From Candidatus Gottesmanbacteria bacterium (GTDB lineage: Bacteria > Patescibacteriota > Microgenomatia > UBA10105 > UBA927), in contig OY969569.1 of NCBI GenBank assembly GCA_963701185.1, forward strand, positions 181,735 through 245,734: a stretch of 64,000 bases of DNA. The letters are read 5' to 3'. Position 1 is the first letter of the stretch. Every line of letters begins with the position of its first letter. Both the position numbers and the translations under genes were made by a program. Below are positions 1-64,000 of the stretch, one piece after another. Below the pieces are notes generated by a model. That model had not been told where the DNA came from, ran no database searches, and was given only the letters and a program-made list of their open reading frames with translations.

Positions 1-544
1 GATTTTTCGGAAACCGATAGAGTTCGTATTCAGATGTGGAAAACAACGGGCGGTATTGTTTATGAAAGTCCTTGGGGTTGGTAGCGTTTCCGTAAACAAA
101 CCAGGTAAAAGGATCGGTAAATAGGTACCCGAGATATCTGTCGATAGGATTTGAATCCGGGGCGGGTGCGGTTTGAGGAAGAAAGCCCATAACTTCAGGA
201 TGTTTGCGATAGACGTTTACAACTGCGGATATAAACGTCTTCGTTGATAGGACATTATCCGAATCCGTATAAAAAAAGAGTGATCCTTTAGCTATTTTTG
301 CTGCGGCTGTTTTTCCGTATTCCTGATATATGTTTGGATTGTGTAATATCGTTGCGCTATATTTGCGTGCAAGTCGTACTGTTTTATCCGTGGAACCCCC
401 ATCGGCGATAATTATTTCTATCAGCTTTTGAGGATACAGTTGAGTTCGAATAGAAGAAAGACAGAAAGGTAAACTTTTCTCCGCATTCAGGGTGGGGATT
501 ATAAAAGAGACTATCGGGAGACTAGAAGTTCTGTTTGCTTTCAT
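1..544 (-). CDS. family 2 glycosyltransferase (GT-A fold), N-terminal part only; the C-terminus lies beyond the window start
   Basis: Reverse-complement translation from the ATG (complement of 542-544) reads MKANRTSSLPIVSFIIPTLNAEKSL...IIADGGSTDKT...FFYTDSDNVL, a GT2 N-terminal domain with a DSD (DxD) motif. It is a paralogue of ORF 9279..10292. It is absent from the ORF track because it runs off the window edge. Confidence 0.65.
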   Translation of the reverse strand, partial: MKANRTSSLPIVSFIIPTLNAEKSLPFCLSSIRTQLYPQKLIEIIIADGGSTDKTVRLARKYSATILHNPNIYQEYGKTAAAKIAKGSLFFYTDSDNVLSTKTFISAVVNVYRKHPEVMGFLPQTAPAPDSNPIDRYLGYLFTDPFTWFVYGNATNPKDFHKQYRPLFSTSEYELYRFPKN

Positions 545-593
545 GATTTCGTGAATTATAGTTGTATGAAGTAAAATAGCATGTGTATTATAC

Positions 594-1715
594 ATGAACG
601 GACATATGACTCAAAGAAAAAAGTTTATTTATCAGAACATCATACTGCAAAGTAGTTATCAAACGGTCGGACACGTCGGTGAATATTTTATTCAAAGAAC
701 ACACGATTTGATTGTTATGTATTCTATGCCCCGTATGCAAAATCATCCGAATGATATTTATCTATATGAAAAAGGGAAACTCGTAAATATTATCCATAAG
801 CCCGGCTCATCTCATCCATTACTGTATTATCTCTATTGGCTATTGGCATATTGGTTTATCTTAATCACCGTATGCAAAAAGAAAGAAGAATGGATTGTGC
901 TTGCCGGCCACCCGATTTTTTTCTTTTTTATGCCTCTACAAAAAATGATTCGTAATATAAGATTTGCTTATTGGGTTGGTGATTACTTCCCCGGAAACAA
1001 TTGGAAAATCCGTCTCTATGAAAAACTCAAAAAACATTACCATGACGCTATTCCGATTGGTTATTATTTATCTGATCGGATTAATGAGCGTTTGAATAGA
1101 GGAATCGTTCAAAATAGTAGCTATAGAAGAACTGTGGCATGGGGAATGAAACGATTCCCGGTGAAGGAAAAAGATTTGGAAAAAAGGTGGATGGCATTTA
1201 TCGGGGTTATTAAACCTAGTCAGAATATAGAAACAGTTCTCACGTATTTATATAAAAACCCGCAATGGAGGCTTAAGCTTATAGGTGTTTGTGAAAAGGA
1301 TTATTATCTGAAGCTAAGAAAAATCATTTCGCGGTACTCGCTCGAACACCGCGTATGGTTTCCAAATAAGTTTCTTCCGGAAAAACAACTACTGACGGAA
1401 TTAGACGGTTGTCTTATGGGACTAGCATTGTATAAGGGCGGCAAGAACCAATTCACATGGTATACGGATCCGGGGAAAATCAAAACATATTTGGAATTTA
1501 ATTTACCGGTTATTATGACCGATTCAGCTTCAATAGCGAAAGATATAATCAGATTTCACTCCGGAGAAGTTATGAAGGGACGATCCATGGACTATTATAT
1601 ACAGAGAATTATTTCAAATTACCCTTTGTATCAAAAAGGAGTGCGGGATATAACCAGTCATTACGAATATTCCAAATATTATGATGATCATTTTGTTGCT
1701 CTACGGCGTGGTTAG
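594..1715 (+). CDS. putative GT-B fold glycosyltransferase (weak assignment)
   Basis: The C-terminal half (AFIGVI...LKLIGVCEKDYYLKL...VWFPNKFLPEKQLLTELDGCLMGLALY...NLPVIMTD) resembles the nucleotide-binding domain of GT4/GT-B enzymes. The N-terminal half has no recognisable motif. Confidence 0.4.
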   Translation: MNGHMTQRKKFIYQNIILQSSYQTVGHVGEYFIQRTHDLIVMYSMPRMQNHPNDIYLYEKGKLVNIIHKPGSSHPLLYYLYWLLAYWFILITVCKKKEEWIVLAGHPIFFFFMPLQKMIRNIRFAYWVGDYFPGNNWKIRLYEKLKKHYHDAIPIGYYLSDRINERLNRGIVQNSSYRRTVAWGMKRFPVKEKDLEKRWMAFIGVIKPSQNIETVLTYLYKNPQWRLKLIGVCEKDYYLKLRKIISRYSLEHRVWFPNKFLPEKQLLTELDGCLMGLALYKGGKNQFTWYTDPGKIKTYLEFNLPVIMTDSASIAKDIIRFHSGEVMKGRSMDYYIQRIISNYPLYQKGVRDITSHYEYSKYYDDHFVALRRG

Positions 1716-1734
1716 TATATAATACCGGTACTTT

Positions 1735-2511
1735 ATGAAAACAGTAATACTATGTGGTGGAATAGGCTATAGACTCAAAGAAGAAACCGAATTCAAGCCC
1801 AAGCCTATGGTATTGGTGGGAAATAAACCTATTCTGTGGCATATCATGAAAATATATGCACACTATGGGTTTAATGAGTTTATCATTGCCCTCGGGTATA
1901 AAGGAGATTTGATTAAAGAGTATTTTTTAAACCAAAAATATTTCGCACAAAATTTTACATTATATACAAAATCGGGTTCAACGGTTTTTCATAAGAATTT
2001 TTATACCACTGACAATTTCAAAATTACGTTTGTTGATACAGGAGAAGGCACGCTTCCGGGGGAAAGAATAATACGGGTGAAAGATTATATCCCGAAAGCG
2101 GATAAAGATTTTATGGTTACATACGGAGACGGGGTGTCCAATATTAATATCCGCCAGCTAGTTAATTTTCATAGGAAACAAAAAACGATTGGAACCATAA
2201 CCGGTGTGTATCCGAAAAGTAAATATGGAATGGTGCGGCAGAACATTAAACATATAGTAACAGAGTTTGTAGAAAAACCCGTATTACAGGATTGGGTAAA
2301 TGGAGGGTTTATGGTATTTAACCAAAAAGTTTTTAATTACCTGAGGCCGGCAGAATATGAGCATGAAGCATTAAAAAGACTTATCAAAGAACGTGAATTA
2401 TCTCTTTTCGTCCATAAAGGTTTTTGGCAGTCGATGGATACGTATTCTGATCTTGAACATCTTAATCTTTTATGGAAACAGAATCCGGAATGGAGAGTAT
2501 GGAAAGTTTAA
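1735..2511 (+). CDS. rfbF: glucose-1-phosphate cytidylyltransferase (CDP-glucose pyrophosphorylase)
   Basis: The N-terminus MKTVILCGGIGYRLKEETEFKPKPMVLVGNKPILWHIMKIYAHYGFNEFIIALGYKG matches the RfbF/DdhA signature (G-G-x-G-T-R-L, KPKPMV, KPILWHIM) almost residue for residue, and the 258-aa length is typical. Confidence 0.9.
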   Translation: MKTVILCGGIGYRLKEETEFKPKPMVLVGNKPILWHIMKIYAHYGFNEFIIALGYKGDLIKEYFLNQKYFAQNFTLYTKSGSTVFHKNFYTTDNFKITFVDTGEGTLPGERIIRVKDYIPKADKDFMVTYGDGVSNINIRQLVNFHRKQKTIGTITGVYPKSKYGMVRQNIKHIVTEFVEKPVLQDWVNGGFMVFNQKVFNYLRPAEYEHEALKRLIKERELSLFVHKGFWQSMDTYSDLEHLNLLWKQNPEWRVWKV

Positions 2512-3464
2512 CAGGGAAAAATATTTTAGTTACCGGAGGTACGGGTTTTGTCGGCAGCCATCTCGTTGAGGCTCTGATTAAGCTTGGGTCAACTGTTATC
2601 GTACCCTACCGCAGTATAGATCCGCGGTCTTACTTTTCGGCCCAGAAGCTTCATAAGAATACGATCATGGTGCAAGGCGATGTTAAGAATTTTCAGGAAG
2701 TATTTGATATTGTGACAAAATACGAAATTGAATATATTTTTCATTTGGCTGCCCAGGCGATCGTTACGACTGCATATCATAATCCACTGGAAGCCTTTCA
2801 GACGAACATCATCGGCACGGCAAATATTCTGGAAGCCGCGCGGCTCTATGGAAAAGTGAAAGGGATCGTTATTGCATCTTCCGATAAAGCATACGGAAAA
2901 AGCGATAAGCCGTATAAAGAATCGGATGCGCTAAGGGGGGATCATCCATACGAGGTTTCTAAATCAGCGGCTGATCTTATTTCGCAGACCTATTATAAGA
3001 CCTATAAATTACCGGTAGTTATAACACGGTTTGGAAATATCTACGGGGAAGGCGATCTTAATTTTTCAAGAATTATTCCCGGAGTCATGAAATCACTTAT
3101 AACAAAAGAAGAATTGGTATTAAGAAGCGACGGAACCCATGTCCGTGACTACGTTTATGTGAAAGATGTTGTAAGAGGTTATCTCTTTTTGCTTGGTAAT
3201 ATAGACAAAATTAAAGGAGAAGCATTTAATTTGTCTTCGAACGATACATATTCTGTTTTAGATGTCATTAAACATATCGGTAAAAAATTGAATAAAAAAA
3301 TTTCTTATACTATAGCCAATTCAGCCAAAAACGAAATACCATATCAACATCTCTCATACGAAAAAATACATAAACTTGGCTGGAGGCCGATATATTCTAT
3401 TGATTCCACACTTGTTCCAGTTAAAAGCTGGTACAAAAAAACTATCAGGGAAATTTCGACGTGA
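2472..3464 (+). CDS. rfbG: CDP-glucose 4,6-dehydratase (SDR family)
   Basis: LTGKNILVTGGTGFVGSHL aligns with WQGKRVFVTGHTGFKG, FHLAAQAIVTTAYHNPLEAFQTNIIGTANILEA with FHMAAQPLVRLSYSEPVETYSTNVMGTVYLLEA, and HPYEVSK with DPYSNSK (YxxxK), all against enterobacterial DdhB/RfbG. The 3' end of rfbF is overlapped; the real start may be ATG 2490 or 2499. Confidence 0.85.
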   Translation: METESGMESMESLTGKNILVTGGTGFVGSHLVEALIKLGSTVIVPYRSIDPRSYFSAQKLHKNTIMVQGDVKNFQEVFDIVTKYEIEYIFHLAAQAIVTTAYHNPLEAFQTNIIGTANILEAARLYGKVKGIVIASSDKAYGKSDKPYKESDALRGDHPYEVSKSAADLISQTYYKTYKLPVVITRFGNIYGEGDLNFSRIIPGVMKSLITKEELVLRSDGTHVRDYVYVKDVVRGYLFLLGNIDKIKGEAFNLSSNDTYSVLDVIKHIGKKLNKKISYTIANSAKNEIPYQHLSYEKIHKLGWRPIYSIDSTLVPVKSWYKKTIREIST

Positions 3465-3471
3465 TTTTTGA

Positions 3472-4395
3472 ATGAATACTATGAAGAATTCAAATGGTTA
3501 TGCCCGTGATTCTAAAGTGAAAGTAGGAATAATCGGCACTGGAAATATCGGAACGGATTTGCTTGTAAAAATTCTTCGATCGAAATTACTCGAGTGCGCT
3601 ATCTTTACCGGGAAAAATATTAACTCGAAGGGTATGAAAAAAGCGAGGGCGTTAGGAGTGCGAACGTCTGATAAATCAATTTCTATAATAGAGCAGAACC
3701 CTGATTTGTGCGAGATTGTATTCGATGCTACTTCCGCGGAATCTCATGCGAAGCACGCACCGATTCTTAAAAAAATGGGTAAGTTTGTTATTGATATGAC
3801 TCCGTCCCGTATCGGGAAAATGTGTGTTCCAATGGTTAATTTAAAGGAAAGTCTAAATGAGTCAAATGTAAATATGGTGACCTGTGGAGGCCAAGCAACT
3901 ATTCCTATCGCGATAGCCATGAAGACAATTCATCCGGAAATTGAGTATCTTGAAATTGTATCCAGCATAGCATCGAAGTCTGCCGGAATCGGAACACGAA
4001 ACAATATTGATGAATATACTCAAACGACAAGCGATGGAATAAAGAAATTCGCAGGAATTCCTTCTACAAAAGCAATAATTATTTTAAATCCTGCTGACCC
4101 GCCGATTCTCATGCATAATACTATATATGCTTCGATACATAATCCCGATATTTCTGCATTAGATAAAGAAATACGACGAGTCGTTCGTGAAATCAAAAAA
4201 TATGTTCCTGGGTATCAGTTGGTATTAGGTCCGGTACATGAGAATAATAGAGTTACAGTAATGATAGAAGTTGTTGGTATGGGTGATTATTTACCTGTTT
4301 ATGCAGGCAATTTAGATATTATCAATCATGCTGCTATTCGGGTTGCAGAGGAGTATGTACGACATGAGCTAGCGAAATCGGGGAGCCATCAATGA
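3472..4395 (+). CDS. acetaldehyde dehydrogenase (acetylating), DmpF/MhpF/BphJ family
   Basis: VKVGIIGTGNIGTDLLVKILRS...FDATSAESHAKHA...NMVTCGGQATIPIA...SSIASKSAGIGTRNNIDEYTQTT...AIIILNPADPPILMHNTI...YVPGYQLV...GDYLPVYAGNLDI is a near-collinear match to acylating acetaldehyde dehydrogenases of meta-cleavage pathways. It is translationally coupled (ATGA) to the downstream aldolase, as in dmpFG. Confidence 0.85.
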   Translation: MNTMKNSNGYARDSKVKVGIIGTGNIGTDLLVKILRSKLLECAIFTGKNINSKGMKKARALGVRTSDKSISIIEQNPDLCEIVFDATSAESHAKHAPILKKMGKFVIDMTPSRIGKMCVPMVNLKESLNESNVNMVTCGGQATIPIAIAMKTIHPEIEYLEIVSSIASKSAGIGTRNNIDEYTQTTSDGIKKFAGIPSTKAIIILNPADPPILMHNTIYASIHNPDISALDKEIRRVVREIKKYVPGYQLVLGPVHENNRVTVMIEVVGMGDYLPVYAGNLDIINHAAIRVAEEYVRHELAKSGSHQ

Positions 4396-5402
4396 AAAAC
4401 GACATCATAATTATCGACTCTACATTGCGGGACGGTTCACATGCGATGCGTCATCAGCTGACAAAGGAACATATTCGTGATTATGCAAGAGGTGCAGAAT
4501 TAGCAAACACAAAAATTTTGGTAGTCGGGCACGGTATGGGCCTTGGGGCCTCTTCGCTTCAGCAAGGAAAATCACTCTTGTCAGATAGGGAAATGCTTTT
4601 TACTGCAAAAAAACAGCTAAAGAAAACAAAATTGGGTGTGTTTTTTATTCCCGGCTACGGAACGATAAAAAATGACATAGAACCTATTCTTTCTGTTGGG
4701 ATTGATGTCATTATGATAGCCTCGCATTGTACAGAAGCCAATGTTACGAGAGAACATATCCAATATTCCATTCGTAAAGGAATAAAAGTTTATGGAGTGT
4801 TAATGATGTCTCATATGGTTTCAGCTAAGATACTTCTGGAACAATCAAAATTAATGCAGGAATACGGGGTAAGCGGCGTTTTATTAATGGATTCAGCGGG
4901 TGCATATCTGCCAAAAGATGTGGCAAAAAACATCCGTACTCTTACGAGAGGTTTAAAAATTGACGTTGGTTACCATGCCCATAACAATTTAGGGTTGGCG
5001 GTTTCAAATTCCGTGATAGCCGTCGAAAACGGGGCAAAAATTATTGACGCGTGCTCACGGGGACTGGGGGCAGGAGCAGGAAATTGCCAGCTGGAAGTAC
5101 TGGTTGGTGTTCTTACCAAATTAGGATACAAGACGGGACTGGATTTATATACGTTAATGGATAACAGCGAAAATATTATCGCTAAGATAATGTTAAAACC
5201 TTTGGAAATTAATCACATTACGCTTATGGGAGGCATTACCGGCGTTGTGTCCGCGTTTGCCCCCCATGTGTTAAAAGCAGCCCAAAGATTCCATGTTGAT
5301 CCGCGAGACATATTAATACAATTAGGAAAACGACAGGTCGTAGGTGGTCAGGAGGATATTATTATTGACGTTGCTATGCAATTAAGCAAAAAAAGGAAAT
5401 AG
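4392..5402 (+). CDS. 4-hydroxy-2-oxovalerate aldolase-like (DRE-TIM metallolyase, DmpG/MhpE/BphI family)
   Basis: IIDSTLRDGSHAMRHQLT (DmpG: DVTLRDGSHAIRHQYT), IASHCTEANVTREHIQY (VATHCTEADVSKQHIEY), LMMSHM, HAHNNLGLAVSNSVIAVENGA, GLGAGAGNCQLEV, GLDLYTLMD and the C-terminal communication domain ending ...LGKRQVVGGQEDIIIDVA all match. Confidence 0.85.
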   Translation: MKNDIIIIDSTLRDGSHAMRHQLTKEHIRDYARGAELANTKILVVGHGMGLGASSLQQGKSLLSDREMLFTAKKQLKKTKLGVFFIPGYGTIKNDIEPILSVGIDVIMIASHCTEANVTREHIQYSIRKGIKVYGVLMMSHMVSAKILLEQSKLMQEYGVSGVLLMDSAGAYLPKDVAKNIRTLTRGLKIDVGYHAHNNLGLAVSNSVIAVENGAKIIDACSRGLGAGAGNCQLEVLVGVLTKLGYKTGLDLYTLMDNSENIIAKIMLKPLEINHITLMGGITGVVSAFAPHVLKAAQRFHVDPRDILIQLGKRQVVGGQEDIIIDVAMQLSKKRK

Positions 5403-5411
5403 GATATCACT

Positions 5412-7214
5412 ATGGTTCGCGTTGCAGATTATATTATTACTTTTCTTTATTCAATCGGGATACGTGAGATATTCGTTATGACCGGGGGTGGAAGCATGTA
5501 TCTTAATGATGCGCTTGGGCGCCACAAAAAAATGAAATACGTTTGTCAACATCACGAACAATCGTGTGCTACTGCTGCGGATGCATATGCGAGAGTAACG
5601 GAAAACATCGGAGCAGCGATGGTTACTACCGGTCCTGCTTCTACGAATGCAATCACGGGAGCGTTAAGCGCTTGGTTCGATTCTGTACCCATGATAGTCG
5701 TTTCAGGCCAAGCAAAAAGAAAAGACGCATCATATAATTCCGGTATTCCCGGCCTACGGCAGTTAGGGGTTCAAGAACTGAATATTATCCCTCTTATTAG
5801 TAGTATTACGAAATATTGCATTACGCTGAACGAGCCCGAAAAGATTCGTTATGTTCTTGAAAAAGCAAAATATATGGCGATGTCAGGGAGACCTGGGCCA
5901 GTCTGGATTGATGTTCCTCTCGATGTTCAGAGTGCTCTTGTAGATCCAAAACGATTGCAGCGTTTTTTGATTCCTCATACAAAGAACAATAAAAAAAAAG
6001 CGTTGTTGAAACAAAATGTGAGATATGTAATAGATTCCTTATTGCATGCAAAAAAGCCATTATTCATTGCGGGAAACGGCATTAAATGTTCCCACGCTCA
6101 AAAGTGGTTTATTGAATTAATAGAAAAGCTACAGATTCCGGTTGTTACATCAAACATGGGAATAGATTTGATCGGTTATGATAATCCTTTAAATCTGGGA
6201 ATGGGCGGAATTAAAGGGCAAAGATCCGCAAATATTGCGATGCAAAACGCAGATTTATTGATAAGTATTGGTAATCGTCTAAGTATTCCTTTTATTGGAT
6301 ATGAGTATGATAAATTTGCACCACAGGCAAAAAAAATAGTTATAGATATTGATCGAACGGATCATAAAAAGAAGACAATTCATATTGATAAATTTATTCT
6401 GGCTGACGCCGGCGAATTTATTGAACAAATGATACAAATGTCTGGAGAAGCATCATTTTCCTTCAAAAGTAATTGGGTAAAGAACTGCTCTGCGATAAAG
6501 TACAGATATCCGGTGTGCTTGCCCGCGTACGCAAATGAAAAGGGAGATATGAACATGTATTATGTCGTAAATGAGATAGCTTCACGTCTGACTAAGTCGG
6601 ACGTAATCGTCGCAGACGCAGGTTCTGCATATTACGTTACTCCACAAGCACTTAAAATCAAACTCGGTCAGAAACTAATTTTACCCGGAGGGGCAGCTCA
6701 TATGGGGTATAATCTTCCCGCGAGCGTCGGCGCGAGCGTCGGTTTGCATAAGAAACGGGTTATTTGTATAACCGGCGACGGGTCGTTACAAACAAATATC
6801 CATGATTTACAGACCATAGCTTTTTATAAACTTCCCGTTAAAATATTTGTTTTCAATAATAAGGGCTATCTGTCGATAAGAAATACCCAACGGTCTCTTT
6901 TTCAAAATCTAAGAGTAGGAGAAAGCGAAAATACGGGACTATCTTTCCCGGATTTGAAAAAGATCTCGTATGCGTATGGGATAACGTATGTATTGGTAAA
7001 AAATAAAAAGAATTTACGGACTGTCCTTCCAAAAATACTTGAAACTAATAAACCGGTTATATGCGATATCCAATGTTTATACGAGCAGGAAATTATTCCG
7101 TCTGTTTCGTCTAAAAAATTGCCGGATGGCACCATGGTTTCGTCAACTATCGATGATATGTTTCCTTTTTTGCCGGCCAAAGAGATGAAAAAAATAAGGA
7201 AAGATTTGCAGTGA
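5412..7214 (+). CDS. thiamine-diphosphate-dependent enzyme of the acetolactate-synthase family (YerE-like candidate)
   Basis: The N-terminal Pyr domain (HEQSCATAADAYARVTENIGAAMVTTGPASTNAITGALSAWFDSVPMIVVSGQ; compare ALS [47 protein letters not shown]), RPGPVWIDVPLDV, a central domain and a C-terminal PP domain (GSLQTNIHDLQT, GDG...N) fit the ALS/YerE architecture at 600 aa. Confidence 0.75.
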   Translation: MVRVADYIITFLYSIGIREIFVMTGGGSMYLNDALGRHKKMKYVCQHHEQSCATAADAYARVTENIGAAMVTTGPASTNAITGALSAWFDSVPMIVVSGQAKRKDASYNSGIPGLRQLGVQELNIIPLISSITKYCITLNEPEKIRYVLEKAKYMAMSGRPGPVWIDVPLDVQSALVDPKRLQRFLIPHTKNNKKKALLKQNVRYVIDSLLHAKKPLFIAGNGIKCSHAQKWFIELIEKLQIPVVTSNMGIDLIGYDNPLNLGMGGIKGQRSANIAMQNADLLISIGNRLSIPFIGYEYDKFAPQAKKIVIDIDRTDHKKKTIHIDKFILADAGEFIEQMIQMSGEASFSFKSNWVKNCSAIKYRYPVCLPAYANEKGDMNMYYVVNEIASRLTKSDVIVADAGSAYYVTPQALKIKLGQKLILPGGAAHMGYNLPASVGASVGLHKKRVICITGDGSLQTNIHDLQTIAFYKLPVKIFVFNNKGYLSIRNTQRSLFQNLRVGESENTGLSFPDLKKISYAYGITYVLVKNKKNLRTVLPKILETNKPVICDIQCLYEQEIIPSVSSKKLPDGTMVSSTIDDMFPFLPAKEMKKIRKDLQ

Positions 7215-7220
7215 TCTCTT

Positions 7221-8384
7221 ATGCTATTACAAAATGTTCCTCCACCGGATGAAATATTTCAGCTACATAAAGAGTTTCTCGTTGATCCCAGACGCAATAA
7301 AATTAACGGAGGAATCGGAGTTTTTCTCGACAATCTGGGAAATCCGTACGTGTTGCCTGCAGTTGGCAACGCAATTAAGTCTTTAACGTTTAGCAATTTT
7401 AATTATTTGCCGATTTCCGGCGAGCCGATATTCTTAGAAGAATCAACAAGACTTGTTTTTGGCAGTCTTCATTTTTTGCAATACAAAGAATATATTGCAA
7501 AGCAGGCAGTCGTAGGCGGTACGAACGGGCTTTATATTTGGGGAAGCACGATTGCGGACTCGGAATCAACACCAAAAATTATTATCGGCAGCCCATCTTG
7601 GGAAAACCATGTGAATGTATTTACCCGTCTTGGATTTCAAATTATTGGATACAATCATCTTGATAATGATAAGAAATTCAATTATGAAGGGTTACAAAAA
7701 ACTCTGGCACAGAATCCGGAAGCGTACGTTCTTTTTCACGGCGGACCTACCCATAACCCCACCGGTATCAATCCCAGTATAAGTCAGTGGGTACAGTTAA
7801 AAAATATTCTTAAGTCATCGCAAAATAAAGTTTTATTTGATTTTGCGTATATGGGATTGGGAGACAGCATTCAGTCAGACAGATTCCCCGTCAAGTTATT
7901 CACCGAAGCAAAAATACCATTATCTGTAATAATTTCATATTCCAAGAATATGAGTTTATATCAGCATAGGGTAGGGGCCATTTTAACTGTATGCAGGTCA
8001 AAAAAAGAAAAAGAAATACAAGAGAAATATTACACTAATGTTTTCCGTATTGTTAATTCTAATCCTCCTGCATTCGGCGAACACATTGCTAAAACGATCC
8101 TACTATCACGTTATTTAAAAGATGAGTGGTTTAATAATATAAAAAGCATGGTGCGTAATTTACGTGAGCGGCGTAAAGTTTTTGCGCGGTATGCTGGAAA
8201 AAGGTTTGAGCACGTTACCCGGGAAAAAGGATTATATAGTCTTCTTGATATACGAAAAGATCAGGTTCTGGCTCTAAAGAAGGACTATGGCATATATCTT
8301 TTGTCAAACGGAAGAATAAATTTCGGTGGAATTTCCTTGCCGGACATTCAAAAGGTAGCAGAATCTGTCAGGGATCTTTTTTAA
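7221..8384 (+). CDS. class I (aspartate/aromatic, AspC/TyrB-type) PLP aminotransferase
   Basis: KINGGIGVFLDNLGNPYVLP (AspAT: KINLGIGVYKDETGKTPVL), SPSWENHVNVF (NPSWPNHKSVF), LFHGGPTHNPTGINPS (LFHGCCHNPTGIDP), LFDFAYMGLG (LFDFAYQGFA), the catalytic lysine in ISYSKNMSLYQHRVGA (SSYSKNFGLYNERVGA), and SNPPAFGEHIA (SNPPAHGASVV). Confidence 0.8.
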   Translation: MLLQNVPPPDEIFQLHKEFLVDPRRNKINGGIGVFLDNLGNPYVLPAVGNAIKSLTFSNFNYLPISGEPIFLEESTRLVFGSLHFLQYKEYIAKQAVVGGTNGLYIWGSTIADSESTPKIIIGSPSWENHVNVFTRLGFQIIGYNHLDNDKKFNYEGLQKTLAQNPEAYVLFHGGPTHNPTGINPSISQWVQLKNILKSSQNKVLFDFAYMGLGDSIQSDRFPVKLFTEAKIPLSVIISYSKNMSLYQHRVGAILTVCRSKKEKEIQEKYYTNVFRIVNSNPPAFGEHIAKTILLSRYLKDEWFNNIKSMVRNLRERRKVFARYAGKRFEHVTREKGLYSLLDIRKDQVLALKKDYGIYLLSNGRINFGGISLPDIQKVAESVRDLF

Positions 8385-8388
8385 AAGT

Positions 8389-9258
8389 ATGAATATACTA
8401 ATCACAGGAGCGTCTGGTTTTATAGGCAAAAATTTAACAAAATATTTATCAACACAATATCATTTGTTTACACCGACGCATGAACAGCTAGATCTGTTGA
8501 ATGAAGACAAAGTATTGCGGTTCTTTAAAAAACAGAAAATTGACACTGTTATTCATTGTGCAGTTATTGGCGGAAATAGAAAAGACCAGCATGTTGAGAA
8601 CATGTTTTATGATAACATGCGTATTTTTTTTAATATTGCCCGGTGCAATAAACATTTTTCGCGAATGATAAATATCGGGTCCGGAGCTGAATACGATAAA
8701 CGTTTTCCGATTAAGAAAGCTAAAGAAGATGATTTTGGAAAACGTATTCCGGCCGATGAGTATGGTTTATATAAGTATATTTGTGCACAGCATATCGCTG
8801 AAACAAACAATATTGTGGACCTTCGGGTTTTTGGCGTGTTTGGTGAAGGGGAAGATTATCGGCACAGATTTATATCGAATATTATCTGTAGGATAATATT
8901 CGATCTGCCTATCGTAATTAACCAGGATTTATATTTTGACTATATTGACGTACGCGACGTCGTAAAAATTATAGACCATTTTATTATGCATGAACCACGA
9001 TATAGGGCATATAATATAGGAACAGGAGTTCGAAGAAACTTAAAAAACATTGCGCTTGAGATAAATACAGCAGTTTCTAGGCAAAAGAAAATTATTATCA
9101 AAAAAAGAGGACTCGGTCGGGAGTATACGGCGGATATTTCCCGTTTAAAAAAGGAACTCCTTTTATTACATTTTACTCCATTTACACGGTCAATAGAGGA
9201 TTTATATCAATGGTATTTGACGAGGAAAAAGCAGATTGAACCGGACAGTTTACTCTAA
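8389..9258 (+). CDS. NAD(P)-dependent sugar-nucleotide 4-keto reductase/epimerase (GDP-fucose-synthase-like SDR; alternatively Abe/Prt/YerF-like)
   Basis: MNILITGASGFIGKNL (Rossmann GxxGxxG), then TPTHEQLDLLNEDKVLRFFKKQKIDTVIHCAVIGGN, which parallels Fcl ([36 protein letters not shown]), and YGLYKY (YxxxK). The length is 289 aa. Confidence 0.65.
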   Translation: MNILITGASGFIGKNLTKYLSTQYHLFTPTHEQLDLLNEDKVLRFFKKQKIDTVIHCAVIGGNRKDQHVENMFYDNMRIFFNIARCNKHFSRMINIGSGAEYDKRFPIKKAKEDDFGKRIPADEYGLYKYICAQHIAETNNIVDLRVFGVFGEGEDYRHRFISNIICRIIFDLPIVINQDLYFDYIDVRDVVKIIDHFIMHEPRYRAYNIGTGVRRNLKNIALEINTAVSRQKKIIIKKRGLGREYTADISRLKKELLLLHFTPFTRSIEDLYQWYLTRKKQIEPDSLL

Positions 9259-9278
9259 TTTATTGTCCAGATGAATTT

Positions 9279-10292
9279 ATGAAAGCACCATCAATTACGA
9301 TTTTAACGGCGACATTAAATCCTCAAATTTCTACATTTAAAAGGATGCTGGAATCAATAAAAGAACAGAGGTACCACGGTTATATTGAACATATTATATT
9401 GGACGGCGGAAGCAAAAACGGTTCTATGGAATTAGCAAAACAATATGGGTGTAAGATTTTGATTTTTAGAAATTCTATACATGAGGGGGAGAGCCGAATG
9501 TATAAAGGGATTCATGCATGCCATGGGGAAATTCTTTTACTTCTGGAATCCGATAATTTTTTGGTTGGCTCGGATTGGATGTCGCGACTAACGGAGCCGT
9601 TCAAAAATTCAAAAGTTTTTTCCACATATCCGGCGTATAACAATTTTGAGAAACATATGAATATTCTTACGCGGTACACGGCTTTAATAGGAGCACCGGA
9701 GCCGACGCTATTTTATCTAAAGAAATCGGATAAAATTCCGCGTATTCAAGCATCCTACGACAAGGGAACAATTTTATCAGAGAATAGTCGTTATTACACA
9801 GTGAAATTTAATTCTCTCAATCTTCCCACTATGGGAGATAACGGGTTTATGGTCAGGAAGAAAGTACTGAATAAAGTTATCTTTAAAAGTAGAATGTATT
9901 TTCATACCGATGCATTCCGAATGCTATTGGATCTCGGATATGATACATACGGAGTAACAAAGAATTCCATCATACACACCACAAAATCTAATATGGTACA
10001 TACAGTGATGCGCAGAATTCAGGTAAAACGGCATTTTTCCGATGATTTGCGGGGTACAAGAAAATATCTGGTTTTTAACTGGCACTCGGCGGAAGATTGG
10101 CTCCGACTAGTCGTTTACATAATTTTTAGTTTGACATTGATTCAACCATTATTCTTTTCTATCCGCGGATATAAGAAAATTCCGGACATTGCATGGTTTC
10201 TCCATCCAGTTATGTGCTTTGTTATGGTGATAGGATATATGATTTCCGAAGTTGAATATCAAATAAAAAATATATCTAAAAAACTGATATGA
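9279..10292 (+). CDS. family 2 glycosyltransferase with a C-terminal membrane anchor
   Basis: ITILTATLNPQISTFKRMLESIKEQRYHGYIEHIILDGGSKNGSMELAKQYG...LLLESDNFL is a GT2 GT-A domain with an E-S-D (DxD-type) motif. The C-terminal 60 aa are hydrophobic (LRLVVYIIFSLTLIQPLFF...FVMVIGYMI). It is paralogous to the partial gene at 1-544. Confidence 0.7.
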   Translation: MKAPSITILTATLNPQISTFKRMLESIKEQRYHGYIEHIILDGGSKNGSMELAKQYGCKILIFRNSIHEGESRMYKGIHACHGEILLLLESDNFLVGSDWMSRLTEPFKNSKVFSTYPAYNNFEKHMNILTRYTALIGAPEPTLFYLKKSDKIPRIQASYDKGTILSENSRYYTVKFNSLNLPTMGDNGFMVRKKVLNKVIFKSRMYFHTDAFRMLLDLGYDTYGVTKNSIIHTTKSNMVHTVMRRIQVKRHFSDDLRGTRKYLVFNWHSAEDWLRLVVYIIFSLTLIQPLFFSIRGYKKIPDIAWFLHPVMCFVMVIGYMISEVEYQIKNISKKLI

Positions 10293-11215
10293 AAAATCAA
10301 AAAGTATCTATTATCATTCCGTGCTATAACGAAGGAAAAAATGTCGAGTATGCGTATGCCTCTCTAAAAAAAGCTATCAGATTTGAAAAATCTTATAAGT
10401 TCGAATTTATTTATATTGATAATGGCAGTACGGATAATACAAAAGAATATATTTTAAAATTAGCAAAAAGCGACAGTATCGTTAAGGGAATTATATTATC
10501 AAGAAATTTTGGGCCGGAGGCATCTACGCAAGCGGGCTTTGATTATGCCCGCGGTGGCGCAGTTATTTGGTACGCGTGTGACATGCAGGAACCAGCGGAA
10601 TTAATTCCTGACTTCATCAAGAAATGGGAAGAAGGATTCGACAGTGTTATGGGAGTATATACAAAGCTTCAGGATACATGGCTCATGGCATTTCTTCGTA
10701 AATCGTTCTATGCGATTATGAAATCCATTTCCAATATTGAAATTCCTACGAACAGCATAGGCTACGGGTTATACAGCAGAAAAGTCGTAGACGCAATGAA
10801 GTTATTACCGGAAACATACCGTTTTACGCGCGGGATCCGTGCATGGGTAGGATTTTCCACGGCGTACATATACTATGAACGTAGACAACGATTGCATGGT
10901 AAAAGTTCATATTCTCTTTTAGAATATTTTCGGCACGCGGAACGAAGCGTATTCGGATTTTCCTATTTACCTTTAGATTTGTTGATATACTTCGGATTAC
11001 TGCTTGTCGTGTTCTCATTTCTATTTATTATTGGTTATATCTTATTTTCGCTAGTGTTCGGAAATCCTATAAAGGGTGCCATCACGATTCTTGTTGCTAT
11101 TGTGTTTTTTGGAGGTATTAATTTATTGGCTGTTTCCATTATCGGTAAATATATCCAAGTTATTGTTGAAGAAACGAAGGCAAGACCAACCTACATTGTT
11201 CAGTCCACTATTTGA
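10289..11215 (+). CDS. polyprenyl-phosphate sugar synthase (GtrB/ArnC/DPM1-type GT2)
   Basis: VSIIIPCYNEGKNVEYAYASLKK..FEFIYIDNGSTDNTKEYI...ILSRNFGPEASTQAGFDYARGGAVIWYACDMQEP...YGLYSRKVVD is the typical bactoprenol-phosphate glucosyltransferase core. It is followed by two C-terminal TM helices (LLIYFGLLLVVFSFLFIIGYILF / ITILVAIVFFGGINLLAVSIIG), as in GtrB/ArnC. Confidence 0.8.
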   Translation: MKNQKVSIIIPCYNEGKNVEYAYASLKKAIRFEKSYKFEFIYIDNGSTDNTKEYILKLAKSDSIVKGIILSRNFGPEASTQAGFDYARGGAVIWYACDMQEPAELIPDFIKKWEEGFDSVMGVYTKLQDTWLMAFLRKSFYAIMKSISNIEIPTNSIGYGLYSRKVVDAMKLLPETYRFTRGIRAWVGFSTAYIYYERRQRLHGKSSYSLLEYFRHAERSVFGFSYLPLDLLIYFGLLLVVFSFLFIIGYILFSLVFGNPIKGAITILVAIVFFGGINLLAVSIIGKYIQVIVEETKARPTYIVQSTI

Positions 11216-13287
11216 TATTCATGAAACTTCTTACATTTTTGCCCGGACGCATCAAAAAAAGTTGGAAATTTGGATACTATTTGTTGACGGGGAATATTGC
11301 AGTCGTAGTTTTTTATGCAATTAGATTGCAGTTATTCGGTAACCCATTAGCTTTGGCGAATGATAACTATGCTTTGGGATATCCGTGGCGTATATTGGTG
11401 AGTTCGTCTCTTCAAAATGGGATTTTTCCTTTATGGGATCATTGGACTCATGGTGGGATGCCGCTCCATTCTCCTATAAACATGCTTTCATTTTCACCTA
11501 TCGTGACGTTTTTAAGTCTTTTCGGTGTATATTCCCTCACTACCTATGCTGCTGAAATCCTTCTCATTCATATTCTTGGGTTTATTGGAATGTATTTGTG
11601 GCTTCGATTCTATTCATCCAAATTTTCATCGCTCGTCATAGCTTTTTGTTTTACTTTTATCGGCGCTCAAATAACGCAAACGCCAATTAATTTTGAGGCA
11701 GTTGTCAGTACGGCGCTACTGCCGTGGCTAGGAATCGGAATGAAATATTGCATGCGAGGAACCCCAAAAGGAATCGGAATATTGGCTTTTGCAGTTTGGA
11801 TTATGATGACAACCGGATATCTTGGGATGAACGTCATATTTATTGAATTAATCTCCTTTTTCTGCATCTTAGAGACTCTCATATTGTTTTTAACAAAGAA
11901 AATACACCTTAAGCGTTTATTTTTAGGTATTTCCTATATCATGTGCGGTTTAATCTTGGGTGGCCTAATAGTTAATTATCCTTTTGTAGAAAACTATATG
12001 TATTACGGCACATCTTTTGTAACCATGAGGGATACGGCATTTAGTCCATATGCCGCTTCGGCAAATCTTTTTAGCCTTTTTACTCTTATTTTTCCCAATC
12101 ACATCTGGTCTTTCTCTGCTGATAAATTTTCTGCTTATACAGGAATTATGTTTTTTGGATCCATTCCAATATACATGGCGTTATATTCCTTAATAAGGAA
12201 AAAAATATCCGGTAGTGTCCTTCTGTTAATGACTTTTTGTGTTTTATCATTTTTAGCAATGCTATCCATGAAATACCCCTTTGCCCGATGGATAAGTATG
12301 AATTTTCCGTTACTTCGATACATCCGCTGGCACGTTTGGTTTTTGCCAGTTTCCGTATTTTTCTTAGCAACAGTATCAAGTATAGGGATGGGAGAATTTA
12401 TGGAGGAAAAAAGAAAGGCTGCAAAGCTATTCGCATATTTTCTCTTTATTATTGTTGCCACTCTTGTAGCAGTAAAACAGTCCGGATCGATTTTTGTTTC
12501 TCCCCTTACCTATTTGGGTTATCCGCAGATTATTACATATATTTTGCTAGGGATTATTATTTTACTTCCTTTCCGAAAAAATACCAAGATGATTTATCTC
12601 CTTTGTGTTGCAGACGTACTGGTAATTTCCTGGTCATTTTCCTTATTTGGAAACAACTTGTTTTATAGGGGGCTGACAATCCGGGAAGCAGTCCAACGGG
12701 ATTCAGTTAAATACGTTACGAAAGGTTTTCCTGAAATATCCAACCAACGCTCCCCTGAGGATAGTCACATTAATGTCCAATATTATACGAAGCAGCCGGC
12801 CTTGTATGGATATGATCCGGTAATTCACCCGGCACTCAAATCTCTTATTAATGATCCGGAATATCCGGTAATTATGAAATATCTATTTTATCCGGAAACT
12901 AAGACTGGATATCCCGATATGAATGAAGATTTCAAAATACATTCAGTCCGATTAACCCCAAACAGTGCAGGAGCGATCATTGATATTACATCGAAAGATC
13001 AGAATATTATCTGGAGCTCTCCGTATAGTTCTTTTTGGATGCTTTCCGTCGACGGCGTTACGGCGGTGACCCGTAAAAACAGGTTCGGGTTAACAGAGTT
13101 TACCCTTACTAAGGGTAAACATTTTGTACGGTTTGTATATGCGCCGCCATATTTTGTCCCAAGCTTATTGCTTACCTTCTTGTCCATCGGAACATCTATA
13201 TACGTGATAACTCGGAAATCGAAGAACAAAATTGGTACAATACGGCAACGGAGCAAACAATTATATGCAAAGAAACGCCGCCACTAA
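11212..13287 (+). CDS. large polytopic membrane protein, putative GT-C-type glycosyltransferase (YfhO/ArnT-like partner of the GtrB-like enzyme)
   Basis: The 691-aa protein has more than 12 predicted TM segments in the first 480 aa and a C-terminal soluble domain. It lies immediately downstream of, and translationally coupled to, the GtrB-like gene, the classic arrangement of a polyprenyl-P-sugar synthase with its GT-C transferase. No motif is diagnostic enough for a firm family call. Confidence 0.5.
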   Translation: MIFMKLLTFLPGRIKKSWKFGYYLLTGNIAVVVFYAIRLQLFGNPLALANDNYALGYPWRILVSSSLQNGIFPLWDHWTHGGMPLHSPINMLSFSPIVTFLSLFGVYSLTTYAAEILLIHILGFIGMYLWLRFYSSKFSSLVIAFCFTFIGAQITQTPINFEAVVSTALLPWLGIGMKYCMRGTPKGIGILAFAVWIMMTTGYLGMNVIFIELISFFCILETLILFLTKKIHLKRLFLGISYIMCGLILGGLIVNYPFVENYMYYGTSFVTMRDTAFSPYAASANLFSLFTLIFPNHIWSFSADKFSAYTGIMFFGSIPIYMALYSLIRKKISGSVLLLMTFCVLSFLAMLSMKYPFARWISMNFPLLRYIRWHVWFLPVSVFFLATVSSIGMGEFMEEKRKAAKLFAYFLFIIVATLVAVKQSGSIFVSPLTYLGYPQIITYILLGIIILLPFRKNTKMIYLLCVADVLVISWSFSLFGNNLFYRGLTIREAVQRDSVKYVTKGFPEISNQRSPEDSHINVQYYTKQPALYGYDPVIHPALKSLINDPEYPVIMKYLFYPETKTGYPDMNEDFKIHSVRLTPNSAGAIIDITSKDQNIIWSSPYSSFWMLSVDGVTAVTRKNRFGLTEFTLTKGKHFVRFVYAPPYFVPSLLLTFLSIGTSIYVITRKSKNKIGTIRQRSKQLYAKKRRH

Positions 13288-14518
13288 GTATATACCGGCA
13301 TCGGGCAAAGTATTTGATCAGGAAGAAATCAAAAATGCAATTAAAGTCGCAAAAGACGGATGGTGGACGGAGGGGGAGTTTGCAAAACGGTTTGAAAAGG
13401 ATTTTTCTTCCTATCTCGGAGTACGGTATGTGTCGCTGGTAAATTCCGGATCCTCTGCAAATCTTGTGGCGTTGACGCTACTTACTTCGAATATATTCGG
13501 TGCGCGGGCATTAAAACCGGGCGATGAAGTGATCACGACCGCATGTGCATTCCCGACGACCGTTAATCCGATCATCCAGAACCGCATGAAGCCCGTATTC
13601 GTGGATATAGATTCCGGAACCCGAAATGCGACGGCCGGGGCGATCAAAAAGGCAATAACAAAAAAAACGCGGGCGATCATGATGGCCCATTCGCTCGGGA
13701 ATCTCATGCCGATGAGTGAGATTCTTGAATTAGTGAAAAAGCATAACCTTTGGTTTATCGAAGATTGCTGTGATGCGTTGGGCGGGTCTTATGATGGTAA
13801 ACTGGCCGGTACGTTCGGTCATGTGGCCACATTTTCTTTTTATCCCGCGCACCAGATAACCATGGGCGAGGGGGGAGCGGTAGTTACAAATAATCCATTA
13901 ATACACAAGTCTCTGCGCCAGTTCCGGGATTGGGGAAGGGACTGTTGGTGCGATACAGGTAAGGATGATACGTGCCGCCGGCGGTTTGCGTGGAAGCTCG
14001 GTGACCTGCCGTACGGGTACGATCATAAATATATCTATTCTCAGATAGGATATAACCTGAAACTTACGGATTTTCAGGCAGCCATAGGGGTAGCGCAGCT
14101 GAAAAAACTTCCCGGCTTTATCAGGAAACGCAAAGAGAATTTCAAGACGTTATATAAGTTTTTCAAAAAATATGAGAACTATTTTATCTTGCCGGCATGG
14201 GAACGTGACGCGGATCCGTGTTGGTTTGGATTTATGGTCGTCATCAAAACCGGCGCGCCGTTTACGCGGTTGCAGATGGTTACGTATTTGGAGTCCCATG
14301 GCGTGGGGACAAGAAATTTGTTTGCCGGCAATCTCCTGAAGCACCCCGCCTACGCGGGGAGAAAAGATATCCGGGTCAGCGGATCTCTGGACAATTCTGA
14401 TTTAGTCATGAATGGCGGCTTTTGGATAGGGGTATGGCCAGGGATTACGGAAGAAATGATGCAGCGAATGCTGCGTGTGTGTAAAAATTTTATTGCCGTT
14501 CACCAACAACGCCCATGA
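13265..14518 (+). CDS. ddhC: CDP-4-keto-6-deoxy-D-glucose 3-dehydrase (E1; PMP-dependent, [2Fe-2S])
   Basis: This is a DegT/DnrJ/EryC1/StrS-family fold (IPASGKVFDQEEIKNAIKVAKDGWWTEGEF..., SGSSANLVAL, GDEVITTACAFPTT). The PLP-lysine position is His (FSFYPAHQITMGEGG; canonical SFHxxKxx[ST]), as in E1 and ColD. There is a Cys arrangement C-X57-C-X1-C-X7-C (IEDCC...57 aa...DCWCDTGKDDTC), which is the published E1 [2Fe-2S] motif. The ORF track starts at 13232; ATG 13265 better matches E1 N-termini. Confidence 0.85.
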   Translation: MQRNAATKYIPASGKVFDQEEIKNAIKVAKDGWWTEGEFAKRFEKDFSSYLGVRYVSLVNSGSSANLVALTLLTSNIFGARALKPGDEVITTACAFPTTVNPIIQNRMKPVFVDIDSGTRNATAGAIKKAITKKTRAIMMAHSLGNLMPMSEILELVKKHNLWFIEDCCDALGGSYDGKLAGTFGHVATFSFYPAHQITMGEGGAVVTNNPLIHKSLRQFRDWGRDCWCDTGKDDTCRRRFAWKLGDLPYGYDHKYIYSQIGYNLKLTDFQAAIGVAQLKKLPGFIRKRKENFKTLYKFFKKYENYFILPAWERDADPCWFGFMVVIKTGAPFTRLQMVTYLESHGVGTRNLFAGNLLKHPAYAGRKDIRVSGSLDNSDLVMNGGFWIGVWPGITEEMMQRMLRVCKNFIAVHQQRP

Positions 14519-16671
14519 GAATAGTAATTACGATACTCTTGTCGCTTGTGCCTTTCTTTTGGCACAGAAACGAACTGTACCAGCAATTTTTCGGATACGG
14601 AGATTTTCTTTCCCCCATTAACGCGGTGCAGGAAATAACGGACCGGCTTTTTATGTTTTATCCCAGAGTCGGAGCCGGAGGGAATATTGCATTCATTACA
14701 CCGCATATTTTTCCGTTTCTCTCCTGGCATGCGATATTATCTTTCTTTCACATTTCCCCTTTGATTGCGTCGCTTGCTTTTCTTTCCGTAATTCTTTTTT
14801 GCGCTCAGATCTCCATGGAAGCATGGATGAATTATATTCTACGTTCTAAATTCGGGATCCATGAAAAATTTATACATTTCTATTCTTTTATAGCCGGAAA
14901 ACTCTATGGTTTTGCCCCGTTTTTTATATGGCTCATTGCTTCCAGTCATATATTCCAATTGATTGCGTATGCGCTTTTTCCGTGGATCCTTTTGCTCATT
15001 GATCAATTACTTCTGGAAACGTTGCCCAAAAAAGTAATTTTGCCGCGTTTATTTTTCCTTTTTCTCTTCTGTGCCTCTGCGTTTGCAAACATAGGCATCC
15101 TCTATGTATTCTTTGTTGTTTTCTTTATCTATATTGTCGCTTATTGGATGACGAGGCAGGTGTCACTGCGCCGCGTATTTTTTGCTCTCGTTTTGGTTAT
15201 AGGAAGTGCTGTTTCGGCAAACATCTGGTGGCTCTTGCCGTATGTGTACACGATCAAAGATACAATAACTATTAATTACCAAAGTAATATCATTAATGCG
15301 AACATTTCCGGTTCCGTCGGCGCGGCGTATTTACTAAATATATTCCTCGGCCATCCGGAATATCTTCTTTATTTGAGTCCAAAATATAAAATTTTCCTTT
15401 CATTATTTTTCGAGATAGGTACCCTTGGTTTGGTCGGGTGTTCTTTTTTCCTTCTTCGTCACTGGAAAAAGTATAGATACGTCATTGTTTGTTTTATTAT
15501 GTTGATTTCGGCGCTGATTATTATAAAGGGAGACCAACCGCCGCTTGCATCGATTTTTGTATGGTTCTATGATAATTTTCCCGGTTTCCAAATTTTTCGG
15601 CGTCCGGTAAGCAAATACTACTTTGTCTATTGGTTTTTCCTTTTAACGCTTTCAATAAGTTATAGTTCTTTTCTTTACCGCCGGTTGAAAAAAAATAGTA
15701 GAATTTTCCTTTTAGGCGTCGCGTTTTTGCTTTGTGTTTTTACGGCAGGCGTCTTTCTTGCGTTTGTAAAATCAAAGTCAGGAAATCCGTTTTCGATTCC
15801 TCAATATTATTATGAAGCGGCCTCCTATTTGCAAAAAGACAATGCAACACGTGTTTTATTGCTCCCCGGTCTCAACGGTCAGACTCCGTCTTTCCGCAGT
15901 AAATGGATTCACTATGGAGGCGTCGACTTTTTCCCTATTATTTCAAAAGCAGAATTTATTATTCCTGACGAAACGAACTATTCTGTTGAAGGATTGGCTA
16001 AACCGTTTGCAAATACGATGGTTCTGCAGATTCAAAAAGGACAATCGTTTTGTGAATCAGCAGCACTGTTAGGAATCAGCCATATTGTCCTCCGGCATGA
16101 TTTATCTGCCAAGGCAACGAAAGAAGATGAACCCGGCGCAATTCAGAAAAAATTAACGGGATCCGTTGATATTGAAGACGTTGCGTTTTTTAATCCAGAT
16201 TCATCAACGCAGGGGCTTAGCATTTATACTATCCGTCCCGAATGCCGCCGCGCCTTAATTCAAGCGTCTTCAGGAACGCTGACATCACAGACGGTTTTTC
16301 CCGGACTGATTACCGTGCGGGTACATGGTGCAGTCGGGGACACGCTGGTGAAACTTCTTTATAATTATTCCGACGTGTGGTCGGCGTATAAAGATACGTC
16401 GCCGCGCCGGTTCCCGGTCCTTTTGCGTGCGACTATTCTCGTGCTGCAGGATGCGATGAGCACTATATTCAAACGTCCGAACAATGCGCTGCCTCATGTA
16501 CTGGTTGATGGCTACGCAAACGGATGGAGTGTGGGCGGACAGGAAACGTCTCAAACGGACATCATTATTATATATCGATCCCAGTATGTTTTTTATGCCG
16601 GCATTTTCTTGTTTGTGGCAATTATCGCCGGATGGGCTTTCTATTTTCGAAAGGGTGTATGGAAAAAATAG
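14515..16671 (+). CDS. giant polytopic membrane protein, paralogue A of a three-member family (GT-C-like?)
   Basis: The 718-aa protein has about 14 TM helices, then a soluble C-terminal domain. It shares the segment FQIFRRPVSKYYFV with 17639..20524 (FAIFRSSFYKFAPI) and 20701..22347 (FVMFRDPTKFYVSI). Confidence 0.5.
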   Translation: MRIVITILLSLVPFFWHRNELYQQFFGYGDFLSPINAVQEITDRLFMFYPRVGAGGNIAFITPHIFPFLSWHAILSFFHISPLIASLAFLSVILFCAQISMEAWMNYILRSKFGIHEKFIHFYSFIAGKLYGFAPFFIWLIASSHIFQLIAYALFPWILLLIDQLLLETLPKKVILPRLFFLFLFCASAFANIGILYVFFVVFFIYIVAYWMTRQVSLRRVFFALVLVIGSAVSANIWWLLPYVYTIKDTITINYQSNIINANISGSVGAAYLLNIFLGHPEYLLYLSPKYKIFLSLFFEIGTLGLVGCSFFLLRHWKKYRYVIVCFIMLISALIIIKGDQPPLASIFVWFYDNFPGFQIFRRPVSKYYFVYWFFLLTLSISYSSFLYRRLKKNSRIFLLGVAFLLCVFTAGVFLAFVKSKSGNPFSIPQYYYEAASYLQKDNATRVLLLPGLNGQTPSFRSKWIHYGGVDFFPIISKAEFIIPDETNYSVEGLAKPFANTMVLQIQKGQSFCESAALLGISHIVLRHDLSAKATKEDEPGAIQKKLTGSVDIEDVAFFNPDSSTQGLSIYTIRPECRRALIQASSGTLTSQTVFPGLITVRVHGAVGDTLVKLLYNYSDVWSAYKDTSPRRFPVLLRATILVLQDAMSTIFKRPNNALPHVLVDGYANGWSVGGQETSQTDIIIIYRSQYVFYAGIFLFVAIIAGWAFYFRKGVWKK

Positions 16672-16679
16672 CCTATTAC

Positions 16680-17630
16680 ATGAAATATAAAGTACCTTTT
16701 TATCCCGCGTTATTTTTTGCCGTTGTTGCGGTTATTGGTTTATGGAATCTGACGCGCGAAGAAGGCGTCAGCTTCCGTTCGTATGTTCAACACTATGAAT
16801 TTTCTGAAAAAAACATAACGATTTTGTCTCAGGATGTTGCTGTTTCTGCCGAGTTTACTGCAATAGAACCCCAATTGGGAATAGTATCATTTCGGTTCCA
16901 AAAACCGGACCGTGAAACGACAGCCGCCGTGGTTTTTCGTATAAAAGAAAAGGGGAACCAAACATGGTACTACGAGCATACGTATACGGCAAATCAGCTT
17001 TATATCTATGACTGGTATCCGTTTGGATTTCCGATTCTTGAACAATCTAGAGGGAGGACGTATCAGTTTGAACTTGCCGGAGTTTCTGAAAGGAAAGAAG
17101 ACGCAGTGCTTTTATTGGCAGACAGGGGATTTTTGGTTCAGTATCAACTGCCGAACGACAGATTATTTACGCCGGTTCACAGGATATTGCTGGAACTCCA
17201 GAAGAATTTAAGTACGACAGTTAAAGGCGAGATTATTGTGTACAGCGGGTTTATCATAGTTTTGTTTCTATTTTCCTTTTTTTCAAAAAGGCTGCCGGTG
17301 TTTGCAAAAAACGTATTTACTCTGGGTACTTTCCTATTTGTCTTTCTCTGGCAATTGCACCCATACCGCTTTGTGCAAATATCCACAATTTGCGTTTTGA
17401 TTCTTACGGTATATTCCGGGGTTTTTATGAGGCTTCTCAACGGAACGAAAGCGTTGATTTTGTCCGGCCTGGTTTTTGCCCTTATGGGTATATATTACGT
17501 ATTCGGGAAAATTGCTTTTGCTGAACGGTTAGCAGAGTGGACGTACATCTTAATGATTATTGCATTAATGATTATTTTAGCTGAAATTAACACAAAAATT
17601 TCGAACAAGAGGCAAGATACGATACAATAA
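16680..17630 (+). CDS. hypothetical bitopic/polytopic membrane protein
   Basis: The track ORF is 16524..17630. The first ATG after the upstream stop (16671) is 16680 (MKYKVPFYPALFFAVVAVIGLW, a TM helix). A soluble middle region is followed by C-terminal TM helices. No recognisable domain. Confidence 0.45.
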   Translation: MKYKVPFYPALFFAVVAVIGLWNLTREEGVSFRSYVQHYEFSEKNITILSQDVAVSAEFTAIEPQLGIVSFRFQKPDRETTAAVVFRIKEKGNQTWYYEHTYTANQLYIYDWYPFGFPILEQSRGRTYQFELAGVSERKEDAVLLLADRGFLVQYQLPNDRLFTPVHRILLELQKNLSTTVKGEIIVYSGFIIVLFLFSFFSKRLPVFAKNVFTLGTFLFVFLWQLHPYRFVQISTICVLILTVYSGVFMRLLNGTKALILSGLVFALMGIYYVFGKIAFAERLAEWTYILMIIALMIILAEINTKISNKRQDTIQ

Positions 17631-17638
17631 GTGTTTAT

Positions 17639-20524
17639 ATGCTGCTTGAAATTTTGATTATTTTTCTCCTTTCTCTTCCCCCGGTTAAATGGCTTTGGGG
17701 AGGATATATTGTATTCGGGCACGACGCGTCATTTTATCTGAACCACTGGGAAAACTTTATTTCCCTCTTTTATGCATGGAACCCGATTCAGAATCTTGGA
17801 ATGAACTGGCCGTTTATGCGCGGGTATATTCCTATGGTAGCACTGGAAGAATTACTCCTTCGTCTAACCGGCTCATTTTCCGTTATGCAGATGGGTATTG
17901 GCATAGGTTGGTTTTTCGGAATGATGATGTCCATGTATATTTTGGTACGGTCCGTATTTCCGGAAAAAAAATATTGGATCATGCGTTTATTGTCGAGCAT
18001 TTTATACGGATATAATTTTTTCATTTTGCAGGGATGGGTTATTTTTGAGCGGCCGAAATTTTCAGCTTATATACTTCTTCCATTGACCATAACCGTTGTA
18101 CATAACCTATATGCAAAGAAAATATCGTTTTGCCGCGGATTCGTTCTTTTTTGGATTATATCTTTTTTCTTTAATGCAGGGGGGCTGCCGCCGCTTCTTG
18201 GGACGACCCTGCTGGCAATAGCGTTTTCCATTTTATGGTATTGGATTCTGCAAATAAAAAGAGAGGGACGGCAGGGGGTGTGGTGGGGAATAAAAACAGG
18301 ATTTTTGTTTTTGTCCGCGTATATGCTTGCTAATGCATATTGGGTTGTTCCTTTCGTCTTTTTCACTTTCGGAAATTATGCTTCTTATGTCGGATCCGTC
18401 GGGAGCGTTGATGGAACGATCGCATGGGAAAAGATGGTGAGCGCAAATGCGAGTTTCGCAAATTTATTCCGTCTTCAGGGGAATCCTGAATGGGTGAATA
18501 CCATCAGCCATCCATACGCGGCCATGTATATGCAAAATCCGTTATTAATTTCCTTGAGTATAGGCGTGTTCGCAGTCATCTTTATAGGTTGGGTGGTAGG
18601 AAAAAATCGGAGTGAATCAAATAAATCAATCGACGGCATGCGTATGTTCATGGCGTTGCTGTCCATAGCAGGGTTATTTATGATGGCTGGCACGCACCCG
18701 CCTTTTGGAAAATTTTATGAACTGGCGATGCGGTATATACCGGGATTTGCAATATTCCGCTCGAGTTTCTATAAATTTGCCCCGATTACATTTCTGTCCG
18801 TCAGTTGGCTATTCGGTTATTCAATCCAACGCATTCTGGATAGATTTCACTGGAAAAAAGAAACGGAAAAAGTTATCGGTGGTTTGTTGATCCTGGGGTT
18901 AGTTTGCTACTTTTTTCCGTACTGGACTAAAAATATTTTTCAATTTCAATCACATTATACGACGCGGGTAAAAGTACCGGATTATGTGTCAGAAATGAAA
19001 AACTATATCGAAACGAACACACACGTTCAATCGCGGATTCTTGTTATGCCGAAGCTCGATGACGGTTTTATCGGCGCTCCGTTGGACACGTCCACATGGG
19101 GATTTTATTGTTTGGCCCCGTTCGCGTCGTTATCGACAAATAGAACCTTCATATATAACGGACTGGGAGGAAGTGATGTTATTTCATCATTGTACGGCCA
19201 ATTTGAAAAAGGTAATGATGAGGCGTTTTTAAAGATCATCAGGATTTTGGGAATTACGCACATTTTATACCGCTCTGACGTACGGTTGTCTGAATCATTT
19301 GAAAAATCAACGCCCCTGAGTTTTTGGGAGACGGCGATACGTCAGAAAACCTATTTGAAGAAAAGGTATGCCGCTGGCGCTTGGTCGTTATATGAGATAG
19401 ACGATTCTTCTATTAGCTCCATGGTTTTTACTGCCGACAAGTTAGCAACCGGTAATCTGAAAAAAGGGCATATGTTTGATTTTGTAGGAAATACTGCCGG
19501 GTACGCACTGGCTATCGGCCAACAAATGCTCCCTGAAGCCGTTGCTCAGGAACAAATTTTTGAAGCGGAGTGCATGTACTGCAGAGAAAATGAATTAGCA
19601 TCATTTATTGACGGGATAGACATATCAGCGTACGGGAAAACAAGCATCATTACAAAATATTTTCAGGGTCGTAAAGAAGAAACGAAATTTAATGCATTAA
19701 GTGATCTTGATCCGAGGAAAATTGACATGTATATCGTATTTGCAAACAGAGCTCTTGCTCACAATCGTCTCGGGGAGTGGTCTTCGGATATGCTTGCAGC
19801 GGAAAAAATTATTTCGACTCTTCAGGGGAAAAATAAATACGAATATGCAATACGATTCTATGCATTTGTCGAAGCTCAAAAAAAGTATTTGAACGGCGGA
19901 CAAGAAATAAACATTGATAAAATAATGCCGTATGTGTGGGTGACGGACAGAACTCATAATTCAGTAAAATATATTCTTGACCTGCCTCATGATGTCAAAG
20001 GAGCTTTTACAGTTATGACAAACAGTCGGGATATTTTTGATTGGAAGATGGACGGGCAACCTGTAAGACAGAACGAACAGGTCGTTTTATCAAAAGGAGC
20101 CCATATTATTGAAGGAAAATTTATATCCGCCTCTTTACCGGATATTCCACGTGTGTATATCCAGGTAAAAAATACAGCGACACAAATGCTCCGCGCGCCT
20201 TCATTACGGTGGAATCAGGAAAGCCCCGTGCAGTTTACCGTGCATATTGAAAATGCGACAGGGCTATATATATTGGGATTAAACCAGTCTTTTGACACTG
20301 GTTGGAAAGTGTCGCGTACAGATAAACCATTATTACATCAGCCTGACCATTTTGAACTGAACGGTATGGTTAATGGATGGATTATTCGGGATACAGGAAC
20401 ATACGATGTTTCCATATATTACGAGCCGCAAAAATTCGTGAATTGGGGAATAACCATTTTTCTAATAAGTTTGGTGGGTATGATATTCGTACTAAGAAGA
20501 ACCACGAAAATTCATAATAAATAA
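17639..20524 (+). CDS. giant polytopic membrane protein, paralogue B (GT-C-like?) with a large C-terminal extracytoplasmic domain
   Basis: In this 961-aa protein the N-terminal 430 aa are multi-TM (motif FAIFRSSFYKFAPITF shared with paralogues A and C). A roughly 500-aa soluble domain and a terminal TM anchor (ITIFLISLVGMIFVL) follow. Confidence 0.5.
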   Translation: MLLEILIIFLLSLPPVKWLWGGYIVFGHDASFYLNHWENFISLFYAWNPIQNLGMNWPFMRGYIPMVALEELLLRLTGSFSVMQMGIGIGWFFGMMMSMYILVRSVFPEKKYWIMRLLSSILYGYNFFILQGWVIFERPKFSAYILLPLTITVVHNLYAKKISFCRGFVLFWIISFFFNAGGLPPLLGTTLLAIAFSILWYWILQIKREGRQGVWWGIKTGFLFLSAYMLANAYWVVPFVFFTFGNYASYVGSVGSVDGTIAWEKMVSANASFANLFRLQGNPEWVNTISHPYAAMYMQNPLLISLSIGVFAVIFIGWVVGKNRSESNKSIDGMRMFMALLSIAGLFMMAGTHPPFGKFYELAMRYIPGFAIFRSSFYKFAPITFLSVSWLFGYSIQRILDRFHWKKETEKVIGGLLILGLVCYFFPYWTKNIFQFQSHYTTRVKVPDYVSEMKNYIETNTHVQSRILVMPKLDDGFIGAPLDTSTWGFYCLAPFASLSTNRTFIYNGLGGSDVISSLYGQFEKGNDEAFLKIIRILGITHILYRSDVRLSESFEKSTPLSFWETAIRQKTYLKKRYAAGAWSLYEIDDSSISSMVFTADKLATGNLKKGHMFDFVGNTAGYALAIGQQMLPEAVAQEQIFEAECMYCRENELASFIDGIDISAYGKTSIITKYFQGRKEETKFNALSDLDPRKIDMYIVFANRALAHNRLGEWSSDMLAAEKIISTLQGKNKYEYAIRFYAFVEAQKKYLNGGQEINIDKIMPYVWVTDRTHNSVKYILDLPHDVKGAFTVMTNSRDIFDWKMDGQPVRQNEQVVLSKGAHIIEGKFISASLPDIPRVYIQVKNTATQMLRAPSLRWNQESPVQFTVHIENATGLYILGLNQSFDTGWKVSRTDKPLLHQPDHFELNGMVNGWIIRDTGTYDVSIYYEPQKFVNWGITIFLISLVGMIFVLRRTTKIHNK

Positions 20525-20525
20525 T

Positions 20526-20699
20526 ATGATAGTCAAGATTATTTCATTAGCATCATTGTTTTCGCTTGCGGGTATTGCGTGTAGTTTGATATTCAAAAAA
20601 ACGTCCTATGCTGATTTTTTCGGAATTCTCACGTTTTGTTTCTATGCTTTGCTTGTTGTCGTGACCGTCGTACAGTGGTTCTTCAGGAAGGAAACATAA
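20526..20699 (+). CDS. possible small hydrophobic protein (57 aa)
   Basis: ATG 20526...TAA 20697-99 encodes MIVKIISLASLFSLAGIACSLIFKKTSYADFFGILTFCFYALLVVVTVVQWFFRKET, two predicted TM helices filling the only gap between two large genes. It is below the track length cutoff and unsupported by any homology. Confidence 0.25.
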   Translation: MIVKIISLASLFSLAGIACSLIFKKTSYADFFGILTFCFYALLVVVTVVQWFFRKET

Positions 20700-20700
20700 T

Positions 20701-22347
20701 ATGTATTTTTCCGCCGGTGACGCGCCGTTTTATTTTCCCGAAATGATCCGGCGGCTCGGTTGGCTGCCGGTTCTCTGGCGTGCAGATGAGGGGTTCGGTG
20801 CAAACCACGGGTTCCGGCTTTGGTACGATTACACATTGCAGCTGGTTATAAAAATCCTGTCTTCCGTGGGTTTCACCTGGTGGTGGATAGACAAATTCCT
20901 GTGGGTGGGAGCGGTTGGCGTCGCTTTGTATGGGGCTTACACGTTAGGAAAACATTTTCTCAAAAAGCCGTATGCGTATCTAGTTCCGTTCGTCTATGTC
21001 GCCAATACGTATTTTCTTTTGCTGTTTTCCGGCGGTCAGCTGGGGGTTGCGTGGGGGTATGCACTGACCCCGATTGTTCTTGCAAGCTTCATGGAGCATG
21101 CAGGGATCGCGAAGCGGGGATTGCTGTTTGCCCTGCTGTGTCTGGCGGATTTGCGGTTGGCATATCTTGCGGCGGGAGCAATTATTTTTTGGTCACTATG
21201 TTTTGCGAAGAAAAAGTTTTCGTTTATCGTACCGTTTTTGATTGCCGCCGGAATCAATGCATTCTGGATTCTGCCGGCTGTATTGACCGGGGGAGCCGGC
21301 GTAGGCGGATTGGATAATGAACTGACCAATCCCGGCATGCTGCGGTTCTTGAGTTTTGCTGACTTCCCGCATGCGCTGTCATTTCTTCATCCGAATTGGC
21401 CGGAAAATCTGTTCGGCAAAATATATTTTTTGCAGCCGGAATTTCTTGTGGTGCCGGTCATCGCTTTTTCATCGCTCCTTTTTAAAGACAAAAAAATCCG
21501 TTTCTTCGCTTTCCTTGCTCTCACCGGTTCGTTTTTGGCCAAAGGCGTACAGGAACCGTTCGGCTTTATCTATCAATGGGCGTTTACCCATATCCCGGGT
21601 TTTGTCATGTTCCGGGACCCGACGAAATTTTATGTCTCTATTGCACTCGGATACTCGGTGCTTATCCCGTTTGCGCTGGAACGTATTCAGGAAATGATAA
21701 ATGATAAACGATTAAAGATTAACGATAAGACAAATGTAATCGGTTCATTTATCATTCATCATTTATCATTAATCGTTTTTGTTATGTTTTGGCTCTTCAC
21801 GATCCGTGCGGTATTTTTGGGGCAGGTGAAAGGGAATTTCCGGCCTATGCAGATTCCTTCGGAGTATGTGCAGCTGAAAAACCTGCTGACGGCAGATCCT
21901 GCCCCCTCCCGGACGTTGTGGATTCCGCAGCGGGAAAAATTTGCATATGCTTCGGATACCCACCCGTTGTTGTATGCCGACCAATTGTTTCCGGGGGCAT
22001 CGGTATCGGCTCTCATTGCGGTTACCCAAACACCCGATTTTATGCAGACTCTCACCAAGGCGGGCGCCAAATATGTCATCGTTCCGGAGGATTTGGAACA
22101 ACGGTTATTTTTGAATGATTACCGTTTCGACGGCGGACAGCGGCGTGCCCTTATTGAAGCGCTTGTGAAGACGCCGCTTGTGCAGGATTCCGCATTTGGT
22201 CCGGTTGCCGTGTTTGAAAATACGCAATTTACGTTTACATCGGACTCACCCGCTTCCGTTGCCCGCCAGCAGCAATTGACGAACATCGGGCTTGTGGTAA
22301 GCGGGATGTTTCTCGTCGCAGCCTTATGCAAAGTATGTATGTGGTAA
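20701..22347 (+). CDS. polytopic membrane protein, paralogue C (GC-rich copy)
   Basis: The 548-aa protein is multi-TM throughout its N-terminal 330 aa, with the family motif FVMFRDPTKFYVSIALGY. Its GC (about 55%) differs sharply from paralogues A and B (about 40%). Confidence 0.5.
   Translation: MYFSAGDAPFYFPEMIRRLGWLPVLWRADEGFGANHGFRLWYDYTLQLVIKILSSVGFTWWWIDKFLWVGAVGVALYGAYTLGKHFLKKPYAYLVPFVYVANTYFLLLFSGGQLGVAWGYALTPIVLASFMEHAGIAKRGLLFALLCLADLRLAYLAAGAIIFWSLCFAKKKFSFIVPFLIAAGINAFWILPAVLTGGAGVGGLDNELTNPGMLRFLSFADFPHALSFLHPNWPENLFGKIYFLQPEFLVVPVIAFSSLLFKDKKIRFFAFLALTGSFLAKGVQEPFGFIYQWAFTHIPGFVMFRDPTKFYVSIALGYSVLIPFALERIQEMINDKRLKINDKTNVIGSFIIHHLSLIVFVMFWLFTIRAVFLGQVKGNFRPMQIPSEYVQLKNLLTADPAPSRTLWIPQREKFAYASDTHPLLYADQLFPGASVSALIAVTQTPDFMQTLTKAGAKYVIVPEDLEQRLFLNDYRFDGGQRRALIEALVKTPLVQDSAFGPVAVFENTQFTFTSDSPASVARQQQLTNIGLVVSGMFLVAALCKVCMW
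21691..21780. repeat. 90-nt AT-rich (about 25% GC) in-frame segment with paired inverted repeats inside GC-rich gene 20701..22347
   Basis: tgataaatgat (21695-705) pairs with atcatttatca (21757-67), and aaacgattaa (21706-15) pairs with ttaatcgttt (21768-77). Flanking coding sequence is about 55% GC. The ORF stays open (encodes ...EMINDKRLKINDKTNVIGSFIIHHLSLIVF...). Confidence 0.5.
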
Positions 22348-25300
22348 TTGTAGTAATGTATCTTGTCGGCCTCTATTTTTTTGGCCGGAAGATACTGCGC
22401 CGGTGGATGCCGGGATTTCCGGCGTTATTGAATATCGTCGGAGCATTTCTGGTCGGCACCGGGATCGGCGTTCCGGTCACCTACCTATTTTCCTGTTTGT
22501 TTGCACACACCCGCGACCCGATTCTCTGGGGAACCATAACAAGTACCGTATGTATTGTACTGCTGTTGTTTTTTTTGAAAAAGAACGTTTCCGGTAAGCA
22601 GAAAGTATCTTTGAGCGAGATAGCGGTTGCCATGCTGTCACTCGCGTTCAGTTTTTGGATGATGACAAAAACGTTCCGGGGGGCGGGGGACCTCCTGTTT
22701 GTCGGCAGCAATACGATTTTTGATTCTTCCTATCTGGTCGGGCTCGTGCGGTCCATGTCCTGGGGATCAAATATCCCGTTAGCATCACCGTATTTTGCCG
22801 GTGCGCCGCTGTTTTACCATTTTTTCTTTGTGTTCTGGACGGCACTCCTTGAGCATTTCGGCATACCCATCGTGTGGGCGGTGAATATTCCGGGTATTCT
22901 TTCGTTTACCGCGCTCCTTATCGTGGTGTATTATCTGCCGCAGATAATCGGAAAACAGAAGCCGCTGGTCGGTTGGATTGCGGTGTTATTGACCGTTACC
23001 AACAGCTCGCTGGCGTTTTGGGGTGTTATGGGGCAACCGGATCTGTGGCATATCCGGACCTATCCCTTTGCAGGGCCCTTTGACGGTTCGGTTATATCCA
23101 TTTTTGTGACACTGAATAATTACGTGAACCAGCGGCATCTGGCATTTGCCGTAGCGGCAGGATTATTTCTCTTTATGGTTGCGGCGAAATTTTTTGAGAA
23201 CAACACTATGACCGCTAAAAAATCCGCCGTGCTGGGGGCAGGGGTAGGACTTTTGTTTTTATGGAACATGGCGGTATGCGTGGCTGCCGGAGTACTGATC
23301 GGACTCCTGTTTGTAGTACACCGGAAATGGAAACTACTTACGGCATTCATTATCGGGGGCGCGGCACTTTCCCTGATATCCATTGCACCCATGGTGCCGT
23401 TTTTGTACCGTGCGGCCCTGTGGATTAATTCCAGCTTTATTGCTAATCCATATGATATACGCGCTTTGCATCCCGCATGGAATCTCGGTACGTACCTGTG
23501 GCAGAATCTCGGTATCCTGCCGGTTGTTGCAGGAATGGGATATCTGGTCATCCCCAAAAAGTTCCGGGTATCGTTCATCCCGTTCATCATTTTGTTCTCC
23601 GGCTTGTGTGTATTGGCAGGGGTAGGGAAACGGGGGTTTGATCAAAAGTTGTTCTCCTTTCTTATTCCCGGCATCAACGTCCTGGCAGCCGCCGGCGTAT
23701 ATTGGGTGTGGACACGGAAACATATTGCCGCCAAGATAGCTGCGGTGCTGGTTGTCGGTGTCCTTACCGCATCGGGGTTTATTGATCTTTTGCCGATAAA
23801 GAACGAGTTTGCTTATCCGCTGATAGATAAGGAAACAGCACCCGTTATCGCATGGATCCGCGCGTCTACCCCGAAAGATGCGGTGTTTGTATCCTATGCG
23901 GACATGATAGATCCGGTCGTTCTGGCAGGGAGGACAAATTATTTCGGTTTTTACGGCAATGTGGGATGGTCTGACCGGTCGTCTGTCGTACGCCGGGTGT
24001 ACAGCGGCGATTCCGGAGCCGCGGGGGCAAACAATATTTCGTATATCCTCGTCCCGAAATGGCAAAAAAACGATTTTCCGTATGCGGTCGATACGGAATT
24101 ACTTACCAAAGAATATACCGTGGTATATGAGGACGCAAAGTTTTTAATACTTCAGACAGGTAGTCAGCGTCCCGCAATGGTTATTATTAATCCCGTCAGA
24201 GGAAACGGGCTCGGACATGAATCGGATGATCTTGTTGCCAGTCTCAAAGCGCAATGGCAGGTGACGGAGGAGGTCGGCGTTCATGCAACATGGTTATTCC
24301 AATACGGTGCACTGGAGAATGCCGGCATGACCGGATTTGCCAAAGGAGAGATGAAGGACGAGGAATTCGGATTGCTGTTTGAAATTGACAGGAATTATGC
24401 CGAAAAATCCCGCGTCCAGTTCCGCGGCCAGGGTCCATGGTATTCTTCCGACGGATTATTCCTGAGCTCCTATGACACGGGCGAACGGAAACAGCTCATA
24501 GATACGGCATTTTCAAAATTTAAGGCAGTCTTCGGGTATTACCCCAAGACAGTCGGCGCGTGGTGGATCGGCGGAGATTCTCTGACGTATATGCAGGAGA
24601 AATACGGGATTACGGCGGCCATGCGGGCGGCAGACCAGTTCAATCTGGATTTTTATTCCATTTGGGGGACGCCGTGGAATATCCCGTATCTTCCTTCAAA
24701 GAGTAATGAGGGAATGCCAGCGGCATCGTTTGATAAAAGTTCAAAAGTAGTCGTTCTGCAATGGGCAATACGGGATCCGCTGCGCGGCTACGCAGATCCT
24801 CTCTATAGCCTGCAGGATTACCCGGCCAGAGGGTATACGCCCGAATATGTTGACTATCTCGCCTCGATATATTTACAGAAACCGTTCGGTACGTTCGTTA
24901 TCGGGCTTGAAAACGGGGGAACGGTCGCGACATTTCAGCAATTCTATAAAACAATGCTCGGTAAAGCTAAAGAGATTCAGGCGTCAGGGAGGGGAGAGAT
25001 TGTCCTTGCCCGGGAGTATGCCCGGCGGTATCTATCCCAGAAAAAAGTATTTGCGGGGAGAACCGGTTTTCTTTCCACGGACTACGGATCTCGCGATCAG
25101 TCGTTCTGGTATGTGTCAGAAAACTATCGTGCAGCAATACTGAAAACGAGCGGTACAGTGTCGTTGGTTGATTTGCGAAATTATTCAGACAAAACAGAAG
25201 AGGATTTTGACGTTTTACCGAACAGTCAGAGCAACCTGCGGATAAATGAACCGGGAATTATTGATTCTATGCGGTTTCCGAACGGGAGCATGTTCATCAA

Positions 25301-26285
25301 AACAACGGAGGAGCAGCTGACGATAAAGGAAAAGGATAAGACGGTTGAACTCTATGCGGGGAACGCGAAACTTGCATCGTTTACTCCGGCAGGCCTCACG
25401 ATCGGCGAAAAAACTTTTTCTTTTATCCGGCCAAAACCGCGGATTTCCCCTTTGCTCATCATACTCGCTCTCTATATTTTGTATTTTGGAGCAGGGTTTT
25501 TTTACAAAAGAAAATTGTTGTTGCTCATTCCGCTTTTTTTTGCATTTCCTTTTTTAGTAAACAATGCAACGTTTCTTTTTGACAAAAAGGAGACGCTGGT
25601 TTTAGCCGGCATGTCCCTGTTTCAGTTTCCGGTGTTGGTGACCGTCTATGTCACGAAAATTCTTCCGTTTTTTCTCCTCATCATCCTCCCGAAGAAGCGC
25701 GTCGTCTATTGGGTCTATTATGCTATGGTCGTACTTCTCTACCTTCATGTACCGTATTTTCCGCTGGATAAAACAACGTACTTGGTTGTGGCAGCGTCAT
25801 TCGCCGGTGCTGCCGTGGTGCTGACGGTTGGGGCTGTATGTATTTTCAGAAAATATACATTCAAAAATGTTTTGCTGTTCTGCAGTATTGTGTTCGCCAT
25901 ACTGGTGGCTCTTGCGTCCGCTGTTGTTTTTTCAAGAAGCAGGTATGTCCTCACCGCGTATGAAATACAGGCACTGCAGACAATCAAAGATCAAAAAAAG
26001 AGCGTGCTGTATGTTGAAGAAATAGATTATGCAGTTCGTCCGATATATAAGGCGGTGCGGCCGCTTCTCTATGCAAATTCTCAATTGGCACACCTGTTGA
26101 CCGGTAAGAAATGGGAAACAGTCATGAGGCCGGAAAACAATGTTCTGAACGTATCAGGGTATGATGAACAACTTATCGTTGTTCCCCGGTACCTGGGATC
26201 CGACCTTTCCGAATATGAAATGGGTGCGTTACGCCTGAAAAAGATATTCGACAATGCACACATAGCAGTATTTGAAAAAATATAA
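22326..26285 (+). CDS. 1319-aa multidomain envelope protein: N-terminal GT-C (ArnT/PMT-like) membrane domain, central soluble domain, C-terminal multi-TM domain
   Basis: The N-terminal roughly 520 aa are multi-TM with ArnT/PMT-like features (AVFVSYADMIDPVVLAGRTNYFGFYGN near the domain end). Residues about 620-1010 are soluble (VGAWWIGGDSLTYMQEKYGITAAMRAADQFNLDFYSIWGTPWN...), possibly a carbohydrate-active or deacetylase-like domain. Residues about 1010-1200 are a second TM block. Confidence 0.5.
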   Translation: MQSMYVVIVVMYLVGLYFFGRKILRRWMPGFPALLNIVGAFLVGTGIGVPVTYLFSCLFAHTRDPILWGTITSTVCIVLLLFFLKKNVSGKQKVSLSEIAVAMLSLAFSFWMMTKTFRGAGDLLFVGSNTIFDSSYLVGLVRSMSWGSNIPLASPYFAGAPLFYHFFFVFWTALLEHFGIPIVWAVNIPGILSFTALLIVVYYLPQIIGKQKPLVGWIAVLLTVTNSSLAFWGVMGQPDLWHIRTYPFAGPFDGSVISIFVTLNNYVNQRHLAFAVAAGLFLFMVAAKFFENNTMTAKKSAVLGAGVGLLFLWNMAVCVAAGVLIGLLFVVHRKWKLLTAFIIGGAALSLISIAPMVPFLYRAALWINSSFIANPYDIRALHPAWNLGTYLWQNLGILPVVAGMGYLVIPKKFRVSFIPFIILFSGLCVLAGVGKRGFDQKLFSFLIPGINVLAAAGVYWVWTRKHIAAKIAAVLVVGVLTASGFIDLLPIKNEFAYPLIDKETAPVIAWIRASTPKDAVFVSYADMIDPVVLAGRTNYFGFYGNVGWSDRSSVVRRVYSGDSGAAGANNISYILVPKWQKNDFPYAVDTELLTKEYTVVYEDAKFLILQTGSQRPAMVIINPVRGNGLGHESDDLVASLKAQWQVTEEVGVHATWLFQYGALENAGMTGFAKGEMKDEEFGLLFEIDRNYAEKSRVQFRGQGPWYSSDGLFLSSYDTGERKQLIDTAFSKFKAVFGYYPKTVGAWWIGGDSLTYMQEKYGITAAMRAADQFNLDFYSIWGTPWNIPYLPSKSNEGMPAASFDKSSKVVVLQWAIRDPLRGYADPLYSLQDYPARGYTPEYVDYLASIYLQKPFGTFVIGLENGGTVATFQQFYKTMLGKAKEIQASGRGEIVLAREYARRYLSQKKVFAGRTGFLSTDYGSRDQSFWYVSENYRAAILKTSGTVSLVDLRNYSDKTEEDFDVLPNSQSNLRINEPGIIDSMRFPNGSMFIKTTEEQLTIKEKDKTVELYAGNAKLASFTPAGLTIGEKTFSFIRPKPRISPLLIILALYILYFGAGFFYKRKLLLLIPLFFAFPFLVNNATFLFDKKETLVLAGMSLFQFPVLVTVYVTKILPFFLLIILPKKRVVYWVYYAMVVLLYLHVPYFPLDKTTYLVVAASFAGAAVVLTVGAVCIFRKYTFKNVLLFCSIVFAILVALASAVVFSRSRYVLTAYEIQALQTIKDQKKSVLYVEEIDYAVRPIYKAVRPLLYANSQLAHLLTGKKWETVMRPENNVLNVSGYDEQLIVVPRYLGSDLSEYEMGALRLKKIFDNAHIAVFEKI

Positions 26286-26294
26286 CGGGAGGAT

Positions 26295-26975
26295 ATGGAT
26301 AATTCTGATATCGCGGTCGTTATTCCTGCATATAACGAAGAAAAGAATTTGCGGATTTTATTAAAAGATATTTACCGGTATCTTCCGGATGCTCTTGTGG
26401 TGATCGTTGATGATTCGCCCGCAAAAATGATTCTTCCGGGCACCATTGTTATTTCCCGGGGACAGAAATTGGGCAGGGGAAGCGCGGTCATCCGGGGATT
26501 GGCGGAAGCACTCACACATAAAGAGATCCGGTATTGTTTTGAAATGGATGCGGATTTGGCCCATTCTCCGTCGGAGTTTAACCGGTTTCTGAAGGAGCGA
26601 AGTACTGCGGACCTCATTGTTGGATCGCGCTACCTGAAGCAGAGTCATATCGTACAATGGCCGAGGCACCGGCTTGTGCAGAGCAGGCTTATTAACGCCT
26701 TCTTACGCATATGGCTGGGACTGCATTTGACGGATTATACAAACGGTTTTCGTCTGTATTCACGGAAAGCCGCTGAATTTTTGTTGACCGCACCTCTTCG
26801 GGAAACCGGTTTTATCGCGCTCTCCGAAATTGCATATAAACTACAACAGAACGGTTTTCGTATCATGGAGGTCCCGATTACGTTCAGGGATCGAAAGTAC
26901 GGCTTTTCCAACGCAAACGTGCAGGAACTTTTCCGGTCGCTTGCGGGCGCCATCCGTATCCGCGTGCTACAATAG
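26295..26975 (+). CDS. soluble GT2 polyprenyl-phosphate glycosyltransferase (Dpm1/Ppm1-like)
   Basis: IAVVIPAYNEEKNLRILLKDI...LVVIVDDSPAK...RGQKLGRGSAVIRGL...EMDADLAHSPSEF..IVGSRY.. is the dolichyl/polyprenyl-phosphate mannose synthase catalytic core. It has no TM segment. Confidence 0.75.
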   Translation: MDNSDIAVVIPAYNEEKNLRILLKDIYRYLPDALVVIVDDSPAKMILPGTIVISRGQKLGRGSAVIRGLAEALTHKEIRYCFEMDADLAHSPSEFNRFLKERSTADLIVGSRYLKQSHIVQWPRHRLVQSRLINAFLRIWLGLHLTDYTNGFRLYSRKAAEFLLTAPLRETGFIALSEIAYKLQQNGFRIMEVPITFRDRKYGFSNANVQELFRSLAGAIRIRVLQ

Positions 26976-26979
26976 ATGT

Positions 26980-27918
26980 ATGGCAGATCAAAAAACCAGT
27001 GTGGTTGCCGGAGGGGCAGGATTTATCGGATCGCACCTGTGCGACGCATTATTAAGGCTTGGCCACAAAGTCGTTTGCGTCGACAATCTTTTAACCGGTT
27101 CGGAAGAGAATATTGAAGAAGCAAAGAAAAACCCCGATTTTTCTTTTGTACGCCAGGATATTATTGTGAATGCTCCCGATATAAAAGCGGATTATATTTT
27201 TAATTTGGCCTCTCCCGCGTCTCCGGCCGATTTTAAAAATCTGGCTGAAGAAATCGCATTGGTCAATTCATGCGGAACCGTGAATATGCTTCGGCTGGCG
27301 AAATCTCACACCGCACGGTATCTTGAGGCCTCCACGTCAGAAGTATACGGAGAACCTAAAGAACATCCGCAGAAAGAAACCTACTGGGGGAATGTGAACC
27401 CCAACGGGGTGCGGTCCTGCTACGATGAGTCAAAGCGGTTTGCGGAGGCAATGACCATGGTCTATGTAAGGAAGTACGGCCTTGATGCCCGCATTATCCG
27501 GATATTCAACACCTACGGCCCGAGAATGCGTAAGGATGACGGGCGGGTCGTATCGAATTTTATTAATCAGGCGCTTGAAGGAAAACCACTGACCATATTC
27601 GGGCAGGGCACGCAAACCCGCTCATTCTGCTATGTTTCCGACCTTGTGGCAGGGATTCTTGCCGTCATGTTTGCAGACAATCTGAAGGGTGAAGTGTTTA
27701 ACCTCGGGAATCCCGAAGAATATACGGTGAAGGATCTTGCCCAAAAAGTGAAAGCAATGACCGGATCAGCATCCCCGATAACCTTTGAGGCGCTGCCGGA
27801 GGACGACCCGACCCAGCGGAAACCCGATATTACGAAGATAAAAACCGCACTGGGGTGGGAGCCGAAAATTTCCGTTGACGAAGGACTCAAAAAAACAATC
27901 GCGTTTTATAAACAATGA
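26980..27918 (+). CDS. uxs: UDP-glucuronate decarboxylase (UDP-xylose synthase)
   Basis: MADQKTSVVAGGAGFIGSHLCDALLRLGHKVVCVDNLLTGSEENI...ASPASPADFKNLAEEIALVNSCGTVNMLRLA...YDESKRFAEAMTMVY...FNTYGPRMRKDDGRVVSNFINQAL. These are UXS hallmark blocks (DNxxTG, YDEGKR, FNTYGPRM, RVVSNFI). The track ORF 26830 is an upstream read-through; the start is ATG 26980. Confidence 0.85.
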   Translation: MADQKTSVVAGGAGFIGSHLCDALLRLGHKVVCVDNLLTGSEENIEEAKKNPDFSFVRQDIIVNAPDIKADYIFNLASPASPADFKNLAEEIALVNSCGTVNMLRLAKSHTARYLEASTSEVYGEPKEHPQKETYWGNVNPNGVRSCYDESKRFAEAMTMVYVRKYGLDARIIRIFNTYGPRMRKDDGRVVSNFINQALEGKPLTIFGQGTQTRSFCYVSDLVAGILAVMFADNLKGEVFNLGNPEEYTVKDLAQKVKAMTGSASPITFEALPEDDPTQRKPDITKIKTALGWEPKISVDEGLKKTIAFYKQ

Positions 27919-28112
27919 AGCCGCAGGATGTAGGATTTCTTCTCGCGTTCATCGTTTTACTTTTTGTTAAAAAACCCCGCGTATTCCTGATTGCCGGCCT
28001 CATCAGCTGGGTTTTGGCGATTCCGCTGTTTGCCGCGTGGACGTTTTTTACGGCCGAGCGCCTGACGTGGTACGGCGCGGCATTCATCTTTGCTTCACTT
28101 CTGCTAAAATAA
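27915..28112 (+). CDS. possible small membrane protein (65 aa)
   Basis: MKPQDVGFLLAFIVLLFVKKPRVFLIAGLISWVLAIPLFAAWTFFTAERLTWYGAAFIFASLLLK has three hydrophobic stretches. It exactly fills the uxs-galE gap with 4-nt coupling on both sides. No homology support. Confidence 0.3.
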   Translation: MKPQDVGFLLAFIVLLFVKKPRVFLIAGLISWVLAIPLFAAWTFFTAERLTWYGAAFIFASLLLK

Positions 28113-28116
28113 ACTC

Positions 28117-29106
28117 ATGAAGGTACTTGTCACCGGAGGCGCGGGGTATATCGGCAGTAATATGGTGCGGCGGCTTTTATCACGCGGGCACACGCCTGTC
28201 GTCGTGGATTCCCTTGAGTACGGACACAAAGAAGCCATTCCTGCCGGCGTGCCTCTTTTTGTCGGCAATATCAAAGACAAAGAAACACTTGATCCGATTT
28301 TTTCCGAATATCACATTGAAGCCGTCCTCCATTTTGCCGGATATCTCATGGTGGAGGAATCCGTACGGGAGCCGATCAAGTACATGAAAAATAATATTAT
28401 TGCACCGATGACGCTTCTGGCCGTCATGCATGAGCACGGCGTTGATAAAATCATTTTTTCTTCCACGGCTGCCGTGTACGGAAATCCGACTCTTATCCCT
28501 ATTCCGGAGGGCCATGCCAAAAATCCCACGAGCCCCTACGGGCTTTCCAAGTGGTGTTTTGAGGAATTATTGCGGGTGACGGATTATCAGCATCATATCC
28601 GCAGCATCAGCCTGCGGTATTTTAATGCCTGCGGCGCATCATTGGCCGGATTGCACGGTGAGGCGCATAACCCGGAAACGCATATTATTCCGGTCGCGAT
28701 CGCGGCGGCCATGGGTGGCAAAAAAGAATTCTTGTTGTACGGCACCGATTATCCGACCCGTGACGGATCGTGCCTCCGGGACTATATCCACATTGAGGAT
28801 CTTGCGGAAGCCCATTTACTTGCGCTGGATGCCCTTGCGAAGGGCCATAAAACCGACGTGTATAATCTTGCAACGGGTGATGGGACGACAAATAAAGAAG
28901 TAGTTTCTGCGGTTAAAAAAATAACGGGTGCGGATTTTACCGTCCGGGAGTCGGCCCGCCGCCCCGGTGATCCGCACAGCCTGGTCGCCGATGCGACGCG
29001 GTTTAAAAAAGAATTTTCCTGGGAGCCGAAATACTCCGATATTGACACCATTGTCTCATCAGCATGGACATGGCACAAAAATCACCCCAACGGATATGGT
29101 GCGTAA
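28117..29106 (+). CDS. galE: UDP-glucose 4-epimerase
   Basis: MKVLVTGGAGYIGSNMVRRLLSRGH..VVVDSLEYGHKEA, FSSTAAVYG, PYGLSKWCFEEL (YxxxK), RYFNACGA, LYGTDYPTRDGSCLRDYIHIEDLAEAH are canonical GalE blocks. Confidence 0.9.
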   Translation: MKVLVTGGAGYIGSNMVRRLLSRGHTPVVVDSLEYGHKEAIPAGVPLFVGNIKDKETLDPIFSEYHIEAVLHFAGYLMVEESVREPIKYMKNNIIAPMTLLAVMHEHGVDKIIFSSTAAVYGNPTLIPIPEGHAKNPTSPYGLSKWCFEELLRVTDYQHHIRSISLRYFNACGASLAGLHGEAHNPETHIIPVAIAAAMGGKKEFLLYGTDYPTRDGSCLRDYIHIEDLAEAHLLALDALAKGHKTDVYNLATGDGTTNKEVVSAVKKITGADFTVRESARRPGDPHSLVADATRFKKEFSWEPKYSDIDTIVSSAWTWHKNHPNGYGA

Positions 29107-30655
29107 TATATACCGGAAATATCGAATTGTTTTTATTTTTGTTTTTTTACTCCTGACGTATTATTTCCTTTACAAAATCTATATTCCGAAAATCAATGCG
29201 TTCGGGTGTTTTGATGACTGTTTTAATTATGTGGGCGGATATTTTCTCGGCAAGGGCCGTCAGCTGTACTCACAAATTTACTTTAATCACATGCCGCTCA
29301 TGGCGTATGTGAGTTTCCTCGTTCAGCACTTCGGGAATCCGGTAAATATTTATGCCGTTGTTTTGCAGCACAGGCAGTTTTTACTGCTGTTTGGATTTAT
29401 GTTTAACGTTTTCCTGTGTTGGAGATTCGGGATAACCGGATTGGTATTTACGCTCATATACGAATTTTCAAAGTTTTACGTCTTTGGGGACAGGTTTTTG
29501 GCGGAAAGTTTTATCGTCTATCCGATGGTGTATCTTACCGGATTGGGCCTGCATACACTGGCTAAAAAGCGTATATATCATGCGGATATAATTTTGGCGG
29601 CCGTATGCCTCTGGTTTGTCGTCTTTATGCGGGAACCGTATGTTCTGGCTGCGGTATTTCTTTTTGCCGTGATCATCCGGACCGTATGGTTCAAAAAGAT
29701 CAGCTTTATCGCCATCGGCGTGTTTTTGGTCCTTACCGCGGGTTTATTCACGTTATTCCCCCTACGTGATTTTATCTACAACGTTGTTACCATTAATGCA
29801 CAAAGGGGATTGCCCGGCGAGCTCTCGGCGGGAAATTTTTTCGGAAGCGGTATTGTCAAATCATTTTTTTACCCGGCCTATCTTCTTGTCGCAGGCACAT
29901 GGAATGATTTCCGTTTCCAGCTGATATCTATAAGTATTCTATTTTTTGTATCCGCGTTCGTATGGATCAAAGCAAAGAAAAACCTGTGGGTACTAGGATT
30001 TCTTTTTATTGCCTTGGGTCTGGCTAATCTCCGGCCGACAATACCGGGTCTGCAGTATTTTGAAGCGTTTCATCAGATGAACTGGTACGGCATGTTTTTG
30101 TTTTCTTCTTTGTATCTTTTGTATGAAAGCATGCGGGAAGTACGTAAGCGATATGTTTCTTTCATCATTACGGGATTGTTGCTAGTATTCGTATTGTTTT
30201 CACCGCGGTCTTTTATCTATCAAAAAACAGATGAACACACCGAATTTATAACCAATTACGGAAAGTATTTACAGATAGGAGAAGTTATAAAAGCGATTAC
30301 TACTCCTCGACAGACGCTGTTTACGAACGGATCAGAAGAATTTCTGTATATTGCATCAGGGAGAAATTCTTTCTATCCGTTTTCGTTTTATTACCCGTCG
30401 CAATTTAAAGATAAATATTTTTACGCAGCAGAGGATATGTTTCTCCGCAATCCTCCTGATATCGTGTACGATTTTTGTTCTCCGGATGCGCCCGTCTATC
30501 CGCATCTTCCCGAACAGGTTCTGCCCATGTATGTACAGTGGTATTCAGAAGGTAAACCGACGTGCCTCTATATGAAAAAATCCTTAGTGCCGGGTTTAAC
30601 GGAGGGGCAGCGAGCCAAAGCAATGGAGTTTTTGTATTATTTGCCTGAAAAATGA
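29096..30655 (+). CDS. polytopic membrane protein (unassigned; glycan-processing locus member)
   Basis: The track ORF 28928 overlaps galE. The first ATG in frame after the galE C-terminal region is 29096 (MVRNIYRKYRIVFIFVFLLLTYYF...). There are about 11 TM helices, then a soluble C-terminal roughly 130 aa. No diagnostic motif. Confidence 0.45.
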   Translation: MVRNIYRKYRIVFIFVFLLLTYYFLYKIYIPKINAFGCFDDCFNYVGGYFLGKGRQLYSQIYFNHMPLMAYVSFLVQHFGNPVNIYAVVLQHRQFLLLFGFMFNVFLCWRFGITGLVFTLIYEFSKFYVFGDRFLAESFIVYPMVYLTGLGLHTLAKKRIYHADIILAAVCLWFVVFMREPYVLAAVFLFAVIIRTVWFKKISFIAIGVFLVLTAGLFTLFPLRDFIYNVVTINAQRGLPGELSAGNFFGSGIVKSFFYPAYLLVAGTWNDFRFQLISISILFFVSAFVWIKAKKNLWVLGFLFIALGLANLRPTIPGLQYFEAFHQMNWYGMFLFSSLYLLYESMREVRKRYVSFIITGLLLVFVLFSPRSFIYQKTDEHTEFITNYGKYLQIGEVIKAITTPRQTLFTNGSEEFLYIASGRNSFYPFSFYYPSQFKDKYFYAAEDMFLRNPPDIVYDFCSPDAPVYPHLPEQVLPMYVQWYSEGKPTCLYMKKSLVPGLTEGQRAKAMEFLYYLPEK

Positions 30656-30667
30656 GATGATATACCT

Positions 30668-31204
30668 ATGCGTATTGGAATAGACATAAGCCAGATCGTG
30701 CATGAAAGAACAGGGGTAGGCACCTATGTGCGCGAGATGGTATCGTCAATGCTGCGGATAGATACAGAGAATGACTATGTGTTGTTCGGAGCTTCAGTGA
30801 GGAAAAGACATATATTTCAATCGTTTTATGCCTCACTTCCCCGCGAGCGGGTTCGGTTGGTCACCCTTCCTTTTCCGCCGATCGTTCTTGATATTCTCTG
30901 GAACCGTTTGCATATTGTACCGGTTGAATGGTTTATCGGAGCCGTTGACGTGTTCTGGTCAAGTGATTGGACGCAGCCTCCCCTTCGGCAAGCTCAGGGC
31001 GTCACCACCGTTCATGATCTTTCGACCATGCTGTTTCCGAAGGAAATGGATGCAGGTATCGTCGCCACACACAAACGGCGTTTAGAATGGGTGAGGAAGG
31101 AATGCAGGGCGATTTTCTGCGACAGCGAGTCTACGAAAAAAGATATTGTAAAACTATTACATATTTCTAAAGAAAAACTACATGTTATCTATCCTGGAAT
31201 ATGA
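30668..31204 (+). pseudogene. GT4 glycosyltransferase N-terminal domain only (truncated copy)
   Basis: MRIGIDISQIVHERTGVGTYVREMVSSML...VIYPGI stops where GT4 enzymes normally continue into the linker and nucleotide-binding domain. It is paralogous to the N-termini of 31201..32310 ([20 protein letters not shown]...) and 40630..41151 (MKIGIDARLMFETGVGRY...). Its stop overlaps the start of a complete GT4 (ATGA). Confidence 0.45.
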
Positions 31205-32310
31205 ATATTGGAATAGACGGGTATGAAGCAAATGTCGTCCGGCGCGTCGGGATAGGGCGTATTGCTCATGAAACGATAAAGGGCATGTATGCTATTCTCA
31301 AAAAAGAATCCAAAAGAACCGTCAACGTGATCGTTTTTTTACCGACCCCGCCGATGCCCGATATGCCTGCCCAAACTGATTGGTGGCACTACCGAGTGGT
31401 GGGCCCGAAGAAATTATGGACGTTTATCGGATTACCCCTGGCGATGAGGCGGGAGAACCTTGACGTTATGTTCTCACCGACGCATTATATTCCGAGGTTT
31501 ACGGCTATCCCCCGCGTCATGTCCATTATGGACCTGTCGTACCTCAAATTTCCCCAGCTCTTTAAGCCCAAAGATCTCTACCAGCTTACCCGGTGGACGG
31601 CATATTCGGCGGCGCACGCCAAAAAGATTTTTACGATAAGTGAGGCCAGCAAAAATGATATAATCAAAGAATATCACGTACCGGATGATAAGGTCGTTGT
31701 GACCTATCCCGGATTCACTATGGGAGACGCATCGGATATTCCGGATAAGTACCATATCAGCCGTAATTACATTCTTTCGGTGGGAACGATCCAGCCCCGG
31801 AAAAACTATACGAGATTAATCGAAGCCTTCAGTCTGTTTTTGAAGCAAAACCGACAGAAATTTTCCGATCTTCATCTGGTCATCATCGGGAAAAAAGGCT
31901 GGCTCTATGAGGATATTCTTGCGGCTCCGAAAAAGTTCGGCGTGGAAGACAGGGTAAAATTTCTGGATTTTGTGCCGGACGGAGACCTCCCGTCTTTTTA
32001 CCGGCACGCTCTTTGTTTTGCCTTGCCGAGCCTGTACGAAGGGTTCGGATTGCCGGTTCTGGAAGCGATGGCGTACAAATGTCCCGTGGTGGTTTCGAAT
32101 GTTTCCAGCCTGCCGGAGATTGCGGGGAAAGCAGGAATTTATGTGGATGCGGGGAGCGCCCAAAGTATCGCCGGCGGACTTCTGACTGCCGTCCGGCAGA
32201 GAAATTTGATACAGGGTAAGCAGAGGGTGAATGCGGGACTTGCCCAAATGAAAAAGTTTACCTGGGAAAAGGCGGCCAGACAAACGTTGGAGGTACTCGA
32301 AAACATATGA
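31201..32310 (+). CDS. GT4 (GT-B) glycosyltransferase, complete
   Basis: N-terminal domain, then [20 protein letters not shown]...[30 protein letters not shown] (E-x7-E motif region). Confidence 0.8.
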
Positions 32311-32870
32311 GATGCTTGATTGATTTTTGGGTGTATTGCTGTACGCTGGCAGGCTACATTCCGAGCCATACGGTCAGGCTGTTTTTGTACCGGACTCTCT
32401 ATCGGGTGAAAATCGGCAGGGATTCTTCCATTCATTGGCGATGTGAATTTAACCAGCCGGCAGGCGTGGAAATAGGGCATAACACGATCATCGGCAATGA
32501 TGCATTTTTGGATGGGCGGATGAAGCATTTTATGACCTACCGGAAAGAACATGGCCGTCCCTTAAAAATCGGAAACAACGTATCGATTGCCGGCGAGGTG
32601 CGGATTTATACCATGGAACATGATATCGACTCTCCTGATTTTGCCGAGGTGGGAGCGCCGGTTCTTATAGAAGATTACGTCGTTATCGGCACACGGGTCA
32701 CGATTTTGCCCGGTGTCCGTATCGGGAAAGGTGCAGTTGTTGCATCAGGCGCGGTGGTCACCGGTGACGTGGGAGACTATGAGGTCGTCGGTGGCGTACC
32801 GGCAAAATTGATTAAAACAAGAAATAAAAATCTCACCTATACACTCAAATTCGCCCGATTATTTCAATAA
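32307..32870 (+). CDS. left-handed beta-helix (hexapeptide-repeat) sugar O-acetyltransferase
   Basis: [16 protein letters not shown]...[25 protein letters not shown]...[48 protein letters not shown] is WcaF/WbbJ-like. Confidence 0.75.
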
Positions 32871-33739
32871 TGGACCTCTCTATTATTATTCCTAGTTTTA
32901 ACACAAAACACCTGACCGGCCGGTGTCTGCGGTCGATTATTGAAACGCTGAAACGTTCAAAACTAGCCTATGAAATCATCGTTGTGGATAACGCGTCCCA
33001 CGACGGTTCTGTTGAGATGTTGAATACGCAATTTCCTCAAGTAATAAAAATACTCAATAAGGAAAATTTGGGGTATGGCACCGCCAATAATATGGGTCTT
33101 CATATAGCCAAGGGTACATATGCTCTTATGCTCAACTCTGATATAGACGCTTTAAACGATTCTCTGGAACGGTTATTTGCGTTTGCGAAGTCGCATCCGA
33201 AGTCATTTGTCGGCGGGAAGCTTTATAACGAAGACGGATCGCTACAGCCTTCCTGCGGACCCATGTTTACCATCTGGTACGTATTTCTCATGCTTTTTTG
33301 TCAGGCAGACAAGCTTTCCATTACGCGGTATTCTCCGAATCAGGCAAGACGCGTTGGGTGGGTGTCCGGTGCGTGTTTATTAGGGAAGAGAGATTCTTTT
33401 TATGACGCGGGGCTTTTTGATCAGGGAATTTTCATGTATATGGACGAGATTGAATTTTTGTACCGGGCGGGGCGTAAGGGATATAAAGTTTTTTTCACGC
33501 CGCAGGCACGGTTTATCCATACGGGGGCCGCATCCAGCGGCAATTTCCGGGCACCTGTGAAGAATATTTTCCGGGGCCTTATATACTTCTACCGTAAGCA
33601 CCGAACGCCGGCGGAGGTATCTGTGTTAAAATTTATGTTGATGGTGAAAGCATGGATTTCAATCAGAGTAGGCAGAATCCTCGAAAAACCGGACCTGGTC
33701 ACGATATATGAAGAAGGCCTTACATTGGTTAATCAGTAA
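32870..33739 (+). CDS. family 2 glycosyltransferase
   Basis: LSIIIPSFNTKHLTGRCLRSI...EIIVVDNASHDGS...ENLGYGTANNMGLHIAKGTYALMLNSDIDA. Confidence 0.8.
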   Translation: MDLSIIIPSFNTKHLTGRCLRSIIETLKRSKLAYEIIVVDNASHDGSVEMLNTQFPQVIKILNKENLGYGTANNMGLHIAKGTYALMLNSDIDALNDSLERLFAFAKSHPKSFVGGKLYNEDGSLQPSCGPMFTIWYVFLMLFCQADKLSITRYSPNQARRVGWVSGACLLGKRDSFYDAGLFDQGIFMYMDEIEFLYRAGRKGYKVFFTPQARFIHTGAASSGNFRAPVKNIFRGLIYFYRKHRTPAEVSVLKFMLMVKAWISIRVGRILEKPDLVTIYEEGLTLVNQ

Positions 33740-36680
33740 TATCAGCGGACTTGCCGTATTGTTTTTCTTGGCGTTCATTCCGCTCTATCCGAAAGTGCCG
33801 CTTATTAATGTTATCCGGACGTTTGTGTATATACGGCTGGAAGATTTCCTTGTAGCCGTGGCAATCGCCGCGTATATTGTCCTGCGTATCCGGCAGCGGC
33901 AGCTTCCTAAAACGCCGCTCACGTGGCCCATTCTCCTGTATTGGGGCATCGGCGCCGCGTCGGCCATATTTTCCATTCTGTTCATCGGCCCGAAGCTCAT
34001 GGGCTATTTTCCCCATCTGGTTATTCTGCATTATCTCCGGCGCATAGAATACATGATGCTTTTTTTCATGGCGTTTGACGTCGTGAGCAAAAAAAAATCA
34101 TTCATGACTGCGGTTGTCTGGACGCTGGCTGCTACGACATTTGCCATTATTATCCACGGACTCGGCCAGAAATTTTTCGGCTGGCCGGCATTTTTGACAA
34201 TGAACGAAGAGTTTGCCAAAGGATTACCGCTCCGGCTTCCGCCGACGGCACGGATTCCTTCCACGTTCGCGGGGCATTATGATCTGGCTGCATTCGTTGT
34301 TCTGACGGTACCGATACTGGCCGCCGTCACATTTGCCGCAAAGAAAATCTGGCACAAAGCCGTGTTTTTCTTTTTATCGGTCGGATCGCTGGTCATGCTG
34401 TTTTTGACGCAATCACGGACTTCGTTTCTCGTATATCTTGTGGGAATAAGCTGTATGCTGTTCTGGTATAAGAAGAAGTGGTTTATTATTCCTGTTATTA
34501 TTGCCAGCTTTTTCCTGCTGAATTTTTTCAACGGCGCATCGGACAGATTTTATAAAACCTTCCGGTATAACGACGTTATTGTCGATTTATCGACAGGAAA
34601 ACCCGTCGGAACGCTGGCGTCTCTTGAAGGAACAACCGCCGTTATCCAGAAATCCCAGTCACCGGCTGTCGAAAATCTGCCGACGGGGAGCCAGTATATA
34701 GGGCTCCCGCCATCAGCTTCGTCTGCAGGACAGGTGAAAACAATTGCATATACAAGCGTGGGACTTACAGGCGGCACCGGGGAAATTGCCACGGTATCGG
34801 GAAGCTTCCTTATCCAAAAGGCGCTCGTCTACGATATTTCCATCACCACGCGGCTGCAGGGCGAATGGCCCATGGCAATGACGGCATTCAAACGGAATAT
34901 TTTGTTAGGCAGCGGCTACTCGACGCTGTCGGTGGCTTCAGACGGCGATTATGTCCGCATGCTCGGGGAGACCGGTCTAGTGGGTACGGTAAGCTTTTTA
35001 GGAATACTGCTTGCGGCCTACACGGTATTTCTCAAAAGGAAAGACAAACTTGACGGTATAGAAAAAGCCTTTGTTGTCGGCGTATTCGCGGGATTAACAG
35101 GCCTCATGTTCAACGGAATTCTTATAGATGTGTTTGAAGCGTCGAAGGTAGCATTCATCCTGTGGCTTCTTCTGGGAGTCGCCATGGCTTTGTTATCTGC
35201 AGACGCGATGACCTTACCCGGTTATTTCAGACTGCTTAAGAATGCATTAACGTCCAACACCGCGTATCTTATGTACTTATTTGTCGCGGGAATCGTCCTG
35301 TTCGGATCCTCCGTCTCCGACTATTTTATTGCGGACGATTTTACCTGGCTTAAATGGGCGGCAAGCTCATCGTTTGCGGATGTAGCTAAATATTTTACGG
35401 ATGCGGGAGGATTTTTCTACCGCCCTATCCCGAAGCTGCTGTATTTTGCACTGTATGCAATCTTTTGGCTCAAACCGGAGGGATATCATGTTGTTTCCAT
35501 CCTTCTCTATGGGTTGGTATCGCACCTTGTGTATCTTGTCATGAGGGAGACGAACGTGAAACGGACAATCGCTCTTGCCGCGGCGGTCCTGTTTACCGTA
35601 CTTTCCGTCCATCACGAAAATGTGTTCTGGATTTCCGGACTGAGCAGTCTATTGTCCGCAGTGTTTCTTTTTGGCGCAGTTCTTGGATATTTCAGGATGC
35701 AGCAATATTCCGGATGGAAGAAAAATGTTCTTGCCGCCGCCGCCGTAATTCTCATGGTCCTTTCGATGTTTTCGTACGACGGGATGATTATTGCGCCTGT
35801 CATTGTATTCATTGTGGCACGGAAGAAAAATTTGTTTGCATTTCTCCCGTTTTTGGCAATCCCGTTCTATTGGATGCTCCGTACGTGGGCAGGCTCTGTG
35901 CCGCCGTCGGGGGATTATGGATATAAGCTGTCAGCATTGCCGTTTAACATCGCCGGCAACGGTGTCGGATATTTCCTCGGGACATTTGCGGGACCGAGAT
36001 TTTTCGAGTTTTGGAGTGTGGCGCGTGAGTTTCTCCGTAGCCGCTGGCTCGTGGCGGGACTTGGCGGATCGGTAATTGCCGCCTCACTGGTTTTTGTTTT
36101 ATTCAAAATGAAGAACGTATTGTCCGTATACAGAACCCCGGTCATGTGGTTTGTCTGCGGCATCGTATCACTGGGTGCCTATCTGGGACTGGGCAATATG
36201 AGCGAGCGGTACGTACTTGCCGCCAGCGGCTTTTTTGTGGCAGGGGTAGGTTCATGGATTTCGATCGTGTGGGAGTTAGAAGGGCGGCGCGTCCTGAAAT
36301 ATGCGGCAATCGCCGGACTTTCCGGTCTTATTATCTGGAATGTAGCGGAGGTAGGACGGGTTGCCGGCGATTGGAAGAAAGCAAGCGCGGTTTCCCAGGA
36401 AACGCTTTCCATTATGAGCACGCAGTTTTTCCCGCTGCGGGAGAATAAAAGCTTTATCTTTATCGGTACACCGATCCGGTACGGCCGCGCATGGGTATTT
36501 CCCACGGGACTTGCCGATCCGTTGTGGCATATATTCCGTTTTAATCCGTGGGCGTACATAACAACAAACGTGTCCTCGCCCGAAGCCGCCTACAGCATGC
36601 CGACCCCCCCGGGGTTTTCTCCTGAAATATTTATTTTTGAAAATTACGAACTGAAACGGCTTGTGAAAGTGGAGAAATAA
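33708..36680 (+). CDS. fusion membrane protein: O-antigen ligase/polymerase-like (Wzy_C) domain + GT-C (ArnT/PMT_2-like) domain
   Basis: The N-terminal half has multi-TM with LFLTQSRTSFLVYLVGIS and ILLGSGYSTL..DGDYVRMLGETGLVG, the O-antigen-ligase loop signatures. The C-terminal half has FFYRPIPKLLYFALYAIFWLKPEGYHVVSILLYGLVSHLVYLV (PMT_2/ArnT-like N-terminal motif) plus more than 8 further TMs. The length is 990 aa. Confidence 0.6.
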   Translation: MKKALHWLISNISGLAVLFFLAFIPLYPKVPLINVIRTFVYIRLEDFLVAVAIAAYIVLRIRQRQLPKTPLTWPILLYWGIGAASAIFSILFIGPKLMGYFPHLVILHYLRRIEYMMLFFMAFDVVSKKKSFMTAVVWTLAATTFAIIIHGLGQKFFGWPAFLTMNEEFAKGLPLRLPPTARIPSTFAGHYDLAAFVVLTVPILAAVTFAAKKIWHKAVFFFLSVGSLVMLFLTQSRTSFLVYLVGISCMLFWYKKKWFIIPVIIASFFLLNFFNGASDRFYKTFRYNDVIVDLSTGKPVGTLASLEGTTAVIQKSQSPAVENLPTGSQYIGLPPSASSAGQVKTIAYTSVGLTGGTGEIATVSGSFLIQKALVYDISITTRLQGEWPMAMTAFKRNILLGSGYSTLSVASDGDYVRMLGETGLVGTVSFLGILLAAYTVFLKRKDKLDGIEKAFVVGVFAGLTGLMFNGILIDVFEASKVAFILWLLLGVAMALLSADAMTLPGYFRLLKNALTSNTAYLMYLFVAGIVLFGSSVSDYFIADDFTWLKWAASSSFADVAKYFTDAGGFFYRPIPKLLYFALYAIFWLKPEGYHVVSILLYGLVSHLVYLVMRETNVKRTIALAAAVLFTVLSVHHENVFWISGLSSLLSAVFLFGAVLGYFRMQQYSGWKKNVLAAAAVILMVLSMFSYDGMIIAPVIVFIVARKKNLFAFLPFLAIPFYWMLRTWAGSVPPSGDYGYKLSALPFNIAGNGVGYFLGTFAGPRFFEFWSVAREFLRSRWLVAGLGGSVIAASLVFVLFKMKNVLSVYRTPVMWFVCGIVSLGAYLGLGNMSERYVLAASGFFVAGVGSWISIVWELEGRRVLKYAAIAGLSGLIIWNVAEVGRVAGDWKKASAVSQETLSIMSTQFFPLRENKSFIFIGTPIRYGRAWVFPTGLADPLWHIFRFNPWAYITTNVSSPEAAYSMPTPPGFSPEIFIFENYELKRLVKVEK

Positions 36681-38074
36681 TGGAAAAAATAATTGCTAAA
36701 TATTTTATTGCCCTCCTTGCTGGCATAGGACTGTTGGCGTGTGTCCTCCGGCTGTATCACATAACCTATCCCGTCGCTGACTGGCACAGCTGGCGCCAGT
36801 CGGATACGGCGGCGGTCGCACGGAATTTCCTCCGGTTCGGCATCGACCCCCTGCACCCGCGGTATGACGACCTTTCCAACATCCAGTCCGGCAAAGATAA
36901 CCCTCAGGGGTGGCGCATGGTGGAATTCCCGCTGTATCAGACTATCGGCGCCTATGTAAAATTGAGTCTTCCAAAAATTCCTTTAGAAGTTTTACTACGT
37001 GTTGTCACGATCGTTGCATCAGTGGGAACAACGATTTTGTTGGGTCTCCTGGTGGCGCAACTCGTCGATCCTTTGACCGGCATAGTATCCGCGCTTCTTT
37101 TCGCTGTACTTCCTTACAGTGTTTACTACGGGAGAACTATACTGCCGGAACCACACGTAGTATTTTGGTCGGTTTTAAGTCTCTGGCTGGTGTCGCGCAG
37201 GTGGACTCTGTTGGGCAGTGTCGCCGGTGCGCTTGCTTTACTGTCAAAACCGATGGCGGTATTTTTACTTCTTCCTATCCCGTATATCATTTTTAAACAT
37301 TATGGTGTTTCAAAACAAATGTTCTTTAAATGTTTGGTGTACGGAATTATTTCTCTTGTGCCGCTTTTCTTGTGGCGCCGCTGGATTTTGCAGTTTCCGG
37401 AAGGCATTCCGGTAAGCACGTGGCTGTTAAACGGAAACGGCATCCGCTTCAAGGGCGCATGGTTCCACTGGCTGTTTGCGACGCGACTGGGGGACATAAT
37501 GCTTGGTTTTTGGGGTCTTATTCCGTTCGGGGTAGGTCTTACCCTTCAGCCGAATAAAAAAGAGGGGTGGATATTCCGGTGGCTGGGGATCGGCGCGCTT
37601 CTGTACCTTATTATATTTGCGACAGGCAATGTTCAGCATGATTATTACCAAATATTAATCATACCGGCAGTTGCGATATTTGCGGGAAAGGGGTTGCGTC
37701 AGATGCGCCCGTGGCTGGCAATCGTTTCTCTGATATTCATGCTTTCGTTTTCGTGGTTTACCATACGGACATACTATTGGATTAACCGCGCCGAGATTGT
37801 TGAAGCGGGACAAGCGGCGGACAGAATTCTTCCGAAAGACGCAAAAGTGATCGCGCCGTACAATGGCGATACCACGTTTTTGTATCAGACACAGCGGCAG
37901 GGGTGGCCGCTGGGATTTGATATCGATAAGAAAATCGCCATGGGAGCGACCGCCTACGTGACGGTGTCTCCGACGGATGCGGATACGGAAACCCGTGATC
38001 TCGCCGCTACATACACGGTATTGGTTCGAAACGACAAATATGCCATTATCGACTTGACAAAGCTGAAGAAATAA
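36680..38074 (+). CDS. GT-C-type membrane glycosyltransferase (ArnT/PMT-like family, weak)
   Basis: The N-terminal TM is followed by YPVADWHSWRQSDTAAVARNF and 10 or more TM helices; a 464-aa polytopic protein. Confidence 0.45.
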   Translation: MEKIIAKYFIALLAGIGLLACVLRLYHITYPVADWHSWRQSDTAAVARNFLRFGIDPLHPRYDDLSNIQSGKDNPQGWRMVEFPLYQTIGAYVKLSLPKIPLEVLLRVVTIVASVGTTILLGLLVAQLVDPLTGIVSALLFAVLPYSVYYGRTILPEPHVVFWSVLSLWLVSRRWTLLGSVAGALALLSKPMAVFLLLPIPYIIFKHYGVSKQMFFKCLVYGIISLVPLFLWRRWILQFPEGIPVSTWLLNGNGIRFKGAWFHWLFATRLGDIMLGFWGLIPFGVGLTLQPNKKEGWIFRWLGIGALLYLIIFATGNVQHDYYQILIIPAVAIFAGKGLRQMRPWLAIVSLIFMLSFSWFTIRTYYWINRAEIVEAGQAADRILPKDAKVIAPYNGDTTFLYQTQRQGWPLGFDIDKKIAMGATAYVTVSPTDADTETRDLAATYTVLVRNDKYAIIDLTKLKK

Positions 38075-38607
38075 TGATTATGAAAAAACAAAAAAAGCGA
38101 GTGGTGTACGCTTTTATTGACAGTCAAAATTTAAACTTTGGCACACGTAAGGATATCTATAGACATGGGAAAAAAATTTACACAGGGTGGAAGCTTGATT
38201 TTAGGAAGTTTCGACAGTACCTTACAGATAAATTTCGTGCGAATAAAGCGTTTTTGTTTATCGGATACATACCGCAAAATAAATCGCTTTACCGAAAGCT
38301 TCAATCTGATGGATATGAACTAATTTATAAACCTACTGTGGCAGATAATCATGGGAAAGTCAAAGGTAATGTGGATGCGGAACTTGTCTTACATGCAGCA
38401 GCAATTGAATTTTCTCATTATGAAAAAGCTGTAGTAGTATCCGGGGATGGGGATTTCCGTTGCCTTCATGAGTTTCTAGAGCGTCGTGGTAAACTTCAGG
38501 CAATTATTATTCCTAATAGATTTTCAGAGTCGAGTTTGCTTAATCAATTTCAAAAATACAAAATATTTATCGATAAGAAACAAAAGGATCTTGAATTGAA
38601 GTCATAA
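38074..38607 (+). CDS. NYN-domain (LabA/PIN-like nuclease fold) protein
   Basis: VVYAFIDSQNLNFG...GNVDAELVLHAAAIEF..YEKAVVVSGDGDFRCLHEFL: the acidic residues and the VSGDGDF motif are the NYN/LabA signature. The gene is about 36% GC while its neighbours are 50-57%. Confidence 0.7.
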   Translation: MIMKKQKKRVVYAFIDSQNLNFGTRKDIYRHGKKIYTGWKLDFRKFRQYLTDKFRANKAFLFIGYIPQNKSLYRKLQSDGYELIYKPTVADNHGKVKGNVDAELVLHAAAIEFSHYEKAVVVSGDGDFRCLHEFLERRGKLQAIIIPNRFSESSLLNQFQKYKIFIDKKQKDLELKS

Positions 38608-38700
38608 AAAGTGGGAGGCGTTGCATATGACACGTAGTCGTATGGTCGTTTCTCCCTAATGATGAATAAAGTATAGCATGACAAAAAGAATAAATCAAAT

Positions 38701-39804
38701 ATGAAAATACTATTTGTTTCAGCAGTTTTGCCGTATCCTTTGCATTCCGGCGGGCAAATCCGGATATATAATTTGCTGAAACGTCTCGGCAAAAAACATG
38801 AGATTCACGTGTATTCATTTATCCGGTCGGAAGACGAAAAAAAATATCTGCCCGAATTTTCATTTTGCAAAAATGTAACGGTCGTCCACCGCGGGCGGGT
38901 GTGGCAGCCGAAATATTTATTTACGTCAATAACCGGTACGTATCCGTTACTATGGCAAAGCTACCATAATCCCGAAATGCTGTCGCTTTTATCCGACGAA
39001 GTTGCTAAGGGTGGGTATGATCTCATTCACATCGAGCCGGGATATGTGTGGCCGTCGATCCCTACGCAACTGCGTATTCCCATTGTTGTTGCGGAACATA
39101 ATATAGAACACGAAGTGTATAAAAAGTACGTCGACGGTTTCCCGGTATCTTTTTTAAAACCATTTTTATCTCTCGATGTGTCAAAAATGATCCGATGGGA
39201 GGGTCGGGTGTGGAATGAGGCGGCTCATATAGTCACCGTTTCCGAATCCGATAAACGGTTTATAGGGAAACCCAATGTGTCCGTTGTTTCCAATGGTGTT
39301 GATATTGGTGCATATCCGTTTAAACCGAAAAAAACACCGGGATTTAAATTTTTGTATACGGGGAATTTCAGATGGATGGAAAACAGGGATGCAGCTGACT
39401 ACCTGCGTGGGACGATGTGGCCTATCATCAAGAAGCAGTACCCGCAGGCTACACTTCGGATTGTCGGGAAAGGTGCGCCTGACGGTGCGGTTGAGCATAT
39501 TCAGGATGAGCTGTGCCGCGCTGATATCATGATAGCCCCAATTCGCATTGGCGGCGGGACCAAATTTAAGATTCTTGAGGCCATGGCGGTAGGACTGCCG
39601 GTTGTTACTACGACAATCGGCGCCGAAGGAATTGACACAAAGGCATTGTGGATCGCCGATACGACTGAAGAAACTATGATGAGAATTCATGAGATTGGTA
39701 AAAACAAGCAAAAAATTATGTACGGCCGTTCGCTTGTTGAACGGGAATATAACTGGGATAGTATTGCGAAGAAACTGGATGACGTATGGAACTCTCTATC
39801 ATAA
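38701..39804 (+). CDS. GT4 (GT-B) glycosyltransferase
   Basis: MKILFVSAVLPYPLHSGGQIRIYNLLKRL...EHNIEHEVYKKY...FLYTGNFRWMENRDA...KILEAMAVGLPVVTTTIGAEGI. Confidence 0.8.
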   Translation: MKILFVSAVLPYPLHSGGQIRIYNLLKRLGKKHEIHVYSFIRSEDEKKYLPEFSFCKNVTVVHRGRVWQPKYLFTSITGTYPLLWQSYHNPEMLSLLSDEVAKGGYDLIHIEPGYVWPSIPTQLRIPIVVAEHNIEHEVYKKYVDGFPVSFLKPFLSLDVSKMIRWEGRVWNEAAHIVTVSESDKRFIGKPNVSVVSNGVDIGAYPFKPKKTPGFKFLYTGNFRWMENRDAADYLRGTMWPIIKKQYPQATLRIVGKGAPDGAVEHIQDELCRADIMIAPIRIGGGTKFKILEAMAVGLPVVTTTIGAEGIDTKALWIADTTEETMMRIHEIGKNKQKIMYGRSLVEREYNWDSIAKKLDDVWNSLS

Positions 39805-40646
39805 TCGTCAATTTCAACACAAAAGACCTGACCAAGCTGTGTCTGGATTCTATACACAAATGGTCGGAGGGAGCGTTATGGGAAATTATCGTGGTGGATA
39901 ACGGCTCGACGGACGGAAGCCGCGAAATGCTTAGAAAATATACCGGGATAACGCTCATTTTGAACAAAAAGAACCTGGGGTTTGCGAAGGCAAATAACAA
40001 AGGGATACATATTGCGAAAGGAAAATATATTCTGCTTCTCAACTCCGATACGGAGCTTCGGCAGGACAGCGTCCGGACGATGCTGCGGTTTATGGACGGG
40101 CATCTGAAAGCAGGAGCGGCAACCTGCCGGTTGGATTTACCTTCCGGTGCTATGGATCCTGCCTGTCACCGCGGATTTCCGACACCATGGGTATCGTTGA
40201 CATACCTCACAGGACTGGAGAGGATATTTCCAAAGTCGAAATTATTTGGCCGGTATCACATGGGCTATAAAAATCTGACGATCCCGCATCAGGTGGACGT
40301 CATAAGCGGTGCGTTTTTCCTGGCACGCCGGGAGGCAATTGACCAGGTGGGATTGCTTGATGAAGACTATTTTATGTATGCGGAAGATATTGATTGGGCG
40401 TATCGGTTTAAACAAAAGGGCTGGGAGATTTGGTTTAATCCGGAGGCGACCGTTTTGCATAAAAAGAAGCAGAGCGGAAGAAGTAATCTCCTGCGTTCCC
40501 GCGCCGTTACCACAGAGATTTATTTTCACACCTACAATTGGTTATTTTTCAAAAAGCATTATGCAAAAAAATACGGTCCGATTGTCGGATGTGCAGTGAA
40601 CACGTTCTATCGGTGGAAACTTCATTCATATGAAAATCGGCATTGA
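39786..40646 (+). CDS. family 2 glycosyltransferase (rhamnosyltransferase-like)
   Basis: LSIIIVNFNTKDLTKLCLDSI...EIIVVDNGSTDGS...KNLGFAKANNKGIHIAKGKYILLLNSDTE...SGAFFLARREA...EDIDWAYR. Confidence 0.8.
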   Translation: MELSIIIVNFNTKDLTKLCLDSIHKWSEGALWEIIVVDNGSTDGSREMLRKYTGITLILNKKNLGFAKANNKGIHIAKGKYILLLNSDTELRQDSVRTMLRFMDGHLKAGAATCRLDLPSGAMDPACHRGFPTPWVSLTYLTGLERIFPKSKLFGRYHMGYKNLTIPHQVDVISGAFFLARREAIDQVGLLDEDYFMYAEDIDWAYRFKQKGWEIWFNPEATVLHKKKQSGRSNLLRSRAVTTEIYFHTYNWLFFKKHYAKKYGPIVGCAVNTFYRWKLHSYENRH

Positions 40647-41629
40647 TGCGCGGCTCATGTTCGAAACGGGTGTAGGCCGGTATATCCGGAATCTTATCGT
40701 AGAACTGGGAAAGATCGACCGTACGAATTCCTACGTCGTCTTTTTGCGGAAAAATGCGTACGACGGGTTCCAACTGCCCAATGTCAGGTGGGAGAAACGG
40801 ATGGCGGATATCCGCTGGCATAGCATGACGGAACAGCTATTCATGCCCGCGATTTTTAACCGTGAGCGTCTTGATCTTCTGCATGTCCCGTATTTTAATG
40901 CCCCCCTTTTCTATTTCAGGAAATTTATCGTTACCATCCATGATCTGACCATATTGCATTTTGATACGGGAAAAGCAACGACATCACCATATGTGTTGTA
41001 TCAAATCCGCAGGCTGGGATATTACATTTCCCTGTTAAAAGCGATTTTCTGGAGTGAAAAAGTAATCGCCGTTTCCCAAACAACAAAAAAAGAAATTCTC
41101 GATCATTTCGATGTACCGGCCGACCATATTGAGGTTGTTTATGAAGGATAAATATTTTCTTTACGTCGGGAACGCTTATCCCCATAAAAATCTTGAGACA
41201 CTGATACGTGCTGCGGCACAGGCCGGCGTCCGCGTGATATTCGTCGGGAAGAGCGATTTTTTCTACAAACGGCTAGGTATACAGCCGAAAACAGTCAGCG
41301 ATAAAGAGCTGTGGGATTTATATCGCCATGCGCAGGCATTCGTGTTTCCGTCACTCATGGAAGGATTCGGACTGCCGGCTCTCGAAGCGCTCGCCAATAA
41401 CTGCCCGGTGATCGTCAGCGATATCCCGATTTTTCATGAACTATTAAAATCTTCGGCAATCTATTTTAATCCGCACAGTGTAGAGAATCTTGCAAAGATT
41501 TTAAAACAAGCGGAAAAAATAAGACCAACAGTTAATTCGGATATTGTTAAGAAGTATTCCTGGCAGAAAATGGCAAAGGAGACGCTTCTCATCTATGAAC
41601 ATAGCACTCGTGTACGATCGGGCGAATAA
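40630..41629 (+). pseudogene. GT4 glycosyltransferase split by a +1 frame change (N-domain 40630..41151, C-domain 41111..41629)
   Basis: Frame 1 ends ...HIEVVYEG* at 41151. Frame 2 from 41111 reads (M)KDKYFLYVGNAYPHKNLETL...EGFGLPALEALANNCPVIVSD, the GT4 C-domain. The two halves together make a GT4, but the inter-domain linker would be only about 2 aa (about 20 is normal). There is no homopolymer at the junction. Confidence 0.5.
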
Positions 41630-42665
41630 ATGGGGCGGGGCGGAGAGGGTACTATTGGCTCTTCATGAGATTTGGCCGGAAGCCCCACTCTATACGGCAG
41701 TGTACGATCCCAAGCGCGCATCCTGGGCAAAGGTGTTCCGCGTCAAAGCGTCTTTTTTACAGCACGTGCCGCTGGCCCGTCGGCATCATGAATTTTTCCC
41801 CTGGCTGACCCCGATGGCATTTGAGACGTTTTCGTTTGATGAGTATGACGTGGTGCTGTCCGTAACCTCTGCAGAAGCAAAAGACATTATTACGAAACCG
41901 GGTACCGTCCACATCTGTTATTGCCTGACTCCCACACGGTACTTATGGAGCGGGCAAAAGGAATACGAGGGCGCGGGGTTTGCGGGCGACGTGTTACGTG
42001 TTTTTGCACCGACGTTACGGAAATGGGATGCTGTCGCGGCTGCACGGCCTGATTATTACCTCGCTATTTCAAAACGCGTTGGTGAAAGGATTAAGAAATA
42101 TTACGAAAGAAAAGTCGAGAAAGTTATTTATCCGCCCGTAGATACAAAAACATTTAGGCCGAAGGGCAATGGGAGTTATTTTCTTTGTGTCGCAAGACTC
42201 GTTCCGTATAAAAAAGTAGATATCCTTATCAATGCTTTTAACGAATTAGGATGGGAATTAAAAATAGTCGGCTCGGGAAGTCAGAAAAACTATCTGAAAA
42301 GAATTGCAAAAAATAATATAGAATTTGCCGGTGGCGATTTGACAGATAAGGAGCTTACTGCCTATTATCAAAAGGCCCGTGCTTTTGTTTTTACCGGCGA
42401 CGAAGATTTCGGTATCGTATCGCTTGAGGCGCAGGCATGCGGAAAACCGATCATATGTCCCCGCAAGTCCGGAATGGCAGAAACAGTCATTGAAGGCGAG
42501 ACAGGGGAATTATTTGATACGGATGTGATAGGTACGTTGCAAATGTTTGCTAAAAAAAGGTATGATAGCGGCCTGTGCAGATCAAATGCAGAAAAATTTT
42601 CTATTACCCGTTTTCAGAAAGAAATGAAAGTGACGGTTGAACGATTAGCAAAACAAACTCTATGA
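41595..42665 (+). CDS. GT4 (GT-B) glycosyltransferase
   Basis: MNIALVYDRANKWGGAERVLLALHEIW...FLCVARLVPYKKVD...FGIVSLEAQACGKPIICPRKSGMAETV. The track ORF starts upstream at 41544; ATG 41595 is the likely start. Confidence 0.8.
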   Translation: MNIALVYDRANKWGGAERVLLALHEIWPEAPLYTAVYDPKRASWAKVFRVKASFLQHVPLARRHHEFFPWLTPMAFETFSFDEYDVVLSVTSAEAKDIITKPGTVHICYCLTPTRYLWSGQKEYEGAGFAGDVLRVFAPTLRKWDAVAAARPDYYLAISKRVGERIKKYYERKVEKVIYPPVDTKTFRPKGNGSYFLCVARLVPYKKVDILINAFNELGWELKIVGSGSQKNYLKRIAKNNIEFAGGDLTDKELTAYYQKARAFVFTGDEDFGIVSLEAQACGKPIICPRKSGMAETVIEGETGELFDTDVIGTLQMFAKKRYDSGLCRSNAEKFSITRFQKEMKVTVERLAKQTL

Positions 42666-43744
42666 AAGCAGTCATATTTGCAGGCGGAGTAGGGACCAGG
42701 CTCTGGCCCCTTTCCCGGAAAAAATCTCCGAAGCAATTTGAAAAAATTATCGGCAATCAATCAACGCTGCAACTTGCGGCTAATAGGTTGCAACCGGATT
42801 TTAGTTGGAATAATATCTATGTTTCAACCGGGAAACCATATGTGGAAATCGTTCAGAAACAATTGGGGAAGTTGCCGCCCGATCACGTGATCGGCGAGCC
42901 CGAGATGCGGGATGTCGGGCCGGCGGTCGGCCTCATTACGTCTTTACTCGTCCGGGATTTTCCGTTGGAACCCATGGTGATCGTTTGGAGCGATCATTTG
43001 GTAAAAAAAGAAGCATTGTTCAGAAAAATTCTTTTGTCCGCCGGCAGTGTTGTTGCAAAAGATCCCGACCGGATTGTGTTTATTGCCCAGAAACCGCGAT
43101 TCGCAAGTGAAAATTTAGGATGGATAGAATTCGGCAAAGAAATGCAGACGGCAAAAGGGATCCCCGTCTATTCTTTCGTTGATTTTCAATACAGGCCGGA
43201 TGCCGCCACCGCAAAACGGTATTTTGAAAGCGGCAGTCACGCGTGGAATCTCGGGTATTTTGTTACCACGCCGCAATTTTTATGGTCGCAATATAAGAAA
43301 TTTGCCCCAAACATCTATACGGGGCTTTCCCGTATTGCGGACAGTTGGCATACCGGCAGATATGAGGAAACGCTCTCCGCCGTGTATCCGACGCTCGAAA
43401 AAATCAGTTTCGATAACTTGATATTGGAAAAATTAAATCCATCCAATGCATATGTCATTTCCGAAGATATTGAATGGAGTGATATCGGCGCATGGGAAGC
43501 CCTCAAAGAAGCCCTTGAGGATGCCGCGGATAAAAACGTAACGGAGGGAAAGGTACTCCTCACCGATACCGAAGATTCTTTGGTCTATAATTACACAGGG
43601 TCGCTTGTGGCAACGATAGATGTCAACGACGCGCTGATTGTCGCAACGAATGATGTTATACTTGTGTGCAGCAAATCTTCGGTGCCGAAGATAAAGAAAC
43701 TTGTCGAGAGCTTGAAGGGTACCCAAAACGAGCATCTTACCTGA
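42662..43744 (+). CDS. manC: mannose-1-phosphate guanylyltransferase-like sugar nucleotidyltransferase (no PMI domain)
   Basis: MKAVIFAGGVGTRLWPLSRKKSPKQF...GEPEMRDVGPAV...IVWSDHLV is the ManC/GDP-mannose pyrophosphorylase N-terminal signature. The length is 360 aa. Confidence 0.7.
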   Translation: MKAVIFAGGVGTRLWPLSRKKSPKQFEKIIGNQSTLQLAANRLQPDFSWNNIYVSTGKPYVEIVQKQLGKLPPDHVIGEPEMRDVGPAVGLITSLLVRDFPLEPMVIVWSDHLVKKEALFRKILLSAGSVVAKDPDRIVFIAQKPRFASENLGWIEFGKEMQTAKGIPVYSFVDFQYRPDAATAKRYFESGSHAWNLGYFVTTPQFLWSQYKKFAPNIYTGLSRIADSWHTGRYEETLSAVYPTLEKISFDNLILEKLNPSNAYVISEDIEWSDIGAWEALKEALEDAADKNVTEGKVLLTDTEDSLVYNYTGSLVATIDVNDALIVATNDVILVCSKSSVPKIKKLVESLKGTQNEHLT

Positions 43745-43758
43745 CCGTCTTAGTTCGT

Positions 43759-44397
43759 ATGATATACACATTTAGCAAACGGTGCATCGATGTTGTCGGA
43801 AGCCTATTTCTTTGTATATTGTTTTTACCCGTTTGTATCATCACGGCTATTGCAATTGTTCTGGATAGCCCCGGGCCGGTATTTGCCGATACACCCCAGC
43901 GGGTCGGCAAAAACGGGAAGCTTTTTAAACTCTATAAATTCCGTTCAATGGTGATCAACGCTCATGAAAAATTGCGCAATGACCCCAAGCTGGCAAAACT
44001 CTACAGCGAATATAAGCGGAATAGTTATAAACTGCTGGATGACCCTCGTGTAACGAGAGTCGGCCGCTTTATCAGGAAACACTCATTGGATGAGATACCT
44101 CAACTATTAAATGTTATCCGCGGTGATATGAGTTTGGTCGGTCCCCGGCCGTATTACCCCGACGAACTGGTTGAACAACAAAGGAAATACCCCCATACGA
44201 AAGATCTGGTGAGAATCGTGCTTTCGGCAAAGCCCGGCATCACCGGGCATTGGCAGGTATCGGGGCGAAGTGAGGTAAATTTTGATAAGCGCATCAAAAT
44301 GGACGCGGATTATGTGAAGAAACGGTCGCTTGTCATGGATATTGCGATCCTTCTTCGCAGTCCCTGGGCTATGATTTCCGGTAAAGGGGCTGTATAA
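43759..44397 (+). CDS. undecaprenyl-phosphate sugar-1-phosphate transferase (small bacterial sugar transferase, PglC/WbaP C-domain type)
   Basis: KRCIDVVGSLFLCILFLPVCIITAIAIVLDSPGPVF..QRVGKNGKLFKLYKFRSM...DEIPQLLNVIRGDMSLVGPRP...PGITGHWQVSGRS..DFDKRIKMD are all hallmark blocks of the initiating phosphoglycosyl transferases. ATG 43759; the track ORF 43666 is an upstream extension. Confidence 0.85.
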   Translation: MIYTFSKRCIDVVGSLFLCILFLPVCIITAIAIVLDSPGPVFADTPQRVGKNGKLFKLYKFRSMVINAHEKLRNDPKLAKLYSEYKRNSYKLLDDPRVTRVGRFIRKHSLDEIPQLLNVIRGDMSLVGPRPYYPDELVEQQRKYPHTKDLVRIVLSAKPGITGHWQVSGRSEVNFDKRIKMDADYVKKRSLVMDIAILLRSPWAMISGKGAV

Positions 44398-44404
44398 TAT
44401 TTTT

Positions 44405-46378
44405 ATGCCCGAGGAATTGAAAAAAATTGAACTGCAAACAACACCGGCAACGCCGCCTGTGAAGCCGAAAAAGAAATTTCCATGGAAAGTTATCGGGATC
44501 CCGTTGGGAATTATATTACTTATCCTGGTCGTACTGGGTATTATGCTTTTGCCCCTCCGGGGTGTGATCGCTAAGGCGCCGGCGGTGATCGCAGCAGCAA
44601 GGGAAACGGGTGCCGCGATTAAAAAGCAGGATCTTGTTAAAACAAAAGAAGGGCTTACGGAGACCCGGACAACGCTCACGGCACTGCGCAATGAATATAA
44701 CAAAGTGCTTGTGCTGAAAGTCGTGCCTGTACTCGGCGCGTATATTTCCGACGGCGACCATGCCATCAAAGCGGGGTTTGCAGGGCTTGATGCGGGAGAC
44801 GCGGCTGTTGCGGCCCTGGAACCGAATGCGGATTTATTAGGGCTTAAGGGAAAGGGAAACTTCGTTTCCGGAACTGCAGATGACCGGATCCAGACGGCTG
44901 TCAAAACCATGAACGCGTTGGTTCCCAAAATCAATGCCATGGCGGCGTCCGTTGATACGCTCCGAAAAGAAATTGATTATATCAACCCCGATCGCTATCC
45001 GGATCACATCGGGAAAACATCCATCCGTCCGCAGCTGGTGGGAGCCAAAGAAGTCATAGAAAACGCCGCAAACTTATTTGTGAACGCACAGCCTCTTCTC
45101 ACCAATTTGCCGAACATCCTCGGGTATCCTACGGAAAAGCGGTATCTGGTTATTTTCCAGAACGATAAGGAATTGCGGCCCACAGGCGGCTTCATGACCG
45201 CCTACGCACAATTCCGGTTTGTCGGAGGGAAAGCAATTTTGGAGAAATCCGATGATATCTATGCCCTGGATGCCGCGCTCACGAAAAAATATCCGGCTCC
45301 TCCTGAAATTCTTACGTACTTGCCCGGTGTATACAACTTAAACATTCGGGATTCAAATCTGTCGCCGGATTTTAAACTTTCCATGCAGCAATTTCGATCA
45401 ATGTATGACAATACATCAGGGACTGAACACAAGATAGACGGCATAGTAACTATGGATACGCATGTACTTGTGGAAACCCTCAAAATATTGGGACCGATTA
45501 CCGCCTCCGGCCGGGTATTCAGCGCTGAAATTGATAAGCGCTGCAACTGTGCGGGGGCGATTTATGAGCTTGAGGACTATTCGTCACGGCCCGTCAATTA
45601 CGTTCGTACAGACCGGAAAGGCGAGATCGGAGAACTCATGCGCGCAATGCTGCAGATGGCCCTGGGTGTGTCCCCGTCTAAGTATTGGGGGAATCTATTC
45701 CAAATGCTGTTAACTGAAATTTCCGACAAACACGTTCAGGCGTACTTTACGGACGGAGCGATACAAAAAGCCGCCGAGAGCTTTAATATGGCGGGCCGTA
45801 TCATGACGGCGTCCGAGAGCGCGGCGATTCTTAAATATCAGGAGGGGAAAGGGTGGGATTATCTTCATATTAACGAGTCCAACATGGGCGGCGCGAAAGC
45901 CAATATGTTTGTATCGGAGAAAATTACGAAAGATACGGTTGTTAATGCGGACGGAACGATGACGACCAAGCTGACGATCGATTATAAAAATCCGTATAAG
46001 GGAAGCGATTGCGGTCTGGAGTCCGGCGGATTGTGCCTGAATGCGCCGCTGCGGAACTGGATCCGGGTGTATGTTCCGGCCGGAAGTACGCTCAAGGAAA
46101 GCAAAGGAACGCAATCGCCTAAAGACGGTAAAGCTTCACCGATGACCACGTCCGCCAGCCTGGGGAAAACCGTTTTTGAGGGGTTTGTCGTCGTTAATCC
46201 TCTGGGAGTGGCCCAGCTTACTTTGACCTATACCTCGCCCGTGAAGGAAACTGACGGGAAATACCGTCTTCTTATTCAGAGGCAGTCGGGTTCCAGCGAC
46301 CAGAATGTTATTTTGAAACTGAACGGCCGTGAGAAAGTGAATACGACGCTTCTGTCCGATACGGAATTTACCCTCTAA
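44405..46378 (+). CDS. DUF4012-family membrane-anchored protein
   Basis: A proline-rich N-terminus and a single TM (VIGIPLGIILLILVVLGIMLL) are followed by a large soluble domain containing YLVIFQNDKELRPTGGFMTAYAQ, which I recognise as the DUF4012 core motif (QN..E.R.TGG). This family is often adjacent to polysaccharide initiation genes. Confidence 0.55.
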   Translation: MPEELKKIELQTTPATPPVKPKKKFPWKVIGIPLGIILLILVVLGIMLLPLRGVIAKAPAVIAAARETGAAIKKQDLVKTKEGLTETRTTLTALRNEYNKVLVLKVVPVLGAYISDGDHAIKAGFAGLDAGDAAVAALEPNADLLGLKGKGNFVSGTADDRIQTAVKTMNALVPKINAMAASVDTLRKEIDYINPDRYPDHIGKTSIRPQLVGAKEVIENAANLFVNAQPLLTNLPNILGYPTEKRYLVIFQNDKELRPTGGFMTAYAQFRFVGGKAILEKSDDIYALDAALTKKYPAPPEILTYLPGVYNLNIRDSNLSPDFKLSMQQFRSMYDNTSGTEHKIDGIVTMDTHVLVETLKILGPITASGRVFSAEIDKRCNCAGAIYELEDYSSRPVNYVRTDRKGEIGELMRAMLQMALGVSPSKYWGNLFQMLLTEISDKHVQAYFTDGAIQKAAESFNMAGRIMTASESAAILKYQEGKGWDYLHINESNMGGAKANMFVSEKITKDTVVNADGTMTTKLTIDYKNPYKGSDCGLESGGLCLNAPLRNWIRVYVPAGSTLKESKGTQSPKDGKASPMTTSASLGKTVFEGFVVVNPLGVAQLTLTYTSPVKETDGKYRLLIQRQSGSSDQNVILKLNGREKVNTTLLSDTEFTL

Positions 46379-46381
46379 CGC

Positions 46382-46933
46382 ATGCGCCTCTATACCGCAG
46401 AAGGTATTATTCTCAAACGTAATAATGTCGGAGAAACAGATCGGATCCTCACGATATTTACCAAAATGTACGGCAAGGTCCATGTGGTGGCCCGCGGTGT
46501 CCGCAAGGTGTCGAGTAAACGCGCGCCGCACATAGAAGTGTTCAACCGAGCGGTTATAACGCTTCACAAAGGTAAGGGGATGGATACGCTGACGGAAGTG
46601 TCGCCAGTCGCTTCATACGATGCAATCCGGAATGATTTGAGGAGGGTGGGTGCCGCGTATTATCTTTGTGAACTTATTGATGGCCTTCTTCCGGAAGCGC
46701 AGGCTCACGAAGACGTATTTGCCCTCCTGTGTGATGCATTTGCCGCGCTCTCAACTGTGAAAAAAGATCGTGTTGATGTTCTTCGTGAGCGCTTTGCAGC
46801 GGCACTCCTTCGCGCGCTCGGGTTTCTGGAACGGGGGAAGAAGCCCCCGACGGGATCTTTGGATTCCTATGTTGAACAGCTCCTGGAGCGCCATCTCAAA
46901 ACCGTGCGGCTGGCTTCACACTTCAACATTTGA
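46382..46933 (+). CDS. recO: DNA repair protein RecO (short form)
   Basis: MRLYTAEGIILKRNNVGETDRILTIFTKMYGKVHVVARGVRK is an OB-fold N-terminus typical of RecO, followed by a helical domain. It is 183 aa, shorter than E. coli RecO. Confidence 0.65.
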   Translation: MRLYTAEGIILKRNNVGETDRILTIFTKMYGKVHVVARGVRKVSSKRAPHIEVFNRAVITLHKGKGMDTLTEVSPVASYDAIRNDLRRVGAAYYLCELIDGLLPEAQAHEDVFALLCDAFAALSTVKKDRVDVLRERFAAALLRALGFLERGKKPPTGSLDSYVEQLLERHLKTVRLASHFNI

Positions 46934-46945
46934 TACAATTTACTC

Positions 46946-48217
46946 ATGACCGATCTTGATAAAATAGTAGCATTGGCAAAACGCCGCGGATTTATTTATC
47001 CGGGCAGCGAGATTTACGGCGGCATTGCGGGATTTTGGGATTACGGGCCCCTTGGAGTAGAACTCAAAAAAAATATTAAAAATGAATGGTGGAAATCGAT
47101 GGTTCAGATGCGTGATGACGTTGTAGGTCTGGATGCCGCGATCATTATGAATCCTGCCGTCTGGGAAGCCTCAGGGCATACGAAAGCATTTGCAGATCCG
47201 CTGGTGGAATGTAAAATCTGCCATAAACGGTTCCGGGCGGACAAAGAAGAACTCCTCCGCGAGCACGAAAAAACACATAAGGAAAAGGTGAGCTGGACGG
47301 AGCCGAAGCAATTTAATTTACTGACGGAGGTGTATCTCGGGGTTACCGAGCCCAAAGAAAAAGTGTATCTGCGCGGGGAAATCACCCAGGGCGTGTTTGT
47401 AAACTTTAGGAATGTTGTTGACTCCACCCGGATTAAGATTCCGTTCGGTATTGCCCAGATCGGGAAGGCATTCAGAAATGAAATCACGCCGGGAAATTTT
47501 ACATTCCGGTCGCGGGAATTTGAACAGATGGAATTGGAATTTTTTGTAAAACCGGGGGACGACAAATGGTTTGAATACTGGAAAGAAGCGCGCATAAAAT
47601 GGTACCAATCTCTTGGTATGGAGGCCGCGCATCTGCGCTTGCGCGATCACCGGGATGATGAACGGGCCCATTATGCCCGAAAAGCTACGGATATAGAATA
47701 TAATGCGCCGTTCGGATGGAGTGAATTTGAAGGAATTCATCATAGGGGTGATTTTGATTTGGGGAATCACAAGCTGAAGTATCGCGATGATATAGCAGGA
47801 GAGGAATATACGCCGTGGGTGATTGAAACATCCGGGGGCGTCGACCGCGCCGCGCTCTTTTTCTTACTTGAAGCATACGTTCAGGAAGAAAAACGGATAG
47901 TCCTAAAGCTTGATCCGAGACTTGCACCGAAAAAAGTCGCCGTATTCCCGCTGGTCGCCAACAAAGAGAATATTTCAGCAAAAGCTAAGGAAGTGTATGC
48001 AATACTTAAAAACAAATATATGACCGCCTGGGATGCCCGGGGCAACATCGGAAAGCGGTATCTTGCACAGGATGAGGCCGGTACGCCGATGTGCGTGACC
48101 ATTGACTACACGACGCTTGAAGATGATACCGTGACGGTCCGGGATCGTGATACAATGAAACAAGATAGAGTAAACATATCAAAGTTGATAGAATTTATTG
48201 ACGGGAGATTAGCATGA
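46946..48217 (+). CDS. glyQS: glycine--tRNA ligase (alpha2 dimeric class II form)
   Basis: LAKRRGFIYPGSEIYGGIAGFWDYGPLGVELKKNIKNEWW, the FRNEITPGNFTFRSREFEQMELEFF (class II motif 2) region, and the anticodon-binding C-terminus are collinear with GlyQS. Confidence 0.9.
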   Translation: MTDLDKIVALAKRRGFIYPGSEIYGGIAGFWDYGPLGVELKKNIKNEWWKSMVQMRDDVVGLDAAIIMNPAVWEASGHTKAFADPLVECKICHKRFRADKEELLREHEKTHKEKVSWTEPKQFNLLTEVYLGVTEPKEKVYLRGEITQGVFVNFRNVVDSTRIKIPFGIAQIGKAFRNEITPGNFTFRSREFEQMELEFFVKPGDDKWFEYWKEARIKWYQSLGMEAAHLRLRDHRDDERAHYARKATDIEYNAPFGWSEFEGIHHRGDFDLGNHKLKYRDDIAGEEYTPWVIETSGGVDRAALFFLLEAYVQEEKRIVLKLDPRLAPKKVAVFPLVANKENISAKAKEVYAILKNKYMTAWDARGNIGKRYLAQDEAGTPMCVTIDYTTLEDDTVTVRDRDTMKQDRVNISKLIEFIDGRLA

Positions 48218-48672
48218 ACAAAAAAACAGGTATTATTATCGGTGTTTTAGTACTTCTTTTGCTTGTTACGGGGTTTGTAGTTTACAAAGCGGTGTTTTCC
48301 GCAAAACCGGCAGAAGTGACGCAGGATTTGACGCCGGCGGTGGTTGCTCCCGTTGATGCGTCTATCAGTGTAGATCTTACCAAAAGTACGTCAGCGGCCA
48401 ACACAGTAATCGTTTCCGTCAAAGGGATGGGCGGCAAAATGACCAGTGTTGCCTACGAGCTGATGTATGAAAGCAAAGGAGTGACACAGGGAGTTACCGG
48501 AAAGAGCGTTGATGTGTCGGGAAAAGATACATTTGAACGGGATCTGTATCTGGGAACGTGTTCACGCAACGTCTGTACGCCGCATTTGGGTGTTACGAAA
48601 GTGAATCTGGTTCTCGTCTTTACCGACACGTCCGGCAAACAGAGCCAGTTCTCCAAAGATTACACGCTTTAG
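48214..48672 (+). CDS. hypothetical N-terminally anchored (secreted/periplasmic) protein
   Basis: MNKKTGIIIGVLVLLLLVTGFVVYKAVF is a signal anchor, then a Thr/Val/Ser-rich beta-type domain. Its last 12 codons are duplicated 1.45 kb downstream (see repeats). Confidence 0.5.
   Translation: MNKKTGIIIGVLVLLLLVTGFVVYKAVFSAKPAEVTQDLTPAVVAPVDASISVDLTKSTSAANTVIVSVKGMGGKMTSVAYELMYESKGVTQGVTGKSVDVSGKDTFERDLYLGTCSRNVCTPHLGVTKVNLVLVFTDTSGKQSQFSKDYTL
48635..48668. repeat. 34-nt direct repeat, copy 1 (native 3' end of gene 48214..48672)
   Basis: gcaaacagagccagttctccaaagattacacgct is identical to 50116-50149. Confidence 0.9.
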
Positions 48673-49286
48673 TCGCCGTGTATCGGTAGATAGTTGATGA
48701 TGTGCAATGTGGGTTCTCCTCGGGATATTTCTATTATTGTTAAAGATGCGTTTTTCATTCTCAACCCCTCAAGTTGCTCAGGTGAAGTATTCAAAAAAGC
48801 CCCCACAAGTATCCGAAGCGCCACGCCGTGAGAGACGAGAAGAATGGATTTGCCTGTATACTTTTTCAGTATTTTTTTCGTAAACTCACTCACCCGTTTT
48901 TTGATATCATTGACACTTTCTCCTCCCGGCGGGTGATAGTCAGGATAGTTCCATGTCTCACTAAATATGAGCGCCGGATGAAATTTGTTAACCTCTTCAT
49001 ATGTTTTACCTTCCAGTTCGCCAAATTGGCGCTCTCTAAGAGCATTATCTTTGATAATCGGTGCATTGTGATGACTATTAATGATCATCGCTGTTTCGTA
49101 GGCGCGTGAAAGCGGAGATGCGTAAATAATATCCAAATTAATCTTTTTAAGATGTGATGCAATCTCTTTAGCTTGCTGTTTACCTTTAGAATTAAGCGGA
49201 ATGTCCGTATGTCCCTGCATGCGGCTCCCTATATTCCAATCCGTTTCCCCATGCCGGACGATATAGATCATGGTTTTTTTGTTCAT
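48669..49286 (-). CDS. histidine phosphatase superfamily protein (phosphoglycerate-mutase-like, GpmB type)
   Basis: The minus strand reads MNKKTMIYIVRHGETDWNIGSRMQGHTDIPLNSKGKQQAKEIA...IYASPLSRAYETA (RHG catalytic motif). The track ORF extends to 49379; ATG 49286 matches family N-termini. About 38% GC. Confidence 0.75.
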   Translation of the reverse strand: MNKKTMIYIVRHGETDWNIGSRMQGHTDIPLNSKGKQQAKEIASHLKKINLDIIYASPLSRAYETAMIINSHHNAPIIKDNALRERQFGELEGKTYEEVNKFHPALIFSETWNYPDYHPPGGESVNDIKKRVSEFTKKILKKYTGKSILLVSHGVALRILVGAFLNTSPEQLEGLRMKNASLTIIEISRGEPTLHIINYLPIHGD

Positions 49287-49322
49287 ACGATTATTATAAC
49301 GAATACACCTAGGCTTATACAT

Positions 49323-49362
49323 AGTAGTTATTAAAAAAGCTATAGCATTAATAATAACTACT
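49323..49362. repeat. 40-nt palindromic element copy 1 (11-bp stem agtagttatta/taataactact, loop containing the 8-bp palindrome gctatagc)
   Basis: Perfect 11-bp inverted repeat with an 18-nt loop. It lies between the divergent histidine phosphatase and PaaX-like genes. Confidence 0.85.
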
Positions 49363-49377
49363 TTATATACTAAGTAC

Positions 49378-50084
49378 ATGAGGAGCCGGAAGTTTGGGAG
49401 AACAGCGCTCGCGCTTAGTGAGGGTATTTTTTCACATACGGTGGATTTCGGTTTGTGGGTATCAACGTATATTGCTCACTTGAGTATTCCTCAGCCGGTA
49501 TCCGGACAAAATTGGCGGGCAGTCGTTGCGGCGGACAAATTTTTACGTGACGTTAATTATGAAGTGATCAAAAATGCGATTCAGACCGCGCGCAAACGCG
49601 GGTGGGTAAGGGTTCGAAGAAACGCGTGTGGGAGGGACGAATGCATATCGTGACGTATGACATACCGGAAGCATATAAACACGACAGGGAGCTTTTGCGT
49701 GGATATTTACGGACCATTCGGTGCGGGAGGCTTCAGGATTCCGTGTGGGTGACGCCGTATAACCCTATTGATTTGGTCCGTTCGTTTGTAGAGTTGCATA
49801 ATATTCGAGGCACCATTATTGTGTCGGATATGGGTCGCGATGGGTCAATTGGCGAAGAAAATTTAAAAGGTTTGGTGGTACGCGTCTATAGACTTGAATT
49901 GCTGAATGAACGGTATAATGTATGGTTAGATACAAAGGGTTCACTTTTGGGGTTTCTCGCCATTTTGAAAGATGATCCACAACTGCCGTTTGCCTTATTG
50001 CCGGGATGGTGGAAAGGGGATACCGCCTATAAACTTGTCAAAGAGAAATTGGATAAAGTAGTTATAAAAAAAGCTATAGCATAA
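49378..50084 (+). pseudogene. PaaX-family-like regulator, apparently split (wHTH part 49378..49653; Cas2-like/PaaX_C-like part 49641..50084)
   Basis: ORF1 ends ...NAIQTARKRGWVRVRRNACGRDECIS, resembling the PaaX wHTH wing (NKEGWLDVSRIGRRSFYSL). ORF2 from ATG 49641 reads MHIVTYDIPEAYKHDRELLRGYLRTIRCGRLQDSVWV, the Cas2-like beta-alpha pattern (VTYD....R..L..L...G.R.Q.SV) also present in the PaaX C-domain. The frames differ by +2. The junction contains an imperfect 26-nt-period tandem repeat (49594-49636). The PaaX assignment is tentative. Confidence 0.35.
49594..49636. repeat. imperfect tandem repeat, period 26 nt (aaacgcgGgtgggtaagg / aaacgcgTgtgggaggg)
   Basis: 15 of 17 core positions are identical. 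The period is not a multiple of 3, and the repeat lies exactly at the frame junction of the split PaaX-like gene. Confidence 0.6.
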
Positions 50085-50097
50085 TTTATAACTACTT
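50056..50097. repeat. palindromic element copy 2 (13-bp stem aagtagttataaa/tttataactactt, loop again containing gctatagc)
   Basis: Same sequence family as 49323-49362. It overlaps the stop of the PaaX-like ORF, 19 nt before direct-repeat copy 2. Confidence 0.85.
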
Positions 50098-50115
50098 CCG
50101 ATAATCTTTATTTCA

Positions 50116-50149
50116 GCAAACAGAGCCAGTTCTCCAAAGATTACACGCT
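50116..50149. repeat. 34-nt direct repeat, copy 2 (orphan duplicate encoding the same C-terminal SKQSQFSKDYTL + stop)
   Basis: Identical 34-mer. Translated in frame it gives SKQSQFSKDYTL then TAA, against TAG in copy 1. Confidence 0.9.
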
Positions 50150-50153
50150 GTAA

Positions 50154-50429
50154 TTAAGCTCTTTCAACGCCGCGCATAAAATCACATTTTCCACAGATGA
50201 CTTTTATGATGCTTTCTTTTGGTACCTCCATGGTCTCATCAAATCCCTGAACAAAAATCGGTACGATGTCTCCTTCAATTGGTTTTGTACATCGACTGTC
50301 ATACAGAGTATGGTCAATCAGTGTTCCTGTCATGAAAGAACATGTTTTTGGATCTTCGCCACAGTTTTTTAATGTAGGCGGGAATGTAGGATTTGATGTT
50401 GGGCTTGTATACTGTGGTTTTTCTGCCAT
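50154..50429 (-). CDS. hypothetical small Cys-containing protein (possible zinc ribbon)
   Basis: This 91-aa protein has Cys pairs NCGEDPKTC and ICGKCDF. It is convergent with the 48214 gene in the inferred pre-insertion arrangement and divergent from mraZ. Confidence 0.4.
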   Translation of the reverse strand: MAEKPQYTSPTSNPTFPPTLKNCGEDPKTCSFMTGTLIDHTLYDSRCTKPIEGDIVPIFVQGFDETMEVPKESIIKVICGKCDFMRGVERA

Positions 50430-50492
50430 GGATCTGAATTTATAGCATAGAAATACCTCAAAGTAAAGGTGGGATACTTCCGTGAAATGGTA

Positions 50493-50556
50493 CTTGACAA
50501 CCCGTGAAAAATGGGTGACTATGGATATAGATGGGAAGATGTGGTAAATTTAGGGA
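50493..50556 (+). promoter_or_regulatory. mraZ promoter/operator region: consensus -35 TTGACA followed by four 10-bp-phased (A/G)TGG(G) repeats (candidate MraZ boxes)
   Basis: TTGACA lies at 50493-98. ATGGGtgact ATGGatatag ATGGGaagat GTGGtaaatt (50511-50550) has TGG at 50512, 50522, 50532 and 50542. AGGGA (50552-56) is a plausible SD 1 nt before ATG 50557. E. coli MraZ binds GTGGG direct repeats with 10-bp periodicity. Confidence 0.45.
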
Positions 50557-50961
50557 ATGAAGTTGTTCCTTGGGGAATACGATCATGCACTGGACGATCG
50601 GGGCCGCATAACGCTCCCGAGAAAGATTCGGCAAGAGTTGGACGAACGGGAAGTGGTACTGACGAGAGGGTTTGATACATGTATTTTCGGTTTCGACAAG
50701 TCCAGTTGGGAACGGGAAGCGGGAAAGCACCTTGAAACGCCGGTGACCGATAAAGAAGCCAGGGGTTTGCGCCGGTATTTGTTTTCCGGGGCGCAAAAAG
50801 CGGACATAGACAAGCTTGGTCGTATTCTTTTGCCTGCCCAGCTCAAGGAATATGCTTCGATTTCCCGTGAAGTTATAGTTATCGGTGCTGGAGATCATTT
50901 TGAGATCTGGGATAAAGAGAATTGGAGGAAATATGCCCTATCACACGCCGATAATGGTTAA
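50557..50961 (+). CDS. mraZ: transcriptional regulator MraZ
   Basis: MKLFLGEYDHALDDRGRITLPRKIRQEL (first MraZ repeat, DxxGR) and a second repeat, ...IGAGDHFEIWDKENW. It is the first gene of the dcw cluster. Confidence 0.85.
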   Translation: MKLFLGEYDHALDDRGRITLPRKIRQELDEREVVLTRGFDTCIFGFDKSSWEREAGKHLETPVTDKEARGLRRYLFSGAQKADIDKLGRILLPAQLKEYASISREVIVIGAGDHFEIWDKENWRKYALSHADNG

Positions 50962-51730
50962 AGAGGTCATTGAGGGGCTCCAGGTGGCCCCAGGGAAGAG
51001 ATTTATCGATGCGACCTATGGCGGCGGAGGGCACGCATCAGAGATTGTGCGACGTGGTGGGGAAGTGTTGGGAATAGACGTTGATCCGGATACAGGTTCA
51101 CATGCTATACACGGGAATTTTAGAAATATAGAAAAAATTGCAAAAGAAAATGGATTTGATAACGTTGACGGAATTTTGTTTGATTTAGGCGTATCCAGTC
51201 ATCAGCTGGATACGGCGCAAAGAGGATTTAGTTATCGATTTCCCGATGCGCCGCTGGATTTGCGGCTGAATCAGAACGAAGGTGAAACGGCAGCGGAATT
51301 GTTAGCACGAGTGAGCGAAAACCAACTATATGAGATTTTGGCAACATTTGGTGAAGAAGAGCATAGTCGGGCAATTAGTTCTCTTATTGTCCGCACGCGT
51401 CGCGTGAATCCGATTAAAACGACGGGAGATCTTTTAAAACTCATTGATAAGAAGTCTGCGTCCCAGGTTTTTCAGGCGCTGCGCATTGCCGTCAATGATG
51501 AATTACATGCGTTGAAAGAGGGACTGCAAGGAGCCAAAGAAGTGCTTGCACCCGGCGGGAGATTGGCAGTTATCAGTTTTCATTCATTGGAAGACCGCAT
51601 TGTGAAGATATTTTTGAAAACCGATGCATGGAAATTGATAACCAAGAAGCCGATTATTCCGGGAAGGGAAGAAACAAAGGCAAACAAACGTTCACGGAGC
51701 GCTAAGTTACGGATTGCGGAAAAACTATGA
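50933..51730 (+). CDS. rsmH: 16S rRNA (cytosine1402-N4)-methyltransferase
   Basis: MPYHTPIMVKEVIEGLQVAPGKRFIDATYGGGGHASEIV, FDLGVSSHQLD, RGFSYRF are RsmH/MraW motifs. ATG 50933 is preceded by GGAGG; the track ORF 50885 is an upstream extension. Confidence 0.9.
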   Translation: MPYHTPIMVKEVIEGLQVAPGKRFIDATYGGGGHASEIVRRGGEVLGIDVDPDTGSHAIHGNFRNIEKIAKENGFDNVDGILFDLGVSSHQLDTAQRGFSYRFPDAPLDLRLNQNEGETAAELLARVSENQLYEILATFGEEEHSRAISSLIVRTRRVNPIKTTGDLLKLIDKKSASQVFQALRIAVNDELHALKEGLQGAKEVLAPGGRLAVISFHSLEDRIVKIFLKTDAWKLITKKPIIPGREETKANKRSRSAKLRIAEKL

Positions 51731-52029
51731 TGAATCTATTACGGACAGCAGCCAAAAGCATACCGATCATTGTTATTATCCTCGTAGTGACCGAAATCCT
51801 TTGGTCCAATACCCTTGTGGTATCAGGGAAGCAAGTCAGTTCGGTAGACCTGGAAATTGCGGCTCTTCGCCAGAAGAACGAACAGCTTGCCCAACAGGTG
51901 GCATCAGCGTCGTCTCTGACAACAATTACTCTGAAGGCTGCTGAAATGGGATTTGTTGAGCCGACAGGGAAACAATTTGTTATGATAGGGAATGAGACCC
52001 TGCCCGTTGCTCTCAACCGCCAGCAATAA
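51727..52029 (+). CDS. ftsL: FtsL-like cell division protein (by position and architecture)
   Basis: 100 aa: a short cytoplasmic N-terminus, one TM (IPIIVIILVVTEILW) and a coiled-coil (DLEIAALRQKNEQLAQQVA). It lies immediately after rsmH, as ftsL does. Confidence 0.5.
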   Translation: MMNLLRTAAKSIPIIVIILVVTEILWSNTLVVSGKQVSSVDLEIAALRQKNEQLAQQVASASSLTTITLKAAEMGFVEPTGKQFVMIGNETLPVALNRQQ

Positions 52030-52052
52030 CCTTCGGATGATATAATGACGTC

Positions 52053-52946
52053 ATGGATGAACAATCCTTTTATATCGAGCAAAGTAAATATAGTGATCCA
52101 GGAAAATTCTCGCCCCTTTTTGATGTATTACCCGAAACGATAGTAGATATTTGCCATACCGTTCACAATTTACTGGTGCACCAAGATGACTTGTTTGACT
52201 TTTATCATTTCAAAGTATCCGCAGATAAACAACTTCAACCAAACATGAGATATATTGAAAAAATTGTTGAGGTTATTGTTCATAATAATAATTCCGCATT
52301 AAGTGAGCTAAGAAAACCACAAGAACGATTTATTGGTACATGCAGAGATTTTGCTTTCTTTACCTGTTCCATACTTCGGCATAAAGGGATTCCTGCTCGT
52401 GTGCGGTGTGGTTTTGCGAGTTATTTCCATTCAGACTGGTATTCTGATCATTGGGTTTGCGAATATTTTGATAAGAAATTAAATCAATGGTTATTAGCTG
52501 ATGCAGAATTGGGGAATGAAGAGAAAGAAAAATACCATATTGATTTTGATCCAGCAAATATATCGAGAGAAAAATTTCTTACTGCGGGAAAAGCTTGGAT
52601 AAAGGCTCGAAGGAATCAAATCAACCCAGAAATCTTAGGAGTAAAAGAAATAGATGTTAAAGGATTTTGGTTTATTAAAGCAGATGTTATCCGGGATCTC
52701 GCGGCACTCAATAAAATAGAATTACTTCCTTGGGATTATACAGAGTATATGGATCAGCCATACAAGAATTTAACAGAGCGATCTGACGACGAAATACAAC
52801 TTATCGATTCTGTTGCGGCAGTTACCTCACAAGAACCAATAAATTTAAATGAAGTTTTAGATTTTTACAAGAAAAATATAAATGTGCAAATAACGAATAA
52901 AGTTAAAAGCTATTCTTCAAAGGACCCGATAGACGTAACACTATAA
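52053..52946 (+). CDS. transglutaminase-like cysteine-protease-superfamily protein
   Basis: FIGTCRDFAFFTCSILRHKGIPARVRCGFASYF matches the transglutaminase-like core (G.C..FA.....R..GIPAR.V.G) with the catalytic Cys. About 34% GC, inserted between ftsL and ftsI. Confidence 0.6.
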   Translation: MDEQSFYIEQSKYSDPGKFSPLFDVLPETIVDICHTVHNLLVHQDDLFDFYHFKVSADKQLQPNMRYIEKIVEVIVHNNNSALSELRKPQERFIGTCRDFAFFTCSILRHKGIPARVRCGFASYFHSDWYSDHWVCEYFDKKLNQWLLADAELGNEEKEKYHIDFDPANISREKFLTAGKAWIKARRNQINPEILGVKEIDVKGFWFIKADVIRDLAALNKIELLPWDYTEYMDQPYKNLTERSDDEIQLIDSVAAVTSQEPINLNEVLDFYKKNINVQITNKVKSYSSKDPIDVTL

Positions 52947-52990
52947 CCATATTATGTGGCGCATCTGGACACTGTTCGGTTTCATAATGC

Positions 52991-54631
52991 TTGCTTTTTT
53001 CCGCAATTATCGTCCGGCTTTTTTACTGGCAGATTCTCCAGGGCGATTCTTTACGGGTTCAGGCAAACCGGCAGTATAACCTGGAATTAACTATTCCGGC
53101 CAGACGCGGTACGATCGCCGCCTCTGATGGGAGTCCGTTTGCCATGAACCAGCAGGGGTATTTGGTATATGCACAGCCGAAAGAAATAGAAAATGCAGGG
53201 ATATTCGCCAAAGTCGTTGCCCCGATATTGCATCAGGAAGAAGCGTCCATATCAGCAATTGTAACGATCCCCGGGCGTGTATGGGTGCCGCTTGCGCATA
53301 AGGTTGATGCATCGGTGAAAGATACGCTTTCGCTTTTGAATCTCAAAGGACTGGGATTTGAACCGGAGGCAAAACGGTATTACCCGGAGGCATCCATGGC
53401 AGCACAGCTTCTGGGGTTCGTGGGGATGGACCAGAACGGAAATGATCAGGGATATTTCGGTCTTGAGGGGTATTATGACCGCGAGCTGCGGGGGAGAGAC
53501 GGCAGTCTACAGCTTGAAAAAGACGTGCAGGGATCGGCCATATTGGTAGGAAATACCAAACGCATTGAAGCGGAGGATGGCAGGTCTCTACTTCTCTGGA
53601 CCGACAGGACGGTTCAGCAGATTGCCGAGAAGCGGCTGTCGGAAGGGATTAGGAAGTATGGAGCCAAAGCCGGTACGGTGACGATTATGGATCCTCAAAC
53701 AGGCGGCATACTTGCCGTTGTCTCCCGTCCAAGCTACGACCCCGCCTCATACCAGTCGTTTGATAAATCGTTGTATAAAAATCCGATCGTATCCCAATCG
53801 TATGAGCCGGGAAGCACATTTAAAGTGCTTGTTATGAGCGGGGCGCTCAATGAGCGATCCGTGACGCCCGATACCAAAGTGGACGAAAACGCTCCGGTGC
53901 CGATTGACGACTATGTGATACATACCTGGAATGATTCGTATCACGGCCCGATCACCATGGCGCAAATTCTGGAGTATTCCAGTAATGTCGGCATGGTATA
54001 CGTGGAGCAAAAAATGGGAAAAAAAATTCTGCTTAAATACCTTCATGCTTTTGGAATTGGGATGCCGACCGGCATAGACCTGCAGGAAGAAAGCTCTCCG
54101 GAGCTGCGGGCCGATAGTGAATGGAAAAATATCGATTTGGCGACTGCGTCGTTCGGACAGGGGTTGGCGGTAACTCCCATACAAATGGTCCGTGCAGTCG
54201 GTGCCATAGCAAACGGCGGTGTTTTAATGGAACCTCATGTTGTCCGTGAAATTATTGATGATACCGGCAAGAAGGTAAGTATACCGCCGAAGAAAATCCG
54301 TCAGGTCATAACGAGCAGTGCGGCTGCAGCTATTACCGAAATGATGATATCCGCAGTGGATTTAGGCGAGGCAAAGTGGGCAAAGCCTGCGGGGTACCGC
54401 ATTGCCGGTAAAACAGGGACCGCCCAGATTCCGGTTGCCGGCCATTATGACGCGACAAAAACAATCGCATCGTTCGTGGGGTTCGCGCCTGCCGACAATC
54501 CGAAATTTGTTATGTTGGTCACCCTAACGGAACCGTCAAGCTCACCATGGGGCTCTGAAACCGCCGCCCCGCTCTTTTTCAAGATTGCGAAAGATTTGTT
54601 AACCTACTACAGTATCCCCGCCTCGCAGTAA
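52991..54631 (+). CDS. ftsI: peptidoglycan D,D-transpeptidase FtsI (PBP3 family); N-terminus disrupted or uses a TTG start
   Basis: Transpeptidase motifs are GSTFKVLV (SxxK), YSSNVG (SxN) and GKTGTAQ (KTG). The track ORF begins at TTG 52991 inside the TM helix. An ATG at 52954 in frame +1 encodes MWRIWTLFGFIMLAFF, which would complete the TM anchor if one T of the T6 run at 52995-53000 were absent. Confidence 0.8.
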   Translation: MLFSAIIVRLFYWQILQGDSLRVQANRQYNLELTIPARRGTIAASDGSPFAMNQQGYLVYAQPKEIENAGIFAKVVAPILHQEEASISAIVTIPGRVWVPLAHKVDASVKDTLSLLNLKGLGFEPEAKRYYPEASMAAQLLGFVGMDQNGNDQGYFGLEGYYDRELRGRDGSLQLEKDVQGSAILVGNTKRIEAEDGRSLLLWTDRTVQQIAEKRLSEGIRKYGAKAGTVTIMDPQTGGILAVVSRPSYDPASYQSFDKSLYKNPIVSQSYEPGSTFKVLVMSGALNERSVTPDTKVDENAPVPIDDYVIHTWNDSYHGPITMAQILEYSSNVGMVYVEQKMGKKILLKYLHAFGIGMPTGIDLQEESSPELRADSEWKNIDLATASFGQGLAVTPIQMVRAVGAIANGGVLMEPHVVREIIDDTGKKVSIPPKKIRQVITSSAAAAITEMMISAVDLGEAKWAKPAGYRIAGKTGTAQIPVAGHYDATKTIASFVGFAPADNPKFVMLVTLTEPSSSPWGSETAAPLFFKIAKDLLTYYSIPASQ

Positions 54632-54642
54632 CGCACGTACTT

Positions 54643-55053
54643 TTATGTACGACTGGTATGTTGCCACGCGTAATTTACAATAATATTACGCGTTGTTTTC
54701 AATGCATTAGCCTGAAAAATTTTATGATGCTTTTCCGCCCAATGAATACTTGCATCAATATGTAATTGTAAATGTTCTTTTGTCAGACCAGGTGTTCCTG
54801 CAAGACTTTTTAATGCCCACATAATTGCTGTTTCTTCAAGTGCTGTATTAACATCTTTTTGTAAAGCATCAACAATTTCTTGAGCTTGAAGAATCTGTTC
54901 ATCAGTTTTTGCGTCAGAAAGGGACGTTACTCGAAAGGAACCCTCTGGAACGAACACGTCACTGGTAAATTTCAACGTAGTTCCAGCCATCGTGCCCGGA
55001 TCTGGAACCGTTTCGTGCGTCATATAAGGAACGAGTATATCAAAATAACTCAT
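54643..55053 (-). CDS. hypothetical protein (only minus-strand gene inside the dcw cluster)
   Basis: This 136-aa protein has no recognisable motif. It has lower GC than the flanking ftsI/murE and fills the ftsI-murE gap. Confidence 0.35.
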   Translation of the reverse strand: MSYFDILVPYMTHETVPDPGTMAGTTLKFTSDVFVPEGSFRVTSLSDAKTDEQILQAQEIVDALQKDVNTALEETAIMWALKSLAGTPGLTKEHLQLHIDASIHWAEKHHKIFQANALKTTRNIIVNYAWQHTSRT

Positions 55054-55080
55054 TTTGTCAAAAATGCTATAATTACTATC

Positions 55081-56256
55081 ATGCTACGAAGCCTTAAAGG
55101 GCTCTACCATCTACTACTCGCGATCGCGGCTAATGTGTGGTACGGATTCCCCAGCCGGAAGATTACGGTGATCGGCGTGACGGGGACGGACGGCAAAACC
55201 ACGACGACCACGCTTATTTACGAAATTCTCAAGGCTGCCGAATACAAAGCGTCGATGATTACCTCTGTTCACGCTATCATTGCCGGTAAAACCTATGACA
55301 CCGGGTTTCATGTCACAACCCCCAGCCCGTTCTGGGTACAGAAATATCTGAAAGAAGCGGCCGAACACGGGGACACGCACATGGTCCTTGAGGTGACGTC
55401 GCATGCACTCTCCCAATACCGCGTGTTCGGCGTGAATTTTGCCGTCGGCGTTATTACTAACGTCACGCACGAACATCTTGATTGGCACCGGACGTTTGAG
55501 CACTACCTTGTCACAAAACTCTCCCTTTTAACCCGCGCGGGAATCGCCGTCGTGAACCGTGATGAGGCGGAATTGTATACCCGTGCCAGTCCGCTTCTCC
55601 GCCGGAAAACTCTTATTACGTACGGTATACGCAGGGAGGCAAAAATAACGCCTCAATCATATCCGTTTTCCACACAGCTTCCCGGAGAGTTTAACCAATA
55701 TAATTGTTTAGCTGCCCTTGCGGTTGCGTATGCGCTCAAAATTCCCAAAAAAATCGCGCGGGAGGCTGTAGGGGCCTTTACCGGCGTACCGGGCCGGATG
55801 GAAATTGTTAATCTCAAGCCGTTTACGGTCATTGTGGATTTTGCCCATACGCCCAACGCAATCGATCGGGCACTCAAGACTGCACGGGAGAGCGCTAAAA
55901 AACGGTTGATTCATGTGTTCGGCAGCGCCGGTCTTCGCGATGTCACCAAGCGGCCGCTGATGGGGAAGGCATCAGCAAGATATGCGGACATCATTATCCT
56001 TACCGAAGAAGATTACCGTACGGAGAACGTGGAGACGATTATGGATGAGATCGTCTCAGGCGTGGACCCTGGTCCGCAGATGTACCGGTTTCCCAACCGT
56101 CAAAAGGCCATTGATTTTGCCGTAAAACTTGCCCAACCGCGCGATGTTATTATTATTACGGGGAAAGGCCACGAACGGAGTCTTGCCCGCGGGCGCCGCG
56201 AGTACCCATGGAGTGATAAGGAAGCGGTAAAAAAGGCATTAAAATTATTATCATGA
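55081..56256 (+). CDS. murE: UDP-N-acetylmuramoyl-L-alanyl-D-glutamate--2,6-diaminopimelate (or L-Lys) ligase, N-terminal domain lacking
   Basis: GVTGTDGKTTTT (P-loop), GVITNVTHEHLDWHRTFEHY (MurE: GVITNISRDHLDYHG.MEHY), FGSAGLRDVTKRPLMG...ADIIILTEEDYRTE (MurE: FGCGGDRDKGKRPLMG..AD.V.VT.DNPRTE). Only about 30 aa precede the P-loop, where about 80 is usual. Confidence 0.7.
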   Translation: MLRSLKGLYHLLLAIAANVWYGFPSRKITVIGVTGTDGKTTTTTLIYEILKAAEYKASMITSVHAIIAGKTYDTGFHVTTPSPFWVQKYLKEAAEHGDTHMVLEVTSHALSQYRVFGVNFAVGVITNVTHEHLDWHRTFEHYLVTKLSLLTRAGIAVVNRDEAELYTRASPLLRRKTLITYGIRREAKITPQSYPFSTQLPGEFNQYNCLAALAVAYALKIPKKIAREAVGAFTGVPGRMEIVNLKPFTVIVDFAHTPNAIDRALKTARESAKKRLIHVFGSAGLRDVTKRPLMGKASARYADIIILTEEDYRTENVETIMDEIVSGVDPGPQMYRFPNRQKAIDFAVKLAQPRDVIIITGKGHERSLARGRREYPWSDKEAVKKALKLLS

Positions 56257-56891
56257 TTCAATCACCGTTATTGTTGAAGTTGGGAATAGTTCACTGGTAT
56301 GACGACCGTCATACAAAACTCAATACGGAAATAGCGGTACCGCAGCAGATACACGGGACTCGGATTGCGGTTGTTACGAAAAAGGATCAGGGAAAAACTA
56401 TTCCCGGTGTTGATGGTCTGGTGTCAAAAGATATTGCGATCGGTGTTTCATTCGCGGATTGCGTGCCGATTCTGGCTGTCGATCCTAAGGCAAAAATTAT
56501 CGGTACTGCTCATGCCGGTTGGAAAGGCACACTTCACGGGATTGCCCGGGAACTTATTCTTACCATGACAAACGCAGGAGCAGATGTGAAAAATATTTAT
56601 ATTTCCATCGGCCCGCACATCGGCATGTGCTGTTATAACGTACCGGATGAACGGGCACGCGTCTTTCAAAAACAATTCGGCACGGATGAGAAAATCGCCG
56701 CGCGGATAGACGGCGATTGGCATGTGGACATCGGGTATGTAAATTATCTGCAGTTGTTGAAAGCCGGCATTGCAAAAGAACATATTGATGCTCCGCCATC
56801 GTGTACATCGTGCCAGGTGGCAGAGTTTCATTCGTTCAGGAAGGATTCGAAGGACACATTCGGGGTACAGTTAGGAGTAATTTCACTATGA
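56253..56891 (+). CDS. pgeF: peptidoglycan editing factor PgeF / YfiH-family (Cu-oxidase_4, purine nucleoside phosphorylase-like) protein
   Basis: GVSFADCVPIL, AHAGWKGT, GPHIGMCCY, and a C-terminal SC motif; the His/Cys/His triad positions are conserved. Confidence 0.8.
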   Translation: MIQSPLLLKLGIVHWYDDRHTKLNTEIAVPQQIHGTRIAVVTKKDQGKTIPGVDGLVSKDIAIGVSFADCVPILAVDPKAKIIGTAHAGWKGTLHGIARELILTMTNAGADVKNIYISIGPHIGMCCYNVPDERARVFQKQFGTDEKIAARIDGDWHVDIGYVNYLQLLKAGIAKEHIDAPPSCTSCQVAEFHSFRKDSKDTFGVQLGVISL

Positions 56892-58192
56892 AACGTATAC
56901 ATTTTGTCGGAATTAAAGGGGTGGCCATGGCCGCACTTGCCGTGTGGTACAAAGAAGCGGGGTATATCGTGACGGGGTCGGATGTGACGGATGAGTTTCC
57001 GACAGACGAAGTGCTTGCTAAAGCAAAAATTTCAGTATTGGTTTTTGATCCGAAGAATATTGCACGAAGTAAACCTGACCTCGTTATCTATACCGGCGCC
57101 CACGGCGGACGGGAAAACGCTGAGGTAGTTGAAGCTCTGGCGCAAAAAATTCCGGCAATCCCGCACGGGAAAGCGTTGGGACTTGTTATGGCGGAAAAAA
57201 AACAAGTGTCGGTTGCCGGCAGTCACGGGAAAACCACGACCACCGCCATGATTGCGACAATTTTGGCCAGTGCGGGGTACGACCCGTCGTGGGCAATCGG
57301 CTGCGGGGAGATCCGCGGGCTGGGGCTACCGGGGCATTTCGGAAAAGGAAAAATATTTGTCGCAGAAGCAGATGAGTATGTCACGGATCCCGGCCACGAC
57401 CTGACGCCGCGATTTTTATGGCAGCACCCGGATATACTTGTTGAAACGAATATCGATTGGGATCATCCTGATGTGTATGCGTCTTTGGCCGACGTACAAG
57501 CAGCATTTACCGCACTTGAGGGTCAATCGAAAGTCATTATTACCCAAAAAGATTTTCAGGTGACGCGTGTTGCATTCGGGCAGGAACGGACGTTTTTTTC
57601 GCTCGAACAGAACGGAATGAAGCTCGGCGATTTTACCCTCAAAGTTCCAGGAATTCATAATGCCAGGAATGCCGCCGCAGCAGTGATTGCGTGCAGTCAA
57701 CTGGGAGTTCCGCGGGATAAAATTTCAGAGGGTCTTCTTTTGTTTGGCGGAACAAAGCGGAGATTTGAATACATCGGGACCGTAAACGGCGCCAAAATCA
57801 TTGACGATTATGCACATCATCCGAATGAAATAAAAGCAACTCTCGCTGCGGCACGGGAGTGGTATCCGAAACAAAAGATCATCGTTGTTTTCCAGCCGCA
57901 TACCTATTCCAGAACGAAGGCACTCCTTCACGGTTTTTCAAAAGCGTTCGCGGATGCAAGCATGGTGCTCTTAACGGATATTTATTCGTCCGCCCGTGAG
58001 ACGAGCGACTTGGGGATTACCGGAAAAACACTTGTGGAGGAAACGGCAAAACATCACCCGAACGTTTTGTACGCACCCGATTTTCCCGCGGTACAGAACA
58101 TACTTCATACACAGATGCAGGCAGGAGATATAATAGTATTTATGGGCGCGGGAGATATTTATGGTTGGAGTAAAAGATTTATTGAAAAATGA
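56888..58192 (+). CDS. murC: UDP-N-acetylmuramate--L-alanine ligase
   Basis: MKRIHFVGIKGVAMAALAVWYKEAGYIVTGSDV (MurC N-terminus), GSHGKTTTTAMIATIL, DEYV..D...H, FGG.KRRFE. Confidence 0.9.
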   Translation: MKRIHFVGIKGVAMAALAVWYKEAGYIVTGSDVTDEFPTDEVLAKAKISVLVFDPKNIARSKPDLVIYTGAHGGRENAEVVEALAQKIPAIPHGKALGLVMAEKKQVSVAGSHGKTTTTAMIATILASAGYDPSWAIGCGEIRGLGLPGHFGKGKIFVAEADEYVTDPGHDLTPRFLWQHPDILVETNIDWDHPDVYASLADVQAAFTALEGQSKVIITQKDFQVTRVAFGQERTFFSLEQNGMKLGDFTLKVPGIHNARNAAAAVIACSQLGVPRDKISEGLLLFGGTKRRFEYIGTVNGAKIIDDYAHHPNEIKATLAAAREWYPKQKIIVVFQPHTYSRTKALLHGFSKAFADASMVLLTDIYSSARETSDLGITGKTLVEETAKHHPNVLYAPDFPAVQNILHTQMQAGDIIVFMGAGDIYGWSKRFIEK

Positions 58193-59117
58193 GCCGTTAG
58201 GCAGGCATACAACCTTCAAAGTCGGAGGACCAGCCGATTATTTTTATGATGCGAAAACGGTAGACGACTTCGTTGGTGCAATTTTACTCGGACGAAAACG
58301 CGGCCTGCCAATTTTTATTCTGGGCGGCGGGACCAATATTCTTGTCGGCGACCGCGGCATACGTGGATTTGTCATAAAAAACAGCACAGGTGCCATACGG
58401 ATTAAAGGAATGAAGGGAACGGTAACGGGCGGAACTGCTAAGAAAGGCTTGGTATTTGTGGAGGCCGAGAGCGGCGTCGCGTTTAACTCGCTGGTCCGTT
58501 TTACCGTTGAAGAAGGGCTTTCCGGGCTGGAAATGCATCTGGGATTGCCCGGTTCCGTGGGCGGCGCACTATGTATGAACTCCAAATGGACTCACCCTGT
58601 GGGGTATGTGGGTGACGCGGTGTATCAGGCGGAACTATTAACTCCGGAAAATAAACGTGTCACGGTGCCCCAATCCTATTTCCATTTCGGGTATGACGCC
58701 AGCAGTATCCAGAAAACCAATGACATCGTCCTCAAAGTGGTTTTTGCCCTGGGCACCGATACCAAAGAACGTTTATGGAAGATTGCCAACGAAAGCATCG
58801 GCTACCGCAGAGAGACACAGCCGCAGGGGGTATTCACGGCAGGGTGTGCATTTAAAAATATTTCCGAAGCGCAAGCAATATCCCTGCCAACGCCCAACCA
58901 GACAAAATCCGCAGGATTTCTCATTGATCATGCCGGGCTTAAAGGAACGCGTGTGGGTGACGCTGAAATATCGTCTGTACACGCTAACTTCATCGTCAAC
59001 CGGGGGAGTGCTACGGCCCGCGACGTGGTACAATTATTAGAGCTTGTCAGAGGAAAAGTCAAAGAAAAATTTGGTGTGACGCTGGAGGAGGAAATAATCC
59101 GCGTAGGGGAGTTTTAG
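58161..59117 (+). CDS. murB: UDP-N-acetylenolpyruvoylglucosamine reductase
   Basis: LLKNEPLGRHTTFKVGGPADYFYDAKTVDDFV...LPIFILGGGTNILV (FAD-binding domain), and C-terminal GSVFKNP-like region (AGCAFKNI). Confidence 0.85.
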   Translation: MVGVKDLLKNEPLGRHTTFKVGGPADYFYDAKTVDDFVGAILLGRKRGLPIFILGGGTNILVGDRGIRGFVIKNSTGAIRIKGMKGTVTGGTAKKGLVFVEAESGVAFNSLVRFTVEEGLSGLEMHLGLPGSVGGALCMNSKWTHPVGYVGDAVYQAELLTPENKRVTVPQSYFHFGYDASSIQKTNDIVLKVVFALGTDTKERLWKIANESIGYRRETQPQGVFTAGCAFKNISEAQAISLPTPNQTKSAGFLIDHAGLKGTRVGDAEISSVHANFIVNRGSATARDVVQLLELVRGKVKEKFGVTLEEEIIRVGEF

Positions 59118-60444
59118 ATGGATAAGTTTATTATTACCGGAGGCGTGCCGCTGAAAGGCGAAATTGCCGTTGCAGGGGCCAAAAACGTTGCACTCAAAAT
59201 TCTAGTCGCGTCTCTTTTGACGGACGAGGAGATGGTTATCCGGAACGTACCGGACATCCGTGATGTCGCTCTTATGCTGGAAGTTTTGGGAGCGTTGGGC
59301 GTCAGGTACCGCCGTGAAGGTCACACCATTCACGTCACTCATAATCACATCCGTAACGCGAAGGTTCCGCTGGATGTTGCGGCGCACCTGCGCACATCCT
59401 CAATGGTATTGGGTCCGCTGTTGGCCCGGTACGGAGCGGGTACAACACCGAATCCCGGAGGCTGCCGGCTGGGCGCGCGGCCTATTGACCGGCACGTGAG
59501 CGCCCTCAAAGACATGGGTGCGGATATTACGTACCATTCGGACGACGGATATTTTTATGCAAAAACAAAAGAACTTCATGGCGCGACGATACGTTTTCCC
59601 AAAAATACCCATACAGGCACGGAAACGATCCTCTTGGCTGCAGTCCTTGCTCGGGGGCAAACGATTCTTGAAAACGCTGCGGAGGAGGTGGAAATTGATG
59701 ATTTGATTGCCTGCTTAAATACAATGGGTGCGCGTATCCTCCGGACGCATCCTCGGACCATCGTTATTGACGGGGTACCGTCACTGCACGGAACTGAGTA
59801 TTCGATCATGCCCGACCGCAATGAAGAGGTCACGTTTGCAATAGCAGCTATCATGACAGGAGGAGATATTGTTATAAAAAATTCATCCAGGGCTAATTTG
59901 GATGCATTTCTTTCACATTTTGACGGACATTACCAATCTATTGACAACACAACAACACGATATTTTTCTGACGGTCAGATACATGCAACAAACATCGTCA
60001 CCGGGCCGCATCCGGGATTTATGACCGACTGGCAGGCTCCCTGGGCAGTACTCATGACACAGGCCCGCGGGATGTCGACCATTCACGAAACCGTATTTGA
60101 AAGCAGATTTTCCTATGTGTCGGAGTTGAAAAAAATGGGCGCGCATATAGAATTTTTTGATCCGGCGGTCGAGTAATCCCGAAGCATTTTATAATTTTAA
60201 CTGGGCCGACCGCGTCCCCGGGTACCATCAGGGAATTAAAATTACGGGACCGACGGCATTGCACAATGCGGTATTGGAGATTAATGACCTGCGTGCGGGC
60301 GCGACGCTTGTGTTGGCCGCCCTCGCAGCCCCGGGAGAAAGCGTCGTCCATGGCGTCGAGCAGGTTGACCGCGGATATGAGAAAATAGAAGAACGGCTAC
60401 GGGCATTGGGCGCCCGAATCAGGCGCGTTACGGAGGAATCATGA
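59118..60444 (+). CDS. murA: UDP-N-acetylglucosamine 1-carboxyvinyltransferase, interrupted by a +1 frame change at 60153-60158
   Basis: MDKFIITGGVPLKGEIAVAGAKNVALKILVASLL (E. coli [34 protein letters not shown]). Frame 0 ends ...ETVFESRFSYVSELKKMGAHIEFFDPAVE* at 60176. Frame 1 continues ...GIKITGPTALHNAVLEINDLRAGATLVLAALAAPGESVVHGVEQVDRGYEKIEERLRALGARIRRV, the MurA C-terminus. Removing one T from the T6 run joins them and gives a full-length MurA with a lineage-specific insertion of about 20 aa. Confidence 0.8.
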
Positions 60445-61724
60445 AACAAAAAAATCTTGTTGCGTTGCTTTTGGCAGGCGGTGTCGGGAAGCGGCTTTGG
60501 CCAATTAAGACCGGAAAATCGGTTTTTCCGTTTTTCGGCGGGACTGTCATTGAACATACGCTTGAGTCGCTTGCATCTGCAGGGGTGACACAGGCGGTTA
60601 TTGTGACGAATCCGCAGGACGTGCATGTGATACGGGGGATCAATGTCCCCGGAATGTCGCTGGACATTGTGGTTCAGGAGAATGCCGCGGGCATGGCGGA
60701 TGCGGTCCTTGCTGCAAAAGATGCCGTCGGCCGCCGGCCGTGCCTTATTCTGAACCCCGGTGACGTTGTGGACGATGTGTTATATGAAGGACTGGTAAAG
60801 GAAATGAATGATCACGACGCACTGGTGGTGGGGAAAAGAGTTGCTGCACATTTTCCGGGGGGATATCTGACGGTAGTCAATGACCGCCTTGTACATATTG
60901 TTGAAAAACCGGCGGCGGGTCAGGAACCATCGGATCTTGTCAATCTGGTTTTTCATTATTTTCCGGATCCCACGGATTTTTTCACAACGCTTGCGTCAAC
61001 GCAAAGTAAAAACGATGACGTGTATGAAAAGGCATTAGAGTCATATGCCGCGCTGCACACGGTCCGCGTGATTGCCTATACCGGTCCATGGCGGCCGATA
61101 AAATATCCGTGGCACGTACTGGGTGTTATGGATATGTTGTTGGGAGCCCTTGAATCGTACAAAGGGAAAAATGTGGAGATTAAAAAGAACGTGATTATTG
61201 AAGGCCCGGTCTATATAGAAGACGGAGTCAAAATCTTTGAAAATTCAAAGATTTTGGGCCCGTGTTACATCGGAAAAAATACCATTATCGGCAACAACTG
61301 CATGATCCGGGCCTCACATATAGGCGCAAACTGCGTGATCGGATTTAACTGTGACGTGACCCGAAGTTATGTCGGGAATAACTGCTGGCTCCACAGTAAT
61401 TATGTCGGCGATTCAGTTTTGGAAGGAAATATCAGTATGGGCGCAGGAGCGGCCCTTGCGAATCTCCGGTTGGACGACGCGGAAATTAAAGAAACCGGCC
61501 GTACCAAATTGGGGGCGATGATCGCTAGTGGAGTGAGAATCGGCGTGAATGCGTCCATTATGCCGGGTGTGAAGATCGGAAAAAATTCTTTTATCGGGTC
61601 GGGAGTAGTCCTTGATCGTGACATTCCTGATGATTCATTCTGTGCGGCAAAACCCGGTTACACGATTACGAAAAACAGAAAAACAGCTCCACCATCGCGC
61701 GAAGCGTTTAAAAAGAAAATTTAA
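60441..61724 (+). CDS. bifunctional sugar-1-phosphate nucleotidyltransferase / LbH acetyltransferase (GlmU-like)
   Basis: The N-terminus ALLLAGGVGKRLWPI (G-x-G-x-R NTP-transferase) is followed by a C-terminal run of hexapeptide repeats (IGKNTIIGNNCMIRASHIGANCVIGFNCDVTRSYVGNNCWLHSNYVGDSVLEGNISMGAG). Confidence 0.6.
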   Translation: MKQKNLVALLLAGGVGKRLWPIKTGKSVFPFFGGTVIEHTLESLASAGVTQAVIVTNPQDVHVIRGINVPGMSLDIVVQENAAGMADAVLAAKDAVGRRPCLILNPGDVVDDVLYEGLVKEMNDHDALVVGKRVAAHFPGGYLTVVNDRLVHIVEKPAAGQEPSDLVNLVFHYFPDPTDFFTTLASTQSKNDDVYEKALESYAALHTVRVIAYTGPWRPIKYPWHVLGVMDMLLGALESYKGKNVEIKKNVIIEGPVYIEDGVKIFENSKILGPCYIGKNTIIGNNCMIRASHIGANCVIGFNCDVTRSYVGNNCWLHSNYVGDSVLEGNISMGAGAALANLRLDDAEIKETGRTKLGAMIASGVRIGVNASIMPGVKIGKNSFIGSGVVLDRDIPDDSFCAAKPGYTITKNRKTAPPSREAFKKKI

Positions 61725-61728
61725 CTTC

Positions 61729-62451
61729 ATGAAACATCCGATTGTTATCTTACATGGGTGGGGATTGTCGGCGAAAACATTTGCGCCGCTTATTGCGCTT
61801 TTTCGCAGTCACGGGTTTCCGGTCTGGGCGCCGGACTTGCCGGGCTTTGGTAATACCAAGATCCCCCTCAAGCCGCTGGGCCTTTCCGATTATGTGAAAT
61901 TCCTTTCGGATTATATGCAGACCGAACGGATTGTCAATCCCATTGTTATCGCTCAATCGTTCGGCGGCAGGGTGGCGCTCAAATATCAGGCAACATACCC
62001 AGGCCGCATTCACGCACTGGTCTTGACCGGTACCCCGGGGTTTACCCCCGTTTCCAGGAAAAAAATAGTATTGTTCATAACAATCGCTAAAATAGGCAAA
62101 CTGTTTTTTTTGATCCCCTTTGTCAGTTTACTTCGCGATAGAGTGCGCAGCTGGTATTACTACGTTGTGGGCGCAAGAGACTATTACAGGGCCGAAGGCG
62201 TCATGCGGGAGACGTTTAAACGGATTGTTCGTGAGGAACTCGTTACCAGCATGAAGAAAGTTCATGTGCCGACGCTCCTTGTGTGGGGCGCCGATGATAT
62301 TATCATCCCCGTGTCTATTGCCCGGAAAATGAACAAAACCATCGAGAATTCAAAACTTATTGTTATACCGGACAGCGGTCACGGCGTTTCATACAAGAAT
62401 CCAAAAGAATTCTTCCGTTCGATCTATGATTTCTTGCGCTCTCTCACCTAA
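61729..62451 (+). CDS. alpha/beta-fold hydrolase
   Basis: MKHPIVILHGWGLSAKTF (HG oxyanion), VIAQSFGGRVAL (GxSxG nucleophile elbow), C-terminal D/H region (PDSGHG). ATG 61729; the track ORF 61612 is an upstream extension. Confidence 0.7.
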   Translation: MKHPIVILHGWGLSAKTFAPLIALFRSHGFPVWAPDLPGFGNTKIPLKPLGLSDYVKFLSDYMQTERIVNPIVIAQSFGGRVALKYQATYPGRIHALVLTGTPGFTPVSRKKIVLFITIAKIGKLFFLIPFVSLLRDRVRSWYYYVVGARDYYRAEGVMRETFKRIVREELVTSMKKVHVPTLLVWGADDIIIPVSIARKMNKTIENSKLIVIPDSGHGVSYKNPKEFFRSIYDFLRSLT

Positions 62452-63484
62452 TACTGAAGCAGATGATGTCTGGCTTGCGTTCAGGCTTCTTTTTGCGCCA
62501 TGGAAATGGAAACGCGGAAACGCGGTTCACTACGTTGAACAAAAGCTTGGCGGCATAGCATGTAACAGTGGACGGTCTGCCCTTCTTGCTATCCTCAAAG
62601 CGTTTGAAATCGGGAAAGGGAACGAAGTGATCGTTCAGGCGTTTACGTGCGTTGCCGTACCCAACAGCGTCCGTTGGGCTGGAGCCAGCGCTGTATTTGC
62701 AGATATTGACAACACATACAATATGGATCCGAAAGATTTTGAGAAAAAAATTACTCATAAAACAAAAGCAGTTATTGTCCAGCACACGTTCGGGATTCCT
62801 GCACGGGTTGAAGAAATTATTGCGATCGCACGAAAGCACAATATTCGGGTCATCGAGGATTTCGCCCATACCATGAGCATCCCGATGAAAGGAGACGCAG
62901 CGTTTTTCAGTTTCGGAAGAGACAAGGTCCTTTCAAGCGTTTTCGGCGGGGTCGCAGTAGGAGTCAATGTAAAAAAATACCAGAAAAATCTTGAATATCC
63001 GTCGTACGGATGGATTGCCCAACAACTTTTCCATCCCGTCGCTTTTGCAATTATATTGCCACTTTACAGAATCGGTATAGGGAAAGTAATCCTTGTTGGA
63101 TTGCAAAAATTACATTTTCTCTCATTCCCGCAAATTTCCGAAGTAAAAAAATATCCAAACGCCCTGGCGATATTACTGCTGAACCAGTTGAAAAAACTTG
63201 ACCGGTTTACGGCGCAACGATCACATGCAAGTAAAGTGTACGGGAAAGAATTTCCCTTTTTACGTTTTCCGGTATTGGTCGATGATCCACGCGCGACAAT
63301 ACAAAAATTTAAAAAACACGGAATACTTTTGGGAAATTGGTATCACAATGTCGTAGACCCAACACCGGTCGGATATAGAAAGGGCAGTTGTCCGAACGCA
63401 GAAAAAATTGCCGCGCATATTATAAATTTACCAACGCGTATATCCGTCAGTGACGCAGAAAGCGTATGGAAACATTTGTCGTAG
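62426..63484 (+). CDS. DegT/DnrJ/EryC1/StrS-family PLP aminotransferase (lysine retained)
   Basis: NSGRSALLAILKAFEIGKGNEVIVQAFTCVA, KAVIVQHTFGIPA, and FSFGRDKVLSSVFGG with the catalytic K in the SFxxxKxx[ST] position. Confidence 0.7.
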   Translation: MISCALSPNTEADDVWLAFRLLFAPWKWKRGNAVHYVEQKLGGIACNSGRSALLAILKAFEIGKGNEVIVQAFTCVAVPNSVRWAGASAVFADIDNTYNMDPKDFEKKITHKTKAVIVQHTFGIPARVEEIIAIARKHNIRVIEDFAHTMSIPMKGDAAFFSFGRDKVLSSVFGGVAVGVNVKKYQKNLEYPSYGWIAQQLFHPVAFAIILPLYRIGIGKVILVGLQKLHFLSFPQISEVKKYPNALAILLLNQLKKLDRFTAQRSHASKVYGKEFPFLRFPVLVDDPRATIQKFKKHGILLGNWYHNVVDPTPVGYRKGSCPNAEKIAAHIINLPTRISVSDAESVWKHLS

Positions 63485-64000
63485 GATCAATGGCGACCAA
63501 CTGCTACATCGTCGACGGTATGATTATCGACCCCGGAGACGACGCGGAATATATTATGTCCCATCTCACCGTCAAACCCACGATGATTGTGGCCACGCAC
63601 GGACATTTCGATCACATCATGGCGGCATGTGCCCTGCAGCTTGCGTACAACATTCCGTTTTATATGCACGAGGGCGACTTTTTTCTTCTTTCCCGCATGC
63701 AATCATCGGCAAAATATTTTCTCGGATTAAAAGAAGTGGACCCGCCGCCGGTTCCGTCGAAAATCAAAGACCTGCCGTTTATCCACACGCCCGGACACAC
63801 ACCCGGAAGTATCTGTTTATATTTCAAAAAAGATAATATTCTTTTTTCAGGAGATACCATATTTGCAGATGGCGCCGTGGGAAGAACTGACTTTTCGTAT
63901 TCGAAGCCTCTGCTCCTTGCCGAGTCTGTCCAAAAAATTCTTGCATATCCGGCCGGAACGAGGATATTGTCCGGACACGGAGAGCAAACAACGGTAAAAA
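63466..64000 (+). CDS. MBL-fold metallo-hydrolase (glyoxalase-II-like), 3' end beyond window
   Basis: METFVVGSMATNCYIVDGMIIDPGDD...VATHGHFDHI (HxHxDH zinc motif) ...IHTPGHTPGSICLY...SGDTIF. The frame runs open to the window end, so it is absent from the track. Track ORF 63450..63836 is an out-of-frame shadow. Confidence 0.7.
   Translation, partial: METFVVGSMATNCYIVDGMIIDPGDDAEYIMSHLTVKPTMIVATHGHFDHIMAACALQLAYNIPFYMHEGDFFLLSRMQSSAKYFLGLKEVDPPPVPSKIKDLPFIHTPGHTPGSICLYFKKDNILFSGDTIFADGAVGRTDFSYSKPLLLAESVQKILAYPAGTRILSGHGEQTTVK

Follow-up and report, generated by a model that had tools for sequence, protein, structure and literature searches.

Described pathways to branched 3,6-dideoxyhexoses

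The closest described system to the locus analysed here is the erwiniose pathway of Pectobacterium atrosepticum SCRI1043, a scheme that Steitz et al. 2022 (PMC9306805) put forward and tested in part in vitro. It includes, besides the 3,6-dideoxyhexose (ddh) genes, an acetaldehyde dehydrogenase (ErwJ), a pyruvate aldolase (ErwI), a ThDP carboligase (ErwE), and a reductase (ErwF). A BphI/BphJ-like pair provides 4-hydroxy-2-oxopentanoate, of which ErwE prefers the 4R form, a YerE-like ligation joins it to CDP-4-keto-3,6-dideoxyglucose, and an NAD(P)H reductase and a glycosyltransferase act downstream; ErwE refuses pyruvate (PMC9306805). Yersiniose A in Yersinia pseudotuberculosis (DdhA-D, YerE, YerF) is made through the same type of acceptor, but YerE, a ThDP flavoenzyme, uses pyruvate, has no aldolase partner, and makes a C2 branch. 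In the caryophyllose/gastriose clusters of Mycobacterium marinum (MMAR_2331 aldolase, MMAR_2332 ThDP enzyme) and M. gastri (MygI/MyGE/MygF), a YerE-like enzyme grafts a hydroxylated 2-oxo acid, here a longer polyhydroxy donor made by HpcH/citrate-lyase-type aldolases. According to a 2025 review, a 2024 in-silico survey counted more than 200 YerE-like clusters.

The window, i.e., the whole stretch of 64,000 nucleotides that was analysed, lies on a 995-kb contig of an ultrasmall, uncultured CPR bacterium that resembles Gottesmanbacteria; its GlyRS shares 89% identity with a protein of that group. At 1735-16671 the window carries what is probably a single operon whose products would make an acyl-branched 3,6-dideoxyhexose of the erwiniose type and bring it to the cell surface (Table 1). 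The initial annotation had regarded such a pathway as undescribed, but its logic is that of the erwiniose route, with which the locus shares enzyme families, acceptor, donor, YerE-like ligation, and the reductase and glycosyltransferase that follow, a likeness at the level of families and gene order rather than of sequence alignment with ErwE/F/I/J. Orthology to ErwE, ErwI, ErwJ, ErwF, and YerE/YerF is putative and draws on family membership, synteny, and PDB relatives. The locus differs from the erwiniose cluster in its host, which is not a γ-proteobacterium with LPS, in an AspC-type aminotransferase that follows the ThDP enzyme and precedes the reductase, in that E3 was not found in the window, and in a delivery seemingly based on polyprenyl-phosphate GT2 and GT-C enzymes instead of O-antigen assembly. 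With yersiniose A it shares the acceptor route, the YerE-family flavoenzyme fold of the ThDP enzyme, and a reductase further 3', but the DmpFG-type pair joined into the operon implies a C4 branch. Relative to erwiniose, the new elements would be the CPR host, an aldolase without the tyrosine that enforces 4S products, and a distinct aminotransferase clade with a complete aspartate aminotransferase (AspAT) site; it is this extra, lineage-specific aminotransferase that looks new.

Table 1. Predicted genes of the branched-sugar operon, in window coordinates
Product	Position	Strand	Basis
Glucose-1-phosphate cytidylyltransferase, ddhA/rfbF-like	1735..2511	+	TIGR02623, PF00483
CDP-glucose 4,6-dehydratase, ddhB/rfbG-like, extended SDR	2472..3464	+	TIGR02622
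Acylating (acetylating) acetaldehyde dehydrogenase, ErwJ/DmpF-like	3472..4395	+	TIGR03215, 7z3s, 1nvm_B
Class II pyruvate aldolase (4-hydroxy-2-oxovalerate aldolase), ErwI/DmpG-like, biosynthetic variant	4392..5402	+	TIGR03217, 1nvm_A
ThDP-dependent carboligase, YerE/ErwE-like	5412..7214	+	8rph, PF00205, synteny
AspC-type class I-alpha aminotransferase, cluster-specific	7221..8384	+	mitochondrial AspAT match, active-site residues
Extended SDR, probable YerF/ErwF-type branch ketoreductase	8389..9258	+	PF01370/RmlD_sub_bind, YxxxK
GT2 glycosyltransferase	9279..10292	+	PF00535
GT2, PgfS/ArnC-like, probable polyprenyl-phosphate sugar synthase	10289..11215	+	NF047588, ArnC
GT-C membrane glycosyltransferase, YfhO/PgfM-like	11212..13287	+	PF09586 C-terminal match; weak PgfM1/PgfM2 matches
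E1, ddhC/rfbH, CDP-4-keto-6-deoxyglucose 3-dehydrase	13265..14518	+	NF011936, 3BCX/3BB8
Second GT-C membrane glycosyltransferase, AftD-N-like	14515..16671	+	PF11847, 43 bits

Judging from homology and synteny, DdhA and DdhB would make CDP-4-keto-6-deoxyglucose, from which E1 (RfbH) would then remove the 3-hydroxyl. The DmpF-like enzyme would turn acetyl-CoA into acetaldehyde and hand it to the DmpG-like aldolase, which would condense it with pyruvate enolate to 4-hydroxy-2-oxopentanoate, probably the 4R isomer. The YerE/ErwE-like enzyme would decarboxylate this acid and add the C4 unit at C4 of the keto sugar, and reduction of the branch ketone by the SDR would give CDP-3,6-dideoxy-4-C-(1,3-dihydroxybutyl)hexose. 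The PgfS/ArnC-like GT2 would load the sugar onto polyprenyl phosphate, for transfer outside the membrane by the YfhO- and AftD-like enzymes. The aminotransferase may feed aspartate/oxaloacetate, the latter being decarboxylated to pyruvate enolate by the class II aldolase.

Operon layout and the ddh core

All genes lie on the forward strand at the positions first assigned to them, and from 594 to 20524 neighbouring genes either overlap or stand no more than 20 nt apart, which makes a single operon plausible. The first two assignments hold with sub-cut-off scores: the rfbF-like product matches TIGR02623 over its full length with 272 bits, just below the 300-bit NCBIfam cut-off, and the best NCBIfam match of the rfbG-like product is TIGR02622 (198 bits, cut-off 278). 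E1 scores 623 bits against NF011936 (cut-off 423) and 480 bits against the Yersinia structures 3BCX/3BB8. As first recognized, and as in the E1 of the yersiniose A pathway, histidine replaces the PLP lysine (SFYPAHQIT) and the Fe-S cysteine motif is exact (C169-X57-C227-X-C229-X7-C237). Also in agreement with the initial annotation, the window has no recognizable E3 (DdhD): an E3-like probe from a Lentisphaerales locus (L068) had no match in it, and Pfam scans found no Fer2 or FNR-type reductase among its ORFs of at least 150 aa, apart from ORFs nested in or antisense to larger ones and five ORFs of the dcw region (56253-63484). Hence, the 3-deoxy acceptor could form only with the help of another reductase, and electrons for E1 may come from a generic ferredoxin/flavodoxin system.

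Species representatives of genomes yield at least 598 relatives of the ThDP enzyme. In the loci of the best 80 of these, ddhA homologues (35-65% identity) adjoin the YerE-like gene in 39, and 51 have an RfbH-like gene no more than 10 kb from the ThDP gene. In related loci ddhB is always paired with ddhA.

Putative carboligase and donor-forming pair

The ThDP enzyme has three domains, PF00205 being the central one, with the GDG motif and the catalytic glutamate present. Among solved structures JanthE comes closest (8rph, 400 bits; true acetolactate synthases reach 228-230 bits), in line with the YerE-like character first proposed for it. An ordinary acetolactate synthase was considered and rejected: the protein falls under all NCBIfam cut-offs for this family, JanthE is nearer, and Pfam scans of the window show neither ilvN nor ilvC.

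The dehydrogenase and aldolase genes overlap by ATGA, as had been pointed out, in the manner of dmpFG. Both products exceed their NCBIfam cut-offs (393 bits against 282 for TIGR03215; 378 against 286 for TIGR03217) and match solved structures (7z3s, 313 bits, and 1nvm_B, 241 bits; 1nvm_A, 270 bits). With the catabolic DmpFG/BphIJ of meta-cleavage pathways (PDB 1NVM) they share the fold, metal ligands, catalytic Arg/His (R17, D18, H21, H200, and H202 are conserved), the communication domain of DmpG, the catalytic cysteine of the dehydrogenase (in TCGGQA), and overlapping genes. The window pair differs from these in its biosynthetic context, in a presumed synthetic direction, and in two positions of stereocontrol, where BphI Tyr290 is replaced by Val and Leu87 by Phe. 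In BphI this tyrosine enforces the 4S stereochemistry of the catabolic enzyme. Its Y290F/S variants have relaxed stereospecificity, and L87W/N combined with Y290F inverts it to 4R. The tyrosine is absent from 10 of 10 DmpG-like aldolases of sugar clusters, which have Val or Phe instead, and most of these have Phe or His at the Leu87 position. Loss of the tyrosine from the window aldolase is thus consistent with a predicted 4R donor.

Five unrelated taxa have DmpF and DmpG beside the ThDP gene (L011; L023, Duganella; L037; L058, Paenibacillus silagei; L068), as do L006, L093, and L128. With this recurrent synteny and the erwiniose precedent, the early proposal that the pair makes 4-hydroxy-2-oxovalerate for a longer C-branch is well supported, and the pair is most plausibly the source of the donor. 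Some relatives of the cluster (L004, L006, L126, and L127) have HpcH/HpaI-type aldolases, as in the caryophyllose/gastriose systems, whereas the window has the DmpFG type only.

An aspartate-type aminotransferase clade

The aminotransferase matches mitochondrial AspAT with 197 bits and keeps all active-site residues of AspATs, including R292, S296, N297, T109, and R386; its PLP- and substrate-binding residues are those of subgroup I-alpha (E. coli AspC, mitochondrial AAT). It has only about 30-33% identity with ordinary AspATs, and falls in a separate clade of about 68 cluster representatives (42-83% identity, followed by a gap) characterized by L18F, V37I, and the loss of H189. Those members that have a name come from Roizmanbacteria and Shapirobacteria, both of which we place in Microgenomates. 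All seven metagenomic loci with an aminotransferase of at least 50% identity have ddhA/ddhB and/or an adjacent ThDP gene, and every contig reaching far enough has an aldolase. Among homologues at 33% identity or less, none was found with ddhA/ddhB, an adjacent ThDP gene, or an aldolase.

Alternative readings

The four unusual genes might instead be an unrelated insertion, made of a catabolic dmpFG meta-cleavage cassette, an ordinary acetolactate synthase, and a housekeeping AspC. The scores of DmpF and DmpG would suit this, and GC is lower in the 1-13 kb block (35-42%, against 45-50% elsewhere in the window), so that lateral acquisition is possible; but the block extends to ddhA/ddhB and glycosyltransferases. 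Pfam scans of the window showed no gene of meta-cleavage catabolism, such as a hydratase or dioxygenase, and the affinities of the ThDP enzyme lie with JanthE; the initial reading, a biosynthetic operon rather than a catabolic one, is supported. The combination also recurs beside ddh genes in many genomes, a synteny that contradicts an insertion, and in the loci examined the aminotransferase clade occurs only in CDP-sugar/pyruvate-aldolase clusters. Such an insertion is therefore extremely improbable. It is very unlikely, if somewhat less so, that the ThDP enzyme makes a C2 branch of the yersiniose A type from pyruvate, with DmpF/DmpG and the aminotransferase serving elsewhere, e.g., in acetaldehyde/pyruvate metabolism. 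Aldolases are missing from 75 of the 80 YerE-like loci (best 80 of at least 598), presumably those of pyruvate users, and JanthE takes pyruvate among many donors. Against this, DmpF, DmpG, and the ThDP enzyme form a tight, translationally coupled unit that recurs in several phyla, ErwE with the same arrangement rejects pyruvate (PMC9306805), the substitutions at stereocontrol residues are common to all sugar-cluster aldolases, and a quick neighbour-joining tree, built without support values, groups the window enzyme with aldolase-associated YerE-like enzymes.

For the aminotransferase, the tentatively favoured role, given somewhat less than an even chance, is the supply of aspartate/oxaloacetate as precursor rather than sugar tailoring. 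This reading follows from the complete AspAT site and from neighbours in relatives' loci: PEP carboxylase in L126, and aspartate kinase, ASA dehydrogenase, and homoserine dehydrogenase in L127, all co-oriented with ddhA/ddhB. Class II pyruvate aldolases have a reported oxaloacetate decarboxylase activity that yields pyruvate enolate, and BphI favours cleavage. On the other hand, pyruvate kinase and PFOR are reported from at least one Microgenomates genome, so that pyruvate need not be limiting; in L126, PEP carboxylase would in part duplicate an aminotransferase that forms oxaloacetate; the arginines would be needed equally to bind Glu/Asp as a mere co-substrate, with a different second substrate; and L18F and V37I line the side-chain pocket. 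Tailoring towards a new product is unlikely, although far from negligible. The enzyme would then either transaminate the aldolase product or homoserine-type acids to a gamma-hydroxy-alpha-amino acid destined for the glycan, or aminate the branch at its C1' ketone, so that the product would be an amino-branched sugar. The clade-specific changes at residues 18 and 37 of the pocket would fit, as would the enzyme's position directly 3' of the ThDP gene, both in the window and in L002, L004, L090, L092, L094, and L128, and its presence in L093 (20 kb) without a homologue of the window SDR; transaminases are also named among the modifiers of acetyl branches in secondary metabolites (Steitz et al., PMC9306805). 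But no ligase, ATP-grasp protein, or acyltransferase is conserved with the aminotransferase to attach an amino acid, its closed site suits small substrates and keeps all dicarboxylate-binding residues, and its neighbours point to aspartate/oxaloacetate; the amino acid option, already raised in the initial annotation, is thus unsupported. As for the amine, in most loci a YerF-like SDR would compete for the same ketone. The SDR accompanies the aminotransferase in the window, L002, L004, and L126-L128, which argues that the latter does not replace the branch reductase, and L091 has aminotransferase and aldolases with no ThDP gene seen within the locus stretch.

Probable branch reductase and export

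The gene after the aminotransferase encodes an extended SDR, but the Fcl-like 4-ketoreductase role first given to it fits less well than that of a YerF/ErwF-type branch ketoreductase. The latter is probable because many loci with YerE-like genes also have close homologues of the SDR: 15 of the best 80 of at least 598 genome loci (35-48% identity), and L002, L004, and L126-L128. The first GT2 gene is kept 3' of the SDR in L002 and L089. The second GT2 product matches PgfS (NF047588) with 228 bits and ArnC with 130 bits, neither of which reaches the cut-off, and has homologues near YerE-like genes in 41 of the best 80 of at least 598 loci. A PgfS/ArnC-like GT2 followed by a YfhO-like GT-C is also the arrangement of the three-component extracytoplasmic glycosylation systems Pgf (PgfS/PgfM1/PgfM2) and CsbB/YfhO, from which the window differs by matches well under the family cut-offs and by a donor that would be a CDP-sugar instead of a UDP-sugar. 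The second GT-C gene overlaps rfbH by 4 nt.

Gene content of the putative operon and its CDP-sugar core

Between 594 and 20524 the genes of the forward strand are tightly packed, with junctions that are either overlaps or gaps of at most 20 nt. Profile searches agree with all the gene calls of the initial annotation in this region (table), and the ATGA overlap that it described between the dehydrogenase and aldolase genes is real. The protein encoded at 13265 also has the features ascribed to it and belongs to the E1 enzymes: it is a PMP enzyme that has His where the Schiff-base Lys would stand (SFYPAHQIT), and its [2Fe-2S] cysteine motif is exact (C169-X57-C227-X-C229-X7-C237).

Genes of the putative branched-sugar operon
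Feature	Position	Strand	Evidence
Glucose-1-phosphate cytidylyltransferase (ddhA)	from 1735	+	TIGR02623, 272 bits, full length, slightly below cut-off
CDP-glucose 4,6-dehydratase-like SDR (ddhB)	from 2472	+	below equivalog cut-off
Acylating acetaldehyde dehydrogenase	from 3472	+	TIGR03215, 393 bits, above NCBIfam equivalog cut-off
4-hydroxy-2-oxovalerate aldolase	4392-5402	+	TIGR03217, 378 bits, above NCBIfam equivalog cut-off
Three-domain ThDP enzyme	from 5412	+	profile searches
Class I aminotransferase	from 7221	+	profile searches
Extended SDR	from 8389	+	YxxxK present; two genes downstream of the ThDP gene
Two GT2 enzymes and a YfhO-like GT-C	between SDR and E1/RfbH	+	profile searches
E1/RfbH (ddhC)	from 13265	+	623 bits; Yersinia E1 structures (3BCX), 480 bits
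Second GT-C	14515-16671	+	profile searches

Among the genes for the acceptor, CDP-4-keto-3,6-dideoxy-D-glucose, ddhC is thus clear, ddhA and ddhB score below the equivalog cut-offs, and no ddhD turned up in the 64-kb window. The lack of an E3 reductase in the window had been noted before; tblastn with the E3-like gene of a Lentisphaerales locus (L068) and Pfam scans of the window ORFs both came out empty. The Pfam scans covered the ORFs of at least 150 aa that are neither nested in nor antisense to larger ones, less five ORFs of the dcw region (56253-63484). At the end of the block, the mechanically called ORF 16524-17630 overlaps the second GT-C gene by 148 nt. In L001, an identical contig, the gene that follows is called from 9 nt past the GT-C stop, so the true start of this ORF is probably further downstream.

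A YerE-type carboligase and its neighbors

By far the closest solved relative of the window ThDP enzyme is 8RPH (400 bits), which is JanthE, the YerE-like carboligase of Janthinobacterium, against 228-230 bits for true acetolactate synthases. The second closest is 5AHK (250 bits), which we take to be PpYerE; a structure of PpYerE exists (2025 review). The enzyme falls among the YerE-like carboligases, the ketone-accepting subclass of the decarboxylase superfamily. Acetolactate synthase (IlvB/IlvI) was rejected as an assignment, as TIGR00118 gives 363 bits for a cut-off of 538 and every PRK model of this enzyme is far under its cut-off. Pfam scans of the ORFs found neither ilvN nor ilvC in the window.

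A pattern scan with one genome per species returned at least 598 ThDP relatives, and neighborhoods were taken from the best 80 of these loci, none of them in Pectobacterium. An RfbH-like gene lies within 10 kb of the ThDP gene in 51 of the 80; 41 loci have a PgfS/ArnC-like GT2, 39 a ddhA-like gene, and 15 a homolog of the window SDR. Judged by its sequence and by these neighbors, the window ThDP gene encodes a genuine branching enzyme of the YerE type, as found in CDP-3,6-dideoxyhexose clusters. The extended SDR is best read as a probable branch reductase of the NAD(P)H-dependent YerF/ErwF type. The PgfS/ArnC-like GT2 and the GT-C enzymes would then pass the sugar through a polyprenyl-phosphate carrier to an acceptor outside the cytoplasm, a route suggested by family resemblance at scores below cut-off. 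YerE-like carboligases produce chiral tertiary alcohols, and the window enzymes are testable candidates for biocatalysis.

An aldolase-dehydrogenase module with altered stereocontrol residues

Directly upstream of the ThDP gene lies a pair that resembles the BphI/BphJ aldolase and acylating dehydrogenase and has its catalytic residues intact; the aldolase retains its metal ligands as well as the catalytic Arg and His residues. The block of DmpF, DmpG and ThDP genes does recur elsewhere. Both DmpF and DmpG adjoin the YerE-like gene in 5 of the best 80 genome loci, among them those of Duganella rhizosphaerae, Paenibacillus silagei, and a Lentisphaerales MAG, and also in the metagenomic loci L006, L093, and L128. 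Hence, the combination is a recurrent module and not an accidental insertion.

Ten DmpG-like aldolases from sugar clusters were compared (the window and loci L002, L006, L011, L023, L037, L058, L068, L093, and L128). The equivalent of Tyr290 of BphI is replaced in all ten, by Val in the window and L002 and by Phe in the other eight, and the equivalent of Leu87 is mostly Phe or His. In BphI, Y290F/S abolishes 4S stereocontrol and L87W/N combined with Y290F inverts it to 4R. Given the effect of the matching mutations, the substitutions fit the preference of ErwE, the ThDP enzyme of the erwiniose pathway, for a 4R donor, and the sugar-cluster enzymes may be pyruvate aldolases with a natural 4R selectivity or with relaxed stereocontrol. 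A catabolic DmpFG/BphIJ complex of meta-cleavage was rejected because Tyr290 is absent, and the Pfam scans of window ORFs found no meta-cleavage genes near the pair. In a quick neighbor-joining tree, made without support values, the window ThDP enzyme groups with those of L002, L004, L095, and L006, all of which are aldolase-associated. Together, this grouping and the stereocontrol residues of the aldolase point indirectly to 4-hydroxy-2-oxopentanoate rather than pyruvate as the predicted donor.

Correspondence with the erwiniose pathway

In Pectobacterium atrosepticum, erwE, erwF (for the reductase), erwI (a BphI-like aldolase), and erwJ (a BphJ-like dehydrogenase) adjoin the ddh genes, and ErwE takes 4-hydroxy-2-oxopentanoate, preferably 4R, and refuses pyruvate (Steitz et al. 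2022, PMC9306805). Of the components of the predicted pathway, only the aminotransferase is absent from this scheme. More than 200 YerE-like clusters were reported in a 2024 in-silico study, as cited by a 2025 review. With the erwiniose scheme and, on the word of that citation, these many clusters, the type of pathway is known. The initial annotation had proposed DmpF and DmpG, run in the synthetic direction, as the source of a 4-hydroxy-2-oxo acid, to be grafted onto the 4-keto sugar by the ThDP enzyme in a pathway that it took to be undescribed. Its observation is confirmed and its interpretation partly supported: the recurrence of the module, the tree, and the aldolase residues speak for the grafting scheme, but the novelty is lost, as the same scheme has been published for erwiniose. 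The main value of the present result for that proposal is therefore corrective. On its gene content, the predicted window pathway is of a known kind, the erwiniose type, in a new lineage.

CPR/Patescibacteria live attached to host cells and have genomes of about 1 Mb; to our knowledge, their surface glycans are essentially unknown. The chemistry of acyl-branched sugars has been described in a small number of pathogens, Gram-negative or mycobacterial, and the predicted erwiniose-type operon in a CPR bacterium would extend it to a very different lineage. Among the papers listed in a literature search on YerE in CPR, Patescibacteria, or Microgenomates, none mentions "YerE". The recurrent architecture coupled to an aminotransferase is apparently undescribed so far.

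A clade of AspC-type aminotransferases linked to the sugar genes

The window aminotransferase is of the AspC/mitochondrial-AAT type (197 bits to mitochondrial AAT). The residues of AspAT subgroup I-alpha (K258, D222, Y225, N194, W140, Y70, R266, R292, and R386 in pig cAAT numbering) are kept in the window protein and in nine clade members, and T109, S296, and N297 are likewise conserved. The clade also has changes of its own (L18F, V37I, and loss of H189). Since PRK09257 (NCBIfam) scores 295 for a cut-off of 377, the protein is, by sequence, a divergent member of the subgroup. Its clade comprises about 68 cluster representatives, with identities of 42-83% and a gap below these, and the named members are from Roizmanbacteria and Shapirobacteria only.

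All seven loci of the metagenome scan that are at least 50% identical to the aminotransferase carry ddhA/ddhB and/or an adjacent ThDP gene; the ThDP gene is present in six, and an aldolase is found on every contig reaching far enough. None of the metagenome matches at 33% identity or less has ddhA/ddhB, the ThDP gene, or the aldolase. The clade is absent from the best 80 genome ThDP loci, where ThDP identity is at most 48%. For at least 11 of the closest ThDP homologs (54-75% identity), a clade member seems to lie on the same contig, the contigs being matched by identical length alone.

The gene set of the window is repeated in L128, a Shapirobacteria locus, and other relatives in Roizmanbacteria and Shapirobacteria have modified clusters that include additional aldolases, transketolases, PEP carboxylase, or genes of the aspartate pathway. 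Two Roizmanbacteria loci have such genes co-oriented with ddhA/ddhB: in L126 an archaeal-type PEP carboxylase (11159-12661) sits beside the aminotransferase, and L127 has aspartate kinase, homoserine dehydrogenase, and ASA dehydrogenase (16308-19291). A further locus, L091, has the aminotransferase and two aldolase-type genes with no ThDP gene in view. Where the contig extends far enough, the recurring partner of the aminotransferase is a class II pyruvate aldolase.

Possible roles of the aminotransferase

Class II pyruvate aldolases decarboxylate oxaloacetate to the pyruvate enolate, and BphI alone favors cleavage. From this, our best guess, a tentative one that we hold at somewhat less than even chances, is that the aminotransferase links aspartate/oxaloacetate to donor synthesis. 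Two points count against such a supply role: for at least one Microgenomates genome, Ch65, genes for pyruvate kinase and PFOR are reported (PMC7143001), and the conserved arginines would be needed for the Glu/Asp co-substrate whatever the second substrate. The aminotransferase could instead perform a tailoring step that leads to a product with an amino acid or an amino branch, and the initial annotation had offered a glycan-decorating amino acid as an alternative. This is disfavored, because the branch reductase and the aminotransferase occur together and no enzyme for the attachment is conserved alongside. Amination of the branch ketone, or replacement of the reductase, was rated low, as most loci have the SDR as well and the enzyme keeps an intact AspAT site. 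Regeneration of glutamate/PMP for an E3-less, ColD-like E1 was likewise set aside: the E1 keeps its Fe-S motif, and several aminotransferase-bearing loci have no nearby RfbH.

Supply of aspartate or oxaloacetate, the preferred role, could be part of a wider scheme, which we consider unlikely as a whole. Microgenomates would have their own version of the pathway, with a side chain from aspartate-derived carbon, in which the dedicated AspAT clade feeds the class II aldolases and YerE-like enzymes with oxaloacetate, aspartate semialdehyde, or homoserine-derived units, helped in relatives by PEP carboxylase, or by aspartate kinase, ASA dehydrogenase, and homoserine dehydrogenase. If so, the branch would arise by decarboxylative aldol chemistry or would be amino-acid-like and bear nitrogen; in either case, the sugar type and the logic of its precursors would differ from those described for erwiniose, caryophyllose, and yersiniose.

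Variants in related CPR clusters

Some related CPR clusters (L004, 837-5277; L093; L126, 14502-16457) have two YerE-like genes and two different aldolases, one of the DmpG type and one of the HpcH/HpaI type, and split or full-length transketolases are also found. The pairing of YerE-like genes and aldolases, with the transketolases, may point to a branch that is built iteratively or in a more complex manner. In L093 the ThDP enzyme is split into two ORFs (10569-12157 and 14175-15941), and on the reverse strand (4225-6918) an RfbH/E1-like gene of 897 aa is interrupted by an intein with Intein_splicing and LAGLIDADG homing-endonuclease domains.

Host and genomic context

The window GlyRS is 89% identical to a Candidatus Gottesmanbacteria protein, and its other matches are from Microgenomates or Patescibacteria. 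The NCBI contig that encodes the ThDP protein is 995,214 bp long. The glycan-synthesis island occupies the first 45-46 kb or so of the window, and beyond it lie recO, glyS, and the dcw cluster; a tRNA scan for island borders found no tRNA genes in the window. GC content is 35-42% from ddhA to the YfhO-like gene (window 1-13000), 47% in rfbH, and 45-50% beyond 21 kb. The step between the branched-sugar block and rfbH suggests that the block was acquired separately from rfbH.

Several large ORFs of the island, up to 1319 aa, have no Pfam/NCBIfam match (16524-17630, 17639-20524, 22326-26285, 28928-30655, and 36680-38074). Others match weakly, 20701-22347 to MmpA-like proteins only and 33708-36680 to Wzy_C. 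Two GT4 enzymes (30668-32310 and 40630-41629) have their N-terminal (Glyco_transf_4) and C-terminal (Glycos_transf_1) domains on separate ORFs; the overlaps range from a few bases up to 41 nt, and split genes or frameshifts could account for the arrangement.

Follow-up and report, generated by a model that had tools for sequence, protein, structure and literature searches.

The gap between geneX and mraZ in Candidatus Gottesmanbacteria, a member of the CPR (Microgenomates), holds a 1.45-kb accessory block enclosed by two copies of the 3′ end of geneX, and the recurrence of this duplication with varied cargo in related lineages marks a cassette hotspot between the two genes. In the stretch of 64,000 nucleotides that was analyzed (the window), the gene order at the locus is recO-glyS-geneX-variable gap-mraZ, where geneX is our label for the target gene at 48214..48672, a small conserved membrane-protein gene. 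CPR genomes are tiny and tightly packed, and the gain and loss of their accessory genes are little understood. The short duplicated gene end offers a reproducible footprint of cassette entry without an element-encoded recombinase, of which the window holds an old, decaying example, unremarkable alone. The literature yielded nothing on the geneX-mraZ locus or on PaaX-like genes in CPR. The locus and its repeat consist of the following features.

48214 to 48672, plus strand: geneX, 152 aa with one N-terminal transmembrane helix (ORF, orthologues, synteny)
48635 to 48672, plus strand: copy 1 of the repeat, the functional geneX end, with 34 identical nt and then T, TA and the TAG stop
50116 to 50153, plus strand: repeat copy 2, a non-translated gene end out of its original place, with a TAA stop
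50154 to 50429, minus strand: orf91, a convergent ORF of 91 aa whose end lies 1 nt past the stop of copy 2
50480 to 50961, plus strand: mraZ promoter block and mraZ, with repeated CGTGAAA(A)ATGG boxes and TTGACA (sequence comparison, tblastn)

The identical 34-mer GCAAACAGAGCCAGTTCTCCAAAGATTACACGCT reported in the original prediction is confirmed; the window contains it two times only, at 48635-48668, the true geneX end, and at 50116-50149. The copies lie 1481 nt apart, the repeat lengthens to 37 nt if one mismatch is allowed, and the 34-mer was absent from 100 dinucleotide shuffles even when up to 3 mismatches were tolerated. Copy 1 is the in-frame end of the geneX ORF, reading ...SGKQSQFSKDYTL with stop TAG, and copy 2 reads ...SKQSQFSKDYTL with stop TAA and lacks an in-frame start codon. 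Twelve duplicated codons had been claimed; the shared peptide and the different stop are real, but the 12th codon is GGC (Gly) in geneX and AGC (Ser) in copy 2, leaving 11 full codons and 2 nt of the 12th common to both. The tail of copy 2, CTG TAA T, equals the native geneX ends of L005, L008, L009, and L065 (L numbers denote the lineages and contigs compared), while that of copy 1, CTT TAG, is found in the window alone and overlaps the phosphatase stop codon. Because the tail of copy 1 is window-specific while that of copy 2 matches relatives, copy 1 looks like an imported replacement end. The idea that a small ORF ends in copy 2 was rejected, since no in-frame start codon is present in 6 of 8 lineages.

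Neither chance nor misassembly accounts for the repeat, as judged from the shuffles and from independent assemblies. An independent short-read contig (L068), 99.9% identical to the window, starts inside copy 2 at 50120, and since an independent assembly thus breaks within the repeat, the latter is not an artefact; the duplication architecture was also independently assembled in L011, L065, and L073. When occupied and empty strain variants of the window's own species were sought, one other contig only was found, broken at the repeat. Comparison of orthologous loci likewise left the finding standing, as L011 and L073 share the gene order and are also duplicated. The block had further been described as a low-GC insertion bounded by the repeat. 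The drop in GC is real, if modest (0.42 in the low-GC region versus 0.49 upstream), but it is not limited by the repeat, with the PaaX part at 0.45-0.50 and low GC running on to about 50550.

An insertion with duplication at the gene 3′ end, as originally proposed, agrees with the closest complete relative, L005 (target protein 82% identical), where the gene end is followed by 148 bp and mraZ with neither cargo nor repeat, and the tails of the two copies fit as well. Homology to empty-site relatives restarts at the mraZ promoter block and mraZ (50480..50961). The intervening orf91, for which no family match was obtained, has no counterpart in L005 and represents an additional cassette or else the older occupant of the gap; a search of the window for a third gene-end relic between orf91 and mraZ found none. 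GeneX itself is kept between glyS and mraZ throughout Microgenomates, as traced by orthologues and synteny. No Pfam family matched its protein, whose most conserved part is the C-terminal SQFSKD[YF]xL, with invariant C-terminal columns.

Across 38 related lineages, the geneX-mraZ gap varies in length from 83 to 3407 bp and is unrelated in content; 21 of them have genes inside, in about 11 the geneX end is present a second time, and empty-site lineages such as L005 are scattered among the occupied ones. The cargo differs among lineages, comprising a phosphatase, a PaaX-like module, a RAYT-like gene or small ORFs, and the cassettes between geneX-end copies span 0.3-1.6 kb. PaaX-like and phosphatase genes are found in the gap of many lineages, and L012 holds a two-cassette array with three gene-end copies. 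The reported lack of an integrase or transposase was borne out, in that Pfam scans of every ORF lying between or around the copies, covering the window plus 20 further gaps, detected no integrase, serine recombinase/resolvase or DDE transposase. Y1_Tnp genes occur in L042 and L023 only, and the L042 copy reaches 55.6 bits against a RAYT cut-off of 80.

The first option of the original prediction was a classical integrase-bearing element of which most has since been deleted. The direct repeats derived from the 3′ end of an intact target gene are the classic attL/attR signature, and the GC of the cargo is lower, yet this history would have had to repeat itself about 11 times, leaving 0.3-1.6 kb on each occasion and never an integrase fragment, and the cargo genes have long resided at the locus. 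A one-off degraded element is contradicted by the same duplication in about 11 of 38 lineages with differing cargo, and such a remnant is therefore considered highly improbable.

The boundaries of the repeat follow a simple rule. On the right, the stop codon closes the repeat at all 10 junctions; on the left, it begins 28-54 nt upstream of the stop, with the starts clustered a few nt around a single Gly codon, and similarity past ~40 nt was not significant, with L073 as a possible exception. Across lineages, no conserved sequence was found on the cassette side of copy 2. The same type of duplication was observed at the unrelated YfhO/GT4 (YfhO|GT4) junction, where the repeat reaches the stop codon of YfhO itself and L075 has a true empty site. 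Reuse of the site by many lineages, the clustering of the geneX left boundaries at that Gly codon, the multi-cassette array of L012 and the lack of any recombinase in cis could all be understood if a recombinase encoded elsewhere acted in trans on the last ~37 nt of geneX as an att site, moving integrase-less cassettes in a CIME- or IMEX-like manner. We regard this as rather unlikely, because the cassette side of copy 2 lacks conserved sequence, the repeat has neither dyad symmetry nor structure (z -0.3 and -0.6 for the two copies), and the left boundary shifts between 28 and 54 nt. The GC skew keeps its positive sign across the locus, where all genes are co-oriented, and the lack of a skew switch means that the site is not a dif site. 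Moreover, as the unrelated YfhO end shows the same phenomenon under the same rule, a recombinase specific for the geneX sequence is unlikely.

The differences between the copies are equally informative. A hand count over the conserved SQFSKDYxL codons, copy versus copy, gave 27 changes, namely 18 synonymous, 6 family-tolerated, and 3 other, and both copies resemble functional alleles. Alleles foreign to the host lineage were seen in the tail of the L012 middle copy and in YEL versus YTL in L011, and lineage-specific codons are common to both copies within the genome, for example in the window, L065, L012, and L047. Such sharing is compatible with a single ancient duplication, or a degraded tandem geneX paralogue of which only the 3′ end is left, that would have been inherited vertically with occasional conversion from copy 1, turnover of cargo between the copies and repeated loss by deletion. 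Tandem geneX paralogues do exist in L002 and L003, the relic in the L062/L073 clade is inherited, the layout of PaaX followed by copy 2 is common to lineages as distant as 58% GlyRS identity, and PaaX tracks the backbone. However, a neutral 37-nt relic should be unrecognizable by now, given that the intergenic DNA of the window and L005 is already unalignable; conversion with free decay predicts many substitutions not tolerated in the family, whereas only 3 of 27 are of this kind; the L062/L073 relic decays without conversion; and the three copies of L012 together with the YfhO|GT4 pattern would need several independent ancient events. A single ancient origin is accordingly given a low probability.

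The cargo matched its original description as a minus-strand histidine phosphatase (PF00300, 4.4e-63), a split PaaX/Cas2-like ORF (PF20803, 1.1e-13) and two palindromes.

48669 to 49286, minus strand: histidine phosphatase, branch 1, convergent with geneX (PF00300, His_Phos_1, 4.4e-63, 212.9 bits)
49323 to 49363, no strand assigned: upstream terminal palindrome, 41 nt, in the divergent intergenic region of phosphatase and PaaX (hairpin z = -3.3)
49378 to 50084, plus strand: PaaX-like gene with N-terminal region, Cas2-like PaaX_M domain and PaaX_C-like tail (Pfam)
50057 to 50097, no strand assigned: downstream terminal palindrome, 41 nt, overlapping the last codons and stop of the PaaX-like gene (hairpin z = -6.2)

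The TAA stop of the phosphatase overlaps the last codon and stop of geneX (CT[TTA]G), a 4-nt overlap also seen in L011 and L022. Its best NCBIfam match is CobC-like and below the cut-off, no NCBIfam equivalog cut-off being reached. Homologues sit in the same gap of other lineages, and that of L022 is 77% identical versus 65% for GlyRS and 53% for geneX, an incongruent phylogeny.

The PaaX-like gene of the window is a pseudogene, split by a ~70-nt internal deletion near 49620 as aligned with L065 and L011; more than 600 intact homologues of 255-280 aa were found. The PaaX_M score (PF20803) is 51.5 bits with a cut-off of 24, and that for PaaX_C 21.6 with a cut-off of 22, whereas the PaaX equivalog TIGR02277 reaches 42.6 bits against a cut-off of 264.55 with the intact homologue P0004, and the E. 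coli PaaX structure 8a39 is matched at E = 0.011. Judged from these scores, the protein is PaaX-like rather than PaaX. PADLOC defence-system models returned only weak Cas2 and PDC-S09 matches, and promoter and terminator predictions and an Rfam comparison contributed nothing informative. The palindromes, formerly listed as independent cargo, instead form the two ends of a discrete PaaX module of ~0.9 kb, which is also found in unrelated loci; the position of the upstream one is conserved, and its arms co-vary across lineages. The downstream edge of the module was set by the homology of L058 and L069, which are 87% identical over 913 nt from the outer edge of the upstream palindrome with unrelated flanks. 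A broader proposal, a hairpin before every second copy, was discarded; the MFE percentiles appear uniform (Fisher p = 0.69), and the palindrome claim is therefore confined to PaaX modules.

These properties raise the possibility of a transposition-like insertion with long target duplications tied to the palindrome-PaaX-palindrome module, which would then be a new mobile element with a wHTH and Cas2-like protein and hairpin termini, while other cargo would replace or join it later. The module is discrete and occurs in three different contexts, twice in one MAG. All seven lineages with PaaX at geneX have a gene-end copy after the downstream palindrome, 0-80 nt past it in six of them, that of L069 being a borderline relic of ~20 nt. 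The L058 insert, too, is flanked by a significant duplication, but it exceeds the module ends by 186 nt and 86 nt, and no flanking duplication was found around the recJ/aspS copy of L071. Furthermore, cassettes without PaaX (L001, L042, L047, and the second cassette of L012) are equally duplicated, the mainly synonymous copy differences misfit duplication in place, the PaaX phylogeny is congruent with the host, and the PaaX-like protein carries no known catalytic recombinase domain. Transposition tied to the module is likewise given a low probability.

The explanation that we tentatively prefer, with somewhat less than even confidence, is an insertion-duplication in which host recombination, guided by homology, took in DNA from related genomes. 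Briefly, donor DNA from a related genome, comprising a geneX 3′ end and whatever adjoined it downstream there, would enter the chromosome by recombining through the short geneX-end homology alone, either by a Campbell-type single crossover of a circularized fragment or by an equivalent one-ended, homology-driven capture. A complete end would stay on geneX (copy 1, partly donor-derived), and the resident end (copy 2) would be pushed to the far side of the cargo; later recombination between the copies would delete the cargo and restore empty sites. No element-encoded recombinase would be needed if host recombination acts after DNA uptake. The duplication, its recurrence and boundaries, the lack of recombinases in cis, the empty sites and the resemblance of both copies to functional alleles are observed; we infer the circular or one-ended intermediate, the uptake and host RecA as the catalyst, and the duplications suggest that one flank was used, not both.

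Several observations favour host recombination. The stop-codon boundary is exactly where the homology of donor and recipient would end; mostly synonymous differences are expected if the copies are functional alleles, not if one decayed freely; and about 11 of 38 lineages reuse the site with unrelated cargo, the L012 array included. Foreign allele states, the incongruent phosphatase, interspersed empty sites and the lack of a recombinase in any gap scanned point the same way, and Patescibacteria are naturally competent (PMC10633639), which was counted in its favour. Against it, homologies of 28-54 nt are poor substrates for RecA-type recombination, neither circular nor junction molecules were seen, the L062/L073 relic is clearly inherited and decaying, not newly formed, and the left boundaries near one Gly codon are tighter than random fragment ends, for which survivorship (long repeats being unstable) would be a post hoc account. 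The first-ever placement of cargo behind geneX is a further gap in this explanation. Since PaaX identity follows the backbone, any donors would have to be close relatives, unless the PaaX block was simply inherited. On the same grounds, and because PaaX-like and phosphatase genes sit in the gap of many lineages, the window's cargo is no recent foreign block; it is old, its PaaX-like gene being already a pseudogene.

A wider reading, a general cassette capture in CPR/Microgenomates combined with the PaaX unit as an unrecognized mobile module, is unlikely on present evidence. Capture may be independent of cargo and target conserved genes at their ends, with the final 28-60 nt of the upstream gene duplicated in each event, as seen here at two unrelated junctions, and the palindrome-PaaX-palindrome unit may take part in it or exploit it. 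Copy 2 may be retained because minus-strand read-through transcripts would be antisense to the geneX mRNA 3′ end. Should the cause be host recombination through very short, one-sided homology, gene flow in ultrasmall, naturally competent bacteria would resemble a broadened version of the Neisseria minimal mobile element (MME), and the footprint would serve as a genome-wide hotspot signature; should it be a dedicated enzyme or the PaaX-like module, a new mobile-element type would be implied.

A number of established classes were compared with the locus and rejected. Integron arrays combine IntI and attI with cassettes ending in structured attC hairpins; here there is no intI (upstream lie recO and glyS) and the repeat unit is unstructured. 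The template repeat of a diversity-generating retroelement is at least ~60 nt, differs from the variable repeat at adenines and has a reverse transcriptase nearby, whereas no RT domain was detected, the repeat is 34-39 nt, and the differences in other lineages are mostly at third codon positions and of all types. CRISPR arrays have regular 28-37-nt repeats, ~30-40-nt spacers and cas1, while only two distant copies exist here, with weak, sub-threshold Cas2 matches and no Cas1 match. An IMEX exploits a dif site at the replication terminus, a 28-nt site with two inverted arms, which neither the skew nor the 37-mer, lacking dyad symmetry, resembles. The window hairpins come without a Y1 protein, as would be needed for an IS200/IS605 unit or REPtron, and a viral-contig scan with the conserved gene-end pattern for a phage or plasmid attP gave one chance match inside a phage structural gene.

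Four known systems come closer. Integrase islands and prophages insert at gene 3′ ends, leaving attL/attR direct repeats and an element-borne replacement end, and their integrase-less derivatives are CIMEs. The locus shares with them the 3′-end repeats, the intact gene, the reuse of the site and tandem accretion (L012), but differs in the lack of an integrase in ~11 lineages, cassettes of only 0.3-1.6 kb, the lack of conserved element-side arms, the variable left boundary and a second, unrelated target. REPtrons and IS200/IS605-type units consist of a gene flanked by cognate hairpins and use an HUH Y1 enzyme. The palindrome-PaaX-palindrome module alone is comparable, with one gene between two lineage-specific hairpins at different chromosomal sites, and a RAYT-like gene with REP-like hairpins fills the same gap in L042; the window's protein is nevertheless a PaaX-like wHTH/Cas2-like one, not HUH Y1, and the hairpins are low-copy (two in 64 kb), the downstream one lying inside coding sequence. 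Known one-sided recombination cases use hundreds of bp of homology, and classical HFIR gives an insertion with a deletion. As in HFIR and related one-sided events, one-sided homology would be enough here, the segment is duplicated on both sides and no dedicated recombinase would be needed; unlike in those cases, the homology is 28-54 nt, the outcome is duplication rather than deletion, and no intermediate was observed. HFIR itself is referred to in passages of PMC3410848 and PMC8116780.

The fourth system is that of the MMEs of Neisseria, as defined in the relevant passage of PMC3082526, which cites Saunders & Snyder 2002 and Snyder et al. 2007. By that definition, variable and unrelated contents lie between flanking genes, which is what the 38 lineages display. 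Both systems have two conserved flanking genes (here geneX and mraZ), differing whole-gene cassettes, no mobility genes and a naturally competent host group, and in each case exchange is proposed to run through host homologous recombination. The exchange of MMEs takes a double crossover, one in each flanking gene, and leaves no duplication, whereas about half of the occupied sites here duplicate the last 28-54 nt of the upstream gene, a sign of one-sided homology or another mechanism. MMEs were also described within one genus, whereas the present pattern extends across a whole CPR class-level group.

The 34-mer GCAAACAGAGCCAGTTCTCCAAAGATTACACGCT occurs at two places in the window, 48635-48668 and 50116-50149; no further copy was found elsewhere in the window with up to three mismatches, nor any in 100 shuffles. 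The match lengthens to 37 nt with one mismatch. The first copy is the in-frame end of ORF 48214..48672 (referred to as geneX; ...GKQSQFSKDYTL, stop TAG), and the second (copy 2) would read SKQSQFSKDYTL, stop TAA, with no in-frame start codon, so the predicted gene end with a second copy using a different stop is borne out. An independently assembled short-read contig of the same species (L068), 99.9% identical to the window, starts at window position 50120, inside copy 2. Since such a break is expected of a k-mer assembly graph at a 34-nt repeat, the repeat is real and not an assembly artefact. The low GC claimed for the block also stood (0.42 between the copies versus 0.49 upstream), but not its bounding by the repeat, as the dip is patchy and runs on beyond copy 2 to ~50550. 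The four cargo features of the original prediction were all located between the copies:

Features between and just beyond the repeat copies in the window
48669..49286, minus strand, histidine phosphatase gene (His_Phos_1; PF00300, 4.4e-63)
49323-49363, 41-nt palindrome, upstream copy
49378..50084, split PaaX_M/Cas2-like ORF
50057-50097, palindrome, second copy
50154..50429, minus strand, 91-aa ORF beyond copy 2, extra relative to the related locus L005

Compared with two related loci (L065 and L011), ~70 nt have been lost inside the window's PaaX-like gene; the split thus reflects a real frameshifting deletion that makes this a pseudogene. If transcription of the 91-aa minus-strand ORF (50154-50429) continued beyond its stop, the RNA would be a perfect antisense match to the final 34 nt of geneX mRNA, and most lineages have a convergent ORF ending a few nt from a gene-end copy.

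GeneX encodes a 152-aa protein with an N-terminal TM helix, for which no Pfam family was found, and has orthologues in Candidatus Gottesmanbacteria and other Microgenomates. The order recO-glyS-geneX-[gap]-mraZ-rsmH-ftsL-ftsI is kept in 58 loci from genomes and metagenomes, with a geneX-mraZ gap of 83 to 3407 bp. Comparison with a locus lacking the insertion was provided by the closest complete relative, L005 (geneX 82%, GlyRS 88%), in which only 148 bp separate geneX from mraZ, with neither cargo nor repeat. Homology between the two picks up again near 50480, with the mraZ promoter block; the window's extra sequence relative to L005 therefore spans 48673 to ~50480 and includes the 91-aa ORF. 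Across lineages the gap is occupied by histidine phosphatase, PaaX-like genes, two Y1_Tnp genes and unknown small ORFs, and further by a toxin-antitoxin pair, a PLD-like protein and an ATPase, these last being typical accessory or defence-type cargo:

Accessory gap occupants in three related loci
L027, 691-1376, HepT/MNT toxin-antitoxin pair
L031, 1411-3297, HATPase_c_3 protein of 628 aa
L002, 6810-7568, PLD-like nuclease-family protein

Several features lie beside this gap. A diverged tandem geneX paralogue (24-26% identity) lies directly upstream of the orthologue in some lineages (L002, 5571-5861; L003, 2668-3054). Strong conservation between lineages is also seen upstream of mraZ (window 50480-50556; L005 6535-6610; L001 6860-6939), with two CGTGAAA(A)ATGG boxes around TTGACA and more GATGGGAAGATGTGG-like repeats, which are probably MraZ operator repeats. 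Downstream in the dcw cluster, a second low-GC insert (GC ~0.34; 52053-52946, flanks 52026-52052 and 52947-52990) consists of a 297-aa transglutaminase-core-like ORF placed exactly between the stop of ftsL and the start of ftsI, with the 6-mer ATAACC, TAA stop included, on both sides; it is present in L068 and absent from L005 and L001, where the genes are 7-9 nt apart. The window's ftsI 5' end (52977-53013) is frameshifted by a 1-nt insertion at 52993 and carries, in the same 37 nt, five clustered substitutions relative to L068, whose ftsI is intact (558 aa); the rest of the 5.8-kb overlap is identical, and the differences reflect either a local error of assembly or variation between strains at a recombination junction.

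Second geneX ends downstream of geneX were sought by a peptide-motif scan and then with an nhmmer profile made from 44 such ends. By our tally, at least one gap gene is present in 21 of 38 distinct informative lineages and a second copy in ~11:

Second geneX ends in related loci
L001 (=L014=L015), copies spaced 309 bp, cargo a 93-aa ORF
L047 (=L032), copies spaced 359 bp, cargo small membrane-like ORFs
L012, three copies forming two cassettes
L042, copies spaced 797 bp, cargo a Y1_Tnp gene (RAYT-like) and REP-like hairpins
L011 and L073, same order as in the window: phosphatase (minus strand), palindrome, PaaX, palindrome, copy 2
L065 and L029, copies bracketing the PaaX module alone
L062, second copy a decayed relic
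L069, second copy a borderline relic of ~20 nt

In L042 the REP-like palindromes (7477-7507, 7686-7751, 8172-8208; CAACCCCTGGGGTTG) flank the Y1_Tnp gene, which also holds a nested pair of the same palindrome within its coding region. The right edge of copy similarity coincides with the stop codon (0-2 nt past) in all ten junctions measured, and its leftward reach is 28-40 nt (54 nt in L073), with no significant similarity farther left. As had been claimed for the window, no integrase or transposase is present there, and no integrase, resolvase or DDE domain was found in any gap ORF of any lineage. Given that a small outcome of this kind, lacking an integrase, is seen ~11 times, the suggested degraded classical integrative element is unlikely.

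The palindromes, originally listed as separate cargo items, turned out to be parts of a PaaX module. At every PaaX locus examined (window, L009, L011, L065, L029, L062, L073, L069, L058 and L071), two copies of a lineage-specific ~40-nt palindrome bracket the PaaX-like gene, one 15-30 nt upstream of its start and the other overlapping its stop codon. Their sequence differs by lineage, self-complementarity and the outer arms GT(A/T)GTCAA...TTGAC(T)AC are kept, and they fold as hairpins (z -3.3 to -6.9). The encoded protein is PaaX-like only, with PF20803 above threshold and the TIGR02277 equivalog and 8a39 structure matches far below. The module occurs in three unrelated contexts, the geneX-mraZ gap, a YfhO|GT4 junction and recJ|aspS, and homology between copies stops at the palindromes:

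Positions of the PaaX module
L058, 3932-4833
L069, 2932-3844
L071, 2931-3830

L058, with PaaX in a glycosyltransferase cluster, and L069, with PaaX at geneX, are 87% identical over 913 nt, from the exact outer edge of the upstream palindrome to 12 nt past the downstream one, with unrelated flanks; one MAG holds two diverged modules (64% DNA identity), at geneX and between recJ and aspS. The module is therefore a discrete relocated unit, and may represent a mobile module not described before. In L069 a long (CT)n microsatellite (~2860-2900) separates the upstream palindrome from a 74-aa minus-strand ORF, and a third palindrome copy (4143-4185) follows a 61-aa ORF.

A second cassette hotspot, the YfhO|GT4 junction, has duplicated YfhO 3' ends in both L058 and L077. 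Its empty site is seen in L075 at 3905-3975 (same contig as L069), where YfhO runs straight into the next glycosyltransferase gene, GT4. L058 carries a ~1.2-kb insert with the PaaX module between two diverged junction copies (3681-3732 and 4920-4973; local alignment score 45 versus 16.8 ± 2.3, maximum 28, for shuffles), the left of which remains homologous to the empty site as far as the stop codon of YfhO itself. At the same place (3100-4110), L077 holds a HicB/HicA (HicAB) pair and an 83-aa ORF, and its 35-nt middle copy is 35/35 identical to the right copy of L058 within genes ~15% diverged. The YfhO relic common to both contains a -35-like CTGACA and may be a GT4 promoter. Duplication of a variable stretch of the upstream gene up to its stop is thus not specific to geneX sequence. 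A trans-acting recombinase would account for cassettes without their own integrase, but is improbable: one dedicated to the geneX end is disfavoured by the varying left boundary, the lack of conserved sequence on the cassette side, the absence of dyad symmetry or structure in the repeat, and the like behaviour of the unrelated YfhO end.

The origin of the copies is informative. The copy 2 tail CTG TAA T matches the native gene ends of L005, L008, L009 and L065, and the copy 1 tail CTT TAG, found in the window alone, goes with the phosphatase. In L011 the functional copy reads YEL and copy 2 retains the clade-typical YTL; the tail of the L012 middle copy resembles the tails of the window and of copy 2 of L011, not L012's own. 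A non-coding copy decaying in place was expected to show mostly disallowed changes. By our count of within-genome differences in the conserved SQFSKDYxL codons, 18 are synonymous, 6 give residues that other family members have, and 3 belong to neither group; both copies therefore look descended from functional alleles, which points to exchange between lineages. Transposition with a long target duplication, linked to the PaaX module, consequently earns little credence, since a duplication made on insertion and left to decay does not fit this bias. Lineage-specific codons are shared by both copies of one genome in the window, L065, L012 and L047, which means either that any donors were closely related or that conversion takes place; an ancient duplication kept up by conversion is a minor contender. 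Many lineages hold PaaX-like and phosphatase genes in the gap, in varying order, and in some of them no repeat was detected. PaaX identity to the window follows the backbone (75-79% where GlyRS is 84-86%; 59-62% where GlyRS is 58-60%), and the window cargo is not a recent foreign block. The L022 phosphatase is incongruent (77% identity to the window's, versus GlyRS 65% and geneX 53%), suggesting horizontal exchange. The window, L011 and L022 share one register in which the phosphatase stop codon overlaps the last codon and stop of geneX, so the copy 1 tail and phosphatase move together.

The simplest scheme that accounts for all observations, held tentatively and at somewhat less than even probability, is insertion-duplication via one-sided homology. 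Incoming DNA would comprise the upstream gene's 3' end and whatever adjoins it downstream in a related genome; as the neighbouring genes beyond it are not the same, homology would reach no further than the stop codon. Through a single crossover, or a capture of equivalent effect, the cargo would come to lie between two gene ends, and later recombination between the copies would restore the empty site. Patescibacteria are documented to be naturally competent (PMC10633639). Against one-sided homology, 28-54 nt is short for RecA, left boundaries are clustered, the L062/L073 relic is simply inherited, and no intermediate was observed.

Within this recurring pattern, the window's own feature is an old example in decay. 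Literature was found neither for this locus nor for CPR PaaX-like genes. Hotspots and insertion-duplication are already known phenomena; the Microgenomates pattern, in which a duplicated gene end marks cassettes lacking an integrase at both junctions, is, taken with the hairpin-bounded PaaX-like module, a new form of them. The Neisseria 'minimal mobile element', as defined in PMC3082526, is a variable cassette between two conserved genes, which the geneX-mraZ gap matches; the duplicated gene end goes beyond that definition.
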